Part shown: in pieces, positions 1 to 64,000 of the stretch
Layout: every line of letters begins with the position of its first letter
Numbering within the stretch: position 1 is the first letter of the stretch
Source: a virus
Virus record (IMG/VR): IMGVR_UViG_3300029858_000005
Reading direction: 5' to 3' (one strand)
DNA: 64,000 nt
The notes under the pieces: model-generated
The model's input: the letters and a program-made list of their open reading frames with translations, nothing else
Database searches by the model: none
Told to the model about the DNA's origin: nothing
Program-made: the position numbers and the translations under genes

Positions 1-2
1 TG

Positions 3-152
3 CTTGAGTCCGCAAGAGCAGTTCGGTCGGCAGTAACATATGCTTATCAGCTCGCTCAATATGAAGATTTGCCGAAGGGCGTGCTTAAATACTCAACTTC
101 GGCAGACTATAAGAACCATACGGCGATTATTACCGCTGTTCCGGTTGAGTAG
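3..152 (+). CDS. 3' end of a CDS truncated by the window edge (function unknown)
   Basis: The frame is open from the window edge to TAG at 150-152 (...HTAIITAVPVE*). It lies 21 nt upstream of the next start codon. Confidence 0.35.
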   Translation, partial: LESARAVRSAVTYAYQLAQYEDLPKGVLKYSTSADYKNHTAIITAVPVE

Positions 153-173
153 TAAACTTTAAAAGATTAAAGT

Positions 174-929
174 ATGGAGGAAATTATAAAACTCGGAAGA
201 ACCGATACAATGACATCTCTCGAAATTGCAGAGATAACCGGGAAAAAGCATGCTCATGTGATGCGTGACATTCGCTCCCTGATAGAGCAGGGAGTTAACG
301 GATCCAACTTTGGATTGGTTCGTTATAAAGATAAAAAAGGAGAGGTGAGGCCAATGTTTGAGCTAACACCAAAGGGTTGCTTGATTTTGGCGAGCGGCTA
401 TGACGCTTTGCTCCGTGAGAAAATTATAAATAAGCTTGAAGAACTTGAGAAGAAGAATCACCTGGAGCAGTATCAAGTACCTCAGTCTTTCTCCGAGGCC
501 CTTATGCTTGCAGCAAAGCAGCAGGAGAAGATAGAGCAACAACAGCTTGCTCTAGAATCGAAGAACAAAGAGATTGTACAGCTATCGGCAACAATCACCG
601 AGATGCAGCCAAAGGTTAGCTATGTTGATACAATCCTTTCGTGCAAGGAGACCGTTACGACGACACAGATTGCTCAGGACTACGGTCAATCAGCAAAAGC
701 GTTCAACATCTTGCTGAGAAACTTCGGTGTTCAGCATAAAGTTGGCGGTCAGTGGATTCTCTACGCAAAGTATCTCCCTTGTGGCTATGTCCAGTCTGAA
801 ACAGTTTCTATCACTCACCGTGATGGTAGTGTAGGTTCAGTAATGCATACAAAGTGGACTCAGAAAGGAAGATTGTTCTTGTATAATGAGTTAAAGAAAC
901 ATGAAATTCTTCCATTAATCGAAAAATAG
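174..929 (+). CDS. Rha-family phage regulatory protein / antirepressor with C-terminal KilAC (ANT-like) domain
   Basis: The N-terminus TSLEIAEITGKKHAHVMRDIRSL fits the Phage_pRha signature. The C-terminus TTTQIAQDYGQSAKAFNILLRNFGV..GGQWILYAKY..GYV fits KilA-C/ANT domains. Confidence 0.8.
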   Translation: MEEIIKLGRTDTMTSLEIAEITGKKHAHVMRDIRSLIEQGVNGSNFGLVRYKDKKGEVRPMFELTPKGCLILASGYDALLREKIINKLEELEKKNHLEQYQVPQSFSEALMLAAKQQEKIEQQQLALESKNKEIVQLSATITEMQPKVSYVDTILSCKETVTTTQIAQDYGQSAKAFNILLRNFGVQHKVGGQWILYAKYLPCGYVQSETVSITHRDGSVGSVMHTKWTQKGRLFLYNELKKHEILPLIEK

Positions 930-932
930 CCT

Positions 933-1136
933 ATGCCTCGCAAGAAAGTATCAGTAGAGCCTGTCGAAAAGATATGGCTCTCTACAAAAGAGTTCGCCAA
1001 GTATATTGGCATGAGCACTGGTTATATACACGACTTGAGAAAGAGCGGTCAGATTCATCATTATATGATAGGTAACACCGCATTCTTTAAAAAGTCTGAT
1101 ATAGATGAGCTCATTGAAGAGCATAAAGTGTGTTGA
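933..1136 (+). CDS. Small helix-turn-helix DNA-binding protein (excisionase/MerR-like HTH)
   Basis: 67 aa. WLSTKEFAKYIGMSTGYIHDLRKSGQIHHY...FFKKSDIDELI is the usual excisionase-family HTH pattern. It starts 4 nt after the previous stop. Confidence 0.65.
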   Translation: MPRKKVSVEPVEKIWLSTKEFAKYIGMSTGYIHDLRKSGQIHHYMIGNTAFFKKSDIDELIEEHKVC

Positions 1137-1235
1137 AATATTGGTATGGTTAAAGTTATAGATTTATTTCATTTGCTCGTGAGAGTATGATTGTTAGTTA
1201 TTAGTTATTTGGGTTTTATCTACAGCGGTAGATAT

Positions 1236-1276
1236 TTTGGGGCGATGTCTGTTCGTTTAGCTTCTTTCGCCCCAAA
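1236..1276 (+). promoter_or_regulatory. 10-bp hairpin immediately 5' of tRNA-Arg, loop contains TGTCTGT (tRNA-leader hairpin family)
   Basis: TTTGGGGCGA (1236-1245) pairs perfectly with TCGCCCCAAA (1267-1276) around a 21-nt loop TGTCTGTTCGTTTAGCTTCTT. It ends 3 nt before the tRNA. Confidence 0.45.
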
Positions 1277-1279
1277 TCA

Positions 1280-1354
1280 GACTGAGTAGCTCAGTTGGAT
1301 AGAGCATCGTTTTCCTAAAACGAGGGTCGATGGGTCCGAATCCCTCCTCAGTCA
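1280..1354 (+). tRNA. tRNA-Arg (anticodon CCT)
   Basis: Acceptor GACTGAG/CTCAGTC, D arm GCTC-AGTTGGATA-GAGC, anticodon stem TCGTT/AACGA and 7-nt loop TTCCTAA (U33, CCT, A37). The T arm GATGGG-TCCGAAT-CCCTC has one bulged T. Confidence 0.75.
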
Positions 1355-1865
1355 CACTCTTTTTTAGTTCCGTTTAGTAGTTGAATTCCTCTCTGACGGC
1401 GCAAAGATAAGCCCACGACCTTATAAAGTAGGTAGTTCGGGCAGCTACAATCTTGCATCGGGAGAGGTTCGGAAAGGATTGGAGAAGTAGTTCTTTGACA
1501 TATTGATGCACAGAATAGTATGCGTGGAAAATAAGTAGCCGGAGAGCATCGATGGATGCCGTGACCTGGCGAAAAGGACGCACGACATACGAAAAACTAG
1601 TCAGTAACAGATATTACATAGACTATACTGATGAACTATACTGAAACATCAGTACAAGCAAAGGGCATAATATAGGTCTGTATCGTTTACTATGTAGTAT
1701 TCTAGTCGAAGTATGTATTATTGCCATCTTACGTGTAAGATATTTATAATATGTATGGAGTGTCATACGGAACGTCAATGCTAGCTGTATCGGGAATACG
1801 GAAACGATTAATATCGTGGCATTCACAAACGACAGAAAGTTCCATGGTTTTAGATACATAAAACA

Positions 1866-1965
1866 GCAGGGTATGGTGTAAGTGGTATTCTTGCACACCT
1901 CGCACAATAGATGATACCTCTTCTTATCGTGTGAGATAGTGGCGGTTCGATTCCGCCTCCCTGCA
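1866..1965 (+). tRNA. tRNA-like gene with oversized D loop and 23-nt anticodon loop (anticodon not assignable)
   Basis: Acceptor GCAGGG(T)/(T)CCCTGC and a canonical T arm GGCGG-TTCGATT-CCGCC. The anticodon stem CGCAC/GTGTG encloses the 23-nt loop AATAGATGATACCTCTTCTTATC. Confidence 0.55.
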
Positions 1966-2118
1966 CAAATTTTCAATTATTATTATTAGATAGTACAACG
2001 TTTATTACGAATATATAAGTCTAGCTAACTCTGAACAGAGTTAAGTCAAAGAATGAGACTTTAACACTACTTTAAAGTGGAGATTACTTCTCAATACTTT
2101 AATTAAATAACAACAAAG

Positions 2119-2207
2119 AGGAGACTGGTGTAATTGGAAGCACAGCGACAACTAGATGATACCGTTCTTATCGTCGTGAGATGGGGGTTCGAGTCCTCCG
2201 TCTCCTC
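2119..2207 (+). tRNA. tRNA-like gene with 23-nt anticodon loop (contains CTA; anticodon not assignable)
   Basis: Acceptor AGGAGAC/GTCTCCT, U8, D arm GTGT-AATTGGAA-GCAC, 5-nt variable loop and T arm GGGGG-TTCGAGT-CCTCC. The anticodon stem GCGAC/GTCGT encloses the 23-nt loop AACTAGATGATACCGTTCTTATC. Confidence 0.6.
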
Positions 2208-2248
2208 CAACATATAATTCATTGTATTCTAATTTATTCAATTAAAAA

Positions 2249-2276
2249 TGCAGCTCGTCTGTGAAGATAGGCTGCA
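2249..2276 (+). promoter_or_regulatory. tRNA-leader hairpin, loop TCGTCTGTGAAGATAG
   Basis: TGCAGC (2249-2254) pairs with GCTGCA (2271-2276) around a 16-nt loop. It ends 5 nt before the tRNA at 2282. Confidence 0.45.
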
Positions 2277-2281
2277 CACAT

Positions 2282-2354
2282 CGCAGGTTGGAGCAGTTGG
2301 TAGCTCGCTAGGCTCATGACCTAGAGGTCACAGATTCGAGTTCTGTACCTGCCA
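2282..2354 (+). tRNA. tRNA with CAT anticodon (Met; Ile2 or initiator-like cannot be excluded)
   Basis: Canonical cloverleaf: D arm GAGC/GCTC, anticodon stem CTAGG/CCTAG, loop CTCATGA and T arm ACAGA-TTCGAGT-TCTGT. There is a C1xC72 mismatch at the top of the acceptor stem. Confidence 0.8.
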
Positions 2355-2408
2355 CAAATGTTTATTTTTGAAGCTCTAAATTGTTTATATGTGAAAAGAT
2401 TGTTTCTT

Positions 2409-2438
2409 GCGTATCTGGTCTGGGAAGATAGGATACGT
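2409..2438 (+). promoter_or_regulatory. tRNA-leader hairpin, loop TGGTCTGGGAAGATAG
   Basis: GCGTATC (2409-2415) pairs with GATACGT (2432-2438, one G-U). The 16-nt loop is 14/16 identical to the loop at 2255-2270, although the stems are unrelated. Confidence 0.45.
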
Positions 2439-2473
2439 CTATTTCTTTTAGAAGGAATTATTTTTTATTTCTG

Positions 2474-2550
2474 AGGAGAGTAGCTCAGTAGTAGAGCGCC
2501 AGGGGAAGGGTCCTTGGAGGTCGATGGTGCGAATCCATCCTCTCTTCCCA
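2474..2550 (+). tRNA. tRNA-like gene with 6-bp anticodon stem and loop GAAGGGT lacking U33; encoded CCA
   Basis: Acceptor AGGAGAG/CTCTCTT, D arm GCTC-AGTAGTA-GAGC, T arm GATGG-TGCGAAT-CCATC, then C-CCA. The anticodon arm CCAGGG-GAAGGGT-CCTTGG is 19 nt rather than 17. Confidence 0.55.
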
Positions 2551-2595
2551 ATTTTCTTTCGTATTTCAAGATTTTTGATTGGTTAACTTATGTGT

Positions 2596-2667
2596 CGCCC
2601 AGTAGCTTAACTGCATAGAGCCGTGGTTCTTTCCGCGAGGTTGGGAGTTGGAGTCTCCCCTGGGCTT
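2596..2667 (+). tRNA. tRNA-like gene with 6-nt anticodon loop TTCTTT (possibly Lys-CTT-derived)
   Basis: Acceptor (C)GCCCAG/CTGGGC(T), U8, D arm GCTT-AACTGCATA-GAGC and T arm GGGAG-TTGGAGT-CTCCC. The anticodon stem CGTGG/CCGCG encloses only 6 nt, and no position-26 nucleotide is left. Confidence 0.5.
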
Positions 2668-2753
2668 CCCAAGTAGGTAAATTTCTAATTTAGCTGACAG
2701 AGGTCGGCACTTTTTCTTATAAGTCATTTATATTTTAATTTGAGTATTAATAT

Positions 2754-2777
2754 CCTCTTGCTTGTGAAAGTAGGAGG
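2754..2777 (+). promoter_or_regulatory. tRNA-leader hairpin (weaker member), loop TTGCTTGTGAAAGTA
   Basis: CCTC (2754-2757) pairs with GAGG (2774-2777). The loop resembles the other two leader loops (about 11/16). It ends 5 nt before the tRNA-like gene at 2783, the same spacing as at 2276/2282. Confidence 0.3.
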
Positions 2778-2782
2778 TACAA

Positions 2783-2854
2783 GCCACATTAGCTCAGTTG
2801 GTCAGAGCAGTCCAAGATACCGACAGGCCGCAGGTTCGAGTCCTGCATGTGGCT
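2783..2854 (+). tRNA. tRNA-like gene with truncated 15-nt anticodon arm (3-bp stem GTC/GAC, loop CAAGATACC; possibly Ile-GAT-derived)
   Basis: Perfect acceptor GCCACAT/ATGTGGC, D arm GCTC-AGTTGGTCA-GAGC and T arm GCAGG-TTCGAGT-CCTGC. Only 21 nt lie between the D and T arms. Confidence 0.55.
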
Positions 2855-3023
2855 CACTTAATTGTGAGTGCCATAAATTTACAGTTTTTGATTATCTTTG
2901 GGAGTGAGGGTGTCTATTGTCCCTCCTCCCTTTAACATTGACTTCTACTCCATCTCACAATAACCACGTGCAATCACCTCTCCTGCCTTGCGTGGTTGGC
3001 TAAACGGAGAGGTTTTACTATAG

Positions 3024-3287
3024 ATGAAAGTTATAAACATAATAAGAATCAGTAAGGAAAACATTAATGCTCTTCGAAATCTGGAATGCGTTGAAAACGT
3101 AGAACAGAACGGAAAGGACATTATTGTTCGCATTAAACCGAAATATACGGATGGTAGACTTGAAGCCAGAAAGGGTGAATATATTATTCAGTGGGGTAAC
3201 AAAATGTGGCAGAGGTATGGCTCTGATGCTATCAATATGCTTTCCAAAAATCCCGGAGCGGAGGCCGGCAAGACATGGGACGCGTAG
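3024..3287 (+). CDS. hypothetical protein
   Basis: 87-aa ORF that overlaps the next same-strand gene by 13 nt. The antisense ORFs look low-complexity. Confidence 0.5.
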   Translation: MKVINIIRISKENINALRNLECVENVEQNGKDIIVRIKPKYTDGRLEARKGEYIIQWGNKMWQRYGSDAINMLSKNPGAEAGKTWDA

Positions 3288-3739
3288 GTTCAAAGAAGTA
3301 TTACGCTCCTGACGGGAACGAATACGATTCAAGAGAGGAGTATCTGTACTTGCAGACCATCCTCGATGATCCTGGTATAAGCTGCATACACAGACAGGTA
3401 ACCATCACGGCCATCAACCCGGTATGGATGCTGAAACCAAAGCAGCTTAAAACTAAGGTCAAGTATGAGAGAAGGTCACTGCTTTACGGGCATAACTATA
3501 CTGCCGACTTCGTTTACCGGGAAGGCGAGAAGATTGTGATATGTGATGTCAAGAGCCTCTATACCTCAAAGCTCAGAGAGTTCTCGATTACAACAAAGGC
3601 TGTGGTGGCAAGACTTATCGCCCACAATAGGAAACGTCATAACGGCGAGTCTGTTGTGATATTCCGTAAGGCTATCAAGATAAAGAAGAACGAGTGGAAA
3701 ATCGTTGATTATCCACCGTCCGACTGCTATATAATATAA
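3275..3739 (+). CDS. DUF1064-like protein (putative PD-(D/E)xK-type nuclease)
   Basis: KKYYAPDGNEYDSREEYLY...Q...YTADFVY..GEKIVICDVKS matches the DUF1064 pattern as I recall it. Confidence 0.55.
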   Translation: MGRVGSKKYYAPDGNEYDSREEYLYLQTILDDPGISCIHRQVTITAINPVWMLKPKQLKTKVKYERRSLLYGHNYTADFVYREGEKIVICDVKSLYTSKLREFSITTKAVVARLIAHNRKRHNGESVVIFRKAIKIKKNEWKIVDYPPSDCYII

Positions 3740-3883
3740 TAAGGTGTAAAATCTAAAAGATATGGTTATCATTTTCAATAGTCTCGTAGCCACGGTAGCT
3801 ATGTTCGCAGCATGCGCATTCGTCGTACATCTCCTTGGTTGGGATAAGGAAGACTAGTAGTTTAATTCTAAATATTTTAAATT

Positions 3884-4279
3884 ATGGACAAAGACAAAAT
3901 TATCGTCAGTGTAGTAATTGACAAGCAGGCTCTTGTTGACAGAGCATTCGACATCTCGAAGAATCCTTCTGAGTTCAATGAAATCAAGAAGGTTATCGAC
4001 GGCAAAAACCAGTTTACTCGTGATATCGACGAGATTGATGATGAAGGCAAGAAGGAGAATAATACGAACCTTTTCGCCGGCATCGCATTGGACGTCATCC
4101 TCTGTGACAACCAGGAACTGGGAATCACCAAGCGTTTAAACGCGCTTGAGGACAAGAAGAACTCTTTCCTCGCTAAGATGAAAAAGCTCGACGAACTCCA
4201 GAAAAAAGTGAAAAACGGAGAGGTGCATGGCGTTGAAGGTTTCCGTGAGTTGTTGAAAATAATGGAGGAGGACGTGTAA
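3884..4279 (+). CDS. hypothetical protein (acidic, coiled-coil C-terminus)
   Basis: 131-aa ORF whose stop overlaps the next start (ATGA-type junction). Confidence 0.6.
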   Translation: MDKDKIIVSVVIDKQALVDRAFDISKNPSEFNEIKKVIDGKNQFTRDIDEIDDEGKKENNTNLFAGIALDVILCDNQELGITKRLNALEDKKNSFLAKMKKLDELQKKVKNGEVHGVEGFRELLKIMEEDV

Positions 4280-4488
4280 TGGGTGTAGTATCAAAGTACG
4301 GAAACCTGTATGATGTAAAGAAGAACATCATCTGCCACGCTCCTGTCACTTCTTCACATTTCGAAAGTATTTTGAAGAAGGGCAATGTACTTCCAATGAT
4401 GAATGGCGTAACAACACCAGAATTGTTCGGAATTCACGCGGACAAGAAATTTAAGCGTGGACGCTGGCGCCGAGTATTAACACATTAA
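4279..4488 (+). CDS. hypothetical protein
   Basis: 69-aa ORF, translationally coupled to the upstream gene. Confidence 0.5.
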   Translation: MGVVSKYGNLYDVKKNIICHAPVTSSHFESILKKGNVLPMMNGVTTPELFGIHADKKFKRGRWRRVLTH

Positions 4489-4499
4489 TTCATATAACA

Positions 4500-4949
4500 A
4501 TGGCAAAAGAAAAAGCAAACATTTCGGCAACACTAGGTCACGAGTACGAGGACCTGGAGGAGCGTGAGGATTTCCTCGCCAACAACGCTGACTCCGTTGA
4601 GAAGATGGAGTTCATCAAGCGATTCAATTCTGATGAGCTGATGAAAAAGAAGGACCTGTTCGCCCTTCAGTCTGCACGTGCATCTGACATCGAGGAGGAA
4701 ATCAAGGATTTCCGTGAGCAGAAAAAGGCAGAGTTGAAGCCTATCAAGGAAGAGATTTCTTCTCTCCTTAAGGAAATCAAGCAGAAGGGTAGCATGGTTA
4801 ACGAGAAGGTTTACAAGTTTGTTGACCGTGAAGCAAAGATGACTGCCTTCTATGACAAGGAGGGTAATCTTGTTTCTTCCCGTCCGGCAACACGTGACGA
4901 ACTCCCTAGCAATGTATACTCAATTAACCGTGATCAGCAGGCTATGTAG
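4500..4949 (+). CDS. hypothetical acidic coiled-coil protein
   Basis: 149-aa ORF with protein-like composition and no competing ORF. Confidence 0.65.
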   Translation: MAKEKANISATLGHEYEDLEEREDFLANNADSVEKMEFIKRFNSDELMKKKDLFALQSARASDIEEEIKDFREQKKAELKPIKEEISSLLKEIKQKGSMVNEKVYKFVDREAKMTAFYDKEGNLVSSRPATRDELPSNVYSINRDQQAM

Positions 4950-4991
4950 TCTGCTTTCACATAGTTTCTAAATTCTAAAATATTTTGTAAA

Positions 4992-5738
4992 ATGAACAAT
5001 GAAAAATTGCAGATAGACCTCGCTCCTGGACAGGATCATGCGGAGATTGTTCTCCGTGAGGTAGGTAACGAGAACCCTTATAAGCTTCCTGCAAAGGAGC
5101 CTCTTAATCTTCAGGTAGACGGTGTTATTACCTGTATCTATGCCTTCCTTGAGAAGCGTTGGGGTACAGAGCAGATTGACAAAGAGCATACGCATATCCT
5201 GGTTAATCGAGAGAAGCTCGTTGTTACTCTTGTTACAAACGAGAATGATGAGCGCACTACACAGACAATCATCGGCTCTATTCAGCTGTCTCGTCAGTTT
5301 ACGGGATTCCATATCAATGACGGTCAGTTGTGGAAACCGGTACAGCTTGGTGACTTCTTCCGACTCAACCGTTCTTTCTTTGAGACGAAGGAGAAGAACA
5401 TGGAACTCGTCAATCTCCTCAAGAGCTTCTCGGCGAAGGTTCAGACAACAATCAAGAAGGAATACAGCGACAATGGTTCCGTGACTGACAACTATGAGAA
5501 GGCTGTAGACTCTAACCTTCCTCCATCGTTCACTATCAATATTCCTATTTTCAAGGGCGCAGAGCCTGAGAAGCTTTCAATCGAGACTATCGCTCACGTC
5601 GAAGGCAACATGGCATTACTGACGCTTATCTCTGCTGATGCAGAATGTATCATCGAAGAATCCCGCGACAAGATCATCAATACGGAGCTTGACAAGATTC
5701 GTAAGCTCTGTCCTGAGATTCCTATTATGGAAGTGTAA
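4992..5738 (+). CDS. hypothetical protein
   Basis: 248-aa ORF whose stop overlaps the next start. Confidence 0.7.
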   Translation: MNNEKLQIDLAPGQDHAEIVLREVGNENPYKLPAKEPLNLQVDGVITCIYAFLEKRWGTEQIDKEHTHILVNREKLVVTLVTNENDERTTQTIIGSIQLSRQFTGFHINDGQLWKPVQLGDFFRLNRSFFETKEKNMELVNLLKSFSAKVQTTIKKEYSDNGSVTDNYEKAVDSNLPPSFTINIPIFKGAEPEKLSIETIAHVEGNMALLTLISADAECIIEESRDKIINTELDKIRKLCPEIPIMEV

Positions 5739-6001
5739 TGACAGAAATAGATAACAGAATAGCAAAAATGCCCGCCAAGGTGGCCTTTGCTGTACTTGAC
5801 TTGCGTAAGGCGCATGCGTGCATCATGGAACTTCCACGAAGCAAGTCGGTACAGCTGGCCAGAAAGGCGGCATACCTCAACTACATTGAAGGTGAGGGTA
5901 GAAAACTCGGTAAGGTTCCACTTCATTATGAACGCCTTAATGAAAAGGGTGAAAGCGTGACGGTGGAAACTTACTTCAGATATTTAGATAGAGTTCATTA
6001 A
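5738..6001 (+). CDS. hypothetical protein
   Basis: 87-aa ORF, coupled to the upstream gene. Confidence 0.55.
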   Translation: MTEIDNRIAKMPAKVAFAVLDLRKAHACIMELPRSKSVQLARKAAYLNYIEGEGRKLGKVPLHYERLNEKGESVTVETYFRYLDRVH

Positions 6002-6018
6002 TTTCAAAATCTATACAA

Positions 6019-6903
6019 ATGGATATAGAGCAGTTAAACAAAACGCCTCATAATCAGATTTGCGATTTGGCAAGAGACAGATTCATCGAGGTGTACAATC
6101 AGAAGTTCGGAGAGGGTGGAGACGTATTCTTTGAAGAGCAGAAGGCGTTCTTCAACGAAGAACTTCTCAATGGTCCGTTCAAAGGCTATCTTGAAAAGGC
6201 TCCATCACTGAATATTCATGATGCCTTCATGAACCTGGCAATTAACGGATTGTCTCTCGAAAAGGGAACTACGACACTCTGCTACCTCATGGGCTACAGC
6301 AACTACGACAAGAATACCCGACAAACGAATTATACGGCCAAGATTACCTATACAGGATATGGAGAAATCCTTCTTCGCCAGCGAGCCGGTCAGATTGTTC
6401 GTTGTGACAATCCTGTCGTAGTTTACAATTGTGACGATTTTCGTTTCGGTGAACGAGACGGTCATAAGTACGTTGATTACGCAAAGACTTATCCTCGACC
6501 TGAAAATTCATACATCGTTGCTTGTTACGTGAAGATTATTCTTCCGAACAATGCCTACGATTACTTCGTTCTTGACCGCGAAGGTATCGACCGTCTCCGT
6601 ACGTATTCGGAGAAGTTCGGAGGTAAAGACCACAAAGCCAATGCTCTTTACGGCGGAAACTATGTCGGGAACGATGGTAGAACGTATTTCAGAGATATCG
6701 ACACAGGCTTCCTTATCTCGAAGACATGCAAGCATGCGTTCAAGGGCTATCCTAAACTGAAGGTTGGTCTGGGCGCTCTTTTGCAGGCCGATATCGACAT
6801 GCAGACTCAGCAGAAACCGACTCAGGAAGCCTTTGGCGCCGGAGATACCGCACCGGAAGACAAAGGCGTCAAGGTAAAGGTTGACAGTGATTCACCATTT
6901 TAA
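6019..6903 (+). CDS. RecT-like single-strand annealing protein
   Basis: AFMNLAINGLSLEKG..CYLMGY...ITYTGYGEILLRQRAGQIV...VVVYNCDDFRF...YVACYVKI follows the RecT family pattern. It is followed by a PD-(D/E)xK nuclease gene. Confidence 0.6.
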   Translation: MDIEQLNKTPHNQICDLARDRFIEVYNQKFGEGGDVFFEEQKAFFNEELLNGPFKGYLEKAPSLNIHDAFMNLAINGLSLEKGTTTLCYLMGYSNYDKNTRQTNYTAKITYTGYGEILLRQRAGQIVRCDNPVVVYNCDDFRFGERDGHKYVDYAKTYPRPENSYIVACYVKIILPNNAYDYFVLDREGIDRLRTYSEKFGGKDHKANALYGGNYVGNDGRTYFRDIDTGFLISKTCKHAFKGYPKLKVGLGALLQADIDMQTQQKPTQEAFGAGDTAPEDKGVKVKVDSDSPF

Positions 6904-6914
6904 AATTGTTATAT

Positions 6915-8384
6915 ATGGCAGAAAATACAGAATTGCAGTTGGTACAACAACAAGCCAACAATATTACAAGACAGATTGCAACGCTAAAATCTGATACGGA
7001 AAATGCGGTGCAAGCCAACAGGAAATCTTATGAGGCATGCGTGAATGCAGGTGAGTCTCTGTTGTTTGATATTGGCGTTTCCGGAATGAACGATGCTCTT
7101 GACGAGAGAGCCGCTGAGTTTATCAAGAAAGCTAAACTGACAGAGAAAGCAATGACGGAGAAACGTAAGGGTGTTACCCAAGTGTTCGATATTGTCCGTA
7201 AGGGTTTTACTATGATGGAGAACCTTATCTCTATCAAGAACACCGATTCTGTTGTCTATAAGATTCAGGAGAAACGCAACGAGTATGCGGCATACAAACT
7301 TGAACAGCAGCGTAAGGCTGAGCAGGAACGCCTGCGCCAGGAGCGCATCAAGGAGGCCAAGATCAAGTTGAAGACTGATACAATTGATATCTTGAACAAT
7401 CTTCTTACAGAGCATTCTTCTGCTGCTATCAACTCGCTTAATAATACGTTCTCTCTTCTCACCCTTGATAACAAGGATGAAGTTAAGAAACGTATTACAG
7501 AGTGTTCTGATGTTCTTGACCTCGGACATCTTTTCGTTAATAACAAGCCTTCATACTCTTCCGAAATTGATGAGAATGATGCCAAGGAGATTATGAATGG
7601 AGCCTACAAGGAGGTTTCCGCTTCTCTTCTTGCATCTTATAAGCAGACCGTAAATGCTACGCGTGATGAGCTTCTTATGAAGTTTGATTCTAAGATTGCT
7701 GAACTTCTTGAAATCAAGAAGGCTGAGGAAGAGCGCAAGCGTAAGGAAGAGGAAGCTCGCAAGGCTGAAGAGGAGCGTAAGCGCAAAGAGGAGGAAGCAC
7801 GTAAGGCTGCTGAGGAAGAGCGCAAGAAGCAGGAGGAGATTCAGCGTATCAAGGACGAGGAGGAGCGCAAGCGCAAGGAGGCAGAGCGGAAAGTTGCCGA
7901 GGCTGAACGCAAGGCAAAGGAAGCCGAGCTGAAGGCTGCTGAGGAAGAGTGCAAACGTAAGGAAGCAGAAGCTGCCGCTGCTGAGGCTGAACGCAAGGCA
8001 AAGGAAGAGGCTATCCGTAAGGCTGATGAAGCCGCCAAGGAAGAGCAGCAGAGAAAGCTTGCTGCTGAGCAGGAGAAGCGTGATGCAGAGAATGCAGCCC
8101 AGCACGCTACTGCACAGGCTCAGTCGCTCTTTGCCCAGACTTCCGTTGGAGAAACCGGTAAGCAGAAGATCAAGGTAACAAAACGCCTTGTTGTTACCGA
8201 CAAGAATGCCTGGCTCGACATCATCCAGCAGTGGTGGACGATTGAAGGCTCCAAGATGTCTCCAGACAAGCTTGCTTCCAGATTGGAGTTCATGCGCAAG
8301 GCGTGTGAGAAACACGCAAACAGCGAAGAAGAGTATATCGTTTCTCCTTATATTAGATATGAGGATGAGGTAACGGCTAAGTAA
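6915..8384 (+). CDS. coiled-coil protein with tandem E/K/R-rich repeats
   Basis: The long ORF 6906..8384 has its first ATG at 6915 (MAENTEL). The central segment reads KAEEERKRKEEEARKAEEERKRKEEEARKAAEEERKKQEE. Confidence 0.7.
   Translation: MAENTELQLVQQQANNITRQIATLKSDTENAVQANRKSYEACVNAGESLLFDIGVSGMNDALDERAAEFIKKAKLTEKAMTEKRKGVTQVFDIVRKGFTMMENLISIKNTDSVVYKIQEKRNEYAAYKLEQQRKAEQERLRQERIKEAKIKLKTDTIDILNNLLTEHSSAAINSLNNTFSLLTLDNKDEVKKRITECSDVLDLGHLFVNNKPSYSSEIDENDAKEIMNGAYKEVSASLLASYKQTVNATRDELLMKFDSKIAELLEIKKAEEERKRKEEEARKAEEERKRKEEEARKAAEEERKKQEEIQRIKDEEERKRKEAERKVAEAERKAKEAELKAAEEECKRKEAEAAAAEAERKAKEEAIRKADEAAKEEQQRKLAAEQEKRDAENAAQHATAQAQSLFAQTSVGETGKQKIKVTKRLVVTDKNAWLDIIQQWWTIEGSKMSPDKLASRLEFMRKACEKHANSEEEYIVSPYIRYEDEVTAK
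7717..8040 (+). repeat. in-frame tandem coding repeat (GAGGAAGAGCGCAAGCGTAAGGAAGAGGAAGCTCGCAAGGCT-like units)
   Basis: Repeated AAGGCTGA(A/G)GA(A/G)GAGCG(C/T)AAGCG(T/C)AA(G/A)GA(A/G)GAGGAAGC units are visible in the DNA, along with the corresponding (E/K/R/A) peptide repeat. Confidence 0.6.
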
Positions 8385-8385
8385 T

Positions 8386-9066
8386 ATGGCGGAACAACCG
8401 TTTGACCCTTATTATTCTCGTGGTGAGGTCTCCAATTCGGACCTCACTGCGTTGAAATTTGCCCTGAACCCGCAGCTCAACTTCGTAAAGGAAGAGGATA
8501 AGAGAAAGGCTTTCCATCTCGGAACTCTTGTTGACGCTCTCGTTACCGAACCGGAAAAGTGTAATCATTACGCCATGACGGTCGATGACGAGAAATATAC
8601 GGAGAAGGATTGGAAATGGGGGCTAGATCGGCTTGCTGTTCTGAAGAAACAGGCAACAAAGGATAGGTTCCTTGATTTCGTCCTGAAGAATGCGGTCGGT
8701 CAGAAAACATTCATCAATCCGCACATGAAGATGGAATACCAGGGCTTCGAGTTCGAGCTTCCGGTACGCTGCAAGTTCGACTGGTGGCTCGGCGAGTTCG
8801 GAGGTGATTTGAAGACCACCGCAGCTACGTCACAAGAACAATTTGAAGCTCAGATTGATTTCGTGGACTGGGATAGAAGCCGTGCATGGTATATGGACCT
8901 TACGCACAGTATAGACCCAAGATACGGAAACATGGACTTTATCTTTGCGGTCTCCAAGACCAAGAAGAAAGTATTCTATAAGAAGATTGAACGTGGTGAC
9001 GAGTTGTATTTGCGTGGTAGGGAGAAGGCTCTTGAATGGGCTTTCCGCATGTGGTGTTTATTATAA
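8386..9066 (+). CDS. PD-(D/E)xK-family nuclease (likely exonuclease partner of RecT)
   Basis: HLGTLVDALV...CKFDWWLGEFGGDLKTT is a D...(D/E)xK-like core. It sits directly downstream in the recombination module. Confidence 0.55.
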   Translation: MAEQPFDPYYSRGEVSNSDLTALKFALNPQLNFVKEEDKRKAFHLGTLVDALVTEPEKCNHYAMTVDDEKYTEKDWKWGLDRLAVLKKQATKDRFLDFVLKNAVGQKTFINPHMKMEYQGFEFELPVRCKFDWWLGEFGGDLKTTAATSQEQFEAQIDFVDWDRSRAWYMDLTHSIDPRYGNMDFIFAVSKTKKKVFYKKIERGDELYLRGREKALEWAFRMWCLL

Positions 9067-9075
9067 TTTATTATT

Positions 9076-10476
9076 ATGTCAGATAAACCGGAATTATACG
9101 ATTATCAAGAAGAAGGTGTGCGCATGGAGCTTGCCATGAAGCGCTGTATCAATGGCGATGACATGGGAACCGGTAAGACGGTTCAGTCTATCGTCGCCAT
9201 TGAACGTGCAAAGGCAACTCCTTGCCTTGTTGTTTGCCCTGCTGCACTTAAGGTTAATTGGGAACGAGAGATAAAGAAGTTTACGAACCTCCGGCCTCTC
9301 ATTCTTACCGATTCCGTCAATGCGACATACGGATACCATCTTACTAAGATGAACCTGTATGATGTAGTGATATGCAATTACGAGTCGCTTGCAAAATACT
9401 TCGTCGTAAGCCTCGGTCCGAAACCGTTACGGCTGAAAAACTTCCTGTTTCGTGATGAACTGAAGATTATCAAGTCTGTGATTATCGACGAGTCCGCAAG
9501 AGTCAAGGATCCGTCCACAAGGCAGTCTAAAATCATCATGGGATTGTGCCAGGGTAAGGAGTATATCTATGAGCTTACAGGTACGCCCGTTGTAAATCAC
9601 GCAACAGACCTGGCCTGCCAGCTTGCTATCCTCGGTCGCCTGAACGACGAGTTCGGAGGTTTTGGTGAGTTCTGCAACAGGTACGGTGAGAACGAGAATC
9701 TTGAAGAGCTTAACCGGAAGATACACGAAACGTGCTACTTCCGCAGAGAAAAGAAAGATGTTCTTAAGGATTTGCCGGATCTGACCAGAACGACCATCAG
9801 TGTCGCCCTCGACCCTGAAACGCAGGAAGAGTACGATACCTGTCAGAAAGACCTGCTCACGTTCCTTCTCGAATACAAGAGCTGCTCCGAGGAAGAGGCT
9901 AGGAAAAAGCTTAGAATGAAGGCTCTTGTCAGGTTTATGAACCTTCGCTCGATATCTGGGCGAGGGAAGATGAAGGCGACTATAGAGTTTCTCCATGATA
10001 CCGAAGAACAGATAATCGTATTTGCCGAGCATCGTGATGTCGTTAGTGCAATCAAGAAAGAGTTCCCGGATGAGGTTTGCACCGTAACCGGTTCCGATAG
10101 CCAGCAGCAGAAGCAGTGGGCTATCGATTCTTTTCAGGCTAGGAAAAAGAGAATCATCATCTGCTCCATCAAAGCAGCAGGCGTAGGCCTTACGCTTACG
10201 GCTTCTTCCAATGTTGTGTTCGTCGAGCTCCCATGGACGATGGCAGACTTGTCGCAGTGTGAATGCCGTGCCTATCGTAACGGTCAGAAGAATGCGGTTA
10301 CATCGTGGATTCTCATGGGTGCAAATACCATCGACGGCTATCTTTATAGCTTGATTATGCAGAAAGGCTCAATAGCATCAAAGGTTACAGGCGAACAGGA
10401 CTCCGCTATCAAGGATGCAGCCTACTTTGATGAGTTGGCAGATTTGGTTTTACAAAATTCTTTAAATAAAAAATAA
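9076..10476 (+). CDS. SNF2-family (DEAD/H-like) helicase
   Basis: Motif I GDDMGTGKT, motif II IIDESARVKD, and a helicase-C region with SIKAAGVGLTLT...QCECRAYRNGQ. Confidence 0.85.
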   Translation: MSDKPELYDYQEEGVRMELAMKRCINGDDMGTGKTVQSIVAIERAKATPCLVVCPAALKVNWEREIKKFTNLRPLILTDSVNATYGYHLTKMNLYDVVICNYESLAKYFVVSLGPKPLRLKNFLFRDELKIIKSVIIDESARVKDPSTRQSKIIMGLCQGKEYIYELTGTPVVNHATDLACQLAILGRLNDEFGGFGEFCNRYGENENLEELNRKIHETCYFRREKKDVLKDLPDLTRTTISVALDPETQEEYDTCQKDLLTFLLEYKSCSEEEARKKLRMKALVRFMNLRSISGRGKMKATIEFLHDTEEQIIVFAEHRDVVSAIKKEFPDEVCTVTGSDSQQQKQWAIDSFQARKKRIIICSIKAAGVGLTLTASSNVVFVELPWTMADLSQCECRAYRNGQKNAVTSWILMGANTIDGYLYSLIMQKGSIASKVTGEQDSAIKDAAYFDELADLVLQNSLNKK

Positions 10477-10892
10477 TGGAAATTCAAGGAAAAGTTATTG
10501 CCGTTTTACCTGAAAGAAGCGGCGTCTCTGCAAGAGGTGAGTGGAAGTCTCAGACTTATGTAATAGAAACACAAGAGCAATATCCTAAGAAGATGGCCTT
10601 TGATGTTTTCGGAGCAGACCGTCTGGCTCAGTTCAACATTCAGAGTGGTGAGGTTATTAACGTTAGCTTTGATATTGATGCACATGAATATCAGGGCAGA
10701 TATTTTAATCAGATTCGTGCCTGGAATGTTACTAAGGTGTCACAACAAGCAGCACAACAAGCTATGGCAAGTCCTGCTAATGCTGCTGGCGTGGCGAACC
10801 CGACGAATCAGCAAAATCTGTTTCCACCTGAACAGCAGTCTGCACAGCAGCAAACACAGCAACGAGGGAACTCTGATGACCTTCCCTTCTAG
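10476..10892 (+). CDS. DUF3127 OB-fold protein, SSB-like, with SSB-type acidic C-terminal tip
   Basis: The N-terminal ~85 aa (MEIQGKVIAVLPERSGVSARGEWKSQTYVIE...) match DUF3127. A Q/A-rich linker follows, and the protein ends ...SDDLPF, like the bacterial SSB tip DDDIPF. Confidence 0.65.
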   Translation: MEIQGKVIAVLPERSGVSARGEWKSQTYVIETQEQYPKKMAFDVFGADRLAQFNIQSGEVINVSFDIDAHEYQGRYFNQIRAWNVTKVSQQAAQQAMASPANAAGVANPTNQQNLFPPEQQSAQQQTQQRGNSDDLPF

Positions 10893-10924
10893 TGTAGAAT
10901 TAATCAAACGAGCATTCAACGCTT

Positions 10925-11365
10925 ATGTGGTTCAACCTGAAAAATGTGTTTGAACTTGAAACGTTTAGGAAAAAAGTAGCCGAGTTGGAGAACAAAGGCG
11001 CGATGGTAGAGCTGAAAGAAAAACGTGGACGTTCTTTGAAGCAGAATGCCTATCTTCATTTGCTCCTATCTGCATTCGGTCTCCAATACGGCTACACTCT
11101 AGACGAAGTTAAGACGCATTTCTATAAGCTGGTAGTGAACAAAGATATATTCCTCAGAGAAGGAATTGATAAATTCACAGGAGAATGCTATAAGTATCTC
11201 CGTTCTTCTGCTGACCTTACGAAAGACGAAATGAGCAAATCAATTTCTGATTTCAAATCGTGGGCAAAAGAGGAAGCTGGATTTGATTTTCCTGATTCTG
11301 ATGAATATATCGCACTACTTCATATTCAACATGATATAGAAAGACAACAAAATTACATACAATAG
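10925..11365 (+). CDS. NinB/Orf-like recombination mediator (tentative)
   Basis: ELKEKRGRSLKQNAYLHLLLSAFG resembles the lambda NinB core ...ERNRSLDQNRKLWACL... Confidence 0.45.
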   Translation: MWFNLKNVFELETFRKKVAELENKGAMVELKEKRGRSLKQNAYLHLLLSAFGLQYGYTLDEVKTHFYKLVVNKDIFLREGIDKFTGECYKYLRSSADLTKDEMSKSISDFKSWAKEEAGFDFPDSDEYIALLHIQHDIERQQNYIQ

Positions 11366-11368
11366 CTT

Positions 11369-11776
11369 ATGATGTTACCAATTAATATACGTCAGAAGTC
11401 AGGCGAGCTATTCCCGAATGACTTGGAAAAGCAGAAAATCTTTTGCATGGGTGCAGCGTTCTCGTTAGGCAAAGATTTATCAGACTTTGAGGAAGAAGGG
11501 CAGCAGGATGAGATTTACCCTTGCCAGGAAGCTCTCGATATGTGGCTTGCATACAAGAAAGAGAAACGTCAGAAGTATCAACCTCGTGGTCTTGCGGCTC
11601 TTAAAAAGAAGCTTTTAAAGATGTCGAGCGGAAACCCCGAATACGCAAAGGTTATCGTTGAGCATTCTATGGGAAACAACTATTCCGGGTTGTACGCTCC
11701 TAAAAACAATGGTGTAAATAGTTATGAACAACAGCAACGAACTTTCAATAAAATTAGTTCAATCCTTGCCGACTGA
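11369..11776 (+). CDS. hypothetical protein
   Basis: 135-aa ORF that starts 4 nt after the previous stop. Confidence 0.55.
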   Translation: MMLPINIRQKSGELFPNDLEKQKIFCMGAAFSLGKDLSDFEEEGQQDEIYPCQEALDMWLAYKKEKRQKYQPRGLAALKKKLLKMSSGNPEYAKVIVEHSMGNNYSGLYAPKNNGVNSYEQQQRTFNKISSILAD

Positions 11777-12389
11777 ATGTAAACAAGCGGTGGAAAAATA
11801 CGGCGGACAATATGCGCTATTCCTGGACAAATATCCTACCCTGCAAAATCGAACAGATACAATTACATCTGTATATGATTCTGTAGCTAGAGGTGGTATG
11901 TCGTTTGTTAGTATTGATAAGTACTTCAAAGATGGTGCAAGCGAGTTTTGGATTAAAATAATGCTCATTGACTTGTTTATGGTTATTGGTGCTATTGATT
12001 CGACTACTCCTTACCAGTTCAAGGCGATCGCTCAACGTATCAGACAAGAATACTGCCATGTCACACCTAGCGAGCTCACAAGGTTCTTCTACGAGTTCTC
12101 GATGGGCGAGTATGGAGAAATCTATGTCGGTAAGACAGTAAATCCTCAGCGACTATTTATAGCTCTCGACAAGTATATGTGCAAGGTATACGAAAAGAGA
12201 GCAGAAATTGACAGCCAGAGAAACCTCGATAAGCAGAAGATAGAGGATGAGAAGGCTAGGATGAACGCTATATCATACGAAGAGTATTGCTTAAGGAAAG
12301 GTGTGGATCCGAAAGAATCCCCTCTTGAAAAGCTAAAACAAAAACTTGAAAAAGAATCAAAACGAGACCAAAATGGCAGACGTAAGTAA
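11724..12389 (+). CDS. hypothetical protein
   Basis: 221-aa ORF. The start is uncertain because it overlaps the upstream gene by 53 nt. Confidence 0.6.
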   Translation: MNNSNELSIKLVQSLPTECKQAVEKYGGQYALFLDKYPTLQNRTDTITSVYDSVARGGMSFVSIDKYFKDGASEFWIKIMLIDLFMVIGAIDSTTPYQFKAIAQRIRQEYCHVTPSELTRFFYEFSMGEYGEIYVGKTVNPQRLFIALDKYMCKVYEKRAEIDSQRNLDKQKIEDEKARMNAISYEEYCLRKGVDPKESPLEKLKQKLEKESKRDQNGRRK

Positions 12390-12390
12390 A

Positions 12391-12495
12391 ATGGCAGAGG
12401 AATGGCTCAGTGAGCACCCTGATGCGACAAAGAAAGAAATATGGATGGCCGGTTATTGGCAATCTACCGATAACTGGTGCAACCGAACCAAGTAA
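12391..12495 (+). CDS. possible 34-aa ORF
   Basis: ATG at 12391 and stop at 12493-12495 (MAEEWLSEHPDATKKEIWMAGYWQSTDNWCNRTK). It fills the gap between neighbouring genes. Confidence 0.3.
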   Translation: MAEEWLSEHPDATKKEIWMAGYWQSTDNWCNRTK

Positions 12496-12506
12496 ATTTT
12501 AGAATT

Positions 12507-12794
12507 ATGACACAGAAAGAACGTATTGATAACGCTACCACAAAGCAAGCGGTAGTGTTCATTTGTATCTACTCCTGGGTTATTGTGAGAAACCTAGGAA
12601 GAGCAATAAACAAGGCAGTTCACAAGCTGCCCTGGTTGTTCATCGTGATAACGGTAGTAATATCATTCATTGTTAGCTTCGTTCTTATCTCTAAGGCAAG
12701 GGCAGAGCGAGATAACTACAATCAAAAACTAGTTCACGCAACGCAGCAGCTTGATAGCTATATGGCTGCATACGGAAACATTAAATCAAAGTAA
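12507..12794 (+). CDS. small membrane protein
   Basis: Internal ATG of ORF 12477..12794, preceded by the AACCAAGTAAATTTTAGAATT-ATG start motif also used in the 61.5-64 kb array. One clear TM segment (LPWLFIVITVVISFIVSFVLI). Confidence 0.6.
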   Translation: MTQKERIDNATTKQAVVFICIYSWVIVRNLGRAINKAVHKLPWLFIVITVVISFIVSFVLISKARAERDNYNQKLVHATQQLDSYMAAYGNIKSK

Positions 12795-12796
12795 AT

Positions 12797-12955
12797 ATGA
12801 AGAGATACAAACATACAATAGTGATGATCCTGCTTATCATCGCAGCAATTATCGCAGGTTACGGGTTCATCTGCTTCATGGTTGAACATATTTTCCTTTC
12901 GCTCCTGATGCTATTCTGTATCAGCTGCGCATTGGCAGTAAAGAAGGAGGTGTAG
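12797..12955 (+). CDS. possible 52-aa double-TM peptide
   Basis: ATG 12797 to TAG 12953-12955 (MKRYKHTIVMILLIIAAIIAGYGFICFMVEHIFLSLLMLFCISCALAVKKEV). It fills the gap before 12958. Confidence 0.4.
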   Translation: MKRYKHTIVMILLIIAAIIAGYGFICFMVEHIFLSLLMLFCISCALAVKKEV

Positions 12956-12957
12956 GA

Positions 12958-13845
12958 ATGTCGGCATATAATTTCACACCAAAAGGAGCATTCTTCATCA
13001 ACTACAAGGAGCCTGACAGGGAAACAGTAGACCATATCACTTCGCTCTATTACCTCATTATCGGTTCTCTCGCTACAATCACACAGACGGCAATCAAAGA
13101 CTTACACGACAATCTCAGTGAGAGGAAAGACCTGTTTAAGCATGAGCTTAAGTATCGCATAAAGGAGGCATTCTCCCGTTCTGAGGCTCTTATCGGTATA
13201 TTCAAGAAGTATACTGCCGAGATTTCGCAGTATGAACTCTGGCTTGATATTACGGACAGCATGGAGGAAGACCTGAAGATTGACATACAGAGACTCTTCT
13301 ACACGACCGACAACATACTCCTGAAGAACAATATCAAGGAACACAAGCTTCAGGCGTATGCATGCGTAGCCTATAACCTGTCAATCATGCTGCACGATAT
13401 GTGTACGAAGTTTGATGACGTTATGAGTGAACGTGGCATCAGTTCAGGCAGCATAAGACCTTGCGGAGAATTCATACAGTCTATGTATGGTATGTATGCA
13501 TCGATGAGAGAGGTTGCCAGGATCCTCATACCGGACAAGGATGCTGAATACTTCAAGGAAGGCGGTCAGATTTACAGGGCTTTGCAGGTGGTTGCAATGA
13601 AGGTATGCAACCCGGAAAGGATTGACAACGCCGCCGACGAAGGACTGAAGCTTAATGGCGTTGACTACCATGGTGAAGAACACCAGAATAACGCATTCCT
13701 CCCTTGGAACGGCATCCAGGTTAACTTCCTGTCACGCAACTTCGATAAAATGTCTGATGAAGAACTTGCAAAGACTCTAGGACGATCTGTTGGTGCAGTA
13801 AAGGCAAAAATGAGACAACTTAAACTAAAACGCAATAACGATTAG
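12958..13845 (+). CDS. hypothetical protein with C-terminal HTH resembling sigma-70 region 4
   Basis: 295 aa. The C-terminus MSDEELAKTLGRSVGAVKAKMRQLKLKR is a typical region-4/LuxR-like HTH. AGGAGG lies upstream of the ATG. Confidence 0.6.
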   Translation: MSAYNFTPKGAFFINYKEPDRETVDHITSLYYLIIGSLATITQTAIKDLHDNLSERKDLFKHELKYRIKEAFSRSEALIGIFKKYTAEISQYELWLDITDSMEEDLKIDIQRLFYTTDNILLKNNIKEHKLQAYACVAYNLSIMLHDMCTKFDDVMSERGISSGSIRPCGEFIQSMYGMYASMREVARILIPDKDAEYFKEGGQIYRALQVVAMKVCNPERIDNAADEGLKLNGVDYHGEEHQNNAFLPWNGIQVNFLSRNFDKMSDEELAKTLGRSVGAVKAKMRQLKLKRNND

Positions 13846-13856
13846 AAGGTGTAATT

Positions 13857-14042
13857 ATGGAAGATTTACCTATAGGGGCAGAAATCGTCTTGAAGGTGGT
13901 TAAGACAGAGAAAGAACAATGTAATGGCTGTTTTTTCGATGAGATATGTAACAATATCTATGAGAATGTTTGCGGAGATTTTGACTGTAGCGCAAGCACT
14001 AGAAAAGACGGAAAGGCTGTTCAATTTAAAAGAGTGAAGTAG
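13857..14042 (+). CDS. Cys-rich mini-protein (paralog of 14286..14468)
   Basis: It shares the pattern (I/V)xLxVxxTxKExCxGCFFD...C...C(S)...R.D.K.V.FK.V with the 60-aa ORF at 14286. Confidence 0.55.
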   Translation: MEDLPIGAEIVLKVVKTEKEQCNGCFFDEICNNIYENVCGDFDCSASTRKDGKAVQFKRVK

Positions 14043-14074
14043 TGTTTACTTGATTCTATTAACTTTGTTTTATT

Positions 14075-14284
14075 ATGGAGAAAATAGTTTTGAAAGCAGG
14101 AGACCAATTCTATCAAAAATGGAGTGGACTTCAAAAACCAATGAAGTTTGATGTACTGTCTATACATGGTAACCTGATAGATATAGAATGCCACGCTTAC
14201 AATGGTAAGCATTTTACGGAAACATGGACTTTAGAGAGTACCATAAAAGGAATTGAATTAGGTGTTTATATTTTAATTAAGTAA
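14075..14284 (+). CDS. hypothetical protein
   Basis: 69-aa ORF between the two paralogs; the next gene starts 2 nt after its stop. Confidence 0.45.
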   Translation: MEKIVLKAGDQFYQKWSGLQKPMKFDVLSIHGNLIDIECHAYNGKHFTETWTLESTIKGIELGVYILIK

Positions 14285-14285
14285 T

Positions 14286-14468
14286 ATGAAAGAGTTTAAA
14301 GTTGGAGAAAAAGTAACTCTTGAAGTTACCGAGACTGATAAAGAATCTTGCAAAGGGTGCTTCTTTGATAGTAAGATGTTTTATTGCGAAGCATGGCGCA
14401 AATACCCTTGTAGCATCAAAATACGTTCAGACCATAAAAGTGTAATCTTTAAAGAAGTTGAGGAGTAA
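14286..14468 (+). CDS. Cys-rich mini-protein (paralog of 13857..14042)
   Basis: See 13857..14042; KESCKGCFFDSKMFYCEAWRKYPCSIKIRSDHKSVIFKEV. Confidence 0.55.
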   Translation: MKEFKVGEKVTLEVTETDKESCKGCFFDSKMFYCEAWRKYPCSIKIRSDHKSVIFKEVEE

Positions 14469-14472
14469 AGCT

Positions 14473-14703
14473 ATGAATGGATTATTATCAATGATTGGTA
14501 TGCAAACTGAATTGGAATATCAAATGAGTGATTTTCCTTTTGGTTCTCCACGTATTAGATTTAATGTACCGAAAGGTAAAATTCCATCCGACAAACAGAA
14601 GTGTCAGCCAAAGGCGCAGCATGAGTTCACCATCAAAGGTGTTAAGATCATGGCAGCTTCTAAGAAGGATGCTATCAAAAAGTATAATCATCGTAAAAAG
14701 TAA
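14473..14703 (+). CDS. hypothetical basic protein
   Basis: First ATG of ORF 14458..14703. It ends in the AAAAAGTAAAGCGTATG junction element. Confidence 0.45.
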   Translation: MNGLLSMIGMQTELEYQMSDFPFGSPRIRFNVPKGKIPSDKQKCQPKAQHEFTIKGVKIMAASKKDAIKKYNHRKK

Positions 14704-14708
14704 AGCGT

Positions 14709-14984
14709 ATGGAATTAATTATCAAACCTTTTCATTCATTACCTTGTCGTTTGGAGGTGTTTACAATTAATGGAAAGGGTGCAGACCAAGACGACTTTGG
14801 AGACATGCATGACCATGATGCTGAAAGCGCAGAGCCTTATGCGTGCGCAGATATGCACTTTGACCCAAAGCCTCCAACAAAGGAAGTGTTAGATGAATAC
14901 AATTTAACAGAAGGAGAATATTATAACATCTGCAACGAATTGGAATGCAAACTATGCGTAGGTAGTTGCGGATGGTGTGTTTAA
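14709..14984 (+). CDS. hypothetical acidic Cys-containing protein
   Basis: 91-aa ORF whose start lies inside the junction element. Confidence 0.5.
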   Translation: MELIIKPFHSLPCRLEVFTINGKGADQDDFGDMHDHDAESAEPYACADMHFDPKPPTKEVLDEYNLTEGEYYNICNELECKLCVGSCGWCV

Positions 14985-15008
14985 CTATTTATCCAAAAAG
15001 TAAAGCGT

Positions 15009-15161
15009 ATGTATTTTGAATATAGAATCGTAAAGATTGAGAAGGGTCTTTTTCTCATCGAGTATAAGACCGCTCCTTATGGAGTTTGGCATGAAGTAAA
15101 AAACAAACAGTTCAAGACTAAGCCAAAGGCAGAAGCTTGGGCTAGAAAGAACTTAGTTTAA
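15009..15161 (+). CDS. possible 50-aa ORF
   Basis: The ATG lies inside the second copy of AAAAAGTAAAGCGTATG (MYFEYRIVKIEKGLFLIEYKTAPYGVWHEVKNKQFKTKPKAEAWARKNLV). It is too short for the ORF track. Confidence 0.4.
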   Translation: MYFEYRIVKIEKGLFLIEYKTAPYGVWHEVKNKQFKTKPKAEAWARKNLV

Positions 15162-15174
15162 TGAAGTAAAGCGT

Positions 15175-15405
15175 ATGGAATATGAAGATTATAAAAGAGC
15201 AAAACAGTTGCAAGAAGAAACACTCCCAGCTTTTGAAAGATTAAAAGAAGCTGTTTCTGTTGGCACGCTTGACAAGAAAGCAATAAAAGAAATTGGAGAT
15301 TCTTTTGCAAACGCTATGTTTTATGAAAATGATTTTGCAGATTCTCTTGAAGAATTTATTGATGGGTGGGCTGTAAAATTTAAAGAGGAATTTAATAAAT
15401 TGTAG
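15175..15405 (+). CDS. hypothetical protein
   Basis: 76-aa ORF whose start lies inside the third copy of the junction element. Confidence 0.5.
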   Translation: MEYEDYKRAKQLQEETLPAFERLKEAVSVGTLDKKAIKEIGDSFANAMFYENDFADSLEEFIDGWAVKFKEEFNKL

Positions 15406-15436
15406 GTTAACAGCCTTCGGACATAAATTTAAAAAT

Positions 15437-15742
15437 ATGACAAAAGAAGAATTAAAAGCAAAGGTTGCCAAGCAACAAAGTATTATCAATGATGCTAACA
15501 ATCAGATTTGTTCTGATGTGAAGGAGTACATCGAAAGTCTACCATACAAGGTCGGTGACAAAGTGAGCTGTTCAAGATGTAATGTATGTTGGATTGCAAG
15601 CATTATTCCAGAACGAAATTGCGCAAGATATTCTGGCATGATTGAGGTAAGAATCAACCCTGCTAAGAAAGATGGTACTCGCTCCAATAGAGAGTTTGTA
15701 CTATTGAGTATGGAAATTGATAGTATCAAAAAGATTAGTTAA
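15437..15742 (+). CDS. hypothetical protein
   Basis: 101-aa ORF. Confidence 0.5.
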   Translation: MTKEELKAKVAKQQSIINDANNQICSDVKEYIESLPYKVGDKVSCSRCNVCWIASIIPERNCARYSGMIEVRINPAKKDGTRSNREFVLLSMEIDSIKKIS

Positions 15743-15774
15743 TCATCCTGCAAAGGATATAAATAGATAGTAAT

Positions 15775-16068
15775 ATGAAAAAGATTATTTTTGCAGCCTT
15801 AGTCGTTGCAAGTTTGTTCGCTTCTTGCTCTAGCGAGAAGACTTTTAAAAAGAAAGATGGCTCTACGATTACAGCAAAGCCTTATGGCTGGGCTAGTAAG
15901 GAAAACAAAGTAGAAGGTGTTAACTACGAGTTGAATGCTCCAGATGTTGTAGCATCTATCATCTTCGCACCTTCTGTTATCGCTCCTGCTTTACTGACGG
16001 CTTACGATGTATGGGAACCAGTATCATATACTGAGCCATCTAAGTTAACTAACCACCCTCTCCTGTAA
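15775..16068 (+). CDS. putative lipoprotein
   Basis: Signal peptide plus lipobox MKKIIFAALVVASLFASC. An 8-bp hairpin CCCTCTCC/GGAGAGGG spans the stop codon. Confidence 0.65.
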   Translation: MKKIIFAALVVASLFASCSSEKTFKKKDGSTITAKPYGWASKENKVEGVNYELNAPDVVASIIFAPSVIAPALLTAYDVWEPVSYTEPSKLTNHPLL

Positions 16069-16094
16069 AAGGGAGAGGGTAAAAAGAAGAGAAT

Positions 16095-16433
16095 ATGGCC
16101 GAGATTATTTACTTTGGAACAAATGGGTGTTCCGGTCATTATCCTATTGGCATTGATAAAACGCTAAATGGGGACGAATATGGGATATGGTGCGAGTGTG
16201 ATAATGAAGTCTGGATAGAAAACATCCGGAAAAACCCAGGTCGCCACGTTATCAAACATCACGGAGAGGTTTATACAAATTATGGTGTTCCGTTCTCTGT
16301 AGATGAAGACAGAGTTGGTGATCATACCGAACTGTTTTGGAAAGGCATTCATACAGAAGAAGAAATCATCAGCTTGATAAAGAATGATTCATTCTTATCA
16401 AAGCAGTTTAAATTAAACAAGGATAAGCAATGA
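16095..16433 (+). CDS. hypothetical protein
   Basis: 112-aa ORF whose stop overlaps the next start. Confidence 0.55.
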   Translation: MAEIIYFGTNGCSGHYPIGIDKTLNGDEYGIWCECDNEVWIENIRKNPGRHVIKHHGEVYTNYGVPFSVDEDRVGDHTELFWKGIHTEEEIISLIKNDSFLSKQFKLNKDKQ

Positions 16434-16639
16434 GTAAAGTAGAAATGAAAAGAACACAACTATCAGGAAAGTTTGGTCTATATACAACTTGTGATTTTTT
16501 CTGTATGTTTGCACGTGGAAGAAGAAAAATTCCACCAGAAGCTTGCTATGACCCAAGAAGAGACATAGAAATAAGAGCGCATTGCAGAGAAGCGGAAAAC
16601 GCACTCGCTGCTTATTACAATATAAAATTGATAGATTAA
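16430..16639 (+). CDS. hypothetical protein
   Basis: 69-aa ORF, coupled to the upstream gene. Confidence 0.45.
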   Translation: MSKVEMKRTQLSGKFGLYTTCDFFCMFARGRRKIPPEACYDPRRDIEIRAHCREAENALAAYYNIKLID

Positions 16640-16726
16640 TAGTTATGGTTGGATTTTATGTTATACTTACCATAGTTGTTCTATATATAGCTTTTATGGG
16701 TGGAGTTATCGGTTATTCTAGGGTTT

Positions 16727-16903
16727 ATGACACAAACAGATGCTCATTATCTCTTCGATAAGGTCTTCACCAAAGAGTTTGTCAAAGAAATGACTGATAG
16801 AGGATATGATGTGAGAACGATGAAGTTTGAAATCTCTCCCAAGCTGCCGAATTATGAACGATTCAATGGCTTATCAGAGAAGTATTACGGAAAGGAGAAA
16901 TAG
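16727..16903 (+). CDS. hypothetical protein
   Basis: First ATG (MTQTDAHYLF...) of ORF 16700..16903. It ends 3 nt before rtcB. Confidence 0.45.
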   Translation: MTQTDAHYLFDKVFTKEFVKEMTDRGYDVRTMKFEISPKLPNYERFNGLSEKYYGKEK

Positions 16904-16906
16904 TGT

Positions 16907-18148
16907 ATGGAGAAACGAATAATTTTAGACGAACAAGATATGAATGAGTTTACAAAGATTTTCGCAAAGACAATAGAAGATGAAGCTATCAAACAGATAG
17001 AAACCCTATCTAATAGCGAGGCTTACAATAGTTGTAAAATAAGAATAATGCCAGATTGCCATGCAGGTAAAGGATGCACTATTGGCACGGTAATAGAGCT
17101 TGATAACAGAGTAGTTCCTAACACTGTTGGAGTAGATATAGGCTGCGGCATGAAAGTCGTAAGACTTGGTAAAGTTGATATTGACTTGCAGAAATTTGAT
17201 GAAGCAGTCAATAAGTTGATTCCGTCTGGTTTTAATGTCAACGAGGGAGAAGTATCAGCCTACATAAACGGATTGGTTGATGGTTGTATGTTTGGCAAAT
17301 TCCGTGCTTGGGATTGTCTTGACAGCATGGAAATAGTATATCGTTCTGTTGGAAGTCTTGGCGGTGGCAATCACTTTATTGAGTTAGATGCAAATGAAGA
17401 AGGAGAGAAGTTTCTTGTGATACATACAGGAAGTAGAAACCTTGGTGTTAGGGTATGCAACTATTACCAAAAACTTGCCTACGAGTATTGTCGTAAGAAA
17501 ATAGCTGATAAGTCTGAGGTTATTGCCAAGTTGAAAAGCGAAGGAAGAGAAAAGGAAATACAGAGTGTTATCAAGTTGTTAGGTACTAGAACCATTAGCA
17601 AGGAACTTTCTTACTTGGAAGGTGATTTGCTCAATGACTACCTCAATGATATGCGCATAGTTCAAAAATATGCTGAACAAAACAGAATGATTATCGCCAA
17701 CAGACTTGTAAATGCTTTAGGTGTAGATATTGATGCTAATTCAGATAAGTATTCTTTTACAACCATTCACAACTATATAGATACAGACAAGGGTATATTG
17801 CGAAAGGGAGCTATCAGTGCAAAAAAGGATGAGGTAGTCATTATCCCAATGAATATGCGTGATGGTTCTCTTATCTGCAAGGGAAAAGGTAACAAAGATT
17901 GGCTATGCTCTGCCCCTCATGGCGCGGGTAGATTAATGTCTCGTACACAGGCAAAGAAAGAGTTATCTATGGATTTTTACAAGAATGAAATGAATGGTAT
18001 TTATTCCACATCAGTTTGTGAAGAAACCATTGATGAAGCACCTATGGCATACAAGCCAACCGAAGAGATTGTTGAGTTAATCAAACCTACGGTTGATGTC
18101 ATTGATGTCATTAAGCCAATTTACAACTTTAAAGCAAAATCATTATGA
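16907..18148 (+). CDS. rtcB: RtcB-family RNA 3'-phosphate/5'-OH ligase
   Basis: All hallmark motifs are present: MPDCHAGKGCTIGT, VGVDIGCGM, GGGNHFIE, HTGSRNLG, TIHNY and SAPHGAGR. Confidence 0.9.
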   Translation: MEKRIILDEQDMNEFTKIFAKTIEDEAIKQIETLSNSEAYNSCKIRIMPDCHAGKGCTIGTVIELDNRVVPNTVGVDIGCGMKVVRLGKVDIDLQKFDEAVNKLIPSGFNVNEGEVSAYINGLVDGCMFGKFRAWDCLDSMEIVYRSVGSLGGGNHFIELDANEEGEKFLVIHTGSRNLGVRVCNYYQKLAYEYCRKKIADKSEVIAKLKSEGREKEIQSVIKLLGTRTISKELSYLEGDLLNDYLNDMRIVQKYAEQNRMIIANRLVNALGVDIDANSDKYSFTTIHNYIDTDKGILRKGAISAKKDEVVIIPMNMRDGSLICKGKGNKDWLCSAPHGAGRLMSRTQAKKELSMDFYKNEMNGIYSTSVCEETIDEAPMAYKPTEEIVELIKPTVDVIDVIKPIYNFKAKSL

Positions 18149-18387
18149 GCAAGGAAACATTTGACTTCTCGGAGGCTCTGAGAAGAATGAAGGAAGGGAA
18201 GAAAGTGAGAAGAATCGGCTGTGGTATAGTTGACAAACTATGGATAGATAAAGATAAAAATATCAACATTTTCTATAAAGCAACAACACATTCTTCGGAA
18301 GGTTTCATTCATATTTTTCCAAGTTGTTGGAGTTATTTCACTTGCGAAGATATTCTCGCAACAGACTGGGAGGAGGTGGAAGGATGA
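18145..18387 (+). CDS. DUF2829 / Tad2-like protein (candidate anti-Thoeris signal sponge)
   Basis: 80 aa. N-terminal FDFSEALRRMKEGKKVRRIG and C-terminal EDILATDWEEV match the DUF2829 signature (F.EAL..MK.GKKV.R ... D.LA.DWE). Confidence 0.6.
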   Translation: MSKETFDFSEALRRMKEGKKVRRIGCGIVDKLWIDKDKNINIFYKATTHSSEGFIHIFPSCWSYFTCEDILATDWEEVEG

Positions 18388-18521
18388 TGAAGAATGATGA
18401 AGAAAGATGTTGTGGTAACTGTCTTTGGATGGGATGCGAAGACATCTTAGGCAATGGATGGTGCTACAAAAAAGATTGCGAAACATCTTGTGATAAGGTT
18501 TGCAAGAAACATGAATTTTAA
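18384..18521 (+). CDS. 45-aa Cys-rich ORF
   Basis: ATGATG at 18384 overlaps the TGA of the previous gene (MMKNDEERCCGNCLWMGCEDILGNGWCYKKDCETSCDKVCKKHEF). It is the in-frame distal part of ORF 18324..18521. Confidence 0.45.
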   Translation: MMKNDEERCCGNCLWMGCEDILGNGWCYKKDCETSCDKVCKKHEF

Positions 18522-18535
18522 ACTTTAAATATAAA

Positions 18536-19183
18536 ATGGAAAAGATTTTTAGACATTTCAAAGGAGGTTATTACAGATTTATTACTGAGGTAACTAATAG
18601 TGAAACTCAGGAGAAAGAAGTTGTTTATCAGGCTCTCTATGGGGAGCACAAGGTTTGGACTCGCCCTGCTGATATGTTCTACGGAAAGGTGAACGTTGAT
18701 GGCGTAGAGATTGATAGATTCACCGAGGTTATTGGCGTACCTGTCTTATTCAAAAAGACCAACGAGAACGCTATTATGCCAACTAAGGCGCACGATGATG
18801 ATTTCTGCTATGACTGCTATGCCGTATCAGAAGAAGAGGTTGCGCCTAACGTATGGAAATACGGTCTCGGATTTGCGCTACAGATTGAAAACCGCAACAA
18901 ACCTGCCGACATTTCTAGGTGCTTCACGCTCCGCCCTCGCTCTTCTGTATGGAAGACTGGCATGGTTCTCAGTAACTCAGAAGCAACCATTGATGATGGT
19001 TTTGTTGGCGAGATTTCTGCTGTCTTCTATCACGTATTTCCAAAAATGCCGCGATATAAGGTTGGCGACAAAGTGGTTCAATTTCATCTTGAAACAAGTG
19101 ACAACATCATGCTTATCGAGACGGACAAATTAAACAAAACAGAACGTGGCGATAACGGCTACGGCTCTTCTGATAAAAAGTAA
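18536..19183 (+). CDS. dut: DUF1653 - trimeric dUTPase fusion
   Basis: The N-terminus FRHFKGGYYRF..ETQEKEVVYQALYGEHKVWTRPADMF fits DUF1653. The C-terminus carries dUTPase motifs PRSS, IDDGFVGEI, VGDKVVQF and RGDNGYGSS. Confidence 0.75.
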   Translation: MEKIFRHFKGGYYRFITEVTNSETQEKEVVYQALYGEHKVWTRPADMFYGKVNVDGVEIDRFTEVIGVPVLFKKTNENAIMPTKAHDDDFCYDCYAVSEEEVAPNVWKYGLGFALQIENRNKPADISRCFTLRPRSSVWKTGMVLSNSEATIDDGFVGEISAVFYHVFPKMPRYKVGDKVVQFHLETSDNIMLIETDKLNKTERGDNGYGSSDKK

Positions 19184-19186
19184 TAC

Positions 19187-19813
19187 ATGAACATCACAGA
19201 TGAACAGAAAACATATATAAAGGAACACCCTTACGAATCTCCTTACGCAATGGCCAAGAGCTTTGGTTGCGCAGTACAGACTGTTTACTGGTGGCTACAT
19301 AGGCTGCATGGGGATTCGTTCAAGGACGCAAGAAAAGAGCAAAGAGAGAAGATCAGGGAATCTGTCCGTAAGCTATATCCGGATTACTCTTCTTCCGAAA
19401 TTTCCAAAGAGCTTGGGATAACAAAGTCATGTGTAACAAACATAGCAAAGTCACTTGGCGTTACTCATACCCAGGAAACGGAAGAAAGACTTCGGTTGAA
19501 ATGTGCTCAGGCAATAGTAAGACCGGAGATAATAGCTAAACGTTCTGAATCTCTAAAAAAGACGCTGAGGCTTGACAGGTACAGAGCAACGAATGGTATA
19601 AAACAGAAGACACGACGCAAGTTCAAGACCATTCCGAGCAGATGTCTCTCTGCAAGGAACTATCTCTGCAATAAATACAACTACTTCTACGACAAAGATT
19701 ACGGAGAGCTGCTTACCGTGTTCTACGACAGCGAAACCAAAATGTTGAGTGAAGATCAGCAGAAACACTACGAGACGAAGTATGGTATCAAGTTCCTCCA
19801 GGGAGCTGAATAA
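19187..19813 (+). CDS. putative DNA-binding protein with two HTH-like segments
   Basis: AMAKSFGCAVQTVYWWLHRL and SSSEISKELGITKSCVTNIAKSLG. Confidence 0.55.
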   Translation: MNITDEQKTYIKEHPYESPYAMAKSFGCAVQTVYWWLHRLHGDSFKDARKEQREKIRESVRKLYPDYSSSEISKELGITKSCVTNIAKSLGVTHTQETEERLRLKCAQAIVRPEIIAKRSESLKKTLRLDRYRATNGIKQKTRRKFKTIPSRCLSARNYLCNKYNYFYDKDYGELLTVFYDSETKMLSEDQQKHYETKYGIKFLQGAE

Positions 19814-19844
19814 TTAATAATTTCTGTGCATTATCTATATGTTT

Positions 19845-19885
19845 AGGGGTGGCTACACATCGCGTGCGGTCACCCCTTTTTGTTT
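19845..19885 (+). terminator. intrinsic terminator ending the rightward early block
   Basis: AGGGGTG...CACCCCT stem followed by TTTTTGTTT, at the convergent junction with the leftward genes. Confidence 0.7.
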
Positions 19886-19920
19886 ATAAATCAATAACCA
19901 AATAAAAACATTAGAAAAAA

Positions 19921-20517
19921 CTAAGAACGTTTGTGTAGCTTTAATTTCCAGTATATCCAACCTAAAAATGCGAGAATGCCTATAAAAAGGCAAACTGAAG
20001 CTATCTTACCTATATTCAATAAAGCTTTATCGGTCTTTGATAGTTGTTTCTCGACATATACTTTATCTTTCGATATTTTATTTATCACTGAGATTAAGGA
20101 GTCACACTTGCTATGATATATCGCAGCACTATCCTTGTATTCCTTGAGGCACGAAATGCTGTCCCTGAGTATCTGTACGTCCTCCTGCGATATTTCGTGA
20201 TATTCGTAGTGGAATCTGTCTTCTCCAACTTTGTTACCATTGGCATCGTATTTGGAAGCCGTGCTGTCCTTTATATGAGTCTTCTCTTTGGTGGTAGACT
20301 TTACAGACTCTTTATGCGATGCTCTGTATGATTCCAGTTCCTTAATAAGCCTTGCGTTAAAGAGTGAATCCCACTTAGCCTCGTTACGCTTATCGGTGAT
20401 GTATGTCTGTTTCTCTATCACACGTTCTTTCGCCTTACATCTACAGAACATTGATAGAATTAGCATTGCTACTGCAATGGCAATTACAACCTTTGTTATT
20501 TTATCTATCAGTTTCAT
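19921..20517 (-). CDS. membrane-anchored coiled-coil protein (spanin-like/lysis accessory, tentative)
   Basis: N-terminal TM (VVIAIAVAMLILSMF), C-terminal TM (ASVCLFIGILAFLGWIYW), and a position directly after the putative endolysin. Confidence 0.5.
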   Translation of the reverse strand: MKLIDKITKVVIAIAVAMLILSMFCRCKAKERVIEKQTYITDKRNEAKWDSLFNARLIKELESYRASHKESVKSTTKEKTHIKDSTASKYDANGNKVGEDRFHYEYHEISQEDVQILRDSISCLKEYKDSAAIYHSKCDSLISVINKISKDKVYVEKQLSKTDKALLNIGKIASVCLFIGILAFLGWIYWKLKLHKRS

Positions 20518-20520
20518 AAG

Positions 20521-20955
20521 CTACTGAATTACAATCGTTACTTTTTCCTTTTTATCCCAAGCTGTCTTCATAGTCTGAATGAGCTTGTTTGTCCAGAATC
20601 GGGAATCACTAACCCAACCTTTCTTATCATTCTTACCACAAAGAATGCACCCCTCTGTATCTTTTGCAGAGTTACCGGAATGAATACGGATACCATCGAA
20701 CCCTGGCACATCCTTTAATAATGGAAGCATCTTCTTGAATCTGTTAGAGTAGGTATATACGCATTCATAACTGCCGCGTGGTATTGCAGTCTGCCCATAC
20801 ACCTTTTTCTTCTTGATTTCTTCAAGCTGCATATCTTGGCGCAATCCTCTATCAGCATCTTCAAGGGTATTGCAGCCGAATAATTCACCGTTGACGTAAA
20901 GACGGCTGATAGTATAGCCATCCTTTTTCCAAGCTCTGTCTATTGTAATTAACAT
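20521..20955 (-). CDS. putative cell-wall hydrolase, DUF5675-like with YkuD-like H-x-G...G-C-I motif
   Basis: GIRIHSGNSAKDTEGCILCG resembles the L,D-transpeptidase/peptidase catalytic motif HG..(7-9)..S/T-x-G-C-I. It overlaps the upstream multi-TM gene by 7 nt. Confidence 0.45.
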   Translation of the reverse strand: MLITIDRAWKKDGYTISRLYVNGELFGCNTLEDADRGLRQDMQLEEIKKKKVYGQTAIPRGSYECVYTYSNRFKKMLPLLKDVPGFDGIRIHSGNSAKDTEGCILCGKNDKKGWVSDSRFWTNKLIQTMKTAWDKKEKVTIVIQ

Positions 20956-21428
20956 GATTGATTTCCTTTCTGTTGTTTGTATGAGTTAAAAAATGATGAT
21001 AGGAAAGGTATCCTCTCCAAAAAGTACAGTCCAAGGCAATAATGTAGAAAGTTCGCTACCATCCATGGTGGCGTACCTTTCTTGAATATCTCCATCATCT
21101 TTTGGGTGATATTCATGCCATAGAAGTAAATCACAACGTAGGTAATCATTGACACACACTGAATAGCTCCATCCATTTGCCCCTTCCACCTACCAATGGT
21201 ATATACGGCTGCACATAGAACGAAGTATATCGTTGCGTGACCTACGCAAATAAGTGCCTTCTTGAGTTCGAATTTCTCACCTTTAGCTATCATACCACTA
21301 AGGTATCCAAACGCAAAGTTGAGAAAGAAAACCAAAGCCAATGTCTTCAATTCTCCATCAATAGGCTTTAAGTAGGCTACGACCGCTATCACGACCCCTA
21401 CTAATAATTCTCTTAATCTTTCTGCCAT
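20949..21428 (-). CDS. putative holin (4 predicted TM segments)
   Basis: 159 aa and strongly hydrophobic, with 4 TM-like stretches. It lies immediately upstream of the hydrolase gene. Confidence 0.45.
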   Translation of the reverse strand: MAERLRELLVGVVIAVVAYLKPIDGELKTLALVFFLNFAFGYLSGMIAKGEKFELKKALICVGHATIYFVLCAAVYTIGRWKGQMDGAIQCVSMITYVVIYFYGMNITQKMMEIFKKGTPPWMVANFLHYCLGLYFLERIPFLSSFFNSYKQQKGNQSC

Positions 21429-21477
21429 TTTCGTTATCCTGAATAATTAATAAAAATAAAGTTTCGGTCTCTTTCTG

Positions 21478-21485
21478 CAAAGATA
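21478..21485 (-). promoter_or_regulatory. Bacteroidota-type -7 box TATCTTTG (minus strand)
   Basis: Plus-strand CAAAGATA is TATCTTTG on the minus strand, about 50 nt upstream of the start at 21428. I saw no clear -33 TTTG. Confidence 0.4.
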
Positions 21486-21525
21486 GCAAAAAAAACCGAA
21501 ACTTCATTCAGAATAACGAAAAACT

Positions 21526-21954
21526 TTAGATATTCAAGTCGTAATATGGAAGTCTGCCACTTTCCAGGAAGGAAATACATTCATCGAAAATCTTTTGCTC
21601 GTAGTTGTACGTGTTGATCTTCGGGAACCATTTCTTTATCTTTGCGTCGTTACGCTTTACCATTTCTCCCCAGAGAACGCACCAGTCTTCGAGATTGATG
21701 TTGTCATTCTTGACCTCATGCCAATAATCTTTGGCAACGTCTTTGGTGTGAAGCTGACCAATGAGACAAAGATGCATATCTGCCATATCTTCGTTATAAT
21801 GACACGCGCCAATCTCTCCCTTGACCTGCTTCATCATTTCAAGCATTACGCTGTCGTTCATTCCGACTTCGCAACAATCAGCCATGATCGTAACACAGTT
21901 CTTTATAGCCTGCATGTCATTGCTAGCTATAATGTCTTCGAATACCTTTTTCAT
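21526..21954 (-). CDS. hypothetical protein
   Basis: 142-aa ORF in the leftward block. The 225-aa antisense ORF is low-complexity. Confidence 0.6.
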   Translation of the reverse strand: MKKVFEDIIASNDMQAIKNCVTIMADCCEVGMNDSVMLEMMKQVKGEIGACHYNEDMADMHLCLIGQLHTKDVAKDYWHEVKNDNINLEDWCVLWGEMVKRNDAKIKKWFPKINTYNYEQKIFDECISFLESGRLPYYDLNI

Positions 21955-21972
21955 AACCGTATATTTTTGATG

Positions 21973-22479
21973 TTACTTCAGAAAATACTCTCTGATGTTG
22001 TATACACCGTCCTTGTCTTTCAACAAATCGAGTGCAAGGCTGTGGGCATACTTAACCAGATGTTCTGTATCAATGTCCTTAACATCTTCCTTGCCGAGTA
22101 TCTTAGCGATGGTGCATCCATGGTCGCTTACAACCTGATTCATGGCAACGTACAAAGCGTAGTCATTGTAGTAAGGTTTCTCATCTGTTGCAAGTCCGAG
22201 ACTGGTCATTGCATTGAGCCATGTCTGCATATCCCAAGTTGCAGCTGGATTCATTCCGTTCACAATCTCTGAAGCCTCCTTCTTTGTGAGATAGTTCTTC
22301 CACTTAATTGCACAAAGTTTCTCAACGTACTCTTGCGCCAACTCTGGGTGCTTCGACGCCATATCCTTCATCATGCAGCGCATCGTATCTCCGAATGTGC
22401 GCATATACTTTACATTAGTTGATGATGCCATCATTCCGTAAAGCTCATCAAACTTACTCATAATGTCTTTTGTTTCCAT
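21973..22479 (-). CDS. hypothetical protein
   Basis: 168-aa ORF. Confidence 0.6.
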   Translation of the reverse strand: METKDIMSKFDELYGMMASSTNVKYMRTFGDTMRCMMKDMASKHPELAQEYVEKLCAIKWKNYLTKKEASEIVNGMNPAATWDMQTWLNAMTSLGLATDEKPYYNDYALYVAMNQVVSDHGCTIAKILGKEDVKDIDTEHLVKYAHSLALDLLKDKDGVYNIREYFLK

Positions 22480-22491
22480 ATCTTGTATATT

Positions 22492-22923
22492 TTAACCTAT
22501 TATCAAATCTTTCAACTCGGCAAAGTCCTCCTCTGTGAAGTTGATGCTTCTCTTGCTTCCAAAGAGGATAGCGGTGGCAATTCCATCCGGCAGGTCAATA
22601 GACACAACGCCTTTATCGATATGTCCGTGAATAAAACCTACATCGAATTTGTAATCTTCCACGGATTTTAGCATCTGCATCATATCTGCGAAGATGGTAT
22701 CTGCATCAATATTTCCATTCTCATCAGCAAGAAATAGGGTAGCATTGTCTATCGATTTATCCCACTTATCCTTATTCTTGGATATGATATTATGCGCCGC
22801 ACGTTTCATATACACTGATGGTATGGCTAGCATCGGGTTAGCCTTAACCATATCGTCTATTCTTGCGTCTGCCCAAACGTCAACCGATTCAAGCAGTTTC
22901 TCTTTAAGCTCTGTTATATTCAT
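22492..22923 (-). CDS. hypothetical protein
   Basis: 143-aa ORF that overlaps the upstream gene by 4 nt. Confidence 0.6.
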   Translation of the reverse strand: MNITELKEKLLESVDVWADARIDDMVKANPMLAIPSVYMKRAAHNIISKNKDKWDKSIDNATLFLADENGNIDADTIFADMMQMLKSVEDYKFDVGFIHGHIDKGVVSIDLPDGIATAILFGSKRSINFTEEDFAELKDLIIG

Positions 22924-23426
22924 TTCTTAGACCCTCCTTTCTTAGCTTGATTCTGACCATTAATCATTGCGAGATAATCCTTGTATGCCATATCTGGATA
23001 ATTGGTGAGGTAGTCATCAAGCAAGGCTCGCTTCTGTTCCTCCTCCTTAGCCATCTCCTTCTTTAGCTTTGTTACGATGGATAGGTGATGCTTCAAAGCC
23101 TCCTTGCCTTGCTCTGTCTGCTCTATACGAGGTCGGATAATGCGTAGTTCCTCATCTTGCACAAGCTTAGATACGTACTGCAAACTCTCCACGTATTCTT
23201 GGTTTTGTATCAAGAACTGCTTCTGAGTATCTGTAAAACTATCCTCTATCTTATCTATCTCATCGAAGAGTGGAGTAGAAGATACCTGCGTCTGCATATT
23301 GATAGATGCTCGCTTCTGTTGTATTGCTTCGTACATCTTCTGTAGCTCGGCATCCATCATCTGCGGCTGCTGCTGACTTGTACCCATATCCAATAATGGG
23401 CTGTTTCCAAAATTCATCATAATCAA
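22920..23426 (-). CDS. hypothetical protein
   Basis: 168-aa ORF. Confidence 0.6.
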   Translation of the reverse strand: MIMMNFGNSPLLDMGTSQQQPQMMDAELQKMYEAIQQKRASINMQTQVSSTPLFDEIDKIEDSFTDTQKQFLIQNQEYVESLQYVSKLVQDEELRIIRPRIEQTEQGKEALKHHLSIVTKLKKEMAKEEEQKRALLDDYLTNYPDMAYKDYLAMINGQNQAKKGGSKK

Positions 23427-23543
23427 TATCTTTAAGTTGGTGATATATTATAGAGAGGTGAGAGGGCATCCACCAACGAGGGCAAACACCCCTCACCAAC
23501 TCATTTTTTCTTAGTCTTTTTTACGGACTTTCTTACTGCTCTG

Positions 23544-24215
23544 TTACGCTCCTGTAGTGGGAGTAGAAGCTGCCTTGCAGCAACAGTAGCTACCATAACC
23601 TGTAACTGTAGGTGTACTTGGAAGTACCAACTGCCCCTTAATATCATAAGCAGTCTTCAACTCCATAGCCTGGAGCAAAATCTTCTCCTTGTAAGGAGCA
23701 AGTGCTTCCATAACGGCAATCTTAGTCTCCAATGCAGCCATCTTAGCGTTGGTTGCATCATACTGGTCTCTGCCAGCCTTATAAAGACCAAACTCTGCGT
23801 CAATCGCTCTGCGGTTCTCAGCGTTGATAGCATCTACCTGCGACTTGTAAAGACCGAATTTCTCGGCAACATCTGTCTCACGCATAGCATAGAACTTGTT
23901 AGCGGTGTCGAGCTTCAAACCGAACATGTCGGTAAGCAACTTCACCTCATCAGCGCATTCCTTCTCCATTACCTGTAAGGCAGTTGGCTGATTGGAACTT
24001 GAATTAGCTCCGTAGGTGTTGATGTTTACGTTCTCAGGCATATTGCTGCCGCCGAGAGAGCCGAATACACCACGACCATTGCCGTTGAGCAAAGCTAAAG
24101 CCAAGCCACCGATGCCAATTCCGAGGGCTGTTCCTGCCAAACCCTTGCTGGCATACTCCTTCTTACCATCTTCGTAGATTTTCTTCTCTACGACCTTTGC
24201 ATCTGTCATTTCCAT
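23544..24215 (-). CDS. hypothetical membrane-associated protein with internal repeat
   Basis: Gly-rich TM segment GLAGTALGIGIGGLALALL, and a repeated (A)EKFGLYKSQVDA / AEFGLYKAGRDQYDA. Confidence 0.6.
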   Translation of the reverse strand: MEMTDAKVVEKKIYEDGKKEYASKGLAGTALGIGIGGLALALLNGNGRGVFGSLGGSNMPENVNINTYGANSSSNQPTALQVMEKECADEVKLLTDMFGLKLDTANKFYAMRETDVAEKFGLYKSQVDAINAENRRAIDAEFGLYKAGRDQYDATNAKMAALETKIAVMEALAPYKEKILLQAMELKTAYDIKGQLVLPSTPTVTGYGSYCCCKAASTPTTGA

Positions 24216-24271
24216 AATACAATCTTTTGAAATCCTTAATATTAACTAACACTATTGTAACGTTACGGATG

Positions 24272-24279
24272 CAAAGGTA
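24272..24279 (-). promoter_or_regulatory. Bacteroidota-type -7 box TACCTTTG (minus strand)
   Basis: Plus-strand CAAAGGTA lies 57 nt upstream of the start at 24215. Confidence 0.4.
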
Positions 24280-24392
24280 CAAAGAATAGGGGAGAGCAAA
24301 TATAACTCTATCACACTTTCTTTTAGTGGTTGATTATCAGTGATTTAAGGTGATAGAAGGTAATATCATAAATAACAAAAAAAGAGAGGCAG

Positions 24393-24737
24393 TCACTTAC
24401 CTCTCTTACTCTTAATGAAGTGCAGAATATCCCACTTCTTCCAATATCGGGTGTGCCCACGTTTCTTGCATTCGCCATGGGGCAAATCGCCCCTAGCCAC
24501 CATTCTGTTAAGGGTAGCATCAGAAACTCGCAATTTTTCCTTGACCTCCTCGGTGCTCATCATAGGGTTGAGAGCATACGGCAGATAGTTCTCACAAAGG
24601 TCTTCTATCTCATCGCTACTCATTCCGCAAGCAGTTACCTTCTCCCCTCTCTTCTCTTGCTCGTCTGCTCGAAAGCAAGAGTCAGACAACGATTTTAATA
24701 ACACTCCCAAGGTGTGATAACCAAATAACTTTCCCAT
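24393..24737 (-). CDS. HTH DNA-binding protein (excisionase-family HTH at C-terminus)
   Basis: VSDATLNRMVARGDLPHGECKKRGHTRYWKKWDILHF. Confidence 0.55.
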   Translation of the reverse strand: MGKLFGYHTLGVLLKSLSDSCFRADEQEKRGEKVTACGMSSDEIEDLCENYLPYALNPMMSTEEVKEKLRVSDATLNRMVARGDLPHGECKKRGHTRYWKKWDILHFIKSKRGK

Positions 24738-24741
24738 ATCA

Positions 24742-25293
24742 TTATAATCTAGAGATTAAACTTTGACAGCCCTTGCCTGAGAAATACTTGTCGGCAAAAC
24801 CATATACATAAAATATAATGGTCATTACAAGTATTACAACATTAGCTTCCACCATTTCGTTGGTGGTAAAAACATTCCAGTATACGATATGAATAGCATT
24901 TATCCCAAATAGGTAGATTATCATCGGAATACGCCATCTGTAGCAGAGCCAAAAGAATCTGCTCGCAAGTATAAGCACAAGCGGATGGATGTAAACGGAA
25001 AAATAGATAAATGCTGCCGATACCCAATTCTCCTTAAACCATACGCACATTTCTTTTTCATGAGACGCAAATGTTACCATGCATGCAATATGAAAAAGCA
25101 TGATAAACAGAGGCATCACTTCACAATAATACTTAAACCAAGTGAGTAGCTTTATGCTGTAGCCTCTACCTGCAAGGATAATGACGTTTATAATTTCGCT
25201 AACGTCCATGTCCTTAAACATTACTCTTGACAACTGTACAACACCGACTGATTGAACTAACCGATGGACTTCGTCTTTTTGTTCTTCTGTCAT
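24742..25293 (-). CDS. multi-pass membrane protein
   Basis: 183 aa with 4-5 hydrophobic segments. Confidence 0.6.
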   Translation of the reverse strand: MTEEQKDEVHRLVQSVGVVQLSRVMFKDMDVSEIINVIILAGRGYSIKLLTWFKYYCEVMPLFIMLFHIACMVTFASHEKEMCVWFKENWVSAAFIYFSVYIHPLVLILASRFFWLCYRWRIPMIIYLFGINAIHIVYWNVFTTNEMVEANVVILVMTIIFYVYGFADKYFSGKGCQSLISRL

Positions 25294-25358
25294 TGAAATA
25301 CCTCCTTTTGTCTATAGTTAATTGTTCATAATTCGTTGATTTAAATTAAATGATGGTG

Positions 25359-25366
25359 CAAAGATA
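25359..25366 (-). promoter_or_regulatory. Bacteroidota-type -7 box TATCTTTG (minus strand)
   Basis: Plus-strand CAAAGATA lies 66 nt upstream of the start at 25293. Confidence 0.4.
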
Positions 25367-25454
25367 CAGTTTTTTGCACAAAATTAATGGAAATGAGAAT
25401 GTTTCTGTGTTAAATTTCATAAAAAGTAACAATCTGAAAGTAGACGGCTACAAA

Positions 25455-25496
25455 AATAGCGTTAGAACGGCTTTCTTGCCTAATTCTAACGCTATT
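25455..25496. terminator. 13-bp perfect inverted repeat (hairpin; terminator-like)
   Basis: AATAGCGTTAGAA (25455-25467) pairs with TTCTAACGCTATT (25484-25496). It lies just downstream of the stop of 25516..25980. Confidence 0.5.
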
Positions 25497-25515
25497 TCTA
25501 TCTACTTATCAGTGT

Positions 25516-25980
25516 TTATCCTATCACAACATCAAGGGTCTCCATATCAGCGAACTTCAAGCCGCAATCTTTCGCTGCCTTGAACAACTCCTTCTCGTCA
25601 ACTGCCTCGATGGCTACCTCTACCTCCTTGTCGGCAAGTTCCTTGAAATACTTCTCGGTCTTCTGCTTCTGATTGAAGAAGTACTCATTGACCTCAGCGA
25701 ACTTGGCTGAATCGTCCTTGGTGTATTCGTAGCCCTCATTGGCGTGCTTCTTCTCCAACTGCTGGCACTCCTGAAGCTTGCGCTGCATCTCCTCGAACTT
25801 ATCGTCCTTCAAGCTCTGCTGCGCTTCCTCCACATCCTTGTCGTAGGTATCGGCTACTTGGCGCAGTGCCTTCATATTCTTCCAAACTCGCATAGCGGCA
25901 TCATCGCTCATTGATGATGTCTTCAATGCCTTCAATGTTCTGTAGGCTGCAACAGCCTCGATTGTCTTAATCTTTTTCAT
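25516..25980 (-). CDS. hypothetical protein
   Basis: 154-aa ORF. Confidence 0.6.
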   Translation of the reverse strand: MKKIKTIEAVAAYRTLKALKTSSMSDDAAMRVWKNMKALRQVADTYDKDVEEAQQSLKDDKFEEMQRKLQECQQLEKKHANEGYEYTKDDSAKFAEVNEYFFNQKQKTEKYFKELADKEVEVAIEAVDEKELFKAAKDCGLKFADMETLDVVIG

Positions 25981-26233
25981 AATTGTTTCTATATTTTTAT
26001 GTTATACAATATTCTTCGTCAGATTGCCATAGCAGAATACCTTTCCTATTAACAGTACAAAGTTAAGAAAATAATTCCGAATAGCAATGCAGGAGGAGCA
26101 AAATTTACGAATTTTAAAAATCAGCTTCCCCTCGTTGGGTAATCACTAGGTCGCAACGTGTCTGCTTTCTCGGTGAGAACGTAAACCACAAATACGTTTC
26201 TATCACATTTGTTACATTAATAATATTTACGTT

Positions 26234-27547
26234 TTAACGCATAATATAACTACCTCCTGGAGGAACTTGTTTCCATCCACCATCTATATTAATTTCAAAA
26301 GATAATTGACACATTTGTCCATAATATCCTCCTTCATAAATATTATCAAATCTTATATATACTTCAATATAATCTGTTCTATCACCTTCAGGAATAGTTA
26401 CAGAGCCTGCACCTTGACCAGAGCTATTAGATACATAACCTCTTCCGTATGTTGTCTTTTTACTAGTAGGCATACGAAAAGTCTGATTATTACCATAACT
26501 ACAAACACTTCTAAACATACCATCAGTAACTGTTAATGCAGCATCAGGAAGTTTATATATTTTAGCTTTACAAATACAACTAGCACCAACTAATTCTCTC
26601 AACGATGAGAAATCAACAAAACCACTAGAACCACTTTTAATACTTTCCATATTAATTTGTCTAGGATAATATTTAAAACTAATAGCACCCGGAAGAGATA
26701 TGAAAATTATTTTTGTATCATCATATAAAGTTGCATTACGAGTGTATGCTAAAAAAGGTACAATAGTAATAACCTTATCTCCACTACCTATATCAAAAGT
26801 TATTTCTCTACCAGCATATATATAATCTGTTGGTTTTTTGCAATTACCAACATAATAATTTTTATAAATCTTATCAGTAGTATTATATGGTGAATCATAA
26901 CGAATTTGAATCCAAAAAGACCAAGCTAAAGATAAATCAGGTATTATATCATCCATAGTAAGATTTGTGTTATTATCCACATGTGTATTCATATATAATA
27001 CACAATTAAATTTACGAATTGAAGAATAATAAACTTCAACAGTATTATATTGAGGAAGAGAAGTCAGACATCTATTGTCTATTGCTTTGCTATTGTAGTT
27101 TCTAAAATCACTTAATCTATAAGGAGAATTAGCACCACCTTTTGGAAAATGTTTTCCTGATACCATTGTAGTTGTATCAGCACTAATACCACCATTTTTT
27201 CCATATATATTATCTACATAAAGGTTGTAACAACCATTAATTGCAAAACCTTCTCCTCCATAATTATTACGTAAGTTTTTATAAGTATCCATAGGTATAT
27301 TCATACCACAACGAACAACACAAGTAAATTTACTATATGAAGATGTTGCTTTTTCATCAGAATCTTCTCTAATAGGATATTCTTTAAATTCACCTTTACA
27401 ATTAATAGGTTTATACTTACTCCATATATTTATATTTTCACTCTTACAAAGAGTAGCAAGGTCATTGCTACTCTCTCCAAGAGCTTGTTTAACATCATCA
27501 ATGCTAACAGGAGCACTAATAATTCCGTTTTCACTATTGTAAGACAT
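26234..27547 (-). CDS. hypothetical protein downstream of the tail fibre, strongly AT-rich (candidate receptor-binding/fibre accessory protein)
   Basis: 437-aa ORF. Position and composition are the only evidence; for example 26281-26340 has 15 G+C of 60. Confidence 0.65.
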   Translation of the reverse strand: MSYNSENGIISAPVSIDDVKQALGESSNDLATLCKSENINIWSKYKPINCKGEFKEYPIREDSDEKATSSYSKFTCVVRCGMNIPMDTYKNLRNNYGGEGFAINGCYNLYVDNIYGKNGGISADTTTMVSGKHFPKGGANSPYRLSDFRNYNSKAIDNRCLTSLPQYNTVEVYYSSIRKFNCVLYMNTHVDNNTNLTMDDIIPDLSLAWSFWIQIRYDSPYNTTDKIYKNYYVGNCKKPTDYIYAGREITFDIGSGDKVITIVPFLAYTRNATLYDDTKIIFISLPGAISFKYYPRQINMESIKSGSSGFVDFSSLRELVGASCICKAKIYKLPDAALTVTDGMFRSVCSYGNNQTFRMPTSKKTTYGRGYVSNSSGQGAGSVTIPEGDRTDYIEVYIRFDNIYEGGYYGQMCQLSFEINIDGGWKQVPPGGSYIMR

Positions 27548-27680
27548 AATCTTTATTTTTTAAATATTCAACTTTAGTTACTAATTCTGTTACAACTTCT
27601 TTAGTAACAACTTGCTCTACTGTTACATTACTTAGAACACTAGGCAAGGCAGCTCTATAAGAGCCACCCTGCGTTAATGC

Positions 27681-27986
27681 TTACTCTGCTGCCTCGCTTG
27701 CCATATTAGCGGCGATAGCGGAATTGACCTCCTTAATCAATGCTGATACCTCACTGAGCTTGCTCTGCGGAACACCGCTGATGTTGTAGGTCAGCTCGCT
27801 GCCGTTGGAGCTTGCGTTGGCATTGCCGAGATAATTACCATTTGGGTCACCATAGATACTCATATTGATGCTCTCAATGTTGCCACCCGTCTTGTCAACA
27901 TTGTAGGTGATTTCTACTCGATAGCCGCCCTTTGTGTAAGTGGCGGTTGTCTGTTCACTCTTCTTGTTAATCTTTAAATTCTCCAT
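27681..27986 (-). CDS. hypothetical protein
   Basis: 101-aa ORF that starts 9 nt after the fibre gene stop. Confidence 0.6.
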   Translation of the reverse strand: MENLKINKKSEQTTATYTKGGYRVEITYNVDKTGGNIESINMSIYGDPNGNYLGNANASSNGSELTYNISGVPQSKLSEVSALIKEVNSAIAANMASEAAE

Positions 27987-27994
27987 TTTCTTAA

Positions 27995-30900
27995 CTAATT
28001 TAATAAATTAATATTCTTGTTATCTAATCTCTTCTTGTTGCAGTCTTCCTTATCTCCACTCAATCGCAGAACCTCTGATTCAAGGAAGACCACCCGAGCC
28101 TTCAACCTGCTGACCTCATCGCCCACCTGCTCGATAGCACCGAATGCCGTTGCAATCAGCTTCGGAGACCAGTAGTTAATCTTGTAATAGCCCTTCTCGT
28201 CAGTCTCCACGATGTCCTTTAAGTGAGGGTTGCACAAGACGTGTTGGGCAATCCAACCGATAGACCTTGTGTTGTCCTTCTTCCAAGCAAAGCTGAACGT
28301 GCCACCCATTGCCTTGATGATACCCAAGTAGTCCAGCTTCCGCAAATCCTGCTTCAAGCGGATGTCAGAAGATTGATAAGCTGTAACTCCACCTTTAGCA
28401 AGAATGCTATTAGGGAAGTAAGTATTCATATAAGCGTCATAATCATATATATGACCAGTAGTACTAATTGTATATCTGTCACCATTATAGCTATATTTAG
28501 TTAAAGCTAAAGCTCTAATTTTAACAACAATACCATTACGTAAATTAGTATTATTGCTAGGGTGACTAAATACTAATCTTACATAACGATATGTATCATT
28601 ACCAACATTTACATTTAAAGGACCAACACAAATATCACATTTGTGTGCCCATCCTTTTATTATTTTAGAAACATATTCTTTATAACCACCAGTACTACTT
28701 CCAAAGTATACTTGACATTTTATATCAACTCCATTATTTACATCAATACTTATCCAACTAAGTTCTTGATATATTTCATCAGGAATCTTAACAGTAACTC
28801 TAAGTTGATTTTTCTTTATTTGAGCAAGTTTATCAGCCTCAGTATTACCAATCATATTATCAGACCCTAAAAAATAATTAAATACCCTAACATTATCATT
28901 TACAAGATTAAATCTATTTTCTGGATTACCAGGATATGTATTCCAACTAGCACCGTTATCAGTTGAATATTCTACTTGTATATTATCCTGAGGAATACCA
29001 TTAAACATATTAGTAACATTAGCTCCAATACTACCATCCCAATTTTGTAATGACGTACCATATACATTTGAATCAGAGGTTGTAAACATTGTACCTCTAG
29101 CAGTAAGCATATTGTTAACTTTAACTGGACCATTAAATGTAGCACCGCTGTTAATATCAATACTAGTAAAATGAGCATTACCATTTTGATATATATACCA
29201 ATAATTAGAACCATTATGACTACATATATCTTGAACTTTCACCCAATTACTATTATTAGCATTACCTAAATATAAATCACCACCACTACCTCCAATTCTA
29301 GCTCCAGCATCAGGAGTTATAGTTGTAATACCTGGAAATTTAAGTGTACCATTACTTCTTTTATTAGAATAATAATTAAATACAGTTCCATCGGCTATAC
29401 CTAAATATATAGCATTAGCAACAGTATCATATTTAAGACCAGCCCAATCACTATACTCCCAGTCGGCTGCTCCAAAACGAATAGCAGCACCAGTATTAAA
29501 TACTACTTGGTCTTTTATAGCTGATATACGAGCATTAGCATTTACATTATTATTTAATATTATAGCTCCGTTTTCAGAATCACTATTGTTTATATATATA
29601 GTTCCGTTAACATTACCAGTTCCATCAAAACTTTGACCCCATATCGTTCTTGCTGCCGCAAGTTTTGTTGCAGAAGCTACATTTATATTATGTATATCAG
29701 TACCGTTAAGAAGTAACTTACCATAGTCTAACCTTAATGTGTTAGCTGTTTTAATAGTCATACCAAAGTAATCAGTAATAGTAGTACTATATGCTCCAGT
29801 ATTTGGATAACGATGGTCAAATCCATACCAAGGATGTTTATTAGTACCATCACTCCAAACATCGTTCCAATTAGGAGACCAATTTATATTACCATTAAAA
29901 GTTCTACCATCAGTACCATGAAGTCCATCAACTGTATCTGCGTTACCAGCACTACTAGCATAATTAACACTAATATTACTAATACTTTTTGTAGTTCCAC
30001 CAACGGTTATACTAATTCCCTTATCAGAATTAGATAGAGCAGTAAGAAGTCCACTTGCATGGTAACCATCTACAGTGTCAGAATTGCCTGCGCTGCTAGC
30101 ATATCCATTATGCAAAGCATTATATAAACTATTTGCACCTTTTTGACTAAGACTTGTACCAGTAGAAGTTCCACTATAACTATCAGTAATTCCTCTCCAA
30201 GTATTTTGCCAAGTAGTAGAAACACCATTGATAGTAATAGTTTGACCACTTACAGAACCAGTAACAAAGTTTTTGTCATTAGTAAGTTGACTAAGTTTAG
30301 TAAGATTACCTTTATGATAAACTTCATATTCAGCATCATATTTACTAGTAGTTCTAACTACATTATTGCTAAAATATAATACTCCATTTGCTGCACGAAT
30401 ACCATCATAGTTGCCATTACTTCTACAAAAAAGAATAGCTTCTGTAGGGGAATCAGATAAATCTTGAGTATAAACGCTATTAACTCCAATAATATCAGAA
30501 TTTCGCATATTTATACCATAAGCATTATTAGAATAATATCTATCATTAGCCATGTTAAGAATACTAACATCTTGATGACTAGTAAGATAACCTTGACTTT
30601 TAACCCAAGATTGCGTAGCATACCCATTAAGAGATTGATGACTAGTAAGATAAGTTCCTAAATCTACAGCAGCACCTCCACTAGCTGCAATAGTTTTAGT
30701 AACACCGTTAATCTTTACACTATGAGTATGACTAGTTGCCGACTTACCACTAAGAAGTGAATCTACACTACTTTTGGTATAATAGTTAGCAAGACTTTGG
30801 TGAGAAGTTAAAAATGTAGCACCTTTAGTAAATGTAATACCCTTTCCGCTTTTAGATACAGACGTGATAGCATTCCCACTTCCACTTACAGATATTGCAT

Positions 30901-33900
30901 TAACGTAACCATCAAGTGACTGATGACTAGTTAAGAACGTACTACCTTTAACTACGCTGATAGTAGTACCATCCTTGGTGACAGACGTAACCGCATTACC
31001 GCTACCGCTGACAGAAATAGCAGTAGCACTACCACCTTCCAAGCTGGAGATACGAGAATCAAGAGCCTTAATAGAGTAGGCAGAAGCTATCTCAGACAGC
31101 GATTCTGATGTAAGCTTCAAGGCATTTGAATAACTCTTCACACTGCCGTTCAAGCCGCCACCACCGCCCGTGGTAGATGCTCCTGCTCCGTATGCCGTGA
31201 TACCGCCTGTGGCATAGAGATTACCATCAATTTTGATAGCCTTGTTTGTGGAATCATACGTGAGCTTAATGCCATGGAAGGAGATTGTACCCTCGAATGT
31301 AGCATCGCCCGATACGCCAAGTTTAGAGAATGGAGCGTTTGGCTTCAAAGACACAAGGTCGGCAACGCTCGTTCCTGCACTTCCTTCCTTCCAAGTCGGC
31401 TCGAAGAAGATGAGGTATGCGCCAAGATTCTTTTCGCTGATGATAAACGATGTCGGGTCTGCGTGAACCTTTCCGCTCACATCCCACCAGATAGCACCAT
31501 TGGCAAGATAACCAGAGCCATCGAAGCGGATGAGGGAGGTTGCAGGGGTAAGATTTCCGCTATTATAGTCCTTATCCACCATCTGACCGCCCCACCATGT
31601 TGCGATACTCTTCTTACCTCTGTTCGGGTCTATTGCTCCGTTGATACCGCTCTGAACGTTTCCGTCTCCGTCTCTCAGCGCAAGGAGCGTTGTCATTACA
31701 AGACCACCGTCAATATCTGTAGTCTGACCGAGCGCATCCTTGAGATACTTGTAACCTGCGAGGTCTGTGATATTCTGCTTCAAGTCACCATATATCTTGC
31801 TAGTGATATAGGCGTTTGCCAAGCCAAGTTTGTCATAGAATGCGCTGTATGTGGACTGAAAGTTGGTGAACTTCGTTCCCACGGCTGAGACGATAGTAGC
31901 CTTGCCGTTTGTATCAGACGCATTGTATCTTGCTGATATATCTGAGAGATACGTAACGAGTTCCGTCTTGGCAGTCGTGAGGGTAGCAAAAGCGGTGTTG
32001 AGGTCGGTGAGTTCCTTGGTGTTCGTCAGCACCTCTGCTTCCTTCACCTCATTGTACGACTTCTGTGCTGCCGCAAAATCATCCTCAAGTCGCTTAGAAT
32101 CCTGCGCCATTGCCGCAATCTCGGAAGGCTCCAGGTAGCCATCGGTAACATAATTATCGAATTCCTTCTTGTTATCAGTGACCGTCTTTCCGAGGTTCGT
32201 AATGTCTGTCTGTGCGGTCTGTGCCGCCTTCTGAGCATTTTCTGCCGCCTTTTTGGCTGCGTTGGCAACGGTATCATCGGTGTATTTAGATGCTTTAATC
32301 CAATCACCGATGGCGAACTGAGAACCAGCCGCTTTGTTAGTCTGACAGCGCAATACCTCATTCTTGTAGGTACTGCCGTCAGAAGGATAAGTGGCATTAA
32401 CCCATATATCGCCAACCTGATAAGGTGTCGTAGGCTGAACGCTGAACACCTTCATTTTCCCGTTTGCGGTCTCCTGTGCCATTCTTGCATCGGAAAGGGC
32501 TTTGGCGATGTCGGTATCTGTAATTATAGTCCACTTATAGGTGTTGCTATCCTTGGCAAAGCGGTATGCCTTGCCCGTCTTGTTGTCGTAGTAAAGGTCG
32601 CCAAGATGGATTTCTTTATCCTTATCGGTCTTCCAACTGATGGCTGGGGCATTCTCCAAGGTAGGAACACCATCATAGAACCACGTTTCGATAGCACCAT
32701 CCACCTGATTCTGCAAGTCGGCAATCTTCTTGAAATACTGAGACAATTCCTTGCCATCCACAGTGGATTTAGCGGAAATCTTAGCCTTAACAGACATTTG
32801 CTTAGTGCTGCTATCATATCTGATATAAGAGCTGCCCTCATAGCCATTCTCCTTTGTAGGTCTATCACCTACATACATATCACCATAGACGTTGAAGAAT
32901 GCCTTGTTATTCTGCTTATTCACACCATATTCCACGTACTCCCTATTGGCAAAGGAATAGCTGTTGATGCCGTGATAGAGGCTGATGGATGGCGAATAGG
33001 TATCTACCGCCGAGAAGATAAGGCAGTTCTGACGTTCTACATCGGTTCTGTTACCGCACTGATTGAGTACATCACCTTTAGCAGGAACATCGCTTGCCGT
33101 AGCGCAATCGGTATCAGAGAGGTCGATATAATGATATTTCTTTCCTTCCAACTCTACTGGTTCCTCGTCACGACCGATTACCAATCGCCAATAGAAGTGA
33201 TTACCAGCCTTGTGATAAGTACCCTTGCGAACGTTGAATGATTCCGAGCGCACTTGGTCGTTAACCGCGAAGTCGTTATCTACCTCATCACCATCCTGCT
33301 CTGCTAAGAAATAGCAACGATAAGCCTTCTGTGACACATTATTGTATGTCACAGTAACCTCTTCTACCTTATGAGCCACCACGCCGCCAGCAGGAGAGAT
33401 TATCTCCTTACCACCGATGGTGGATGTTTTATTGATAACCAGCTCCTCGAAGATAGCCTTCATTCTTACCTCCAAGTAATCTGTGATGAGGTGCGAACGA
33501 CCTTCTGCATCGGGAGTCCACGACCCTCCACCGACAAGCAATCCCTGCAAGAACTTCTGCACCTTTTCCCAAGTGATGGTGCCGTTGGCTATGTCATCGT
33601 TTATCTTTGAGATGAAGTGCTTACTTCCCTCTGTTGCAATCTGGCCTTTGACTTGTGTAGTTGTCAAGCCTGCACCTGTTCCGCCATTTCCACTTTGGAG
33701 CGACGATATCTGCTGTTGGATCTTCTGGATAGTTCCAACCTCCTTATCCTCGCGAAGAGTTATATCGTAGGTAGGAATCTTACCATCTTCTTCCTTGATT
33801 GTGAGCTGATCTATGGATATTACACCGCCAATTCTGAGGTCAGTATCCTCAAACTCCATCAAGTCTCCGGCTTTGAGCGTATCATGAAGACTCTTGATAA

Positions 33901-35872
33901 CTCCTGTAGTATCCTTTTCAGCAAGATCATGCTGCCTTGCCATGAAAATCTCATCAACCTTAGGCTGATAGACGTACCTTGTGTAGTCGTTCTTGTCAAT
34001 GAATGCTATGGCGTATTTAAGGAGCTTCAGAGACGCAGCATTGACATACGAATCAGGAAGTGTGATGCCGGTAAGAACGAAATGGTCGCCTTTCTTGATA
34101 GGGTAGTCCTTGTATGGAAACCAAAGCTCAAGAGCGTCGTCCTTTACTCTTTCAATAGTAAGCCTCCATCTTCCATCAATCTTGGTTGAGGATGCTACCT
34201 TGAATGTTCGTCCGCCACACATACCATCCTTCATCGAGATGGAGAAGTCGTCATCCTTTAAGTCGTTGATATCAAAATCGATAGCCTTTTTAAGATAGAT
34301 ATCAACATTCTTTACGGTTTCATTATCGCCAAATCTTCCGTCATCATCAGGAGCCACACCCTCATCAATCTCATCAACACGTACGCCACCGATTTCCATC
34401 TCCTCGATAGTAGGGTAGATTTCAATAACTCCATTTGTCTTATCATCTGTTTCAAAGAACTGCGATGCAGAACGAAGACCAATCTGCTCGATGTTGATAG
34501 AATCGATGTATGGCCTGTGCGGATCTGTGGAGAATTTATGCTGTCTCCCGGTAGGATTCACGTACTTCTTCTCTTTATCCGTGAGTGTGTTATAGAAATC
34601 ACTCAGCGATACATGAGGGAATCCAGGCAACATAAGTCTGTTGATGGACATGTTGTTCGGAAGATTCTTTGCGTACTCCTTCATGGACGAAGGAACATTT
34701 TTCTTGTTGAGGCCCGATGTGATATACATCTTTGTGTTTCCGGCCTCGACCTGCGCAATAAACGCATCAAGCTTCTCCTTTGACTCCTCATCTCCGGTGT
34801 CAGTCTGTGTTCCCTTCAGCTCAGAATAGAATCTACATTTTTTAGAGCCGTATCCCTGTGTTACATAACCGGTAATCTCAGTCTTGAAATCAAATGTAAC
34901 CTTAAGTACCCAACCGGAAGACTGCTCGCCAGTTTCTGGAGAAACAATATACTTTCTCGGATTCTTGAAATATGTCTCTATATAATCGAGGTCCAGTTCA
35001 AGTTCAACATTCGTGCTGGCTCCGACGACTTTCGTGATGTTCGCCACGTACTTGACACCGAGGTCAGCATAGTAGTGGGAAGGAAGATTCTTCTCGGAAC
35101 CATAGGCTCTCAATCTCGTAACGACACTCTGGTCGGAATCAGCGTTCTGAACAATCTCATATAATCCATTACCGAGGCCATACTTGAAGATATGGCTTGC
35201 CTGTATTCCGGTAGTACCGACATAGATGTTTCTTCCTCTGACGATGAAGTTTATGTCCCACTTCTCGTTCACAAGCGCAAGGGCCTGCCAACAGGTCTGC
35301 GAATCCACTGTAATGGACATCGATTCGATGACGTTATCGTCGGTTTTCTCACCATAAACCGACAACCACTCACTTTCAAGGGCTCCACGCTGAACGGAAC
35401 GGTCCTTGTTTCGGGAGTAAATCTTCCAAAGACCTGCACCAATCTGCTCGTTTAAGCATGCCTGGATTCTGTCTAGCAAATCATCCAAAGTCTGTACATA
35501 GAATGGAAATTTCGGCAGGGCAGTGTAGTGAAGCTCGTTATCGTTCAATACCACATCGAGGAACTCTGCCCTGGCAAGCTCATCCTGCAATGCATTGAAC
35601 TTTACGCTGTCATATACGAAGCCCTCACCGTAGGTGTCAGGTCTTGCCTGCTTATCTTTGCCCGGCTCGTAGTTGAGCTCAAACCGCTCGCCACGATAGA
35701 CAATATAGTCGCCTATCTGAAAGTTGATAGGCACTTCATGCTTGAAGTTGATAGTCAAAAAACACTCACCCATCCAGGAATCAGAGTACTCCAATCCATG
35801 AACGGTTATCTGCTCTCCGTTAACGTCTGTCAGCTTCGAGCCATCCTTATGATAAATATTCCAAGCGCTCAT
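27995..35872 (-). CDS. giant tail-associated (Tal-like N-terminus) / tail-fibre protein with C-terminal S74 intramolecular-chaperone domain
   Basis: 2625-aa uninterrupted ORF directly downstream of the Dit-like and tape-measure genes. It has repeats SVSGSGNA(V/I)TSV..K...FLTSHQSL and a C-terminal ...YQSSDIRLKQD... autoproteolysis motif. Confidence 0.85.
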   Translation of the reverse strand: MSAWNIYHKDGSKLTDVNGEQITVHGLEYSDSWMGECFLTINFKHEVPINFQIGDYIVYRGERFELNYEPGKDKQARPDTYGEGFVYDSVKFNALQDELARAEFLDVVLNDNELHYTALPKFPFYVQTLDDLLDRIQACLNEQIGAGLWKIYSRNKDRSVQRGALESEWLSVYGEKTDDNVIESMSITVDSQTCWQALALVNEKWDINFIVRGRNIYVGTTGIQASHIFKYGLGNGLYEIVQNADSDQSVVTRLRAYGSEKNLPSHYYADLGVKYVANITKVVGASTNVELELDLDYIETYFKNPRKYIVSPETGEQSSGWVLKVTFDFKTEITGYVTQGYGSKKCRFYSELKGTQTDTGDEESKEKLDAFIAQVEAGNTKMYITSGLNKKNVPSSMKEYAKNLPNNMSINRLMLPGFPHVSLSDFYNTLTDKEKKYVNPTGRQHKFSTDPHRPYIDSINIEQIGLRSASQFFETDDKTNGVIEIYPTIEEMEIGGVRVDEIDEGVAPDDDGRFGDNETVKNVDIYLKKAIDFDINDLKDDDFSISMKDGMCGGRTFKVASSTKIDGRWRLTIERVKDDALELWFPYKDYPIKKGDHFVLTGITLPDSYVNAASLKLLKYAIAFIDKNDYTRYVYQPKVDEIFMARQHDLAEKDTTGVIKSLHDTLKAGDLMEFEDTDLRIGGVISIDQLTIKEEDGKIPTYDITLREDKEVGTIQKIQQQISSLQSGNGGTGAGLTTTQVKGQIATEGSKHFISKINDDIANGTITWEKVQKFLQGLLVGGGSWTPDAEGRSHLITDYLEVRMKAIFEELVINKTSTIGGKEIISPAGGVVAHKVEEVTVTYNNVSQKAYRCYFLAEQDGDEVDNDFAVNDQVRSESFNVRKGTYHKAGNHFYWRLVIGRDEEPVELEGKKYHYIDLSDTDCATASDVPAKGDVLNQCGNRTDVERQNCLIFSAVDTYSPSISLYHGINSYSFANREYVEYGVNKQNNKAFFNVYGDMYVGDRPTKENGYEGSSYIRYDSSTKQMSVKAKISAKSTVDGKELSQYFKKIADLQNQVDGAIETWFYDGVPTLENAPAISWKTDKDKEIHLGDLYYDNKTGKAYRFAKDSNTYKWTIITDTDIAKALSDARMAQETANGKMKVFSVQPTTPYQVGDIWVNATYPSDGSTYKNEVLRCQTNKAAGSQFAIGDWIKASKYTDDTVANAAKKAAENAQKAAQTAQTDITNLGKTVTDNKKEFDNYVTDGYLEPSEIAAMAQDSKRLEDDFAAAQKSYNEVKEAEVLTNTKELTDLNTAFATLTTAKTELVTYLSDISARYNASDTNGKATIVSAVGTKFTNFQSTYSAFYDKLGLANAYITSKIYGDLKQNITDLAGYKYLKDALGQTTDIDGGLVMTTLLALRDGDGNVQSGINGAIDPNRGKKSIATWWGGQMVDKDYNSGNLTPATSLIRFDGSGYLANGAIWWDVSGKVHADPTSFIISEKNLGAYLIFFEPTWKEGSAGTSVADLVSLKPNAPFSKLGVSGDATFEGTISFHGIKLTYDSTNKAIKIDGNLYATGGITAYGAGASTTGGGGGLNGSVKSYSNALKLTSESLSEIASAYSIKALDSRISSLEGGSATAISVSGSGNAVTSVTKDGTTISVVKGSTFLTSHQSLDGYVNAISVSGSGNAITSVSKSGKGITFTKGATFLTSHQSLANYYTKSSVDSLLSGKSATSHTHSVKINGVTKTIAASGGAAVDLGTYLTSHQSLNGYATQSWVKSQGYLTSHQDVSILNMANDRYYSNNAYGINMRNSDIIGVNSVYTQDLSDSPTEAILFCRSNGNYDGIRAANGVLYFSNNVVRTTSKYDAEYEVYHKGNLTKLSQLTNDKNFVTGSVSGQTITINGVSTTWQNTWRGITDSYSGTSTGTSLSQKGANSLYNALHNGYASSAGNSDTVDGYHASGLLTALSNSDKGISITVGGTTKSISNISVNYASSAGNADTVDGLHGTDGRTFNGNINWSPNWNDVWSDGTNKHPWYGFDHRYPNTGAYSTTITDYFGMTIKTANTLRLDYGKLLLNGTDIHNINVASATKLAAARTIWGQSFDGTGNVNGTIYINNSDSENGAIILNNNVNANARISAIKDQVVFNTGAAIRFGAADWEYSDWAGLKYDTVANAIYLGIADGTVFNYYSNKRSNGTLKFPGITTITPDAGARIGGSGGDLYLGNANNSNWVKVQDICSHNGSNYWYIYQNGNAHFTSIDINSGATFNGPVKVNNMLTARGTMFTTSDSNVYGTSLQNWDGSIGANVTNMFNGIPQDNIQVEYSTDNGASWNTYPGNPENRFNLVNDNVRVFNYFLGSDNMIGNTEADKLAQIKKNQLRVTVKIPDEIYQELSWISIDVNNGVDIKCQVYFGSSTGGYKEYVSKIIKGWAHKCDICVGPLNVNVGNDTYRYVRLVFSHPSNNTNLRNGIVVKIRALALTKYSYNGDRYTISTTGHIYDYDAYMNTYFPNSILAKGGVTAYQSSDIRLKQDLRKLDYLGIIKAMGGTFSFAWKKDNTRSIGWIAQHVLCNPHLKDIVETDEKGYYKINYWSPKLIATAFGAIEQVGDEVSRLKARVVFLESEVLRLSGDKEDCNKKRLDNKNINLLN

Positions 35873-35879
35873 CTGTATG

Positions 35880-36368
35880 CTATACTAAATTTGAAATATT
35901 GCCCTGTGTATCCTTAATCGGCTTAATATCAGTAACAGGGTCGTTAAACTTGAAAGTAATAGAGAGGACTAGCAAGTCCTCGTTATCCGGATCTCTATAT
36001 AGGTTTGGATCAATATCCTTAAGTCTTACATGCTGTCTTCCGATTCTATTGAAGTCGCAATACATCTTCATCATGCCTGACTTGCGGATGTAATCAATAA
36101 AAGCCTTACATTTCTCGTTAGCGCCGAAAGCCTCGCCGTGGAACATAAACTTTACCTTATTCTCGTATGCCGCCATATAAAGTCCATCCTTTCCGATATA
36201 TTCGTCATCACCATGCTCATCGTGCCACTCCCTTTTCGGTGGTTCCTTGACAGAATCGCAAGGCTTGAACGGGTTCTCGGAAACATACATGCCGAAGTCG
36301 GCGATGGAGTCCTTCACCTCATTCCCATCGCCTTCCTTCTGCATGTATATCCTGAAATATTCTTTCAT
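35880..36368 (-). CDS. putative distal tail protein (position-based)
   Basis: 162-aa ORF between the tape measure/171-aa gene and the Tal-fibre gene. Confidence 0.5.
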   Translation of the reverse strand: MKEYFRIYMQKEGDGNEVKDSIADFGMYVSENPFKPCDSVKEPPKREWHDEHGDDEYIGKDGLYMAAYENKVKFMFHGEAFGANEKCKAFIDYIRKSGMMKMYCDFNRIGRQHVRLKDIDPNLYRDPDNEDLLVLSITFKFNDPVTDIKPIKDTQGNISNLV

Positions 36369-36446
36369 ACCTTAAATCAACTTTTTACAATTGCAAATAT
36401 ACAAAATATTGCATAAATATGCAAGCAATATACGTATAAACATGCG

Positions 36447-36962
36447 TTAATTGAACTTAAAATCGTGTCTGTCCCTGATATTGACTGGTCCGGTAGCTTT
36501 CACGACTGTTCCTCCGTATTGGTAGACGAAGCACTTCGCGGTATCTTCGCATTCAACATGAAGCTCTGCACCATCTAACAGATTGACAAACACCCTGGAG
36601 AATCCCTTAACCTTCAGGTAAAGTGAAGAGTTGTGCCTTACATATATCTCACCACTATCCATCCAGTCATAGCTGATATTTGCTACGCACTCTCCATTGA
36701 GGATGACAACCTTCGGATTTTGCAGGTCAACGTTCTCGTCAACATACACACCATGATCATGAATGACATCACCAAAGTACTTCTTCATATCCTTGGTCGA
36801 AGGCCAGTTCTTTCCGATACAGAAGTCAATACCCTTAACAAACTTCTCGACCATCTCATGCTTGGATGAGTTGTCGTGCCACTCGGCGGTCCACTGAGCG
36901 CAAAGACCCAGTGAAACCGCCTCGTTCTTCATTCTGTCTGATAAATTTCTTTTTTCAAACAT
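36447..36962 (-). CDS. hypothetical tail-module protein
   Basis: 171-aa ORF that starts 3 nt after the tape-measure stop. Confidence 0.6.
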   Translation of the reverse strand: MFEKRNLSDRMKNEAVSLGLCAQWTAEWHDNSSKHEMVEKFVKGIDFCIGKNWPSTKDMKKYFGDVIHDHGVYVDENVDLQNPKVVILNGECVANISYDWMDSGEIYVRHNSSLYLKVKGFSRVFVNLLDGAELHVECEDTAKCFVYQYGGTVVKATGPVNIRDRHDFKFN

Positions 36963-36964
36963 AA

Positions 36965-39900
36965 TTATTTCATTTTTAAAGATTTCGTACCATTGATAAC
37001 TCTGTTGAAGTTATCGTTATACTCAATGAAAATTTTCTCGATTCTCTCTGCTGCATCTGCATTGCGCAAGGTATTCCTAGCAATAAGGTTGAGCTGCGTG
37101 AGCTGAGATTTTGAAATCTCGCTCATCTCAGGAAGGAACTTGCCCTGCATTTCCCTGATTACAGAGACATCAAGTCTAATCGCGTTAAGATAGGATGCAA
37201 AAAGATCACCTGTCTCCTCGGTAATGCCTTTTATCGAGTTGGTCAAAGAGGAACTTCCGTTTTCTCTCAAATCAAGTCCCTTTTCCTTTAGAGCATCGAA
37301 GATACCGGTTAACTGAGGAACTACATTTTCGCCAACTTGGTAGAGCTTGTCAGCAAAATCGTCCATGTCGGTCTCATCAAGTTTACCCTTTTCATCAAGG
37401 ATACCTGTAAGCCATTCGAGAGGTTTTTCAAGTGCCTTCTCCATGATTTTCTGAGATACAATATTCTTCGTAACTTCGCGAACCATTTCCTTGACCTTAT
37501 TCTTGTAAGCCTCAACCGCATCTTCCCCCTTAGTCCATGCGCTTACAACAGTATCAGTCAGCTGATTTCCCCAACTCTTCATATCGATAGAGTAAACGTC
37601 TTTAAGGAAGTCCTGTGCGAACGTCTTAATCTGCAACTGCATCTCCTTGATTTGCTGGTCGTAGTCAGCAATCTTATCCTTGTCCGTCTTTTTCTTATCC
37701 TCCTCAGCTTGTCTCTGCTTTCTCAACTCGTCTTCCTGAGCGTGGAGTAGGGCGAGCTGATCTGCGTATGCGGAAGGATTCGTCTCTGTCTTCATTACAG
37801 CGTCATAAGTCTCCTTGCTGTAGTGACTGAAGTTGTGACCTCCAAAGAAATTCTTTCCAATATCTGTCTTAGAAAAAGAATCCCAAGCCTTATAGTCATT
37901 CTTGACATCGTTGAGCTTTTTATTCGCATCGGAAGACCTATTGTAAGAATAGATTCCACCGAGTGTCTTTTCAATAACGGAACTGATATTGCTAGATAGG
38001 TTCTTCAATTCATTCAGCTGTCTCTCTGCAAGCTTTATCTGTCTGTCGAGCTTGGCATCATGAGCCTTTGCAAACGCCTTAATAGGAGAGGTAAATATGC
38101 CAGTGACACCGGCAAGGATTCCACCAACGTTGCCGGACTCCGCGCTTGTTACCACCTTTGACAGTGAACTTGACATGCCGGAGAATGTCTCGAAGAACGC
38201 AGAAGCGTCCTGCCATCCATCAGACTCAGTGTCAGCTCCGAGAAGGGAAGCAGTCTCTTTGATGTCATTGAATGCTTCACTCATTCCCTGGACATTCTGG
38301 TCGATAATACTTACTACGTTAGCAAACTTATCAAGAGACTCCTTTGCTTTTGTTCCATCCTTAAACAGAATCTCAGCAGCTTTCATCATAGCCTTTCCGC
38401 TGTCAATCATGCTGTCACCACGCTTGATGAAGTTTTCGTCTCCCATTTTGAGACCAAGTTCACGAACCTTCTTTCCTTCAGCAATTTTACTTGCTGCGAT
38501 GGTCATCTGCTCGCTGGCATCAGAAATCTTCTGCTCAGCCATTCCCTTCAGGCCACCATTGAGGAAAGTCTTCTTTGGACTCGTCAGCTTCGATAACTGC
38601 TCATCAAGCTGCTTGATTTCCTTGGCGTACTCTCTAGCATCAATGGCTCCGCTTTGTAGAGCCTCATTGATATTCTGCCTGATTCTTGCTCCGATAGTCT
38701 GAGCCTTATCCATACCGAGAGACACGATGGCTCCGTAGAAGTTGAGATAATCAGAAGAGTTCTTGAACTTGTCAAGCTTAACCTGACCAATCTCCTTGTC
38801 TCTCTGAATCTCATATCTCGCCTTGATGCCAGGATCATTCGTCTTGCTGATAAGCTCGTTGTATCTCTCCCTTATCTTCAAGATTTTATCCTCATAATCT
38901 TCTGTCTTCTCAATGATGTCGGCGGCATCTTGCAAAGACTTAACATAATTACCACGGAGGAGTTCTGTAATTTTTTTCCACTCTTCGTACTGATTTGGCT
39001 GCTTAAGCTTTTTCTCAGCTTCTCCGTCAGTCATGCTGAGAGAATCCTGAAGATTGAATATCTCATGGTAGTGAGCGTAATACTCGTCCATAAGAGATTG
39101 AGTCTTGTCATCCATCTGGAAAGCGTCAATCCATGCGGACTCAGCAAAGAACTTGCTGCCTGTCTTTTCGAGAAGACTCTTGTACAAATCCCAACGTTCT
39201 GACAGCTTGTTCATGGACTCATTGAAGTCAGCTGCCTTTCTCTCATACTCCTTCTTGTCCTTCTCGTCGAAGAGCCACTCTGCAACCTCACGATAGATGG
39301 AAGTTTGGAACTTCTTTCTCTCGGTGGTGTTTATACTGAATCCTTCAAGGAGAGAATGGACAGCCTTCTGATAGTCGTCAAGATTAAGACCGGTAACCTC
39401 CGGGAAGAGATTATAAGTCTTCTTCTTTGCCTCTTCATCAGACATTATGCTCTTGTACTTCTGATACATCTGCCTTGCAGACTTCAAGCTGCTAAGGCGT
39501 TCCTGCAAGCGTTTGAGCTCAGTATCTTCTTCGCGACCATTCTTGTTTTTACCCTTACCGAAGTGACCAGTAACCTTATTCTTTCCTACATCAAGACTTA
39601 TTCCAGACTGAGCCGCTATTGCTTCAAGCATTCGCTGCTCCCTTACGTATGGTTGCCTGTCGCCTGCATTCTTTGCATTGTCGTTCTCGTCACGGACCTC
39701 CTTATATCTCTTTCTTACAGCCTCTCCGAATGAAGTCCATCCGTTACTATTTCCTCCATTCAGATTGTGGAGATACTCGGCCATTTCCTTCTGCCAGAAA
39801 CCACCTGTTCCTCCTTTAAGCTTTCCTGCCTTTTGTAGCTTGCCGAAGACTTTTCTTTCGATAGTTCCTACTTTGTTAGGGTTCTTCCAAACTTTTGGAC

Positions 39901-42900
39901 CAGTATTGCCTTCTTGTGGCTTTGCTTTTCCTATGTTCAAAATAGCCATAGCTACGCTTTGAAGTCTCGCTACAAGACCAGGAACTTTCTTGTTCGCCTC
40001 AGATAACATTTGGTCAAGCATGGTTCTGAACTTATCCGGGTGCTGTTTGCACCACCTTGAGAACTCAACCATGTCCATATTCCTACTCTTGGCCATATAT
40101 TCGAGATATTTAGGAATATCGTCGGTAGCTATCTCGCCGAAATTCGCTCCAAAATGCCGAAGGTCGTCTTCCAAATTTTCAAGACTTCCCTTCATGTCTT
40201 TGTTTCCGTTGCTTACTTTGTCAACAAAGTGACGCCAGGTTGCAGCCCCTTTTCCGCCAGTTGTATATAGCGTGTATAGTTTTTCCTCGAATGTCATACC
40301 TGCCGCCCTTGCTCCAAGCATCGAGTTTGCCACTTTCTCCATAGAGCTTTTTGTGGAATCGCCGAATTTCTCCATCTTCATCTGGAGCTGAGCAAGGTTC
40401 CCTGCGACGTCGTTTATGTTCTCGTCAATATCGTCTTGACCGATACCAGTCCATTGGCCGAACCAACTTGCTCCACCTGCGAATCCAGCACCAGAAGCCT
40501 TCTTTGCCTTTGCGAAGTTCTCTCCTTCGCTTGGAGTGAAATTATTCTCATTCCTAGCGTCAATGATTTTCTGTTTTAAGATATCATACTCCTTGCCGAG
40601 GTCATCAGTACTATCTATCTGTTCCTTAATGGAGTCTGTATAGAGTCCGCTCTGTTTAAGGACATCAGTCATCTTGTCTACCTGTTGCTGAAGAGCCTCG
40701 CCAGTGCCTTTATTGCCAACTTCCGATAACGTATCAGATAGTGTCTTTACTGTTGTTTTTGCAGTCTCGTTTATCCTATCGGTATCCTGTTTGATGCTGT
40801 CCTTGAACTGACTATATGCCGAATACAGAGCCGTTCCTATAGTAATACCAAGTGTTGCAATATTCCATCCTGAGAAGAATCCTCCAAGCTTTCCTTTTGC
40901 CTGGTTAACAGCAAGCGACATTCTTGCCCTTGTTCCTTCTTTAGTTATAAGCTCGGACTCCTTTGCGCTTATCATACCCATAAGGCGAAGCTGTTCGATC
41001 ATCTCCTTGGATATTAGACCCTCGCGGAAAGCTTTTTGCATCTTCAACGCGCTAAGTCTTCCCTCTAGTGCAGCTTGCTCTACAGCATTTCTGGTAATAA
41101 TCTTGCTATTCAGCATTCCCTGGTAGTCAGCAATATTCTGCCTCATTATTTCCTGGGTTATCTTACCCTCAATGAGAGCTTGCTGCTGCTCTACGGCGAA
41201 AGTTCTTAGCTTTACCTGTTGTTCAGCACGCAAAGCTGCAAGGTTACTGCTTATACCAACTCTTGAAGCAATGGCTGTCGCACCCTTACGCAAAGCATAC
41301 ATAGCACCGAATGCAAGTGCTGCGTTAGAGACCTTATCCAAAGCCAAAACCAAATCTGTTGTTCTATTAATAAGGAATGAGAAAGTACCTCCGACAACAC
41401 TCTTACCTTCTGCGAACTTTCCAAGCATAATGTCCCAGGCATCAATGAGCTTATTCCATCGACCAAGCAATGTTTCGGACAGAACGAACTGCATGTTGTA
41501 GAACTGGCCTCCCTCGTCTGTCATTTTCCAAAGCACTTTCTGGACATCCTCAAAGCTAACCTGTCTAGCACTAATCATCTTCTTGACATCTGCCTGGGTA
41601 TAATTGTTCCTTCCGTTCTTTCCTTCTGAGTTATAAAGCTCAGTGATTCTCTGCAAAAGAGGAAGACCGGCGTAAGCAAACTGGCGCAACTCCTTACCAT
41701 CGAGCCAAGAACGAGCCTTTACCTGGCCGAATGCCAAGCCCAATCGTCCGAAGTCTACGCCAAGACCAGATGCAATATCCGCAAGTCGTTTTGTGGTATC
41801 ATACAAGTCATTTGCTTCGACTCCGAATGCAGCCAGCTGCTTTACATCTCGGTTCAGCTCTCCAAACTTGAATGGAGACTGCAACGCAAGCTGCTGAGTC
41901 TGAGCGAATAATTCGTCCGCCTTCTGCACATCTCCAAGGATAGAACGCAACGCAACATGCTGCTGAACAATCTCACCACCGGTCTGTACGATTGAATTAA
42001 AGAATTGCTGTGCGCCAAAGACAATACCTCCCTGTAAGAAGAGAGACTTGATGTCTCCGACTATGGATTGCATCTTCTTCGCTTCAGCGTTTGCTCCGGC
42101 GAATGCTGAAGCAAGGTCGTTTCGTGCTCTTGCAGCAGACTGAGCAATTTCCTGCTGACGCTTCTGTTCAAGCTCGATACCTTTCTGAACCTCTTGGTTT
42201 ACTGCTTTCTGATCTTGAAGAACCCTAGAAGCTAATGTGGTATCGTGGCCACTACCGATATTGCCAAGCATACCGAGGCTATCCTTCCAGTTCTCTGAAT
42301 TAAGTCTTCCCTTGATATTTATAAGGGCTCTCATTAAAGAAAGAAGTCTGTTAATCTCGGCTTCAGCTTTACTAACATCTGCTCCGACAGAAATTCCTCG
42401 GCTGTATTCAGAGCGAAGCTGGCGAACCTTATTGCCGAGAGAATCATACCGACGCTCCGTGTTCTTCAAATCATTCTGGCGTTGTCTCTCTGCCTCTTTT
42501 GCCTCGCGTGCTGCGTCCTTTATAACCTTTGCATAAGTATTTGCTTTATCTATAGCATTAAGATACCCGGAACTCTTTACGATATCAGTTGCTGTGAGTC
42601 CTGTGATAGGATGAATACCTCTGTTATTCCTGATCTGTTCTAACTCAGTTCTGTATTTAGACAGCTCTGACAACGACTGGCGTATGTTGTTCGTTGAATC
42701 GATGCCAAACAACTGTATTCCTTCACCATGGCGTTTGTTGATTTCGTCAATAATAGAAGATAACTTATAAAGTTCTCTCTCTGCCTTGTTTGCCTCAGTG
42801 GAAACACTGTTAGGGAATATGTTGAATCCAGCACCTTCCTTAGACACCTCTCCAAGTATGCGGCCTATTTTGTACAGCCCGTCCTGGACAGACTCCAACT

Positions 42901-43174
42901 GCTGGAGTTTTTTCGAACTGAAGAAATCTTCGCTTGAAAATACGCCAATGTTACGACGTAATTCTTTAACGAAGTTGTTTAGCTTTTCAAAACTACGACC
43001 TCCCTTATCTCCAATACCTTTTGTTGCTTCGGATATTGCTTCCAAAGCATTCTGTGCCTGCTTACCAGTAGAATCAACCTTGTTTAATTCTCTGATAATC
43101 TTTTTGGTTTCCTCTTCAATTCTCGATTTTAGAGTGAGCGAGAAACTGAGGTCTCCCATATTTCCACCTGCCAT
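36965..43174 (-). CDS. tail tape measure protein
   Basis: 2069 aa, largely helical/coiled-coil composition, immediately downstream of the G/GT frameshift pair. Confidence 0.85.
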   Translation of the reverse strand: MAGGNMGDLSFSLTLKSRIEEETKKIIRELNKVDSTGKQAQNALEAISEATKGIGDKGGRSFEKLNNFVKELRRNIGVFSSEDFFSSKKLQQLESVQDGLYKIGRILGEVSKEGAGFNIFPNSVSTEANKAERELYKLSSIIDEINKRHGEGIQLFGIDSTNNIRQSLSELSKYRTELEQIRNNRGIHPITGLTATDIVKSSGYLNAIDKANTYAKVIKDAAREAKEAERQRQNDLKNTERRYDSLGNKVRQLRSEYSRGISVGADVSKAEAEINRLLSLMRALINIKGRLNSENWKDSLGMLGNIGSGHDTTLASRVLQDQKAVNQEVQKGIELEQKRQQEIAQSAARARNDLASAFAGANAEAKKMQSIVGDIKSLFLQGGIVFGAQQFFNSIVQTGGEIVQQHVALRSILGDVQKADELFAQTQQLALQSPFKFGELNRDVKQLAAFGVEANDLYDTTKRLADIASGLGVDFGRLGLAFGQVKARSWLDGKELRQFAYAGLPLLQRITELYNSEGKNGRNNYTQADVKKMISARQVSFEDVQKVLWKMTDEGGQFYNMQFVLSETLLGRWNKLIDAWDIMLGKFAEGKSVVGGTFSFLINRTTDLVLALDKVSNAALAFGAMYALRKGATAIASRVGISSNLAALRAEQQVKLRTFAVEQQQALIEGKITQEIMRQNIADYQGMLNSKIITRNAVEQAALEGRLSALKMQKAFREGLISKEMIEQLRLMGMISAKESELITKEGTRARMSLAVNQAKGKLGGFFSGWNIATLGITIGTALYSAYSQFKDSIKQDTDRINETAKTTVKTLSDTLSEVGNKGTGEALQQQVDKMTDVLKQSGLYTDSIKEQIDSTDDLGKEYDILKQKIIDARNENNFTPSEGENFAKAKKASGAGFAGGASWFGQWTGIGQDDIDENINDVAGNLAQLQMKMEKFGDSTKSSMEKVANSMLGARAAGMTFEEKLYTLYTTGGKGAATWRHFVDKVSNGNKDMKGSLENLEDDLRHFGANFGEIATDDIPKYLEYMAKSRNMDMVEFSRWCKQHPDKFRTMLDQMLSEANKKVPGLVARLQSVAMAILNIGKAKPQEGNTGPKVWKNPNKVGTIERKVFGKLQKAGKLKGGTGGFWQKEMAEYLHNLNGGNSNGWTSFGEAVRKRYKEVRDENDNAKNAGDRQPYVREQRMLEAIAAQSGISLDVGKNKVTGHFGKGKNKNGREEDTELKRLQERLSSLKSARQMYQKYKSIMSDEEAKKKTYNLFPEVTGLNLDDYQKAVHSLLEGFSINTTERKKFQTSIYREVAEWLFDEKDKKEYERKAADFNESMNKLSERWDLYKSLLEKTGSKFFAESAWIDAFQMDDKTQSLMDEYYAHYHEIFNLQDSLSMTDGEAEKKLKQPNQYEEWKKITELLRGNYVKSLQDAADIIEKTEDYEDKILKIRERYNELISKTNDPGIKARYEIQRDKEIGQVKLDKFKNSSDYLNFYGAIVSLGMDKAQTIGARIRQNINEALQSGAIDAREYAKEIKQLDEQLSKLTSPKKTFLNGGLKGMAEQKISDASEQMTIAASKIAEGKKVRELGLKMGDENFIKRGDSMIDSGKAMMKAAEILFKDGTKAKESLDKFANVVSIIDQNVQGMSEAFNDIKETASLLGADTESDGWQDASAFFETFSGMSSSLSKVVTSAESGNVGGILAGVTGIFTSPIKAFAKAHDAKLDRQIKLAERQLNELKNLSSNISSVIEKTLGGIYSYNRSSDANKKLNDVKNDYKAWDSFSKTDIGKNFFGGHNFSHYSKETYDAVMKTETNPSAYADQLALLHAQEDELRKQRQAEEDKKKTDKDKIADYDQQIKEMQLQIKTFAQDFLKDVYSIDMKSWGNQLTDTVVSAWTKGEDAVEAYKNKVKEMVREVTKNIVSQKIMEKALEKPLEWLTGILDEKGKLDETDMDDFADKLYQVGENVVPQLTGIFDALKEKGLDLRENGSSSLTNSIKGITEETGDLFASYLNAIRLDVSVIREMQGKFLPEMSEISKSQLTQLNLIARNTLRNADAAERIEKIFIEYNDNFNRVINGTKSLKMK

Positions 43175-43192
43175 ATCCTGAATATTTTTAAA

Positions 43193-43920
43193 TTAGAGTT
43201 TATTGTTTAAGTAATCTGCAAGACTTATCTTCTTGCCAACGAGGCTTCCCTCATTCTTCTTTTTCTCCATCCATCTGTCGTAGAGGTCATCCATCTCCTT
43301 CTTGGTATGCTTCTTCGGACCGCCTTCCTTCTTGGTCTTTGGATAGACGACAAGAGGCTGGTCTGCAACCATTAGGTCAATCTGTGCTGATGAATAGCCC
43401 CACCAGTAGTCGTAGGCTGCAATGAAGTACTTGCGCTGAAAGAGGAAACCGAACTTCTCCGCTAGTGAGAAGGCTGCTCCCCAGCTGGTTCTGCTTGGAT
43501 AGCTTTTGCTTCGCTCCTCGTCATCGTCATCATCACGTCCGTCATCCCGGTCGCTAATATGGTAGCCAGTGAGAATGCGTTCGATGGAATTTTTTTTTTA
43601 GAAACATCGAGGACTCTCAGCACCTCGGCCACGTCCACATCCTTGATGTAGTAGAGCCAACGCCAGTAGATCCAATACAGGAATCGAATCTTCCAGATGT
43701 TGTTGAGGAGAATGCAGACACAAATCTTGACGTTGCGCTTCCATTCGTTCTTCTCCTTTGACCTGATGTGGGAACACCTGCTCATGGTTCCCTTGCGAAG
43801 CCAGCCGATCTTGTGCTTCTTTCCACGGAACACGAACTCGGTAGGCTCGTCGTGCAGCACGCTGTCAAGCAACTCCTGCAAGTCCACTGAAGGCTGCTCT
43901 ATTTTCTTTTCTTCTGCCAT
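43193..43920 (-). CDS. tail assembly chaperone -1 frameshift fusion (gpGT analogue, ~242 aa)
   Basis: After the A10 run, the -1 frame is open for 132 codons (NSIERILTGYH...ISLADYLNNKL*) to TAA at 43193-43195. It has no start codon of its own near its 5' end. Confidence 0.6.
43462..43920 (-). CDS. tail assembly chaperone (gpG analogue, zero-frame product)
   Basis: 152-aa ORF between the major tail protein and the tape measure. It contains the A10 slippery run. Confidence 0.7.
   Translation of the reverse strand: MAEEKKIEQPSVDLQELLDSVLHDEPTEFVFRGKKHKIGWLRKGTMSRCSHIRSKEKNEWKRNVKICVCILLNNIWKIRFLYWIYWRWLYYIKDVDVAEVLRVLDVSKKKIPSNAFSLATILATGMTDVMMTMTRSEAKAIQAEPAGEQPSH
43590..43599 (-). promoter_or_regulatory. 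A10 slippery site for programmed -1 frameshifting (or transcriptional slippage)
   Basis: The plus strand has T10 at 43590-43599. The minus-strand reading is GTT TCT AAA AAA AAA ATT. Confidence 0.6.
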
Positions 43921-44024
43921 GATTGTATGCTATTAAATGAAGAAGGGCGGCACGGCTGTTGATTAGCCTGCCGCCCAACGGTTTGTTATCCTGAATCTAA
44001 TTACCTAAAGAAGCCTTTACTTGA

Positions 44025-44636
44025 TTAACCGCCAATGCCTGGTTCACCAGCAGCTGGAGCCTTAGTAAGCCAAGCGATGCTGCGCTTACCTGCACCCTCG
44101 ATAGAACCTGAGAACTTAAACGCAACTGGCTCAGTACCGGAGTTGTCCCACTGCAATGTAGCGTAGAGAGCGATGTTGGTAATAACCATGAGGTTCTCCT
44201 TCTCGTCGTCAACAATAACGATAGTACCCTTGATCTTGAACTTCTTAGGCTCAACAGCGATACCTGTAAAGCCGGTAGTAGCGTCGAGGGTAGCGTCACC
44301 TGTACCCTTCAGAGTAACCTTGGTCAGCTCTGTGATAGCATCCTCGCCGAACATAATTGTCAGCAAGTCCTTTGCCTTTGAAGGAACAACGAACTCTACA
44401 TTGAAGTCGCCGAGCTCAGCTGTGGTTGCCCAGTCGCCTGCAAGACCGATAACCTTGTAGTGGTTGATGGTTGGGTCATCCATAGTCGCCTTCAGCGAGT
44501 CAACGGTAACCGGAAGCTCAACCTCTGGGGTGATGTCAACTGTAGCCTTGCTCAAATCGGTAATAGCCTTTGAGTAGAGCAGAGTTTTAGGACCATTGAA
44601 AATGTCCTTCATCTTGTCAATAGTTGTCATAGCCAT
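44025..44636 (-). CDS. major tail protein (position-based)
   Basis: 203-aa ORF directly upstream of the chaperone pair. It is followed by an 8-bp hairpin GGGCGGCA/TGCCGCCC plus a T-rich tract (minus strand) at about 43935-43970. Confidence 0.6.
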   Translation of the reverse strand: MAMTTIDKMKDIFNGPKTLLYSKAITDLSKATVDITPEVELPVTVDSLKATMDDPTINHYKVIGLAGDWATTAELGDFNVEFVVPSKAKDLLTIMFGEDAITELTKVTLKGTGDATLDATTGFTGIAVEPKKFKIKGTIVIVDDEKENLMVITNIALYATLQWDNSGTEPVAFKFSGSIEGAGKRSIAWLTKAPAAGEPGIGG

Positions 44637-44671
44637 AATCTAAAATATTTTAAATTGTTATACCTGAATAC

Positions 44672-45079
44672 TTATTTCGTGCGTAACCTTCCCTGTATGA
44701 TTGTCACGGAAAAACCTGCGCCATCGTCTGTCTGTAGTGTTATACGAGGATTGGAAACAATGAGATTTTTTGTGGAGATTGGAAATCTGTCCATAATCTC
44801 CTGGACTTTCTCGTCAACGCTAGAAACATCAAATGTGTTTGGATTTCTTGCTGAAGCTTTATCGCGCACATACAATTCGATTTGAGCTGTAGTGGTGAAA
44901 TCATTGTAAACTCCACTTGAGTTCATCTCGTTATTGTAGATACTAGATGGAAAGTATACCACGATGTAGCTGTTGATTTTCGTATCAACTGCTTTTGGTC
45001 GGCTCCGGGAGTAGAGCTTGTCACAAATCCCCTTCATTGCATTGCCGACATCGAAATATAGAGTCTTAATACTAACCAT
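44672..45079 (-). CDS. tail completion/neck protein (position-based)
   Basis: 135-aa ORF in the head-tail joining cluster. Confidence 0.5.
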   Translation of the reverse strand: MVSIKTLYFDVGNAMKGICDKLYSRSRPKAVDTKINSYIVVYFPSSIYNNEMNSSGVYNDFTTTAQIELYVRDKASARNPNTFDVSSVDEKVQEIMDRFPISTKNLIVSNPRITLQTDDGAGFSVTIIQGRLRTK

Positions 45080-45082
45080 ATC

Positions 45083-45616
45083 TTACATCGTTCTAAAGTA
45101 TCTAACCAAATATTCTCTAAGAGAGGTAATCACGTCGTGACCTCTCTTAACCTCGACAAACTTAGCGTAATCCACACCGGCAACAAGGAGCATCTGCCAT
45201 GTGGCATCGTACTTTCCTTTGTTGTGCTCCCTGGAAACAAGTTCATCCCACGCCGCGTTTGGACCATATTCACCACCTTCTCCGTATTCACCCTTGTAAG
45301 GTCTCCTTCCGCTGTCTTTGAAGGAGAATGAACTGCGATAATACTTATCGAGGTTGTATCTCTCTCCGGCAGCAAGGGTTACTCGGGTTGGCTCTGGGCC
45401 TGGAGCATAATGAATCGACTGCAATGAGCCGTTGTAATATGTACCGATGGCTGTTGACTTGTACAAGTTACCGGTTACGTCATCATAGTTTCGAGACTTG
45501 TCAGCAGCCTTCATTGTCATTTCAGCCGCATGGTCCATCTTCTGCTGCATCTTTGCTACAGCCATCTGACGGATTTTCTTCTCGACCTGTAAAAACTGAC
45601 CTGATAAACTTGTCAT
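45083..45616 (-). CDS. HK97 gp10-like head-tail joining protein (tentative)
   Basis: 177-aa ORF. The call rests on position and a general resemblance to the gp10 family. Confidence 0.45.
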   Translation of the reverse strand: MTSLSGQFLQVEKKIRQMAVAKMQQKMDHAAEMTMKAADKSRNYDDVTGNLYKSTAIGTYYNGSLQSIHYAPGPEPTRVTLAAGERYNLDKYYRSSFSFKDSGRRPYKGEYGEGGEYGPNAAWDELVSREHNKGKYDATWQMLLVAGVDYAKFVEVKRGHDVITSLREYLVRYFRTM

Positions 45617-45619
45617 AAT

Positions 45620-46036
45620 CTAAACCCTTGTCAAATTCCAATACACAACAGTCCTGTTATTATCCGGCTCGCAGTCCTTTACAATACCTACCTCGGTATT
45701 GTTACCGACAGTGGAGTAGATGGTGTCGCCGTCAAGAGGACATCTATCAGCATCCCATTCGTCATATCTGACCGGAATCGATGCCTTCCTCTTGTTCTGG
45801 TCGACATTCTTGTCTCCCTCTGTAGTGGTATCGGTGTAGCTGCGGCCTTCGCCATAATAGAGAATGATTTCCTTGTCCTCACCAACTGGAGCATCATCAT
45901 CGGCAAACGGGTCATCAGGGTCGGCTTTTCCGACGACCTTCCTCACGATCTTGATGATGTGAGGATATCTTGGGTTTCTGATATTTTCCTTTTCCATACG
46001 CCTTATTTGATGATGTGAGGGAGAGGTTCTCCCCAA
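45620..46036 (-). CDS. head closure/adaptor protein (position-based)
   Basis: 138-aa ORF. Confidence 0.5.
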   Translation of the reverse strand: MGRTSPSHHQIRRMEKENIRNPRYPHIIKIVRKVVGKADPDDPFADDDAPVGEDKEIILYYGEGRSYTDTTTEGDKNVDQNKRKASIPVRYDEWDADRCPLDGDTIYSTVGNNTEVGIVKDCEPDNNRTVVYWNLTRV

Positions 46037-46437
46037 GGAGAATAATTCGCCCTCTTTACTCCGTGGGAGGTCACCCGGAAGGTGGACTTCTTCTTGAGCA
46101 TCGAATCAGGCTCCAGCTCTGCATAGATAGCGTTAGCCTCTGCCTTCATCTCGCTCCTGTCGTTGTCCGACATATCATAGCCACCTCCCGAATGAGTCCA
46201 TCCGTTATCGGAATCGGAGGTGTTGTTCACCTTGCTCGGACCAAGAACAAACCATTTCAGCATGTCGGCATAGGCAAGTCTCACCTTGTCCTTGTCGCAG
46301 GCTTCGAGGTCGATGCCATTTTCAAGCTTCCTGTCGTGCATGATGCCCAACAGAGCCTTTATCGGCATCTCGAACTTCACCTTATTAATAAGGTAGTCGT
46401 TCACAGTGTAAATGTTCATCTCCGAATCCATAGTCAT
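46003..46437 (-). CDS. head-tail connector protein (position-based)
   Basis: 144-aa ORF immediately downstream of the capsid gene. Confidence 0.5.
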   Translation of the reverse strand: MTMDSEMNIYTVNDYLINKVKFEMPIKALLGIMHDRKLENGIDLEACDKDKVRLAYADMLKWFVLGPSKVNNTSDSDNGWTHSGGGYDMSDNDRSEMKAEANAIYAELEPDSMLKKKSTFRVTSHGVKRANYSPWGEPLPHIIK

Positions 46438-46459
46438 ACAATCTAGTTACGTTAAGAAA

Positions 46460-47641
46460 TTAACCCTTCTTGGTAATGTCGATAATCCAACGGTAAGGAG
46501 AATCGAGCATAGCAGGAACAGAAGCGAGGAACAAGTCTGTTTTGAACTCCTGGTAGAGACCGTTCGCGGTAATCATGTTACGCAGCAAGCCAAGCTTGTT
46601 GTTGGTCTGCGCCCAAGCCACATCAATGAGCTTGTTGCCAAGGGTGTCAAAGATACGCTTGTCAAGGATCTCCTTACGCATGAAACGCAAAGGCTTGCCA
46701 GCAGGACGAAGAACAACTGTTCCGTCTGCCCAACCACGAATCTCTGTAACTGTGCCATCGAAGCGCTTGTTGTGCTCAACCTCATCGACAATCTCGATAG
46801 GAGAAAGACCGTTGAGGTCAACAACAGACTTCAAGAACATTGCGTTGTTTGGACCGTAGTTCTGCAAAACTGCCACAAAGTTAGCGTTCGCCCAGCTCTT
46901 GTACAACTCAGCAATCTGCTTGTTCTTCAAGAATACGTTATTGTAGTCGTTCTTGGTCATCTGCCATACGAGAGGTACACTGCGGTACTCGATGTTCTCC
47001 TTGCGCCAATCCTCCTCAAACTTGCGCATCTGCTCAAGCAAGTCGCAGTTTGGATCGTTCCAGGCAAGCGTACCCGCCTTTTTGAAGTTCTCCTTTGGAA
47101 CCTTTGCGTCATACAGAGGCTCCTGGATACCACGACCAATCTTGTCGTAGTCGATGAAACCTGTCGAACTCAACTGGGCTGACATGTAGGTCATAGTCAT
47201 GTCGAGTGAGTCGTACAATACCTGTACCTTGTCGAGGTAAGCATCAACCAGGTCAGCGTCGTTGCCGAACTCATCCTGGAGAAGCTTCATCTTGTGGTAA
47301 CGCTCTGTCGCAGTCTCACGGAAGCCGTCAGCAGCGAAGTCTGGAATTGAAGCGGTGTACCACTCAATACCCTCATGGTCGTTCTGATAACCCTCGCCGA
47401 GAGGAGCACGGAGGTTCATCAAGGTTGCAGGGTTCAATGTACGTGTGCGAACCTTGAAGGTTGCATCACCATTGTTAGATGTAGGGGTGAGATTTGGATC
47501 AATGTCACCCTGTGTCAGATACCAGCCGTTGTTACAGCGAAGTACGCCGTCACGATTGACGAACTTCTGAAGGTAAGTGTTGTTACCCTTACCAGTGAAG
47601 AACTTCGCAAGCTGCTCGACACCAATATCAATTTTTGCCAT
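46460..47641 (-). CDS. major capsid protein (lambda gpE-like size/position)
   Basis: 393-aa ORF in the order scaffold - 257-aa protein - this gene - connectors. The 256-aa antisense ORF was rejected. Confidence 0.7.
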   Translation of the reverse strand: MAKIDIGVEQLAKFFTGKGNNTYLQKFVNRDGVLRCNNGWYLTQGDIDPNLTPTSNNGDATFKVRTRTLNPATLMNLRAPLGEGYQNDHEGIEWYTASIPDFAADGFRETATERYHKMKLLQDEFGNDADLVDAYLDKVQVLYDSLDMTMTYMSAQLSSTGFIDYDKIGRGIQEPLYDAKVPKENFKKAGTLAWNDPNCDLLEQMRKFEEDWRKENIEYRSVPLVWQMTKNDYNNVFLKNKQIAELYKSWANANFVAVLQNYGPNNAMFLKSVVDLNGLSPIEIVDEVEHNKRFDGTVTEIRGWADGTVVLRPAGKPLRFMRKEILDKRIFDTLGNKLIDVAWAQTNNKLGLLRNMITANGLYQEFKTDLFLASVPAMLDSPYRWIIDITKKG

Positions 47642-47676
47642 AATCCTGAATCAATCTTTTTACGTTAGACAATAGG

Positions 47677-48450
47677 TTAAATATGCCAGAACTCTGGGTA
47701 GAGTGACTTGTTCATCGCCTTGACAGCAGGAGGAACAGGACCCATACGGTCAAGCCACATAACGCAGTCTGGATTCAACATACAGAAGTTGACGTTTGTA
47801 CGAGGCTTGTGGTACTTGTCGCCGCCGGCATCAAAATAAGGGAAGTCGTTGTCGCTCGGAGCAAAGCAGTTAGGGTTGGTTACCATAGGCAGCACGCTCG
47901 CGCCCGCCTTCTCTGCCTCCACCAGCACGTCACCAGCGCTCAATGTTCCAAGCGTCTCCGAGAGGGTCAGCTTCCATACGTCGCCTACCGATGTATCGGT
48001 GGTTGCCTCCACGGCGGTCACAGTCACACCCTTTGCCTTTGTCTTAAAGTCCTTCTGACCGACCATGATGGTGTCGCCAGGGAACGGGATGTGAACAAAG
48101 CCGTTACGAACGATGTAGATGTCTGTGTCTGTAGCCGCAGCGGTAGCCTTTGCCACGCCGTAAGCCTTCAGAATCTTGATGGTAGCACCAGGACCATCGT
48201 TGCCTGCTGTAAAGCCAAGGTCGTGCTCGATCAAGTCACCGGCATAAATCTTAGCCTGGCCCTTGAATGGGTTGACAAGCTTACCACCAATAGGTGGGTG
48301 AACGAAGGCATTCTTGATGAGTGCCTCAAGGCCAGCAAACACGTATCGGGTTCCACCGACCTTACCTTCTGTCTGAACAATGGTTGCGCCGTGGTTCAGC
48401 ATACCACGAGTACCCATCTGTTCCATGTAGGAAATAGAAGTGTTGTCCAT
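47677..48450 (-). CDS. capsid-associated protein (decoration or second head protein; position-based)
   Basis: 257-aa ORF between the scaffold and the major capsid protein. Confidence 0.6.
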   Translation of the reverse strand: MDNTSISYMEQMGTRGMLNHGATIVQTEGKVGGTRYVFAGLEALIKNAFVHPPIGGKLVNPFKGQAKIYAGDLIEHDLGFTAGNDGPGATIKILKAYGVAKATAAATDTDIYIVRNGFVHIPFPGDTIMVGQKDFKTKAKGVTVTAVEATTDTSVGDVWKLTLSETLGTLSAGDVLVEAEKAGASVLPMVTNPNCFAPSDNDFPYFDAGGDKYHKPRTNVNFCMLNPDCVMWLDRMGPVPPAVKAMNKSLYPEFWHI

Positions 48451-48485
48451 AATCTTTTTACCTTTTTAAAATTGTTATCCTGAAA

Positions 48486-49184
48486 TTACTTCTTGTCTCC
48501 ACCGCCGAATCTCTTCTTTCGACGCTCGGCCACTTCTTCCATAAACTTGTCATCATCTGTGGACGTGCCTCCGCTAGACGTGCGACTGCCTTTTGCAGGA
48601 ATACCGTTTTCACCGGTAGCTTCCTTGTACTCTGCGGTGTAGATCTTCTCAGCCTTAGAAACCAGGTCGTCGATGTCGGCATCTTCGTCCGGAATCTCCA
48701 GCTTTGCGATTGCAGCATTGAGGAAGTAGTTCTTCATTTCAAGGTTTGCCTTGTCGAACTTATCCTTCAAACCTGCCTTTACAGACTCGATGGTTGCCTT
48801 CCTTGCAGCCTTCTTGTCTCTTTCTGCGTTAGCTTCCTTGAGGGCTTTGATTTCTTTGAGAAGCTCGTTGTACTTGTCGTCAGAACCGGTTTTACCCTTG
48901 TCTTCCTCCTTGCGCTTACGCTCCTCTTCCTCTTCCTTCTTCTTGCGTTCAGCTTCCTCCTTGCTCTTCTTTACCTCGTCAGAGATATTCTTGTGCAAGT
49001 TGCCGTTGATACGCTTCAGACGGTTTGCTAACTTGGTAACCAACTTGGAATTTGCTTCCTCGTCATCACCGAAATCTTCCAAAACATCATCAAGTTCCTC
49101 ATCGATGGTCTTTTGGCTAAGTTCTTTGAACTTGGTGGTATCAACCTCCTTGTTCACTAATGCTAAGAGTTCCTCTCTTGTCAT
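48486..49184 (-). CDS. scaffolding protein
   Basis: 232 aa, highly charged helical sequence (EEAERKKKEEEEERKRKEEDKGK). It is the first gene of the leftward head operon. Confidence 0.65.
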   Translation of the reverse strand: MTREELLALVNKEVDTTKFKELSQKTIDEELDDVLEDFGDDEEANSKLVTKLANRLKRINGNLHKNISDEVKKSKEEAERKKKEEEEERKRKEEDKGKTGSDDKYNELLKEIKALKEANAERDKKAARKATIESVKAGLKDKFDKANLEMKNYFLNAAIAKLEIPDEDADIDDLVSKAEKIYTAEYKEATGENGIPAKGSRTSSGGTSTDDDKFMEEVAERRKKRFGGGDKK

Positions 49185-49330
49185 GTTGTTTTTTTGATTA
49201 AAATGTTATCCCGAAAGTGGTCCCTCCACCTCGAAAACGTATAAATATACCTTTTATTTTGCAAATATATGAATAAATATGCAATTATCCAAGAAAAATT
49301 GTATATTTTTGCAGTATTAAATGTATATTT

Positions 49331-51625
49331 ATGCAAAAGGAAGTATTTTCAGGATTAAAATTGGATAACGGTGAGCCTATTTATACTCAAGAGTATATCC
49401 AATCATTAAGAGACGCCGATAAGAAGCATCCCGACAAGCTGAAGATTATAGCTCAGCGTGGCGGTCAGGAGCGCATGCTGTCTATTGATGCAGATATTAA
49501 GATAGTTGGCGGCTCGCGAGGTGGACCTCTGGATGAAGACACGAGAGTGTTAACTACTAGAGGATTCATTAAAATCAAGCATCTTAAATATGGCGACACC
49601 GTAATAGGACATGACGGTAAGGGACATAGAGTATTAGGTCGAATCGATTATCCTGATAGAGATTGCTACGAAATTGAACTATCTGACGGATCGAGTGTAG
49701 TATGCTCGGATGACCATATCTGGAATGTATCTATCGATGGCGACAGGAGATTTATGCCACATCTTGCCTGTGAGATAGCTAGTTACATCAACGAAGGCTA
49801 CGACATCACTATTCCCTGCGTAAAACCTGTAGAGTTTGATGAAAAGTTCGGCCTAGCCTCTGTCGCTGAGAGAACTGAGTCTTTAAGACGTATCATCGAA
49901 ACATCGGGTAGATTTTCCGGAAAATACTGGAAGAAGACTTTCAAGACAAGAAAGAAAGCATTCGATTTCAAGTATCTGGTTGATAGTCTCGGTTCTGTTT
50001 GCTACGTAAAAAGGAAGTCAAACAAGAAATGGGAGGTTCGATTCGATTACAGAAAGAAGGAATTAGAGAGGAGGATTGTCAGCTGTAAACCGGTCGGCAA
50101 GCGAAACTGCTGTTGCATCGCCGTTGAGAATCCGGACTCATTATTCGTTGTCGAGGACTTTATCGTCACTCACAACTCCAAGTCCTTCTCTTCCCTTATG
50201 GAAGTTCTGAAGGATATCAAAAATCCAGATTTCCATGCAACAATTCTTCGTAACGAAAAAGACGACTTGCAGTCCTTGGTGACAGACTCTTACAAATTGT
50301 TCTCCCAATTTGGAACTTACAATAAGTCACAGAACGATATGACCTGGAACTTCGACAACGGAGGATGGCTCAAATTCTCGTACTACGCAGGAGCCTATCA
50401 GGATTTCAAGACACGATTCCAGGGGCGCCAGTATGCCTATGTCTGCATCGATGAGGGTACTCAGTGTCCATACAAGAAGTTCAAGTACCTATTGACCAAC
50501 AACCGAAACGCAGCTCACATACGAAACCGATTCTGGATTACCTGTAACCCTGACCCGGAATCATGGGTGCGAAAGTTCATCGACTGGTGGGTTGACGAGA
50601 ATGGATACATAATACCGGAGCGAGATGGAGTTATCCGCTACTGCTTCATGGATGGTGATACACCGGACTCTATCTACTGGGGTAACACAAGAGAAGAGGT
50701 ATACGAACAGTGCAAGGGCATCATCGATAGCCTCTGGAAGGACAGCTACGAGGAACTTGGATACACGAAGCTCGAAATGTTCATCAAGTCGGCAACATTC
50801 GTTCGCGCTGACGTATCAGAGAATATTAAGCTTATCTCTACCGATGCCTCATATCTCGCCAACCTTGCCCAACAGGACGAGGAACAGCGCATGCGAGACC
50901 TGGAAGCTAACTGGAACTGGAAAGCTGCCGGTGATGACATGATCAAGATGGAAGACCTTGATGAAATCTACGACAATGCAGAACAGATAGGAGATGGAAA
51001 ACGCAGAGCTTCTGCCGATATCGCATTCACCGGAGGCGATAACTTCGTAATGTGGCTTTGGGAAGGATGGCATTGTAAAGACTTGGTTGTTCTGAGGCTG
51101 GACCCTAAGACACTCGTTTCGGTAGTTGAGGCCAAGCTGAGAGAGTGGGGTGTCGAGGAATGTAACTTCACTTACGATATGCAGGGTATCGGTCAGTACT
51201 TTAAGGGATTCTTCAAGGATGCCGTCCCATTCAACAACCAGGCAGCACCTATCGCTAGGAATCATCAGGAAGAAGAAGGAATCAAATACCTATATAAGGA
51301 TTTGAAGTCTCAGTGCGCATGGTTATTCTATAAGATGATAAAAGAGAAGCAGATTTCCATCGACTCGGCCCTGCTTGAAAGAAAGTATTCAGGAAACGGA
51401 TTTGACAAGGTTCCTCTCAGACAGATTCTTCAGAAGGAGCGTAAGATGCTCAGACGTGACGAGAATAGCGATGATAGGGGATTCAAGCTATTACCTAAGA
51501 AGATTGCCAAGAAATATGTCGGGCACTCGCCTGACTTCTTTGAATCTTGGTTCTACGTAATGATATTCAGTTTAACAAAAAAGAAAAATAAAAAGGTAAA
51601 AGGATTATGGATGCTATCAAGGTAA
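49331..51625 (+). CDS. terL: terminase large subunit interrupted by an intein in the Walker A loop
   Basis: The exteins give IVGGSRGG/SKSFSS (P-loop), YVCIDEGTQ (Walker B) and WITCNPD. The C-terminal half is the nuclease domain. Confidence 0.85.
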   Translation: MQKEVFSGLKLDNGEPIYTQEYIQSLRDADKKHPDKLKIIAQRGGQERMLSIDADIKIVGGSRGGPLDEDTRVLTTRGFIKIKHLKYGDTVIGHDGKGHRVLGRIDYPDRDCYEIELSDGSSVVCSDDHIWNVSIDGDRRFMPHLACEIASYINEGYDITIPCVKPVEFDEKFGLASVAERTESLRRIIETSGRFSGKYWKKTFKTRKKAFDFKYLVDSLGSVCYVKRKSNKKWEVRFDYRKKELERRIVSCKPVGKRNCCCIAVENPDSLFVVEDFIVTHNSKSFSSLMEVLKDIKNPDFHATILRNEKDDLQSLVTDSYKLFSQFGTYNKSQNDMTWNFDNGGWLKFSYYAGAYQDFKTRFQGRQYAYVCIDEGTQCPYKKFKYLLTNNRNAAHIRNRFWITCNPDPESWVRKFIDWWVDENGYIIPERDGVIRYCFMDGDTPDSIYWGNTREEVYEQCKGIIDSLWKDSYEELGYTKLEMFIKSATFVRADVSENIKLISTDASYLANLAQQDEEQRMRDLEANWNWKAAGDDMIKMEDLDEIYDNAEQIGDGKRRASADIAFTGGDNFVMWLWEGWHCKDLVVLRLDPKTLVSVVEAKLREWGVEECNFTYDMQGIGQYFKGFFKDAVPFNNQAAPIARNHQEEEGIKYLYKDLKSQCAWLFYKMIKEKQISIDSALLERKYSGNGFDKVPLRQILQKERKMLRRDENSDDRGFKLLPKKIAKKYVGHSPDFFESWFYVMIFSLTKKKNKKVKGLWMLSR
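49526..50176 (+). mobile_element. 217-aa intein (Hint domain with short central insert), class-3-like signature
   Basis: Block A (P)LDEDTRVLT, block B VVCSDDHIW, block F CCCIAVEN, block G FIVTHN followed by +1 Ser. Removing it restores GGSRGG-SKS. Confidence 0.75.
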
Positions 51626-53313
51626 CAAATTTCAGAAAGATTCTCGTAAAGAAGCCTTTCTTTGAACTCACGCCAAAGGGGTACATGACCCACGATGGCT
51701 ATTGCAGGAACGAGGTGTCCGATAATGAAGACCCTCAGATGCCGCAAGATACATTGTACAGAGTGATTAAGACTCAGAAGGACTTCCTTCGTGAGTTCTA
51801 TCCTACGTCCCACAAAATCTTCGACAAGGATCTCTACCCTGACATCTGGAGAAAGAACCCGGAAGACGGGAAATGGTATGTCCAGGAGATTCAAAGAACG
51901 GCATTTGCTTTCCAGCAAGTTATTCATACGAAGCACGTTCTCCACATGACAGGTAACGATATTCAGTTTGAGCTTGCCGGTGATCCTGAGATGAAGAAAC
52001 AGGAAGAGTATATTAATCTTCTTGCCAAGTTTAAGAAGGGATGGTATATGCACGATATGGAGATTCGCCACTATGAGGCTGTAAGTTCGTACATGAAGGT
52101 TGCTGAGGCTGCTGTAGTCGGATTCTTCGATAAAAACAAGAAATTCGGTACTCGCACATTGGCTTTCGATAGAGGAGACACATTGTATCCTCAGTTCGAC
52201 CCTCTTACTGGTGAACTCGTTGTGTTTGCTCGCAAGTATTACGACTTCGATGAGGAAGGCAATGAAAAGATTGAATGGGTAGAGGTGTGGGATGACAAGA
52301 CATTCTACCGCTTCAAGAAGCAAGTTAACGAAGGCAAGGTCAAGGAGACTATCAAGAGAATTGCCAAGATATTCGGAATCGACGACTACACTTGCGTTGA
52401 AGAGAAAGCTCACGGCTTCCCATTTATCCCTGTTGCATACGTAAGAAACGATGACGGCCCATGCTGGTCTGTTGTGCAGAAGAACATCGAGGACTACGAG
52501 GAAGCTTTCTCTTATCTCTGCGAGAACAACAAGGCTTACGCCTTCCCTATAATGAAGTTGAAGGGCGATGGTGACGACATTACCGTTGTTGGAGATACAG
52601 ACGGATCGGCTAAGATGATTCAGATTACCGATACGAATGGTGATGCTGACTTCATTAACGGAACAGACGCTTCCGATGCATTTGCGACACAGCTCAACAA
52701 GTCGTATGACCTCATCTATGAGCTTTCGTTCACAGTAAAGCCACCGGAGCTGAAGTCGGGTGACCTTCCGGGCGTTGCCATCAAGCTGCTCTATTCTCCT
52801 GCTATCGAGGTTGCAGAGAACGATGCCAAGAAGATGCATCCGTTCCTGGATCAACTTGTTCGTATCTCAAAGTATGGTATCGGAGTTGAAGAAAACTGCA
52901 TGGCCACTATGACCGGTCTTCCTATTCACGCTTGGGTGGAAATCTATGTGCATCAGAATAAATCTGAAATAATAACAAACTTAGCGACAGCTGTTCAGAA
53001 CAACTTCCTCTCAAAGCAGACTGCATCTGAGCGTTGTCCAGACTTCCCAGTTAACGATGAATACGACCGTATCATGCGCGAGAAGAAGGAAGAGGATCAG
53101 CAGGACCTACTCATGGATATTCAGCGTGCGGATAACGAAACTCAAAATGCAATCGAGGAGCAGAAAGCTACTGCGAATATTCAGAATGGAGGTAGTGGAA
53201 ACGTACGTACGGGTCGCGGAGCTGGACGCCCAAATAAGTCAGGAACCAAATGGGACGAGAATCGGAACGCCCCGAATGAGAACAACTGGCAGCACTACAA
53301 TCAAACCCATTAA
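51607..53313 (+). CDS. portal protein
   Basis: 568-aa ORF that overlaps the terL stop by 19 nt. Size and position are typical, with an acidic/Gly-rich C-terminus. Confidence 0.75.
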   Translation: MDAIKVTNFRKILVKKPFFELTPKGYMTHDGYCRNEVSDNEDPQMPQDTLYRVIKTQKDFLREFYPTSHKIFDKDLYPDIWRKNPEDGKWYVQEIQRTAFAFQQVIHTKHVLHMTGNDIQFELAGDPEMKKQEEYINLLAKFKKGWYMHDMEIRHYEAVSSYMKVAEAAVVGFFDKNKKFGTRTLAFDRGDTLYPQFDPLTGELVVFARKYYDFDEEGNEKIEWVEVWDDKTFYRFKKQVNEGKVKETIKRIAKIFGIDDYTCVEEKAHGFPFIPVAYVRNDDGPCWSVVQKNIEDYEEAFSYLCENNKAYAFPIMKLKGDGDDITVVGDTDGSAKMIQITDTNGDADFINGTDASDAFATQLNKSYDLIYELSFTVKPPELKSGDLPGVAIKLLYSPAIEVAENDAKKMHPFLDQLVRISKYGIGVEENCMATMTGLPIHAWVEIYVHQNKSEIITNLATAVQNNFLSKQTASERCPDFPVNDEYDRIMREKKEEDQQDLLMDIQRADNETQNAIEEQKATANIQNGGSGNVRTGRGAGRPNKSGTKWDENRNAPNENNWQHYNQTH

Positions 53314-53319
53314 TAGCCT

Positions 53320-54096
53320 ATGGATGAATTAAAACGTTCTGTCGATTACAGCAGGAAGCGCTTGCAGGCAATCCGAAACTGCGAGGGCCATGTTGCTGAT
53401 ATCCTCTGGAAAACGACGCAGAAGGTAATTACCGCAAGTAAGCGATACAGAGGCGCGGGCAGGCTCACAAACGAGTCAGCCCTGCTCTCTTACGCCAAGA
53501 ATGTTACTGCTGAGGCCGAGGAGAGCATCAATACCTATATCTCTGCTTACTCCAAGGCTTCATGCAAGATTCTCGGGATTGACAGCGAGAACATCGAATC
53601 GTTTCTCGTCAGCGACATCTACGGAAAGACGACATCTGAAAGAAACGCTGTCTATCTCGGAAACTTTGCTGAAGATATTGTAAGGATGATCAAGGCAGGA
53701 ACCTTGATGGAATATTCAGACCAGCAGCTCCTGTCTTCCATCCGCACAGGCTATAAAGACCCATATCACACATCAGTCATCACCAAGGCGAAGAGAAAGG
53801 ATATTAACATCGATGTTCCTTCTTACGGAAAGGGCTACTACAAGAACGCCTATCAGAATATCGTAAGAAATGCTTCTCAAGTGATTGCTTTGGCGTGGGG
53901 ACAGGCAGAGCAGGAGTATGGACAGGAGAATAAGGCTATCGGATTCTATGTCAAGAGAGGAAGCAGTTATCCTTGTGATATCTGTCAAAGCGAAGCCGAT
54001 GCCGGCCTCCATTCTTTCAAAGACCCATATCCGCCATTTCACGTTTCGTGTTGTTGCTACACAGTATTTGCATTCAAGGATAATAAAAAGAAATAA
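53320..54096 (+). CDS. head morphogenesis protein (SPP1 gp7 / Mu F-like)
   Basis: It follows the portal. The C-terminal YPCDICQSEADAGLHSFKDPYPPFHVSCCCYT resembles the Mu-F family ...P.H.NC.C motif. Confidence 0.65.
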   Translation: MDELKRSVDYSRKRLQAIRNCEGHVADILWKTTQKVITASKRYRGAGRLTNESALLSYAKNVTAEAEESINTYISAYSKASCKILGIDSENIESFLVSDIYGKTTSERNAVYLGNFAEDIVRMIKAGTLMEYSDQQLLSSIRTGYKDPYHTSVITKAKRKDINIDVPSYGKGYYKNAYQNIVRNASQVIALAWGQAEQEYGQENKAIGFYVKRGSSYPCDICQSEADAGLHSFKDPYPPFHVSCCCYTVFAFKDNKKK

Positions 54097-54100
54097 GATT

Positions 54101-54649
54101 ATGATTGAAGAAACAAAAGGATACACGTTATCCGTCGATACGTACAAGAAGGCGAAGGCTCTCAAGATGAAAGACCCTCGCTATTACATCTACGCCAGCC
54201 TCCGTGGTTCAGGTATGTCTGTTCGTGACAGCTGGGCCATCGCATTCCAAGGAGAAGGAATAGGTGTGTGGGAGAAATCTTTCCTCGAAAACGAGATGAA
54301 TAAGCTAGAAGCCAAGGAGTCCGTTCAGAAGAGAATCGCAGAGGTACAGGGCAAGAAAGCGAAGAACGAGAACGCCGATGAGCTCACCCAGGAGGAACTT
54401 ATTAAGGCTACCTCGAAGGAAGAGATTCTGAGAAACCTCGTTATCGCTCAGCGCAAGCAGAAGTTTGGCTCTCCAGAGTGGCAAAAGACGACTGCCATGA
54501 TAGCCGACTACTCTAAGATTAAGCAGGACGAAATTGATACAGAAAATAATGTGGTCCACTACTATATTCCTCTATCAATGCCTCGATGCTGCGAGGACTG
54601 CATTATCTTTAAAAATGGTCAGGCGACTTTCCAAAAGAAGAAGAAATAG
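54101..54649 (+). CDS. hypothetical protein
   Basis: Internal ATG (MIEETKGYTL...) of ORF 53885..54649, 5 nt after the previous stop. 182 aa. Confidence 0.6.
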   Translation: MIEETKGYTLSVDTYKKAKALKMKDPRYYIYASLRGSGMSVRDSWAIAFQGEGIGVWEKSFLENEMNKLEAKESVQKRIAEVQGKKAKNENADELTQEELIKATSKEEILRNLVIAQRKQKFGSPEWQKTTAMIADYSKIKQDEIDTENNVVHYYIPLSMPRCCEDCIIFKNGQATFQKKKK

Positions 54650-54772
54650 TTAAATTCGTGTTAAAGTAACTTTGTTTTACTAGAAATTCAGCAAAACCAA
54701 GTACCTTTGCAAATAATTAATGTTCACAGATTCTTTCTGCTGAGCATAATTCAAATTATTTTGGTTAACTAA

Positions 54773-54811
54773 GAGGGGCAGTGTCTTCACAGATACTGCC
54801 CCTCGCTTTTT
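54773..54811 (+). terminator. intrinsic terminator of the rightward packaging operon
   Basis: 9-bp stem GAGGGGCAG/CTGCCCCTC followed by GCTTTTT. Confidence 0.75.
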
Positions 54812-54849
54812 AAAACAAATATATAAGTAGAAGAAAACTTTGAAGTCAA

Positions 54850-55038
54850 TTAAGGATACTTCTCTCCGGTAACCAACTCAAGTATACCCTTAAGCCTATC
54901 ATTAAGAAGGTCGTCATTGAATACAGGAAGAACACCGTATGGAGGCAGTTTCTTAGTCTCTGCGGCCTCCAAAATGAACTGGAGCGCCTGTACTAAGGAA
55001 GTGTGGTCTTGAACGACCTCAAGCAATTTATCGCTCAT
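54850..55038 (-). CDS. hypothetical protein (62 aa)
   Basis: Internal ATG (MSDKLLEVVQ...) of ORF 54850..55215, overlapping the stop of the upstream gene by 11 nt. Confidence 0.45.
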   Translation of the reverse strand: MSDKLLEVVQDHTSLVQALQFILEAAETKKLPPYGVLPVFNDDLLNDRLKGILELVTGEKYP

Positions 55039-55582
55039 CCTTGCCTCCTTCCTTCTTAATCTGCTCTGCCATTTCAAGAAGAGTCTCGGCGTGCTTATCG
55101 CGGTCGATAACTTCCTGTACGGCCTCATCGCTCTCCTTGCGAAGCTGCTCTTCAGTCTTACCATCGTCGGCAGCAGCGTTTCTTCTTGCAGCCTCACGAG
55201 CAATGTATTCGTCACGGAGTTTCAACTTACCTGCCGTGTATTCTGCATCGCCAGGCAACGATGTATCCGCATACATAAGCTGGGCAAATGCCTCGATGAT
55301 GTTTCCATTATCCTTGGAGAACTCATAATGGTCTCCTACAGCCATAGGAACACATTCATCGAGCGCAGCGTACATTGATGTACCGATAGAGTATTCAATA
55401 CCCCATGTACCGGCAATGTCAGCAATCTTGATGAAAGGCAGCGAGCCTCTCTGTAAATGCTTCTTGATATCAGCAGGGATATCCTCTCTGAGTGAAGCAA
55501 CTTCTTTCTTAGACAAGCTCTTACTGAACTTCAGCACGGTGAAGTGTCTTGTCTTGATAGTCTTTCCAAATGGTAATGCCAT
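55028..55582 (-). CDS. hypothetical protein
   Basis: 184-aa ORF with an acidic C-terminal half. Confidence 0.6.
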   Translation of the reverse strand: MALPFGKTIKTRHFTVLKFSKSLSKKEVASLREDIPADIKKHLQRGSLPFIKIADIAGTWGIEYSIGTSMYAALDECVPMAVGDHYEFSKDNGNIIEAFAQLMYADTSLPGDAEYTAGKLKLRDEYIAREAARRNAAADDGKTEEQLRKESDEAVQEVIDRDKHAETLLEMAEQIKKEGGKDER

Positions 55583-55594
55583 GATAACAATATT

Positions 55595-55738
55595 TTAAAG
55601 TTCAACTTTTATTTCCTTATACTCGAAATCTGTGCAAGATGGATTCTCCTCAGAAGTAAACCTAATCTCATTAGGGTGGTTACAAGCTCCATTCTTGAAG
55701 AAGAAGCAATCCTTGCAAGTGTAATCAGTCTGTTCCAT
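55595..55738 (-). CDS. possible 47-aa Cys-rich ORF
   Basis: MEQTDYTCKDCFFFKNGACNHPNEIRFTSEENPSCTDFEYKEIKVEL. It shares the C-x-x-C-F-F motif with the 13857/14286 paralogs. Confidence 0.4.
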   Translation of the reverse strand: MEQTDYTCKDCFFFKNGACNHPNEIRFTSEENPSCTDFEYKEIKVEL

Positions 55739-56351
55739 GTTCCTTACGTTTTTGATATTCCATCAATGTCAAGATACAATAGTTAGCGCAGTCAAGAAGA
55801 GCATCTTCCAATGGTTCATTAGCAACTTGCGCCTCATTGTCCTTCAGCGTCTTGATGCGATTCACCTTCTCTCGTATCTTTCCGTAGCCGTAGTTGATAC
55901 CAAGCTCATCATACATTTCGGAAAAAGCATTCCCATAATCGTGATTCTTGCGCTTGTAGGTATCGCTCATCTTGTCGGTGATATCCTTGAAGCGGTCAGC
56001 ATCGGTTCTTTCGTTTTGTTTCCCCTTAAGCGGCAACTTGCTCCAATCAAGATTATCGCCGATGATACAATCCTTCCATTCATCCATCAGCTTTTCTGCA
56101 TATTCGGGATATAAACCATTCTTCTGCAAAATATCTAAATCTACGCGTACATTAGTAATGTCGCGAACGCCACAATAAACACGGTCATCTTTAACAGACT
56201 TTACACGAAAAACATCTGTAGGTCTAATCAGTGACATGCAGCATCCTTTCCTTGTATTGACATAATAGAGAAATCCTCCTCTGGTGCGTTCTATACTCTC
56301 GCACGGAAGTAAAAACTCCAGCCCAACCTTAATATCTTCTTTCTTAATCAT
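55725..56351 (-). CDS. DUF1599 / MazG-like all-alpha NTP-pyrophosphohydrolase-fold protein (C-terminal half)
   Basis: KRKNHDYGNAFSEMYDELG..GYGKIREKVNRIKTL....EPLEDALLDCANYCIL fits DUF1599. Confidence 0.55.
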   Translation of the reverse strand: MIKKEDIKVGLEFLLPCESIERTRGGFLYYVNTRKGCCMSLIRPTDVFRVKSVKDDRVYCGVRDITNVRVDLDILQKNGLYPEYAEKLMDEWKDCIIGDNLDWSKLPLKGKQNERTDADRFKDITDKMSDTYKRKNHDYGNAFSEMYDELGINYGYGKIREKVNRIKTLKDNEAQVANEPLEDALLDCANYCILTLMEYQKRKEHGTD

Positions 56352-56354
56352 AAG

Positions 56355-56756
56355 CTATTTCTCCTTATCTTTTAGTTCAACGAAATCTCCAATACCCAAA
56401 CGAGCCTTGTTGATGCAAGACGCAATCCAACCAATCAGATAGGCAGAAGGCTCGCCGCCGTGTTCCATGCCAATAGCATCTTCGATGGCCTCGCAGGCAT
56501 GAGAAACCTCGTGGCAACAAACTCCCATTCTCATAGAATCCTTGCTTGCAAAATTAATAATAAATGAACAAAGCTTCTTATTCGACTTTTCCCTAACTTC
56601 ATCGTAGGTTGTTGCGTTAGAATTAGAGAAATCAACCTTCAAAACCTCGCCATTTCTACCTTCGAAACACTTATTAGCGTCTTCTTGGCTCATGCCAATA
56701 GCGACACATAGCATTCTTGGATAGATAACAGGGTCGTATTCGTAATATCCTTTCAT
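56355..56756 (-). CDS. hypothetical protein with HExxH motif (possible Zn-metallopeptidase)
   Basis: 133 aa; CCHEVSHACEAIED. Confidence 0.4.
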   Translation of the reverse strand: MKGYYEYDPVIYPRMLCVAIGMSQEDANKCFEGRNGEVLKVDFSNSNATTYDEVREKSNKKLCSFIINFASKDSMRMGVCCHEVSHACEAIEDAIGMEHGGEPSAYLIGWIASCINKARLGIGDFVELKDKEK

Positions 56757-56764
56757 ATTCTCAA

Positions 56765-57259
56765 CTATTTCTGTTTTGATACAATCTCGATAGCAGACAA
56801 TAATGTCTTCTCGCTGATACCTTTTCCACTACCAACACCATCTTTCTCTATTCTTTCAAGAGATTTCTCAATAGAGCAAAAATCATCCTGAGAATTACTT
56901 ATAAAGCCATCAAGTTCTTCACTTACACTACTGATACAATCGTTGTTTTTTTTAACAATAGCTTCAAGACGGCCGAAACACTTGTCGATATAATCCTTCA
57001 ACCTTTCTTCATGCTCTATGATAGTTGCAGAGTTTGAGATTTTCCCATGCACCCAGTAATTATTTACGCATGCGTAATAATCACCTTTTTCATCGCTGTG
57101 TTTTTTGCCAGATACGACTCTTAACTCAACGAAATTTTCTCCATCCATTACCGCATACACTCCTTCTCCAAATGGATATAGTTCGGCTTTTTCTGCATCC
57201 TCCCTACTTTCTCTTTCTTTGTATGCGACCTTTCCTAAAACGCTAACTCTAATTTCCAT
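56765..57259 (-). CDS. hypothetical protein
   Basis: 164-aa ORF. Confidence 0.55.
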   Translation of the reverse strand: MEIRVSVLGKVAYKERESREDAEKAELYPFGEGVYAVMDGENFVELRVVSGKKHSDEKGDYYACVNNYWVHGKISNSATIIEHEERLKDYIDKCFGRLEAIVKKNNDCISSVSEELDGFISNSQDDFCSIEKSLERIEKDGVGSGKGISEKTLLSAIEIVSKQK

Positions 57260-57266
57260 ATCTCAA

Positions 57267-57494
57267 CTATTTATTATGTAATCTACCAATATGCCACTTT
57301 GAGCAAACCTTACATAAGTAAGGATGCCAGCCGAGTGCCTTCAACCTCGGAATCTGATTCAGAAACTCCCAAGCATCATCCTCAGTCTCGTATGCAACCT
57401 TCGCCTTCCATGAATGAACCTTTCTTGTCCAATGCTCTGGGTCCGGCTTGAACGGCGGCACTTTATTAGGATTGTGATGTCTTCTCATAGGCAC
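57267..57494 (-). CDS. hypothetical protein
   Basis: 75-aa ORF; basic, with C..C..H at the C-terminus. Confidence 0.45.
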   Translation of the reverse strand: MPMRRHHNPNKVPPFKPDPEHWTRKVHSWKAKVAYETEDDAWEFLNQIPRLKALGWHPYLCKVCSKWHIGRLHNK

Positions 57495-57691
57495 TTGAAT
57501 GAAACACTGTTCAACGTTCTGTTCACCGCAATCTCCCTCTCGTTACACATGGTCCTCATGCACTCCAGGGCATCATCGCGGACAGCAATCATAATCTCCT
57601 GCATCGAAGCGGTGGCCGGAACAATATTCCCATCAGCCTTCTTCTTCGTGATACGGGATATAATCTCCTTGATATATTCCTTGTCTATCAT
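57485..57691 (-). CDS. hypothetical protein
   Basis: 68-aa ORF that overlaps the downstream gene by 10 nt. Confidence 0.45.
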   Translation of the reverse strand: MIDKEYIKEIISRITKKKADGNIVPATASMQEIMIAVRDDALECMRTMCNEREIAVNRTLNSVSFKCL

Positions 57692-57711
57692 AGAAATCTG
57701 TTTTATAACCG

Positions 57712-59274
57712 TTAATCATCAGGCTGAATGAAGCTCTCAGGCTGCTTGATGTCCTCCTCACCACGCAATTTATTCTTCACGTCATTAATGAGAACTTCCT
57801 GCTTCAGGTCAACCATCTGCGCACCGTACACCAGATACGTCATTCCGCCCTGTGACCTCTTCTTGAAGAAGCCGTACTTGTCGCTCATATCACGCCCGAA
57901 CTTCTGAATCGTAGGGATATCCTTCTCCTCGACATCGTTGGCCTTGCAGAACTCGACGAATCTCTCGTACATCTCCTTGGCAAGCATGCACTCCGAAATC
58001 TCGCCTCTCGCCTCCTGGCTGCACCTCATATCATACGCCCTTATCCAGGCATAGATAGGATTGCTTCCTAGAAGAGAGATGAGTAACTGCCTCCTGCTGC
58101 CCTCAGCTGCCGGGAACCTGTACTTCCTGCTTCTCAGCTCCATCGCGCCACGGAATATCCAGTTGAACACTCCGCTCAGCTCTTCACGGATGATCTTGCT
58201 CGCAAGCTCCGGGTCCTGCCTCTCCTTAGGAATGGTAACATCGAAGCTCACGTACTGCAAGCGTCTGATGAATCCGAGCGACGCATCGTCCGGGAACGGA
58301 AGCTCATTGAGGTTGAAGATGAGGTAGGGGATTGAGTTCCCCTCAAGGATATCCCTTCCAAGCTTCCTCATAGGGACGGGCTCACCGCTCACGAGTCTCT
58401 TAAACATACCGGTGTTCTTCCTTCCGAACTTCTTCGGGTCAGAATCGGAAGACCAGTTGAAGATGGCGTTCCTGATAGGATACCTTCCCCTCATTCCCTC
58501 GTCGCCGTCAGCAGTGAGGTCGGCGTAGTCCATCTTGCTTATCCTGTCCTTGCCGAATATGTTGCAGGCAACGTCGAAGATGACACTCTTTCCGTTGGCT
58601 CCCGTACCTATAAGGAGAAGACAGAGCTCAATCTTCGATGATTCCTTCCCCTCGTACGGATTGTATGCAGTACCTCTCTGTATGAGACCGAGACCGAGGA
58701 ACATCTGGAGGATCATCCTCGACGTCCTGTCTGGGAGGACCTCCTTGATGAAGTTCATCCACCTGTCGCACTTCGCCTTCGGATTGTAGTCGTATGGGTG
58801 GTAGTATGTGACATGGTACTCGGGAGAGAACGGCATCACGTTCGGATACTTCAGACCGCTGCCGAAGTCAACAACTCCGTTTGCGAATGCAACGATGTCG
58901 AAGGTAGGTCTCAGTATGTTGTAGCACTCTATCACCTCCATGAATGACTTGTTCATCACCGTACTGATGCCGAGCATCGGAGCCATGGCCAGGTCGAGGA
59001 GCAGAAGCTGGTAAGCCTGTTCCAAAACTATCTTCGGAACAGCTTCGTATATCTTGCCGTTGAACATGTAGTAAGCACCGTTGTAGTACTTCACCGGAGC
59101 CTTCTTCGCCAGACGTCTCATTGACCTGATGAAAGTAGACTTCAGCTTGTTGTACTTATCAGAGTTTGCCTTACCCCAGTCCTGGCAACGGAGCGCTTCG
59201 AAGCCGTACTCGTCATGCCTCAAAAGGTCTAGCAACTGAGCGTGCAATGTGTCTATAGCAATACCATTTTCCAT
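57712..59274 (-). CDS. P4/D5-type primase-helicase (D5_N + SF3 NTPase)
   Basis: 520 aa. Walker A LLIGTGANGKS and Walker B-like IFNWSSDSD. The overall architecture is typical of phage/plasmid primase P4-family C-terminal domains. Confidence 0.75.
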   Translation of the reverse strand: MENGIAIDTLHAQLLDLLRHDEYGFEALRCQDWGKANSDKYNKLKSTFIRSMRRLAKKAPVKYYNGAYYMFNGKIYEAVPKIVLEQAYQLLLLDLAMAPMLGISTVMNKSFMEVIECYNILRPTFDIVAFANGVVDFGSGLKYPNVMPFSPEYHVTYYHPYDYNPKAKCDRWMNFIKEVLPDRTSRMILQMFLGLGLIQRGTAYNPYEGKESSKIELCLLLIGTGANGKSVIFDVACNIFGKDRISKMDYADLTADGDEGMRGRYPIRNAIFNWSSDSDPKKFGRKNTGMFKRLVSGEPVPMRKLGRDILEGNSIPYLIFNLNELPFPDDASLGFIRRLQYVSFDVTIPKERQDPELASKIIREELSGVFNWIFRGAMELRSRKYRFPAAEGSRRQLLISLLGSNPIYAWIRAYDMRCSQEARGEISECMLAKEMYERFVEFCKANDVEEKDIPTIQKFGRDMSDKYGFFKKRSQGGMTYLVYGAQMVDLKQEVLINDVKNKLRGEEDIKQPESFIQPDD

Positions 59275-59401
59275 TTATGTACAATAATAATATTAATTTT
59301 CCGTTATTGTGTAGGATAAACCCCGATAAATAGGGGCTTTCTGAAGGATAACACGTGTCAGGTCGTCCTTATAACATGTCGTCTATAAAATATCGACAAT
59401 A

Positions 59402-59409
59402 CAAAGATA
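59402..59409 (-). promoter_or_regulatory. Bacteroidota-type -7 box TATCTTTG (minus strand) upstream of the primase gene
   Basis: Plus-strand CAAAGATA lies about 130 nt upstream of the start at 59274. Confidence 0.35.
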
Positions 59410-59659
59410 CAGATAATATCCTGAATATCCGGTAAAACCCTAGTAAATAAAGGGTATAAATATACATTTTAGGTATACATTAAATGAAGGATAGGTATAC
59501 ATTTATGGTTTGGTCTGCAAAGTAAGAGTTTATGCTATCAAATGTTAATAAATAACGGATGAATGAATATGCATAATTATCCTTTATGGTAGGAGGTAAT
59601 TAAACTTTACAAAAAGGCTGAAAAATCGGAAGAAAAAATTTTTAGATGAGGTGACTACC

Positions 59660-59980
59660 GCGCTGGTTTATAGCTGCAAAGGGGGTGTGGGGGTGTTTCT
59701 TCTGAAATTATTACATTTTGTGTCGGTTTATATAGTGTAAACGGGCGTGAAACAATATTTTTGTAATTATTTTAAATTGTCGGTTTATATTTATAAAAAA
59801 TTTATGTAACCCCTTAATAACCAACACTTTATAATTTTGTTTATATTCATTTTCTTGCATACTTATTCATTATCAATAAAGCGTGGAACACAAAAACTTA
59901 TTATAATACACTTGACCGAAAAAATGTTACATAATAACGTACTGGTTAAATGTTAAAATATTAACATTTAGTGTTTATAT
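59660..59980. repeat. iteron-like direct repeats (T)GT(C)GGTTTATAT; candidate replication origin
   Basis: GGTTTATA occurs at 59665, 59725 and 59782, and GTTTATA at 59839 and 59973 (spacings 60, 57, 57 and 134 nt). The region is AT-rich and lies between the divergent primase gene and the 60196 gene. Confidence 0.5.
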
Positions 59981-60102
59981 AGTTAGATATATAGAAGTAA
60001 AACGTAATATATTAAGACTTTGCCACAAAGTGTTAAAACCCATAACAACCTATATATCAATACGTTACAACGTCTTTAAAGGTCGATTTTTAACATAAAA
60101 AA

Positions 60103-60134
60103 TTTGCTTTTATCAATAAATTTTCGTACCTTTG
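60103..60134 (+). promoter_or_regulatory. complete Bacteroidota sigma-A-type promoter (-33 TTTG, 20-nt spacer, -7 TACCTTTG)
   Basis: TTTG at 60103-60106 and TACCTTTG at 60127-60134, about 60 nt upstream of the ATG at 60196. Confidence 0.6.
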
Positions 60135-60195
60135 TAGTACAAAAAGAAAGAGATAGGACACTATCTTATAAGTAACATTTAAACAATTTAGGTAT

Positions 60196-60717
60196 ATGAA
60201 AGAATTATCTGTAAAAGGTGCTCAAGGTTACGAGCACGCAAGTGCTAAGGTTGCTAGTTATGTAACCGAGTGCAAAGGTAGCGCAGTATTAGCGCAGAGT
60301 TTAGAAGTGCTCAATAGTTACCGCAAAAAGTTATTGAGTGAGTGCGCCGATAGTGAAGTAGTAAGCGCAAAGAAAGAGTTAGAAGTAGCTAGGGAACGCT
60401 ATAACAAACTAGCTACAAAGTATGTGCTTTCAGATGAAAGCTACTGCAATTTGCAAACCGAGTGCGTACGTAGCGCAGTTAGCGAGTTTTCACGCAAACA
60501 TAAACTGCCTAATTTCTTTGCGTGGTTTGATAGCAACGGCAAAGACAAACAAACTACTATAATAGATAGTTTGCAGCGTCTTGGTTCTAAATTGTGTTCT
60601 TTGCATCAATCATTTGCAAGTGGTGCAAAGGTAGCAAGGAAGAAGAGTGAAAGCATAACAGACCTACAAAAACAGATAGCAGAATTGCAGGCAAAGTTAG
60701 CAGCAGCGCAAAAGTAA
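60196..60717 (+). CDS. hypothetical coiled-coil protein
   Basis: 173-aa ORF behind a good promoter, followed by a terminator. Confidence 0.65.
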   Translation: MKELSVKGAQGYEHASAKVASYVTECKGSAVLAQSLEVLNSYRKKLLSECADSEVVSAKKELEVARERYNKLATKYVLSDESYCNLQTECVRSAVSEFSRKHKLPNFFAWFDSNGKDKQTTIIDSLQRLGSKLCSLHQSFASGAKVARKKSESITDLQKQIAELQAKLAAAQK

Positions 60718-60728
60718 CACAAACAAGG

Positions 60729-60758
60729 TAGCTAGAGAAATCTAGCTATCTAGTTTTT
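60729..60758 (+). terminator. intrinsic terminator with GAAA tetraloop
   Basis: TAGCTAGA-GAAA-TCTAGCTA (8 bp) followed by TCTAGTTTTT. A second 7-bp hairpin lies at 60763-60784. Confidence 0.65.
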
Positions 60759-60784
60759 CCTACTGGCTATCTAGTGGTAGCCAG

Positions 60785-61452
60785 TGGGATATTTCCACCG
60801 TGCGAATTACGTGCGGTGCGGGTCGTCGTACCCTTATTTTTCCTATCACGTTTAGGCGTACATTTGCAGGTCGGTGCTGCATAAGGGAACAAAACAGAGA
60901 TTTTGGTGTTATTCCAGAGAGAGAGAATTTATTCTCCCTCAGGGGATTTATTATCAAAATTTCAGAGAGCTATCCGGCAAACGAATCTGTAGTGATACAG
61001 AAAGGCGGGCGAGAAATCCCGTCGAGGGTAGCGAGAGAGCACAGAGCCACCACGATACCGAATGAGATGAGGCACGTGGAAAGAGTAAGAGCCGTAGCTG
61101 TGCAGTTGTCTAGCGAGATAACGGACGGATAAATCATAATTCATATTCTATCCCGTTGGCTGCGGGTTTAGGGATACGAGATATCCTGAAAAGCTGCGTG
61201 TTGGATGGCACGTGGAGTGGTTGCCGTTGCAGGGATTTTCCTGCACATCATATTCGCTCATAGTTTTTAAAGTGTGGGCTAGCGAATATAAAACGCACTT
61301 TCTGAAATCGGTTGCTTGTCATCCGTGCGAGATTTATCTCCTCAGAAATAAACAAGCTGCTGGCAGAAGCATAAAATCTGTAGGGTGTGAGCCACGTAGT
61401 TAAGACGATAAAGATAAAACGTGGTGCAAAGATGCACATCCTGGCTAACGGG
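60785..61452 (+). ncRNA. candidate structured non-coding RNA(s) or long structured 5' leader (family unknown)
   Basis: There is no credible ORF in ~670 nt. G+C is visibly higher than in the flanks. At least 10 stems are visible, several with G-U pairs that work only on the + strand. A TAcaTTTG -7-like box lies at 60859-60866. Confidence 0.4.
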
Positions 61453-61501
61453 GCGGGGAGAAATCTCCGCTCTACAATTACAAACCATTTATATTAGAAT
61501 T

Positions 61502-61627
61502 ATGAAACAGAGAATCAAGGAATTTTGCGATAAGTACATGTGGTTTATCTTGCCTGCTTGCAGCGTTCTAGCTATAATGCTGGGTGTTGTTTTGGAGAAG
61601 CATTTTCCACTGAGTGAAATTCTGTAG
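61502..61627 (+). CDS. 41-aa membrane peptide (cassette 1)
   Basis: ATG preceded by AAACCATTTATATTAGAATT (MKQRIKEFCDKYMWFILPACSVLAIMLGVVLEKHFPLSEIL). It is the in-frame distal part of ORF 61421..61627. Confidence 0.5.
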   Translation: MKQRIKEFCDKYMWFILPACSVLAIMLGVVLEKHFPLSEIL

Positions 61628-61677
61628 CCTAATCTCCCTACGCTTGTAGGGAACGAATAACCAAAAATATTAGAATT

Positions 61678-61812
61678 ATGAGTACGCTGAGAATTAAATG
61701 CCTCGATATGTGCGAGGTTGAGAGTATCATTGCAGATGCTCAGGAGATTTTGAGTCACGTAGAATTCGGGTCGCTAAAGAATGGTGTGCTTACATTATTC
61801 TGCGTGGCGTGA
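61678..61812 (+). CDS. 44-aa ORF (cassette 2)
   Basis: ATG preceded by AACCAAAAATATTAGAATT (MSTLRIKCLDMCEVESIIADAQEILSHVEFGSLKNGVLTLFCVA). Confidence 0.45.
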   Translation: MSTLRIKCLDMCEVESIIADAQEILSHVEFGSLKNGVLTLFCVA

Positions 61813-61830
61813 GCCTAAAAATCCGTAGCC

Positions 61831-62196
61831 AGTACGATAATTGTCGTGCGTGGCTACGGAACAATTACCAATATTTTAGAATTATGAAAGCAAGACAGAT
61901 CATTTATTCAAGTACGATAATTGTGCTTGGATTTATTCAGAGTGCGCCGGCATTCATTTGCTTGGCAAGTACGATAATTCTCCTGAATGTGCTTGGAATT
62001 CTTTACGGAATTCTGCTTGTGTATATTTGGAGCAGTACGAAAAAGGGTAAGTGGTATTTCCGTGAGCTGTGGAGATCCACACTCCGCTTGGAGAATTTCA
62101 TCCTTCCTGGAGTTTAAGAGATTTGGAAAGTACGATAATTGTGCTTGGAAACATTTAGCTAAATTCTGCTTGGAGAAATCCAGGCAGTACGATAAT
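61831..62196 (+). repeat. five copies of AGTACGATAAT(T), plus partial copies AGTACGA at 62034 and AGTACG at 61681
   Basis: Copies start at 61831, 61911, 61968, 62129 and 62186. The 21-nt AGTACGATAATTGTGCTTGGA is identical at 61911 and 62129. Confidence 0.8.
61884..62117 (+). CDS. 77-aa membrane protein (cassette 3) containing two in-frame AGTACGATAATT copies
   Basis: ATG preceded by TTACCAATATTTTAGAATT. It is the in-frame distal part of ORF 61809..62117 and has two TM segments. Confidence 0.5.
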   Translation: MKARQIIYSSTIIVLGFIQSAPAFICLASTIILLNVLGILYGILLVYIWSSTKKGKWYFRELWRSTLRLENFILPGV

Positions 62197-62219
62197 ATAA
62201 CCAATTAAATTACAGAATT

Positions 62220-62417
62220 ATGAAGAAGAATATTTTCGTGGCATTGTTTGCCGTAGTGTGTGTTGCATTGTTTGTAGTATCAATTACTCTGTATAATTGT
62301 CACAGGGCGAACGTGATGCTGAGAAAGACTGTTATCAGCCAGGCTAACGAGATTTTGAAACTAAACGGCTGTCACACAGCAGAGGGAGGTACAACGTTCG
62401 TAGGTCTCAGAAAGTAG
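62220..62417 (+). CDS. 65-aa membrane-anchored protein (cassette 4)
   Basis: ATG preceded by AACCAATTAAATTACAGAATT. N-terminal TM FVALFAVVCVALFVVSITL. Confidence 0.55.
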   Translation: MKKNIFVALFAVVCVALFVVSITLYNCHRANVMLRKTVISQANEILKLNGCHTAEGGTTFVGLRK

Positions 62418-62480
62418 CCAAAAAATGTGCTCAGGCATTTTCCTGGGCATACTATGTAAAACCATTAAACAAATTGAATT

Positions 62481-62657
62481 ATGTTAGACAGAAAATCACA
62501 GAAGAATTTTGAGCGTGCGCTTATGCATGAGATGGAGAAGATCAAGATTGCAGCGCGCCAGTGGCATAGCAACAATACTAAGGGCTACAGAGATTATCGT
62601 AGCAAGAAAACTATCTCCAAGAGTTTCTCTGAGATTGCGGTATTGTGCATGAGCTAA
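62481..62657 (+). CDS. 58-aa basic protein (cassette 5)
   Basis: ATG preceded by AAACCATTAAACAAATTGAATT (MLDRKSQKNFERALMHEMEKIKIAARQW...). Confidence 0.45.
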   Translation: MLDRKSQKNFERALMHEMEKIKIAARQWHSNNTKGYRDYRSKKTISKSFSEIAVLCMS

Positions 62658-62705
62658 ATGTGCGTGACGATTGTCACGCATACTATTCACCAATATTTAA
62701 GAATT

Positions 62706-62996
62706 ATGATAGATGAAGAATACAAGGAGAATGTAGAGTACATACTCTCTACGATTTTGCCTAAGTTGCAGGAAATCCAAAAAAAAGTATTGAAAAATCA
62801 ATCAAGACTGAGCCTTGATGTTAGCGTTAGCAATAAAAACGGCGAAGGGTATATAAGTTGTTTTGCCTGTGTCATGAATGACATGGGAGAAATAACGGAT
62901 ACTTGTTTTCCACGTTTCATCTGCGTATGCAGCAAAGAGGAGATGGACGAGCGGCTCAACGAGCTTAAAGAGTTCATCAAGAAGCACCTAACCTGA
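62706..62996 (+). CDS. 96-aa protein (cassette 6)
   Basis: ATG preceded by TCACCAATATTTAAGAATT. It is the in-frame distal part of ORF 62658..62996. Confidence 0.55.
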   Translation: MIDEEYKENVEYILSTILPKLQEIQKKVLKNQSRLSLDVSVSNKNGEGYISCFACVMNDMGEITDTCFPRFICVCSKEEMDERLNELKEFIKKHLT

Positions 62997-63045
62997 AATT
63001 GAGGGAGTTATTTCTCCCTCTCCTATAAACCAAAAATGTAGAATT

Positions 63046-63315
63046 ATGAGCAAGTGGATTCAGTTTTATCATAAGATTAACAAGTTTGACCTTGTGAACA
63101 TGAGATTTACGGATGATTTCAGTATCGTGGAAATGGTGGGCATGGATTCTGTCATGCCTATCGACGGCAGATTGAGTCTGTCATCCATACGTGATGTAGT
63201 ACAAAAGAAAATCGAGAGCATGAAGAAAATCGAGAGTTTCGACCCTTGTGCGTTCTCCATCCTCACCGGTCCTACTATTCTGTGTGCTTCAGAAAGTCCG
63301 GTGTACAATCTCTAG
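63046..63315 (+). CDS. 89-aa protein (cassette 7)
   Basis: ATG preceded by AAACCAAAAATGTAGAATT. Confidence 0.55.
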   Translation: MSKWIQFYHKINKFDLVNMRFTDDFSIVEMVGMDSVMPIDGRLSLSSIRDVVQKKIESMKKIESFDPCAFSILTGPTILCASESPVYNL

Positions 63316-63327
63316 CCAGAACTGGGC

Positions 63328-63338
63328 AGTACGATAAT
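63328..63338 (+). repeat. sixth copy of AGTACGATAAT, in the loop/arm of an intergenic hairpin
   Basis: GGCAG-TACGATAATGCG-CTGCC between cassettes 7 and 8. Confidence 0.8.
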
Positions 63339-63372
63339 GCGCTGCCTGCTATTAACCAAAACAGAATATATT

Positions 63373-63537
63373 ATGACAGCAGAAGAAAAGACTCAGCTAG
63401 AGAAGCTTGTAGAAAAGTATTTGAAAGAAGATGCGTACAAGCCACGAGGATGGGGAGAGAGAGCCGCAAGGAAGTTTCTCAGCGCATTAAATGGCGAGTG
63501 GCTTCTTACGTACAGCTTTAGACCAGATCCGGCGTAG
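63373..63537 (+). CDS. 54-aa protein (cassette 8)
   Basis: ATG preceded by TTAACCAAAACAGAATATATT, a degenerate copy of the motif. It is the in-frame distal part of ORF 63337..63537. Confidence 0.45.
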   Translation: MTAEEKTQLEKLVEKYLKEDAYKPRGWGERAARKFLSALNGEWLLTYSFRPDPA

Positions 63538-63582
63538 TTATTTGCTACGCCTCCAATTATTAACCAAATCAAAATTAGAATT

Positions 63583-63759
63583 ATGACAGACGGAGACAGA
63601 AAGTTCCTTGCCAGGCTCGTAGCGAGTCACAAGGCAGTTATCAGCGAGGAGTGCAGACGCAAGAATCTCGACAAGAGCGAGTATTTCAGACGCGTAGCGC
63701 GTGCAGACAAGAAGGCTCGGGAGATTGAGCAAGCGTGCATGAGTCCTCGCAAATTCTAG
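63583..63759 (+). CDS. 58-aa protein, possibly ribbon-helix-helix-like (cassette 9)
   Basis: ATG preceded by TTAACCAAATCAAAATTAGAATT (MTDGDRKFLARLVASHKAVISEECRRKNLDKSEYFRRVARADKKAREIEQ...). Confidence 0.45.
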   Translation: MTDGDRKFLARLVASHKAVISEECRRKNLDKSEYFRRVARADKKAREIEQACMSPRKF

Positions 63760-63820
63760 CCAAACATTCTGTGCAGTCTATCTGCACAGAAACCATGTTA
63801 AACCATAAAAATGTAGAATT

Positions 63821-64000
63821 ATGAAGAAAATTGTTAATACATTTACGAAGATTTTCGTACGAGACGGAAAGCGTCACAGAATTGTCGCTGTCGCTTCTTT
63901 AGGTGATGAGTGCAGAAATAACATCTGCACTTTCTCTATTACAGGTCAGATAGATATTTTCTGTTTCGGTTCATGGCACTGCAAAACCTGCGGTTGCATT
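63821..64000 (+). CDS. 5' part of a Cys-rich ORF running off the window (cassette 10)
   Basis: ATG preceded by TAAACCATAAAAATGTAGAATT. The frame is open for 60 codons to the window end. Confidence 0.45.
   Translation, partial: MKKIVNTFTKIFVRDGKRHRIVAVASLGDECRNNICTFSITGQIDIFCFGSWHCKTCGCI

What the first reader, a model, noticed from the sequence alone, without database searches (positions are those of the whole stretch)
60785..61452. ~670-nt ORF-free, G+C-enriched, hairpin-dense region: candidate large structured RNA or structured operon leader
The only ORF in the region (60800..61132) starts at GTG inside a hairpin and encodes an Arg-rich, non-protein-like sequence.

Stems visible by eye:
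- 60796-60818: 9 bp, including two G-U pairs that would be C-A on the other strand.
- 60865-60881.
- 61004-61023: GGCGGG/CCCGTC around GAGAAAT.
- 61149-61154 with 61171-61176: TATCCC/GGGATA, competing with local hairpins 61152-61166 and 61172-61186.
- 61207-61225.
- 61229-61244.
- 61250-61258 with 61281-61289: a perfect 9-bp helix.
- 61293-61297 with 61325-61329.
- 61391-61396 with 61419-61424.
- 61424-61437.

GGCACGTGGA is repeated at 61071-61080 and 61207-61216, and further ACGTGG/CCACGT copies lie at 61391 and 61419. A -7-like TAcaTTTG at 60859-60866 could start a transcript that runs through the region into the small-gene array. The size and complexity recall large phage-associated ncRNAs, but I do not recognise a known family.
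Basis: seen in the sequence. Interest (0 to 1): 0.7.

Follow-up and report, generated by a model that had tools for sequence, protein, structure and literature searches.

The report
Large structured leader RNA in phage
A roughly 650-base non-coding stretch in a common gut (Prevotella/Bacteroides-type) phage folds into a conserved RNA matching no catalogued family, and its one invariant segment is complementary to the start codons of the small early genes downstream, so it probably controls their translation.

Summary
Window 60718-61501 has no conserved ORF on either strand. The same gene-free gap of 670-1180 nt sits at the same place in more than 150 related phage contigs (primase identity 56-100%).

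Three MAFFT alignments show base-pair covariation well above shuffled and slid controls:
- 3' domain: 95% of cells paired, against 84% when shuffled.
- 25, 15 and 8 pairs carry changes on both sides, against 13.6, 3.3 and 1.6 expected.
- G.U cells outnumber A.C cells 182 to 13, so the folded strand is the + strand.

The RNA has two multi-helix domains, including a likely pseudoknot. They flank a 20-nt block, A5 (61131-61150), the only segment kept in every relative.

A5 contains UCAUAAUUC, the exact complement of GAAUUAUGA, the start context shared by the downstream small genes. Folding predicts helix 61134-61142:61497-61505, which buries the first AUG, in the window and in 15 relatives. Two lineages with altered start contexts carry matching changes in or next to A5.

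Rfam 15 and ARAGORN find nothing here.

Best reading: a new, large, cis-acting structured leader that occludes early-gene start codons. Transcription, RNA ends and function are untested.

The parts
60103..60134 (+). Context: consensus Bacteroidota-type promoter (TTTG 60103-60106, 20-nt spacer, TAccTTTG 60127-60134) ahead of the 173-aa gene 60196..60717. It is the only good promoter match upstream of the RNA.
   Evidence: Read from the sequence. The consensus TTTG / TAnnTTTG comes from established knowledge of Bacteroides promoters. Function is inferred.
60726..60761 (+). Terminator-like hairpin of the upstream gene (UAGCUAGA-GAAA-UCUAGCUA) followed by AGUUUUUCC.
   Evidence: Terminator scan. 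Conserved 91-94% in close relatives. Relatives have a different hairpin plus U-run at the same place.
60758..60789 (+). Long 14-bp hairpin (UCCUACUGGCUAUC / GGUAGCCAGUGGGA).
   Evidence: MFE and centroid of 60752-60850, z = -6.05. The L002 version pairs with A-U to G.U and U.G to C-G changes.
60796..60843 (+). Two hairpins. H1 (60796-60818, 9 bp) has three alternative sequences that all pair. H2 (60820-60833, GGGU/ACCC) is followed by UUAUUUUUCC, giving a second terminator-like site.
   Evidence: Seven variants of H1 all fold. Internal G.U is retained. H2 varies AC/GU/AU, keeping G.U or U.G pairs. Terminator scan.
60865..60881 (+). Hairpin UGCAG/CUGCA inside the 72-74-nt version of a segment that has a 42-44-nt alternative in most relatives.
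   Evidence: Compensatory UGCGG/CCGCA (L031 group) and UGUAG/CUACA (L161).
60919..60945 (+). Conserved block A4: hairpin GAGAGAGAA/UUCUCCCUC followed by AGGGGA. 99% identical over 60918-60937 in close relatives.
   Evidence: Conservation profile. alifold. Replaced by the different pairing hairpin CCCAUG/CAUGGG in L220.
60964..61130 (+). 5' domain, purine-rich with repeated GCGAGA. Six helices: 60969-75/61026-32; 60986-91/60996-61001; 61004-09/61018-23; 61039-44/61098-103; 61050-54/61075-79; 61105-10/61117-22.
   Evidence: Alignment A3 including the window: 97.2% paired against 93.8 +/- 0.4 shuffled; 8 pairs with double changes against 1.6 +/- 0.9; 0/500; slid controls 27-49%. GCGAGA has 4 of its 16 window copies here; CGAGA 5, TCTCG 0. 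The alternative L002-type domain is equally supported.
61131..61150 (+). Block A5, AAAUCAUAAUUCAUAUUCUA. It is the only segment kept in all relatives, and its 13-nt core survives with at most one change. It carries two tandem anti-start sequences: UCAUAAUUC (complement of GAAUUAUGA) and UCAUAUUCU (complement of AGAAUAUGA).
   Evidence: Exact 16-22-nt matches in relatives with 64-89% primase identity. Also present in L184, L187 and L247. Complementarity statistics. Minus-strand ORFs starting here are 4-91 aa and not conserved.
61152..61297 (+). Variable subdomain. Contains hairpin 61152-55/61163-66 (P_a), hairpin 61172-76/61182-86, a possible pseudoknot 61157-61/61192-96, hairpin 61207-61225 presenting the conserved loop AGUGGUU, hairpin 61229-61244, and helix 61250-58/61281-89.
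   Evidence: Read from the sequence and MFE. In 14 relatives with the shorter version, P_a, P_b and the pseudoknot helix P2 covary, with 4 of 5 P2 pairs changed on both sides. For the window's own version the assignment is by analogy only.
61298..61449 (+). Conserved 3' subdomain. Helices: 61314-18/61353-57; 61329-32/61337-40; 61358-61/61368-71; and a three-way junction 61381-83/61441-43, 61384-89/61435-40, 61391-97/61419-25.
   Evidence: 95-98% identical in 54 of 73 unique close variants. Alignment A1: 60 pairs, 95.2% paired against 84.1 +/- 0.7; 25 pairs with double changes against 13.6 +/- 1.9; 0/500.
61450..61473 (+). Terminal 10-bp hairpin with a GAAA loop, followed by CUCUACAAUUAC with no U-run. 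A similar hairpin-plus-spacer precedes the next small genes.
   Evidence: Read from the sequence. The helix has a different sequence in L163, L164, L175, L177, L184, L192, L220, L187 and L247 but always pairs. G.U to U-A double change in close variants.
61495..61505 (+). Start context UAGAAUUAUGA of the first small gene (AUG 61502-61504). It is the predicted partner of A5: helix 61134-61142 with 61497-61505.
   Evidence: MFE and centroid of 61127-61512. MFE in 4 of 5 larger contexts. The motif occurs 9 times in 61495-63823.

Best explanation
Window 60718-61501 encodes, on the + strand, a large structured RNA of about 650 nt. It most likely serves as the leader of the phage's early small-gene operon.

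**Layout.** After two terminator-like hairpins come a purine-rich 5' domain (60964-61130), a 20-nt A/U-rich block A5 (61131-61150), and a 3' domain (61152-61473) made of about ten helices. These include a probable pseudoknot, a three-way junction and a terminal GNRA-capped hairpin.

**Proposed mechanism.** A5 base-pairs with the translation-initiation region of the first small gene: 61134-61142 UCAUAAUUC with 61497-61505 GAAUUAUGA, AUG at 61502-61504. This closes the 3' domain and buries the start codon. Because nearly all genes of the array carry the same start context, the same block could also act on them. Translation of the early genes would then depend on whether the 3' domain is folded, bound or cleaved.

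**Shown:**
- Non-coding nature.
- Conservation of the element at this position.
- Covarying helices.
- Strand.
- The complementarity, and its retention in diverged lineages.

**Inferred:**
- That the region is transcribed together with the downstream genes.
- That the A5:start helix forms in vivo.
- That it represses, or times, translation.
For: **Non-coding**
- No conserved ORF in 144 close intergenic regions or in more distant relatives.

**Syntenic conservation**
- A gene-free gap of 695-1184 nt follows the 155-203-aa gene in lineages with primase identity 89, 78, 70, 68, 67, 64, 62 and 56%.

**Covariation**

| Alignment | Paired | Shuffled | Pairs changed on both sides | Expected | Shuffles reaching it |
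|---|---|---|---|---|---|
| A1 | 95.2% | 84.1% | 25 | 13.6 | 0/500 |
| A2 | 98.1% | 92.3% | 15 | 3.3 | 0/500 |
| A3, includes the window | 97.2% | 93.8% | 8 | 1.6 | 0/500 |

- Slid controls give 27-49% paired.

**Strand**
- 182 G.U cells against 13 A.C cells.

**A5 and the start codon**
- The 9-nt complement is reached by 28 of 2000 shuffled A5 sequences.
- 7 of 11 early ORF starts carry it, against 2 of 242 other ORF starts.
- Helix 61134-42:61497-505 is in both the MFE and the centroid, and in the MFE of 4 of 5 larger contexts.
- The summed pair probability between A5 and the first start is 9-14 in 13 sequences.
- In lineages whose first gene starts with AGAAUAUGA (L164, L184, L192), the second half of A5 supplies 9-11 complementary nt.
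- In L187 the dominant start context is (C/U)GAUUAUGA and the second half of A5 has become UCAUAAUCA, its exact complement.
- In L247 the bases 3' of A5 (UCUUAAUUUU) match the bases 5' of its start (AAAAUUAAAAGA), and the MFE pairs them.

**Co-transcription**
- No U-run follows the terminal hairpin, so nothing resembling an intrinsic terminator separates the RNA from the first gene.
Against: - No transcript data exist. The 5' end is undefined.
- Two terminator-like hairpins lie between the only good promoter (60103-60134) and the structured region. The TAcaTTTG at 60859 is not conserved.
- The A5:start duplex is short and A/U-rich (-9.9 kcal/mol, about the top 5% of all ORF starts). In one folding context (60846-61520) A5 pairs elsewhere.
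- A5 is nearly invariant, so true covariation with the start region rests on two lineages (L187, L247).
- A DNA-binding protein or promoter-like motif present in both orientations would produce the same co-variation.
- The structures tested were derived from the same sequences used to count pairs, and the sequences are related. Both inflate the scores.
- The window's own version of 61152-61297 is not covered by the covariation tests.
- Nothing explains why about 600 nt of elaborate, modular structure would be needed simply to hide a start codon.
Confidence: 0.55

Rival explanations
1. A free-standing, trans-acting large non-coding RNA, made or processed independently of the downstream mRNA. 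It could be a scaffold or cage-forming RNA in the manner of ROOL or GOLLD, a decoy against a host defence, or a trans-acting antisense RNA that shuts off the whole early regulon through A5.
For: - Size, two-domain architecture, pseudoknot and GNRA loops are typical of ornate stand-alone RNAs.
- The start motif complementary to A5 is shared by 7 of 11 early ORFs, which fits many targets better than one.
- Whole helices and modules are exchanged among phages whose primase is 98-100% identical. This is the pattern expected for a specificity determinant.
- L177 has a tRNA-like fold just upstream, which could be a processing signal.
Against: - No conserved promoter was found between 60845 and 60960.
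- No terminator follows 61473.
- No match to any Rfam family.
- The predicted partner of A5 in every lineage is the nearest start codon in cis.
Confidence: 0.27
2. No global RNA. The region is a string of independent local elements: tandem terminators or attenuators, cassette-boundary hairpins like those between the small genes, and protein-binding sites such as the GCGAGA repeats and the A5 motif acting on DNA. These accumulated in a recombination-prone early region.
For: - Two hairpins with U-runs lie at the 5' end; 12 terminator-like sites were found in 59200-62400 against 2.1 expected.
- The terminal hairpin resembles the hairpins that precede each small gene.
- Mosaic module exchange is seen, and insertion of a small ORF cassette in L014 and L032.
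- The MFE z-score of the 5' domain is only -1.24.
- A motif read by a protein in both orientations would also explain the L187 co-variation.
Against: - Nested and long-range helices covary, not only local hairpins: 60969-75/61026-32 enclosing two hairpins; 61039-44/61098-103; 61314-18/61353-57; the three-way junction; and the pseudoknot P2.
- Strong G.U over A.C asymmetry argues for RNA rather than duplex DNA sites.
- CGAGA occurs 5 times and TCTCG never, so the repeats are strand-specific.
Confidence: 0.12
3. Decayed or mis-called coding sequence, or a DNA-level element such as the replication origin or a packaging site.
For: - The region lies 600 nt from an AT-rich, repeat-containing stretch with a GC-skew turn (59300-60150), next to the primase gene.
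- Some variants carry short ORFs, such as the 33-aa ORF in the L006 type.
Against: - No ORF is conserved in position, frame or length.
- Codon-position pattern is flat at 6/4/6 and the start codon is lost in the best candidate.
- Stop-codon reassignment does not help.
- Compensatory substitutions and G.U asymmetry are not expected for an origin.
- The likely origin is the separate AT-rich region.
Confidence: 0.04

Closest known systems
ROOL and GOLLD (large ornate RNAs often found in phages and prophages; cryo-EM shows RNA-only multimeric assemblies, PMC12286853; first described by comparative genomics, PMC5737381)
   Same: Several hundred nucleotides long, phage-borne, many covarying helices, pseudoknot and GNRA loops, no associated conserved ORF, function unknown from sequence alone.
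   Different: No detectable similarity: their Rfam models do not match the window or nine relatives. ROOL and GOLLD usually sit near tRNA genes (my own knowledge). This RNA sits at a fixed place between an early gene and an array of small genes. It also has an invariant single-stranded block complementary to downstream start codons, which points to a cis-regulatory role.
Start-site occlusion by RNA structure: expression platforms of translational riboswitches and RNA thermometers, and long-range pairings controlling translation in ssRNA phages such as MS2 (established knowledge, not tested here)
   Same: A segment upstream on the same RNA is complementary to the initiation region. The predicted helix contains the AUG.
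   Different: The anti-start block lies about 360 nt from the start, separated by a conserved multi-helix domain. Bacteroidota mRNAs lack a Shine-Dalgarno interaction (my own knowledge), so the occluded element is the A/U-rich start context itself. The same context is repeated on at least 7 genes. No ligand-binding aptamer is recognisable.
Phage T4 RegA and RegB, protein regulators that shut off many early mRNAs by recognising a shared motif at their initiation regions (established knowledge)
   Same: A family of early genes shares a short motif at the start site, which would allow coordinated post-transcriptional control.
   Different: Here the candidate regulator is an RNA segment acting by base pairing, not a protein. 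This is a functional analogy only and is not demonstrated.
Catalogues of candidate structured RNAs in IMG/VR phages and human microbiomes (PMC10690425, PMC8040213)
   Same: Same data source (IMG/VR gut phage contigs) and same kind of evidence (covariation). Individual hairpins of this region may be among the unnamed candidates.
   Different: The IMG/VR catalogue's motifs average 67 nt (PMC10690425). No supplementary sequences were available to check. No description of a roughly 650-nt two-domain RNA or of the anti-start block was found.

Membership tests
Any Rfam 15 family (including ROOL, GOLLD, OLE, raiA, HEARO, riboswitches, T-box, RNase P, 6S, group I/II introns) | Match to the family covariance model at its gathering score. 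| tested here: not met
   Whole window at gathering threshold gives only three tRNAs at 1280-2854. Region 60600-61700 at E <= 10 gives two chance hits at E 5.9 and 7.4. Nine relatives give none.
tRNA / tmRNA | Cloverleaf or tmRNA fold recognised by ARAGORN. | tested here: not met
   No call in 60000-62000 of the window or in 11 related loci. A D-arm-less tRNA-like fold is seen by eye in L177 only.
Protein-coding gene (intact or recently decayed) | An ORF conserved in position and frame, with substitutions biased to third codon positions. | tested here: not met
   Longest ORFs differ among 78 intergenic regions. Variable sites fall 6/4/6 over codon positions and the ATG is lost in 6 variants for the recurrent minus-strand ORF. 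ORFs from the A5 ATGs are 4-91 aa. No gain from stop reassignment.
Intrinsic (Rho-independent) terminator | G+C-rich hairpin directly followed by a U-run. | tested here: met
   Met for 60726-60751 and 60811-60832. Not met for the terminal hairpin 61450-61473, which is followed by CUCUACAAUUAC. Terminators therefore account for the first ~130 nt only.
Cis-acting translational operator (leader that occludes the start site) | Upstream segment on the same strand complementary to the initiation region, with a predicted helix that includes the AUG. | tested here: met
   61134-61142 pairs with 61497-61505 in the MFE and centroid and in 4 of 5 larger contexts. Shuffled A5 reaches 9 nt in 28 of 2000 trials.
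Cis-acting translational operator (leader that occludes the start site) | The pairing is kept in diverged relatives, ideally through changes on both sides. | tested here: met
   Predicted in 13 sequences, in L247 and in L187. L187 has start UGAUUAUGA matched by an A5 second half of UCAUAAUCA. L247 has extended complementarity 3' of A5. Only two lineages carry informative changes.
Cis-acting translational operator (leader that occludes the start site) | Leader and regulated ORF are on one transcript, and disrupting the pairing changes translation. | not testable with these tools
   No RNA-seq or reporter data. Indirect only: same strand, and no terminator-like U-run between 61473 and 61502.
Trans-acting antisense RNA with a regulon | Several target mRNAs share the complementary site. 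| tested here: met
   TAGAATTATG occurs 9 times in 61495-63823. 7 of 11 early ORF starts have a 9-nt complement to A5, against 2 of 242 elsewhere.
Trans-acting antisense RNA with a regulon | Independent transcription unit with its own promoter and terminator or processing sites. | tested here: inconclusive
   TAcaTTTG at 60859-60866 occurs in only one of two versions of that segment. No terminator lies at the 3' end.
Processive antitermination RNA (HK022 put-like, lambda nut-like) | Short hairpin element downstream of a promoter and upstream of the terminators it overrides. | tested here: inconclusive
   GNRA-like hairpin loops (GAGAAAU) occur at 60729, 61004 and 61452. But the terminator-like sites lie upstream of the structured domains, and the loop sequences are not conserved in distant relatives.

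The most novel reading that the evidence does not exclude
The RNA is a stable, trans-acting master regulator. Its tandem anti-start block titrates or silences the whole set of early small-gene mRNAs, making it an RNA counterpart of T4 RegA. Its exchangeable helices give each co-circulating phage variant its own specificity, for instance in superinfection exclusion or in evading a host RNA-targeting defence. That would be a new functional class of large phage RNA, and a new way of coordinating translation in a host phylum that lacks Shine-Dalgarno pairing.
Probability: 0.2. Interest if true: 0.9.

Novelty: new variant of a known kind. Interest (0 to 1): 0.78.

Why it matters
**Few large structured RNAs are known.** Bacterial and phage RNAs above 400 nt with solid covariation number only a handful. 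This one occurs in hundreds of contigs of an abundant human-gut phage group. It also appears inside Segatella copri genome records, so a host can probably be found.

**It comes with a direct experiment.** Unlike ROOL or GOLLD, it offers a short invariant block complementary to the start codons of a defined gene set. That block can be mutated and compensated.

**It bears on an open question.** How translation initiation is controlled in Bacteroidota, where mRNAs lack Shine-Dalgarno pairing, is not well understood. A leader that hides the A/U-rich start context would be a concrete example.

**Natural variation is already available.** Whole helices are exchanged among near-identical phages, which gives ready-made variants for structure-function work.

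Tried and rejected
**Searches that found nothing useful**
- BLAST of the region against 50,697 GenBank phage records: no match.
- Rfam at permissive E-value: only chance hits.
- A search for A5 variants ending in a non-A base in IMG/VR: six chance matches in coding DNA.
- Literature searches found no description of this RNA. The supplement of the IMG/VR csRNA catalogue is not held.

**Readings considered and rejected**
- Stop-codon reassignment, prompted by the tRNA array: no frame opens.
- Minus-strand ORF 61248..61439, recurrent as 59-80 aa in relatives: rejected by its codon-position pattern and start-codon loss.
- A minus-strand gene starting at the A5 ATGs, whose context TAGAATATG resembles real starts: rejected, lengths are 4-91 aa.

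**Uninformative results**
- PHROGs and Pfam on the neighbouring proteins: only the primase, terminase, portal and major head proteins were named.
- Primase relatives at 59%, 66% (L182) and 57% identity have a different gene order, with no such gap within the flank fetched.

**Technical failures**
- mafft-qinsi is not functional in the sandbox. Alignments are therefore plain MAFFT, and some helices of L177 are shifted by one column and counted as broken.
The partial results were + strand -0.5 to -3.1 and - strand -0.4 to -2.7.
- A fuzzy-regex scan timed out.

**Not attempted or not resolved**
- I did not build a covariance model. The variable modules made a single model of feasible size unrepresentative.
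- The idea that 60783-60845 forms a tRNA-like three-way element was not supported. The MFE instead pairs GUGGGA with the upstream UCCUAC.
Full report
**What is in the window.** The interval lies between a 173-aa gene (60196..60717, + strand) and an array of small + strand genes whose first AUG is at 61502.
- A consensus Bacteroidota-type promoter precedes the 173-aa gene: TTTG 60103-06, 20-nt spacer, TAccTTTG 60127-34.
- Further upstream lie an AT-rich, repeat-bearing stretch with a GC-skew turn, and a divergently transcribed primase gene.
Reading TAG or TGA as sense opens no frame.
- G+C is 0.44-0.49 against about 0.40 in the flanks.

**Check of the observation.**
- Folding energies beat dinucleotide shuffles. 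For 60785-61452, z = -2.4 on the + strand and -2.7 on the - strand (20 shuffles). For 60752-60850, z = -6.05. For 61127-61512, z = -3.88.
- The purine-rich 60946-61130 is unremarkable at z = -1.24.
- Terminator-like sites number 12 in 59200-62400, against 2.1 expected.
- Rfam 15 and ARAGORN find nothing in the region.

**Relatives.** Hundreds of relatives exist, at every distance down to 56% primase identity.
- The neighbouring 173-aa protein recovered 132 IMG/VR loci, of which 80 were kept. The primase recovered 265, of which 80 were kept.
- In all 144 loci where both anchors could be placed, the gap is 670-1062 nt, with 73 distinct sequences.
- The primase is 98-100% identical across these phages, yet the gap is a mosaic of about 14 types.
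- Blocks that are 90-99% conserved alternate with blocks in which whole hairpins are replaced by unrelated sequence that still pairs.
- Through primase homologues and their contigs I reached lineages at 89, 78, 70, 68, 67, 64, 62 and 56% primase identity. Each has a gene-free gap of 695-1184 nt at the same place.
- Lineages at 59% and 57%, and one of the two at 66% (L182), have a different gene order. The other 66% lineage (L175) retains the RNA, in a gene-free stretch that runs off the end of the flank fetched.
- A pattern search added 42 further IMG/VR copies.
- A scan of species-representative genomes found the element in Segatella copri and Prevotella records, including a complete S. copri chromosome, and in a Barnesiella bin.

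**Not coding.**
- Longest ORFs differ in place, strand and length among relatives.
- The recurrent minus-strand ORF (61248..61439 in the window) lies in a block that is 95-98% identical. Its 16 variable sites fall 6/4/6 on codon positions 1/2/3, and its ATG is destroyed in six variants.
- ORFs starting at the two ATGs on the minus strand of block A5 range from 4 to 91 aa.

**Covariation.** Three plain MAFFT alignments were scored with RNAalifold or hand-drawn structures.

| Alignment | Content | Pairs | Paired | Shuffled | Pairs changed on both sides | Shuffled |
|---|---|---|---|---|---|---|
| A1 | 14 copies of the shorter 3' domain | 60 | 95.2% | 84.1 +/- 0.7 | 25 | 13.6 +/- 1.9 |
| A2 | 12 copies of the commoner 5' domain | 49 | 98.1% | 92.3 +/- 0.5 | 15 | 3.3 +/- 1.5 |
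| A3 | 12 copies of the window's type of 5' domain, window included; structure drawn from the window | 36 | 97.2% | 93.8 +/- 0.4 | 8 | 1.6 +/- 0.9 |

- No shuffle out of 500 reached the observed value in any of the three.
- Slid controls give 36-49% paired for A1 and 27-49% for A3.
- For A1 the covariation score is 0.347 against 0.147 shuffled.
- In A1, a helix I added by eye crosses hairpin P_a and so forms a pseudoknot. Four of its five pairs change on both sides.
- Across the three alignments, G.U cells outnumber A.C cells 182 to 13. The same columns read on the minus strand would fall to the shuffled level, so the + strand is the folded one.
- Caveats: the structures were derived from the sequences scored, the sequences are related, and the window's own version of 61152-61297 is not covered.

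**Anatomy in window coordinates.**
- 60726-60761: terminator-like hairpin of the upstream gene.
- 60758-60789: 14-bp hairpin.
- 60796-60818: hairpin H1, with three alternative sequences.
- 60820-60843: hairpin H2 plus a U-run.
- 60865-60881: hairpin, with compensatory variants.
- 60919-60945: conserved hairpin block.
- 60964-61130: 5' domain of six helices, rich in GCGAGA. Four of the 16 window copies are here; CGAGA occurs 5 times and its complement never.
- 61131-61150: block A5.
- 61152-61297: variable subdomain. It includes a hairpin presenting AGUGGUU, a loop motif kept across types.
- 61298-61449: conserved subdomain with a three-way junction.
- 61450-61473: terminal hairpin with a GAAA loop and no U-run.

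**The A5 block.** A5 (AAAUCAUAAUUCAUAUUCUA) is the only segment found in every lineage.
- It contains UCAUAAUUC, the exact complement of GAAUUAUGA. TAGAATTATG heads nine small genes in 61495-63823.
- Seven of 11 early ORF starts carry a 9-nt complement to A5, against 2 of 242 other ORF starts. Shuffled A5 reaches 9 nt in 28 of 2000 trials.
- Folding places helix 61134-61142:61497-61505, with the AUG at 61502-61504, in both the MFE and the centroid of 61127-61512.
- The same helix is in the MFE of four of five larger contexts, up to 60143-61900.
- In 13 sequences the summed pair probability between A5 and the first start region is 9-14.
- The second half of A5, UCAUAUUCU, is the complement of AGAAUAUGA. 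That is the start context of the first gene in L164, L184 and L192.
- Two lineages are informative. In L187 most small genes start with (C/U)GAUUAUGA, and the second half of A5 reads UCAUAAUCA, its exact complement. In L247 the bases following A5 (UCUUAAUUUU) match the bases preceding the start (AAAAUUAAAAGA).
- Both lineages fold with the long-range helix in the MFE and the centroid.

**Interpretation.** I read this as a large cis-acting leader in which a conserved multi-helix domain is closed by a helix that buries the first start codon. The same anti-start block could also reach the other early genes.
- Shown: non-coding nature, synteny, covarying helices, strand, and the complementarity with its retention in diverged lineages.
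- Inferred: co-transcription with the small genes, formation of the helix in vivo, and an effect on translation.
Also open are what opens or closes the helix, and why so much exchangeable structure is needed.
- Rivals:
  - A free-standing trans-acting RNA.
  - A string of independent local elements and protein sites.
  - A decayed gene or origin, which is unlikely.

**Comparison with what is known.** No Rfam family matches the window or nine relatives.
- In size and ornateness the RNA resembles ROOL and GOLLD (PMC12286853, PMC5737381), but it shares no sequence or model similarity with them and sits in a different genomic setting.
- In proposed mechanism it resembles start-site occlusion by riboswitch platforms, RNA thermometers and long-range pairings in RNA phages. 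It differs in the 360-nt structured spacer and the regulon-wide start motif.
- Large catalogues of candidate structured RNAs from IMG/VR may contain fragments of it. Their motifs average 67 nt and could not be checked.
- I found no description of this RNA.
- My placement of the phage in a known family is unconfirmed. The closest GenBank phages share only 27% primase identity.

Noticed in passing
window 61831-63338: AGTACGATAAT occurs six times on the + strand within the small-gene array, against about one expected in the whole window on both strands. The same motif recurs in the early region of the distant relative L187.
   Followed up: partly
window 61495-63823: Nine small genes share the start context TAGAATTATG, with 0-1 mismatch. 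This is an unusually uniform initiation region, possibly leaderless mRNAs or a shared regulatory site. Each is preceded by a hairpin and an A-rich spacer such as ACAATTAC..AACC.
   Followed up: partly
window 59300-60150: AT-rich stretch (G+C 0.25-0.31) at the minimum of cumulative GC skew, between the divergent primase and early genes. It carries direct repeats TAGGTATACATT (twice, about 59470-59505) and TGTCGGTTTATAT (twice, about 59722-59795). Likely replication origin.
   Followed up: no
L235 (NZ_CP152484.1, Segatella copri HDD04 chromosome), L234, L240, L242, L239: The same phage region, RNA included, occurs in a complete Segatella copri chromosome record and in S. copri, Prevotella and Barnesiella MAG contigs. 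The host is probably Segatella/Prevotella, and the phage may exist as a prophage or be co-assembled.
   Followed up: partly
L177, about 150-210 nt upstream of its GGCAAAC motif (sequence): A D-arm-less tRNA-like fold: acceptor GCCUGUA/UACAGGC, a hairpin, and a canonical-looking T arm GGCGG-UUCGAUC-CCGCC. It sits just 5' of this lineage's copy of the RNA. It is predicted by MFE (z = -2.8) but not called by ARAGORN. It could be a processing signal.
   Followed up: partly
L014 and L032 (inserted after the first hairpin); L006/L023/L038 type (replacing window 61298-61449): Some variants carry an extra small ORF cassette inside the gap. The L006 type replaces the conserved 3' block by a segment with a protein-like 33-aa ORF (MNGDGSEATEIKTLAADFNQACERVDYLKRRCTE). 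So the boundary between RNA modules and small-gene cassettes is fluid.
   Followed up: no
window 1280-2855: Array of six tRNA genes by ARAGORN (Arg-CCU, Ser-ACU, Met, Pro-AGG, Ile-GAU), one with an uninterpretable anticodon call at 2596-2669. Rfam calls only three of them.
   Followed up: no
window 27995-35872 and 36965-43174 (minus strand): Two giant ORFs of 2625 and 2069 aa. Not examined.
   Followed up: no
window 57712-59274 versus 60196-61500: The primase is 98-100% identical among 80 related contigs. The adjacent 173-aa gene is only about 80-94% identical at the DNA level, and the RNA region is a mosaic of about 14 types. The early region is a local hot spot of recombination or diversification.
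   Followed up: partly
alignment A2 columns 167-171/193-197 (L002-type relatives): In the commoner 5' domain type, an invariant GAGUU just upstream can pair with AAUUC inside A5. This is a possible alternative partner (anti-anti-start). The window's own 5' domain type lacks it.
   Followed up: no

Follow-up and report, generated by a model that had tools for sequence, protein, structure and literature searches.

A standardised hairpin and start-module unit between the small accessory genes of a temperate Segatella copri phage

The closest described counterparts of the locus analyzed here are the promoter-early-stem-loop (PeSL) elements of T4-like phages (Arbiol et al. 2010, PMC2839356; Comeau et al. 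2014, PMC4122927). In both cases a composite intergenic motif, made of a stem-loop and a conserved expression signal, lies 5′ of small ORFans, the motifs are clustered in a hyperplastic region, and they bound insertions, deletions and replacements among close relatives. The two systems also differ: the conserved part of PeSL is a σ70-type -35/N17/-10 promoter, whereas here it is a leader that abuts the ATG and lacks the host promoter consensus; PeSL stems share a family consensus, while the stems here are all unique; and the present array, unlike PeSL, is strictly collinear and belongs to a temperate siphovirus of a Bacteroidota host rather than to a T4-type phage.

Another parallel is with the Shine-Dalgarno-independent starts of Bacteroidia (Baez et al. 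2019, PMC6847099; Wegmann et al. 2013, as relayed in PMC6028130). The array starts likewise have no Shine-Dalgarno sequence, are A-rich and G-poor from about -20, carry A at -3, -6, -12 and -13 and have a little-structured AUG, and the 5′ UTR of 21 nt found here compares with a mode of 23 nt in B. thetaiotaomicron (PMC7366714). Generic Bacteroidia starts are weakly conserved, whereas the AACCA and GAAUU boxes of the array modules do not vary. The RegA operators and RegB sites of T4 are reviewed in PMC3014915. As in the array, they are short motifs at or overlapping the start codon that are common to many early mRNAs of one phage. The RegA consensus, AAAAUUGUUAUGUAA, resembles the module only loosely, so that this is an analogy only, the regulator here being putative.

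Integron attC cassettes resemble the array in that an ORF is followed by a 3′ hairpin whose structure is conserved but whose sequence varies, in one orientation and next to a tyrosine recombinase; the array, unlike them, has no complementary core sites, its stems are short and perfect, its order is fixed and each cassette has its own start site. Stable stem-loops without a U-tract also lie between cistrons in REP elements (malE-malF) and at the early RNase III sites of T7. The 7-10 bp stems of the array are, however, too short for RNase III, and its hairpins, unlike REP elements, are not sequence repeats and are tied to a fixed start-site module.

The array and its unit

The window is a stretch of 64,000 nucleotides from IMG/VR virus record IMGVR_UViG_3300029858_000005. 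The phage that carries the array is a temperate siphovirus (prophage), and its host is the gut bacterium Segatella copri (Bacteroidota). Only the start of the array lies in the window; the array goes on far beyond position 64000, and in relatives about 26 of 29 consecutive + strand genes bear the unit, over 12-19 kb. Some thirty small accessory genes are set apart from one another by a single standard type of spacer. Features of the window are listed below; variation is given as variable sites by codon position.

60765-61449, +: non-coding leader 5′ of the array; 60843-61302 is swapped out in some relatives, 61302-61449 is kept
61450-61504, +: unit 1, opening the array with no ORF upstream; hairpin 61450-61473, AACCA 61483-61487, AGAATT 61496-61501, ATG 61502; hairpin and module are intact in L004, where the upstream leader is replaced
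61502-61627, +: gene 1, 41-aa peptide, predicted membrane-spanning; missing from L001, where the deletion joint falls within the module
61625-61680, +: unit 2; TAGCC stop 61625, hairpin 61635-61652, AACCA 61659-61663, AGAATT-ATG 61672-61680
61678-61812, +: gene 2, 44 aa; variation 7/4/13, no internal stops in 10 variants
61810-61886, +: unit 3; TGAGCC stop 61810, hairpin 61822-61860 with GTACGATAAT in its upper part, TACCA 61866-61870, AGAATT-ATG
61884-62117, +: gene 3, 77-aa membrane protein; three in-frame AGTACGA(T/A)AAT copies, read Ser-Thr-Ile-Ile; in alignment A1 (6 genomes) the reading frame is preserved, with conservative, hydrophobic substitutions
62115-62222, +: unit 4, a long 3′ region with repeat copies; stop 62115, hairpin 62166-62187, linker GTACGATAAT at 62187-62196, AACCA 62199-62203, CAGAATT-ATG
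62220-62417, +: gene 4, 65 aa, N-terminal membrane helix; variation 14/4/28
62415-62483, +: unit 5; TAGCCAAAAAA, hairpin 62426-62451 (G.U pairs), AACCA 62460-62464, TGAATT-ATG
62481-62657, +: gene 5, 58 aa; variation 7/3/23
62655-62708, +: unit 6; AGCTAAA stop, hairpin 62659-62682, CACCA 62688-62692, AAGAATT-ATG
62706-62996, +: gene 6, 96 aa; variation 14/9/24
62994-63048, +: unit 7; TGAAATT, hairpin 63001-63020, AACCA 63028-63032, TAGAATT-ATG
63046-63315, +: gene 7, 89 aa; variation 26/20/63 in 29 variants; in the public assembly collection, 255 blocks index a protein exactly identical to it
63313-63375, +: unit 8, degenerate; TAGCC stop, weak hairpin 63324-63347 (5-6 bp stem, 12-nt loop with GTACGATAAT), AACCA 63354-63358, ATATT-ATG
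63373-63537, +: gene 8, 54 aa; variation 6/7/14; in 5 of 9 compared arrays, genomes without it having a different hairpin at the unit 8 position
63531-63585, +: unit 9; hairpin 63531-63551 with the stop (63535) inside, AACCA 63562-63566, TAGAATT-ATG
63583-63759, +: gene 9, 58 aa; variation 13/22/45 in 49 variants
63757-63823, +: unit 10; TAGCCAAAC, hairpin 63768-63790, AACCA at 63791 and 63801, TAGAATT-ATG
63821-64000, +: gene 10, extending past the window end; 297 aa in L004, L005 and L006
12443-12794, +: lone copy outside the array; hairpin 12443-12484, AACCA 12486-12490, TAGAATT-ATG 12507, preceding the gene for a 95-aa membrane protein

As can be seen, the full unit consists, in this order, of AGCC(W)AAAA with the stop inside, a unique GC hairpin, aCtAtTAACCAA, a G-free A-rich spacer and (T)AGAATT-ATG. 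Besides the two boxes, conservation extends to AGCC(W)AAAA, which immediately precedes the hairpin on its 5′ side, and to a linker, aCtAtTA, that joins the hairpin to AACCA. The earlier note had described ten start codons behind such a module, and all ten, at the gene starts listed above, do begin ORFs; the sequence at 63373, AACCAAAACAGAATATATT-ATG, agrees with its description as degenerate, and the further copy that it had placed at 12507 is there, together with a hairpin. The ten hairpins that it had reported are all present, some at slightly shifted coordinates (e.g., 62166-62187 for 62169-62184), and the T(A/G)AGCC context that it had seen at five stops was located at 61625, 61810, 62415, 63313 and 63757. 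GAATT and AACCA are each found at only 1 of 88 other gene starts of the phage, where information stays below 0.5 bit per position.

AGAATTATG occurs in 9 copies on the + strand, against 1.10 ± 1.01 in shuffles, and ACCA-N-GAATTATG in 10 copies on the + strand and one on the - strand. Among 326 distinct modules, GAATT always abuts the ATG and ACCA lies 13-19 nt from it, G makes up no more than 2% across -20 to -9, and A reaches 100% at -3 and -4, 80% at -6 and 71-78% at -12/-13. AACCA and GAATT stay invariant on either side of a spacer that changes in sequence as well as length; the GAATT variants that do occur in the array (AGATT, AGGAT and GAAAT) are the contexts in which other genes of the phage start. 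From -22 to +3, modules have a predicted unpaired probability of 0.64 and other phage genes one of 0.52; the value for the hairpin zone is 0.34. Ribosome profiling of Flavobacterium gave A at -3, -6, -12 and -13 and low structure from -20 to +20 as positive start determinants (PMC6847099); the composition of the module agrees with these, and it also matches the A-rich non-Shine-Dalgarno site of Bacteroides as outlined in PMC6028130. The array ORFs are coding, with 89/69/210 variable sites by codon position and no internal stops.

Hairpins and junctions among relatives

The hairpins are under selection as + strand RNA structures. In a fixed 50-nt window, 68 hairpin families from the window and relatives fold at -13.5 kcal/mol versus -6.8 in shuffles (p = 1e-12), and RNA of the + strand folds more stably than that of the - strand (-13.5 vs -11.9, p = 1e-4), the opposite of what composition predicts. 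Natural substitutions disrupt 201 hairpin pairs, against 386 ± 13 expected, and one compensatory change, G.U to U-A, was found in the unit 1 hairpin of L007. As the earlier note had stated, T-tracts are generally lacking: a T-tract rule called 0 of the 10 window hairpins terminator-like, and a U-rich + strand tail is present in only 2 of the 68 families. The unit of the GP88 gene sits 3′ of a canonical T-tract terminator.

Cassettes are gained, lost or replaced at the junctions, and their order is constant. The gene content of relatives diverges exactly at unit junctions, with 72% of homology losses 5-30 nt 5′ of the ATG and a second cluster directly after the stop; break points are scattered over the module spacer, with no single crossover point. 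The comparison of gene content found the gain and loss that the earlier note had proposed to look for, although its "shuffling" of cassettes was too strong a word, since the order is collinear in 90 loci (0 conflicts among 1,403 family pairs) and in none of these is a family found at two positions or duplicated within one array. The array carries accessory functions, exemplified by a defence-type UG27 reverse transcriptase system in the array of relatives. The unit is retained in L134, whose primase is only 47% identical, and in the protein-unrelated contig L113, and LoVEphage BI-TP1 has the cognate form CACCCTTTAAA..TT-ATG.

Promoter and transcript evidence

Host promoter consensus elements (TTTG/TAnnTTTG of Bacteroides; TAnnTTTCA with -7/-33 boxes of S. 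copri) are absent from the modules, and TAnnTTTG/C is in no module. By contrast, a textbook TTTG-N20-TACCTTTG promoter and a T-tract terminator accompany the neighboring ORF at 60196-60717. No lytic-phase promoter of the array was identified in the leader (60765-61449).

In the published dRNA-seq table of S. copri HDD04, a lysogen, the prophage is a TSS-poor stretch, and no TSS is listed over the window-equivalent modules at ~910.1-912.6 kb. The last gene of the array codes for a tyrosine recombinase and is constitutively expressed; in HDD04 it has the module and, alone among the module-bearing genes, a primary TSS, 21 nt 5′ of its ATG in four of four conditions. HDD04 TSSs were placed by coordinate mapping, checked against four gene-spacing relations, and the sequence was read from relatives, in which the recombinase start is TATCTTTG-CCACT-A(+1)GTAACCAAAATTATAGAATT-ATG. 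The TSS lies 3 nt 5′ of AACCA and has a separate canonical -7 box. Since it is upstream of AACCA, the module is the 5′ UTR of the recombinase gene. Two more 5′ ends in the HDD04 array each lie 41 nt before an ATG, which is the hairpin zone.

The module is not a recognisable promoter, and it is unlikely to be one at all because its register relative to the ATG is fixed, the host -7/-33 boxes are missing and the Bacteroidia start rules are obeyed. Of the PeSL parallel drawn in the earlier note, the architecture and the mosaicism at junctions therefore stand, while the promoter does not; a translational site at the start codon, which it had also suggested, agrees best with the evidence. The dRNA-seq data, of the kind it had named for this decision, speak against the module being the promoter of one module-bearing gene and list no TSS over the window-equivalent modules.

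Function of the unit

We lean towards the view that each cistron of the array is bounded by a standardised intercistronic unit working mainly at the RNA level, the module most likely acting on mRNA as a ribosome start site and not as a promoter. Together, AACCA, the spacer (A-rich and free of G) and GAAUU-AUG would form a compact leader of ~21 nt, an idealised unstructured start site for Bacteroidia ribosomes without Shine-Dalgarno pairing, from which initiation should be improved. The hairpin most likely insulates and stabilises each cistron by stopping exonucleases, and would also guard the open start site against pairing with adjacent coding sequence. Since hairpin sequence differs at every junction, junctions cannot mispair or recombine with one another. 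The array would be one long lytic-phase transcript; because the GP88 unit follows a terminator, read-through or re-initiation is required there, and since the first-unit hairpin has no gene upstream, the hairpin is not solely a 3′ protector.

These last two features are also what one can expect if the array were truly PeSL-like, with modules as lytic promoters for host RNA polymerase redirected by a phage factor, hairpins that end the preceding transcript, and mRNAs that are monocistronic and perhaps leaderless or nearly so. That each gene has one unit, as genes in the hyperplastic regions of T4 do (PMC4122927), is consistent with this, as are a protein of the phage family that joins HTH_17, σ70 region 4 and RNA polymerase α-CTD domains, the TTTG in which the LoVEphage form ends, 4-5 nt before the ATG, and the silence of the modules in the lysogen, expected of promoters dependent on a phage factor. 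We consider it unlikely nonetheless: besides the absence of the -7/-33 consensus and of U-tracts, the inter-box gap varies by 6 nt and, at 8-14 nt, is too short for two-box recognition, TAGAAT taken as a -10 element would put the transcription start within the ORF, no phage RNA polymerase was found among the giant proteins, and the mapped TSS lies 5′ of the module and is served by a separate -7 box. It is very unlikely that the hairpins serve mainly the opposite strand, where a GC stem plus UUUU would stop antisense transcription that comes in at the integrase/attR side or begins at fortuitous -7 boxes. Because of the A-tract on the 5′ side of the hairpins, 30 of the 68 families look like opposite-strand terminators, four or more of the five nt that follow the stem being T (versus 2 of 68 on the + strand), the AAAA directly 5′ of the stem is conserved, HDD04 has antisense TSSs near the right end of the prophage, and two window modules, when reverse-complemented, give TAnnTTTG. 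But the stability asymmetry and the G.U pairs favor + strand RNA, one terminator per small gene far exceeds the need against antisense, and the A-tract is part of the stop-carrying AGCCWAAAA motif. An integron-like system, in which variable hairpins with conserved flanks would be recombination sites for the recombinase at the array end, would fit promoterless ORFs each with a structured 3′ element and the presence there of that constitutively expressed recombinase gene; it is disfavored, to the point of being extremely improbable, by flanks that are not mutually complementary as attC R′′/R′ cores are, by short perfect stems without extrahelical bases, by the fixed order with no family seen twice or at two positions, and by break points dispersed in the module spacer.

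The ~20 bits of invariant sequence in AACCA and GAATT exceed the need of a start site, and the highly expressed structural genes of the phage do without the module; class-specific, sequence-specific recognition of the module by a putative factor is therefore likely. The module could be an operator or processing signal for a trans-acting RNA-binding translational repressor or activator, or for a hairpin-adjacent endoribonuclease, giving ~30 accessory genes a shared post-transcriptional switch comparable to T4 RegA or RegB. This is compatible with the start-site reading and would account for the excess conservation, and we regard it as rather unlikely. The invariant boxes flanking a drifting spacer, the confinement of the module to one gene class, and its conservation across lineages with 40-50% identical proteins all point to it, as do the two 41-nt 5′ ends of HDD04, structured processed ends presumably being able to escape exonuclease. 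Against it, those ends were located by distance to the ATG and not on sequence, concerted evolution via inter-module recombination could contribute to the conservation, and no candidate trans-acting factor is at hand.

In the favored reading of a unit that works mainly on RNA, the hairpin flanks AGCCWAAAA and TAACCA...GAATTATG are also the edges of homology between related phages. Since homology starts and ends at these flanks, whole expression-ready cassettes are gained, lost or replaced with their order kept, and the unit marks the places of gene swapping between related phages.

Extent and anatomy of the array

The window belongs to a temperate, siphovirus-like phage of Segatella copri that encodes a terminase, a portal protein, a tape-measure protein, a 2,625-aa tail protein, a primase, a RecT-type recombinase, an RtcB ligase and six tRNAs. 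A prophage in the chromosome of S. copri HDD04 shares its major capsid gene at 99% identity, and in two metagenomic contigs the left prophage end adjoins capsule genes. Among cultured phages, the nearest are those of the LoVEphage type from Bacteroides (terminase 57% identical at the protein level); they were reached by protein similarity alone, a megablast search of the array against known phage DNA returning no match. Complete relatives measure 85-91 kb. The tail and tape-measure proteins, of 2,625 and 2,069 aa, were found to contain no phage RNA polymerase. The tRNA genes form a cluster, listed at 1280-2855 and 16907-18148, and include the odd calls Ser(ACT) and Pro(AGG) and one two-base anticodon; Rfam accepts only three of the six at its threshold, and the gene of the RtcB RNA ligase is found in the same window. 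A related contig (L009:3575-4486) encodes a 303-aa protein of unusual architecture, in which HTH_17, σ70 region 4 and an RNA polymerase alpha C-terminal domain are combined.

The array portion present in the window amounts to the initial 2.5 kb of a + strand block that starts after a divergent primase gene and ca. 2 kb of non-coding DNA. In relatives' contigs, collected via exact protein matches and from IMG/VR, the repeated unit precedes nearly every + strand gene over 12-19 kb (in contig L218, ca. 26 of 29 called genes). Array genes that lack a strict GAATT carry the variants AGATT, AGGAT or GAAAT. Most relatives examined have within the block a full-length UG27-class defence-associated reverse transcriptase (RT), followed by ca. 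1.3 kb of non-coding DNA, two RT-associated genes, and genes of the DpnD/PcfM and GP88 families. In contig L001 (14653-19095, beyond the end of the window), the UG27-class RT (E = 1e-227), the ca. 1.3-kb gap, in which no Rfam family was matched, and the genes of RTas346 and RTas337 follow one another, with the array module at each gene. In L218, a truncated RT is fused straight onto the next cassette. The last gene of the array is a module-bearing + strand tyrosine recombinase gene. Exact copies of one 89-aa array protein are found in 255 indexed blocks of the public assembly collection.

The anatomy of the unit is drawn from more than 300 distinct modules and 68 families of hairpins.

Parts of the array unit, in order along the + strand
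Part 1: AGCC(W)AAAA, holding the stop codon in a varying register
Part 2: GC-rich stem, in most cases of 7-10 bp, closed by a loop that is usually of four bases; each junction has its own
Part 3: linker aCtAtTA, or the recurrent alternative GTACGATAAT
Part 4: AACCA(A)
Part 5: spacer of 8-14 nt, A-rich and nearly free of G
Part 6: (T)AGAATT
Part 7: ATG, in most cases with A as the next base

The description in the earlier note held up well at this level. Each of the ten ATG codons proposed there opens a reading frame behind a module, and the ten hairpins were recovered with small shifts in coordinates. The + strand of the window has nine occurrences of AGAATTATG, against 1.1 expected, and the two-box pattern is found ten times on the + strand and once on the - strand. 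The module reported in front of the gene at 12507 is also genuine, and is the sole copy outside the array. The ACCA-to-ATG distance ranges from 13 to 19 nt, and GAATT always abuts the ATG. At other gene starts of the phage, AACCA and GAATT were each found once in 88 cases; a quick gene caller supplied these starts and was used for genes outside the array only, since inside the array it took antisense ORFs. The boxes are thus nearly absent from the starts of structural genes and mark a class of genes.

The alternative linker GTACGATAAT is present in six exact copies between 61832 and 63338, on the + strand and in the array only, placed either in hairpin loops or between hairpin and AACCA; it also serves as linker in the diverged relatives L134 and L143. 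Three in-frame copies inside ORF 61884-62117 encode Ser-Thr-Ile-Ile and stand beside repeated GTGCTTGGA. Even this repeat-rich ORF keeps its frame among relatives, with conservative and hydrophobic changes.

The array ORFs are real genes: among their natural variants, codon positions 1, 2 and 3 carry 89, 69 and 210 changes, and there are no internal stops. None of the nine complete small proteins has a match in Pfam or PHROGs, and the protein encoded at 12507 has weak matches only in these databases. Searched against Rfam, the window yielded tRNAs alone, and the arrays of two relatives gave no match. At 14473-15405 there is a second type of standard junction, (A)AGTAAAGC(G)T-ATG, which links four small + strand genes and has the stop codon TAA six bases ahead of the next ATG.

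The conserved module as a probable translation start

The earlier note had compared the array with the promoter-early stem-loop (PeSL) cassettes of T4-like phages, in which case the module would be expected to act as a promoter. This part of the analogy is not supported. Known host promoters conform to TTTG/TAnnTTTG in Bacteroides and to TAnnTTTCA and AAAnnTTTGG in S. copri; the modules contain neither TTTG/TAnnTTTG nor TAnnTTTCA, and the one TSS (transcription start site) that could be mapped lies upstream of the module. The phage does use a host-type promoter elsewhere, TTTG-N20-TACCTTTG, ahead of ORF 60196-60717. The two boxes of the module are separated by a variable 8-14 nt, which is not promoter geometry, and a -10-like reading of TAGAAT is disfavoured since transcription would then begin within the ORF. 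A scan for σ70-type promoters, whose consensus is not applicable to this host, gave 17 matches against 13.7 expected and hence no enrichment.

What the module does resemble is the start region of Bacteroidia genes that lack a Shine-Dalgarno (SD) sequence. Published determinants of initiation in this class are A at positions -3, -6, -12 and -13 and low structure (PMC6847099), and an A-rich, non-SD start site has been described in Bacteroides (PMC6028130). Across 326 modules, A is present at -3 in 100%, at -6 in 80% and at -12/-13 in 71-78% of cases, while G does not exceed 2% from -20 to -9; the upstream region is A-rich and no SD is present. The likeness extends to low predicted structure around the start codon: the predicted unpaired probability is 0.64 from -22 to +3, compared with 0.34 in the hairpin zone and 0.52 at other genes. 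It further extends to a position within the transcript, in the one mapped case of the recombinase gene.

This case comes from the dRNA-seq of S. copri HDD04 under four conditions (Table S1A of bioRxiv 10.1101/2024.04.05.588293). Few TSSs are listed at 844-937 kb of the HDD04 chromosome, where the capsid match places the prophage. One of them, 929006 (+), is seen in all four conditions and lies 21 nt before the ATG of P4D_00837. When coordinates were mapped against the gene layout of L009, gene-to-gene distances agreed (1,076 against 1,083 and 1,670 against 1,676), and a predicted 181-aa gene was flanked by two antisense TSSs. These distances and the flanking antisense TSSs mark P4D_00837 out as the recombinase gene that bears the module. 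In relatives, the sequence upstream of this gene reads TTTTCG-TATCTTTG-CCACT-A-GTAACCAAAATTATAGAATT-ATG, in which a canonical -7 box and five further bases precede the start, at an A that lies 3 nt ahead of AACCA. In this one case, reached via coordinate mapping, the module is exactly the 5′ UTR. In the HDD04 stretch that matches the ten modules of the window, the same lysogen data list no TSS, so these modules are not autonomous promoters in the lysogen, though they could be promoters in the lytic phase. Elsewhere in the otherwise silent prophage, at 866896 (ca. 18.3 kb of the window), a leaderless primary TSS with a UTR of 0 was recorded in all conditions.

Taken together, the absence of the host consensus, the box geometry, the match to the initiation rules, the accessibility and the TSS anchor make it most likely that the conserved part of the unit is a translation start region, which would promote ribosome initiation at the AUG, rather than a promoter.

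No lytic-phase promoter of the array was found in the sequence upstream of it. A shared candidate, TATTTTTC, ca. 600 nt upstream, was rejected as probably the T-tract of a terminator. The region in front of the array comprises the following features.

Features upstream of the array in the window
59275-60195: AT-rich non-coding DNA between primase and ORF 60196, with several -7-like boxes and a direct repeat TAGGTATACATT at 59470 and 59492; HDD04 TSS 907834 (+) maps to ca. 59.3 kb, adjoining TAATTTTC at 59294
60103-60764: self-contained, moron-like; host-type promoter, ORF 60196-60717 (173 aa, no family match), hairpin 60726-60751 and TTTTT
60765-61449: ca. 690-nt non-coding leader before the array, no Rfam match; several relatives have unrelated sequence in place of 60843-61302, and 61302-61449 is 95-98% conserved

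The first of these may be an origin or operator region, and the leader at 60765-61449 could hold the regulatory region of the array. On the - strand, TTT-C(A/G)GGATAAC occurs at 49213, 48482, 43993 and 21441, 11-70 nt before the starts of structural and late genes; an A/T-rich stretch, and in many cases RGATT-ATG, comes after this motif, which may be a late-gene signal.

Hairpins and joints of cassette exchange

The hairpins are RNA elements of the + strand. With fixed windows and one hairpin per family, which avoids the bias of having chosen hairpins on the + strand, the + strand RNA folds at -13.5 and its reverse complement at -11.9 kcal/mol (p = 1e-4), although base composition predicts the reverse. 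Natural substitutions break 201 pairs, compared with 386 ± 13 if they were randomly placed (permutation test), and the first hairpin shows a double change from G.U to U-A. The observation that the hairpins lack a T-tract was borne out: at least four T in the 5 nt past the stem on the + strand were found in two of the 68 families, and none of the ten hairpins of the window is terminator-like. In this they are unlike intrinsic terminators, including the canonical terminator of the phage itself at 60726-60751, which has a U-tract. As the most economical reading, each hairpin would protect and insulate its cistron, and its uniqueness would be expected if junctions must avoid cross-pairing and recombination. 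Protection is complicated by the first unit, whose hairpin has no upstream gene; a further complication is that the conserved 5′ A-tract makes many hairpins resemble terminators of the opposite strand.

Comparison of gene content among relatives, a check proposed in the earlier note, showed cassettes present, absent or replaced across nine arrays. The PeSL-like location also stands: this is a hyperplastic region in which the units bound indels between close relatives. Shuffling of the PeSL type does not, since 1,403 ordered pairs (81 families, 90 loci) contain neither an order conflict nor a duplicate. Between genomes that have one neighbouring gene in common and differ in the other, homology is lost in the module spacer in 72% of cases and just past the stop codon in most others. 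A hairpin can be swapped while both neighbouring genes stay, and more often moves together with the gene upstream of it. The fixed order fits homologous exchange and deletion at conserved joints, rather than integron-like or minicircle re-insertion; a RecT-type recombinase is encoded by the phage. The unit is like PeSL in architecture and differs from it in mechanism. Its stem-loop is under selection and has no U-tract on the + strand.

The array does not match integron attC cassettes, which have complementary R''/R' cores, imperfect stems with extrahelical bases and an order that varies by site-specific insertion and excision: here AGCCWAAAA and ACTATTAACCA, on either side of the hairpin, do not complement each other, the stems are perfect and of 7-10 bp, and cassette order is strictly collinear. 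Nor do the units resemble morons, which are autonomous promoter-gene-terminator units expressed from a prophage; they have no TSS in the lysogen at the window-equivalent modules and no promoter or terminator consensus, and it is ORF 60196-60717, in contrast, that fits the moron pattern. The combination of a hairpin with ACCA suggested a tRNA-like substrate of RNase P, a candidate rejected because ACCA abuts the stem in about one-third of families only and the stems have 7-10 bp. Pairing of AACCA or UAGCC to the 3′ region of 16S rRNA was also set aside; its candidate target lies inside helix 45. We conclude that the feature is real and well delimited, and that the unit is most likely a standard translation-start leader plus an RNA hairpin, which are also the joints of cassette exchange.

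Reach of the motif and its meaning

The unit is present in L134, whose primase and RT are 47% and 69% identical, and in the other diverged relatives L143 and L154. In L113 (4024-10260), a viral contig with no detectable protein similarity to this phage, the unit stands before five genes as TTAACC(W)...AACAATTAGAATT-ATG. The LoVEphage BI-TP1 (L093:39839-42190) has a syntenic block of small genes joined by a cognate form, consisting of a hairpin, a T-rich tract and CACCCTTTAAA(n)TTTGnnTT-ATG, with TTTG 4-5 nt before the ATG and one mismatch from a -7 box. That the boxes persist over such a distance shows that selection acts on them.

The start-site reading does not account for this excess, class-specific conservation, on the strength of which a trans-acting factor is kept as a serious possibility. 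The AACCA...GAAUU-AUG leader and the hairpin would then be the signal for a dedicated system (a phage RNA-binding regulator or endoribonuclease, as in a regulon of the T4 RegA/RegB type, or a specialised form of ribosome recruitment in a host that disregards SD sequences), forming a common, class-specific post-transcriptional switch for ca. 30 accessory, defence and counter-defence genes in several Segatella and Prevotella phage lineages. We regard this fuller proposal as speculative and rather unlikely. A full-text literature search returned no earlier description of the AACCA...GAATT-ATG motif.

Under the preferred reading of the module as a translation start region, the array bears on the open question of how Bacteroidia, which start without Shine-Dalgarno pairing, choose the start site. 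It supplies hundreds of natural variants of one highly constrained 21-nt leader and shows which positions drift; these variants provide a ready test set, and also a candidate for an expression part that is strong and portable in S. copri, an organism that is hard to engineer. PeSL-like exchange of ORFans can evidently rest on a translational rather than a transcriptional signal, and the different hairpin at each junction amounts to a repeat-avoiding design. Since prophages of the human gut very commonly carry this array as an accessory-gene region, and since it holds a UG27 RT in relatives, its junction motif offers a simple handle to find and delimit accessory genes.
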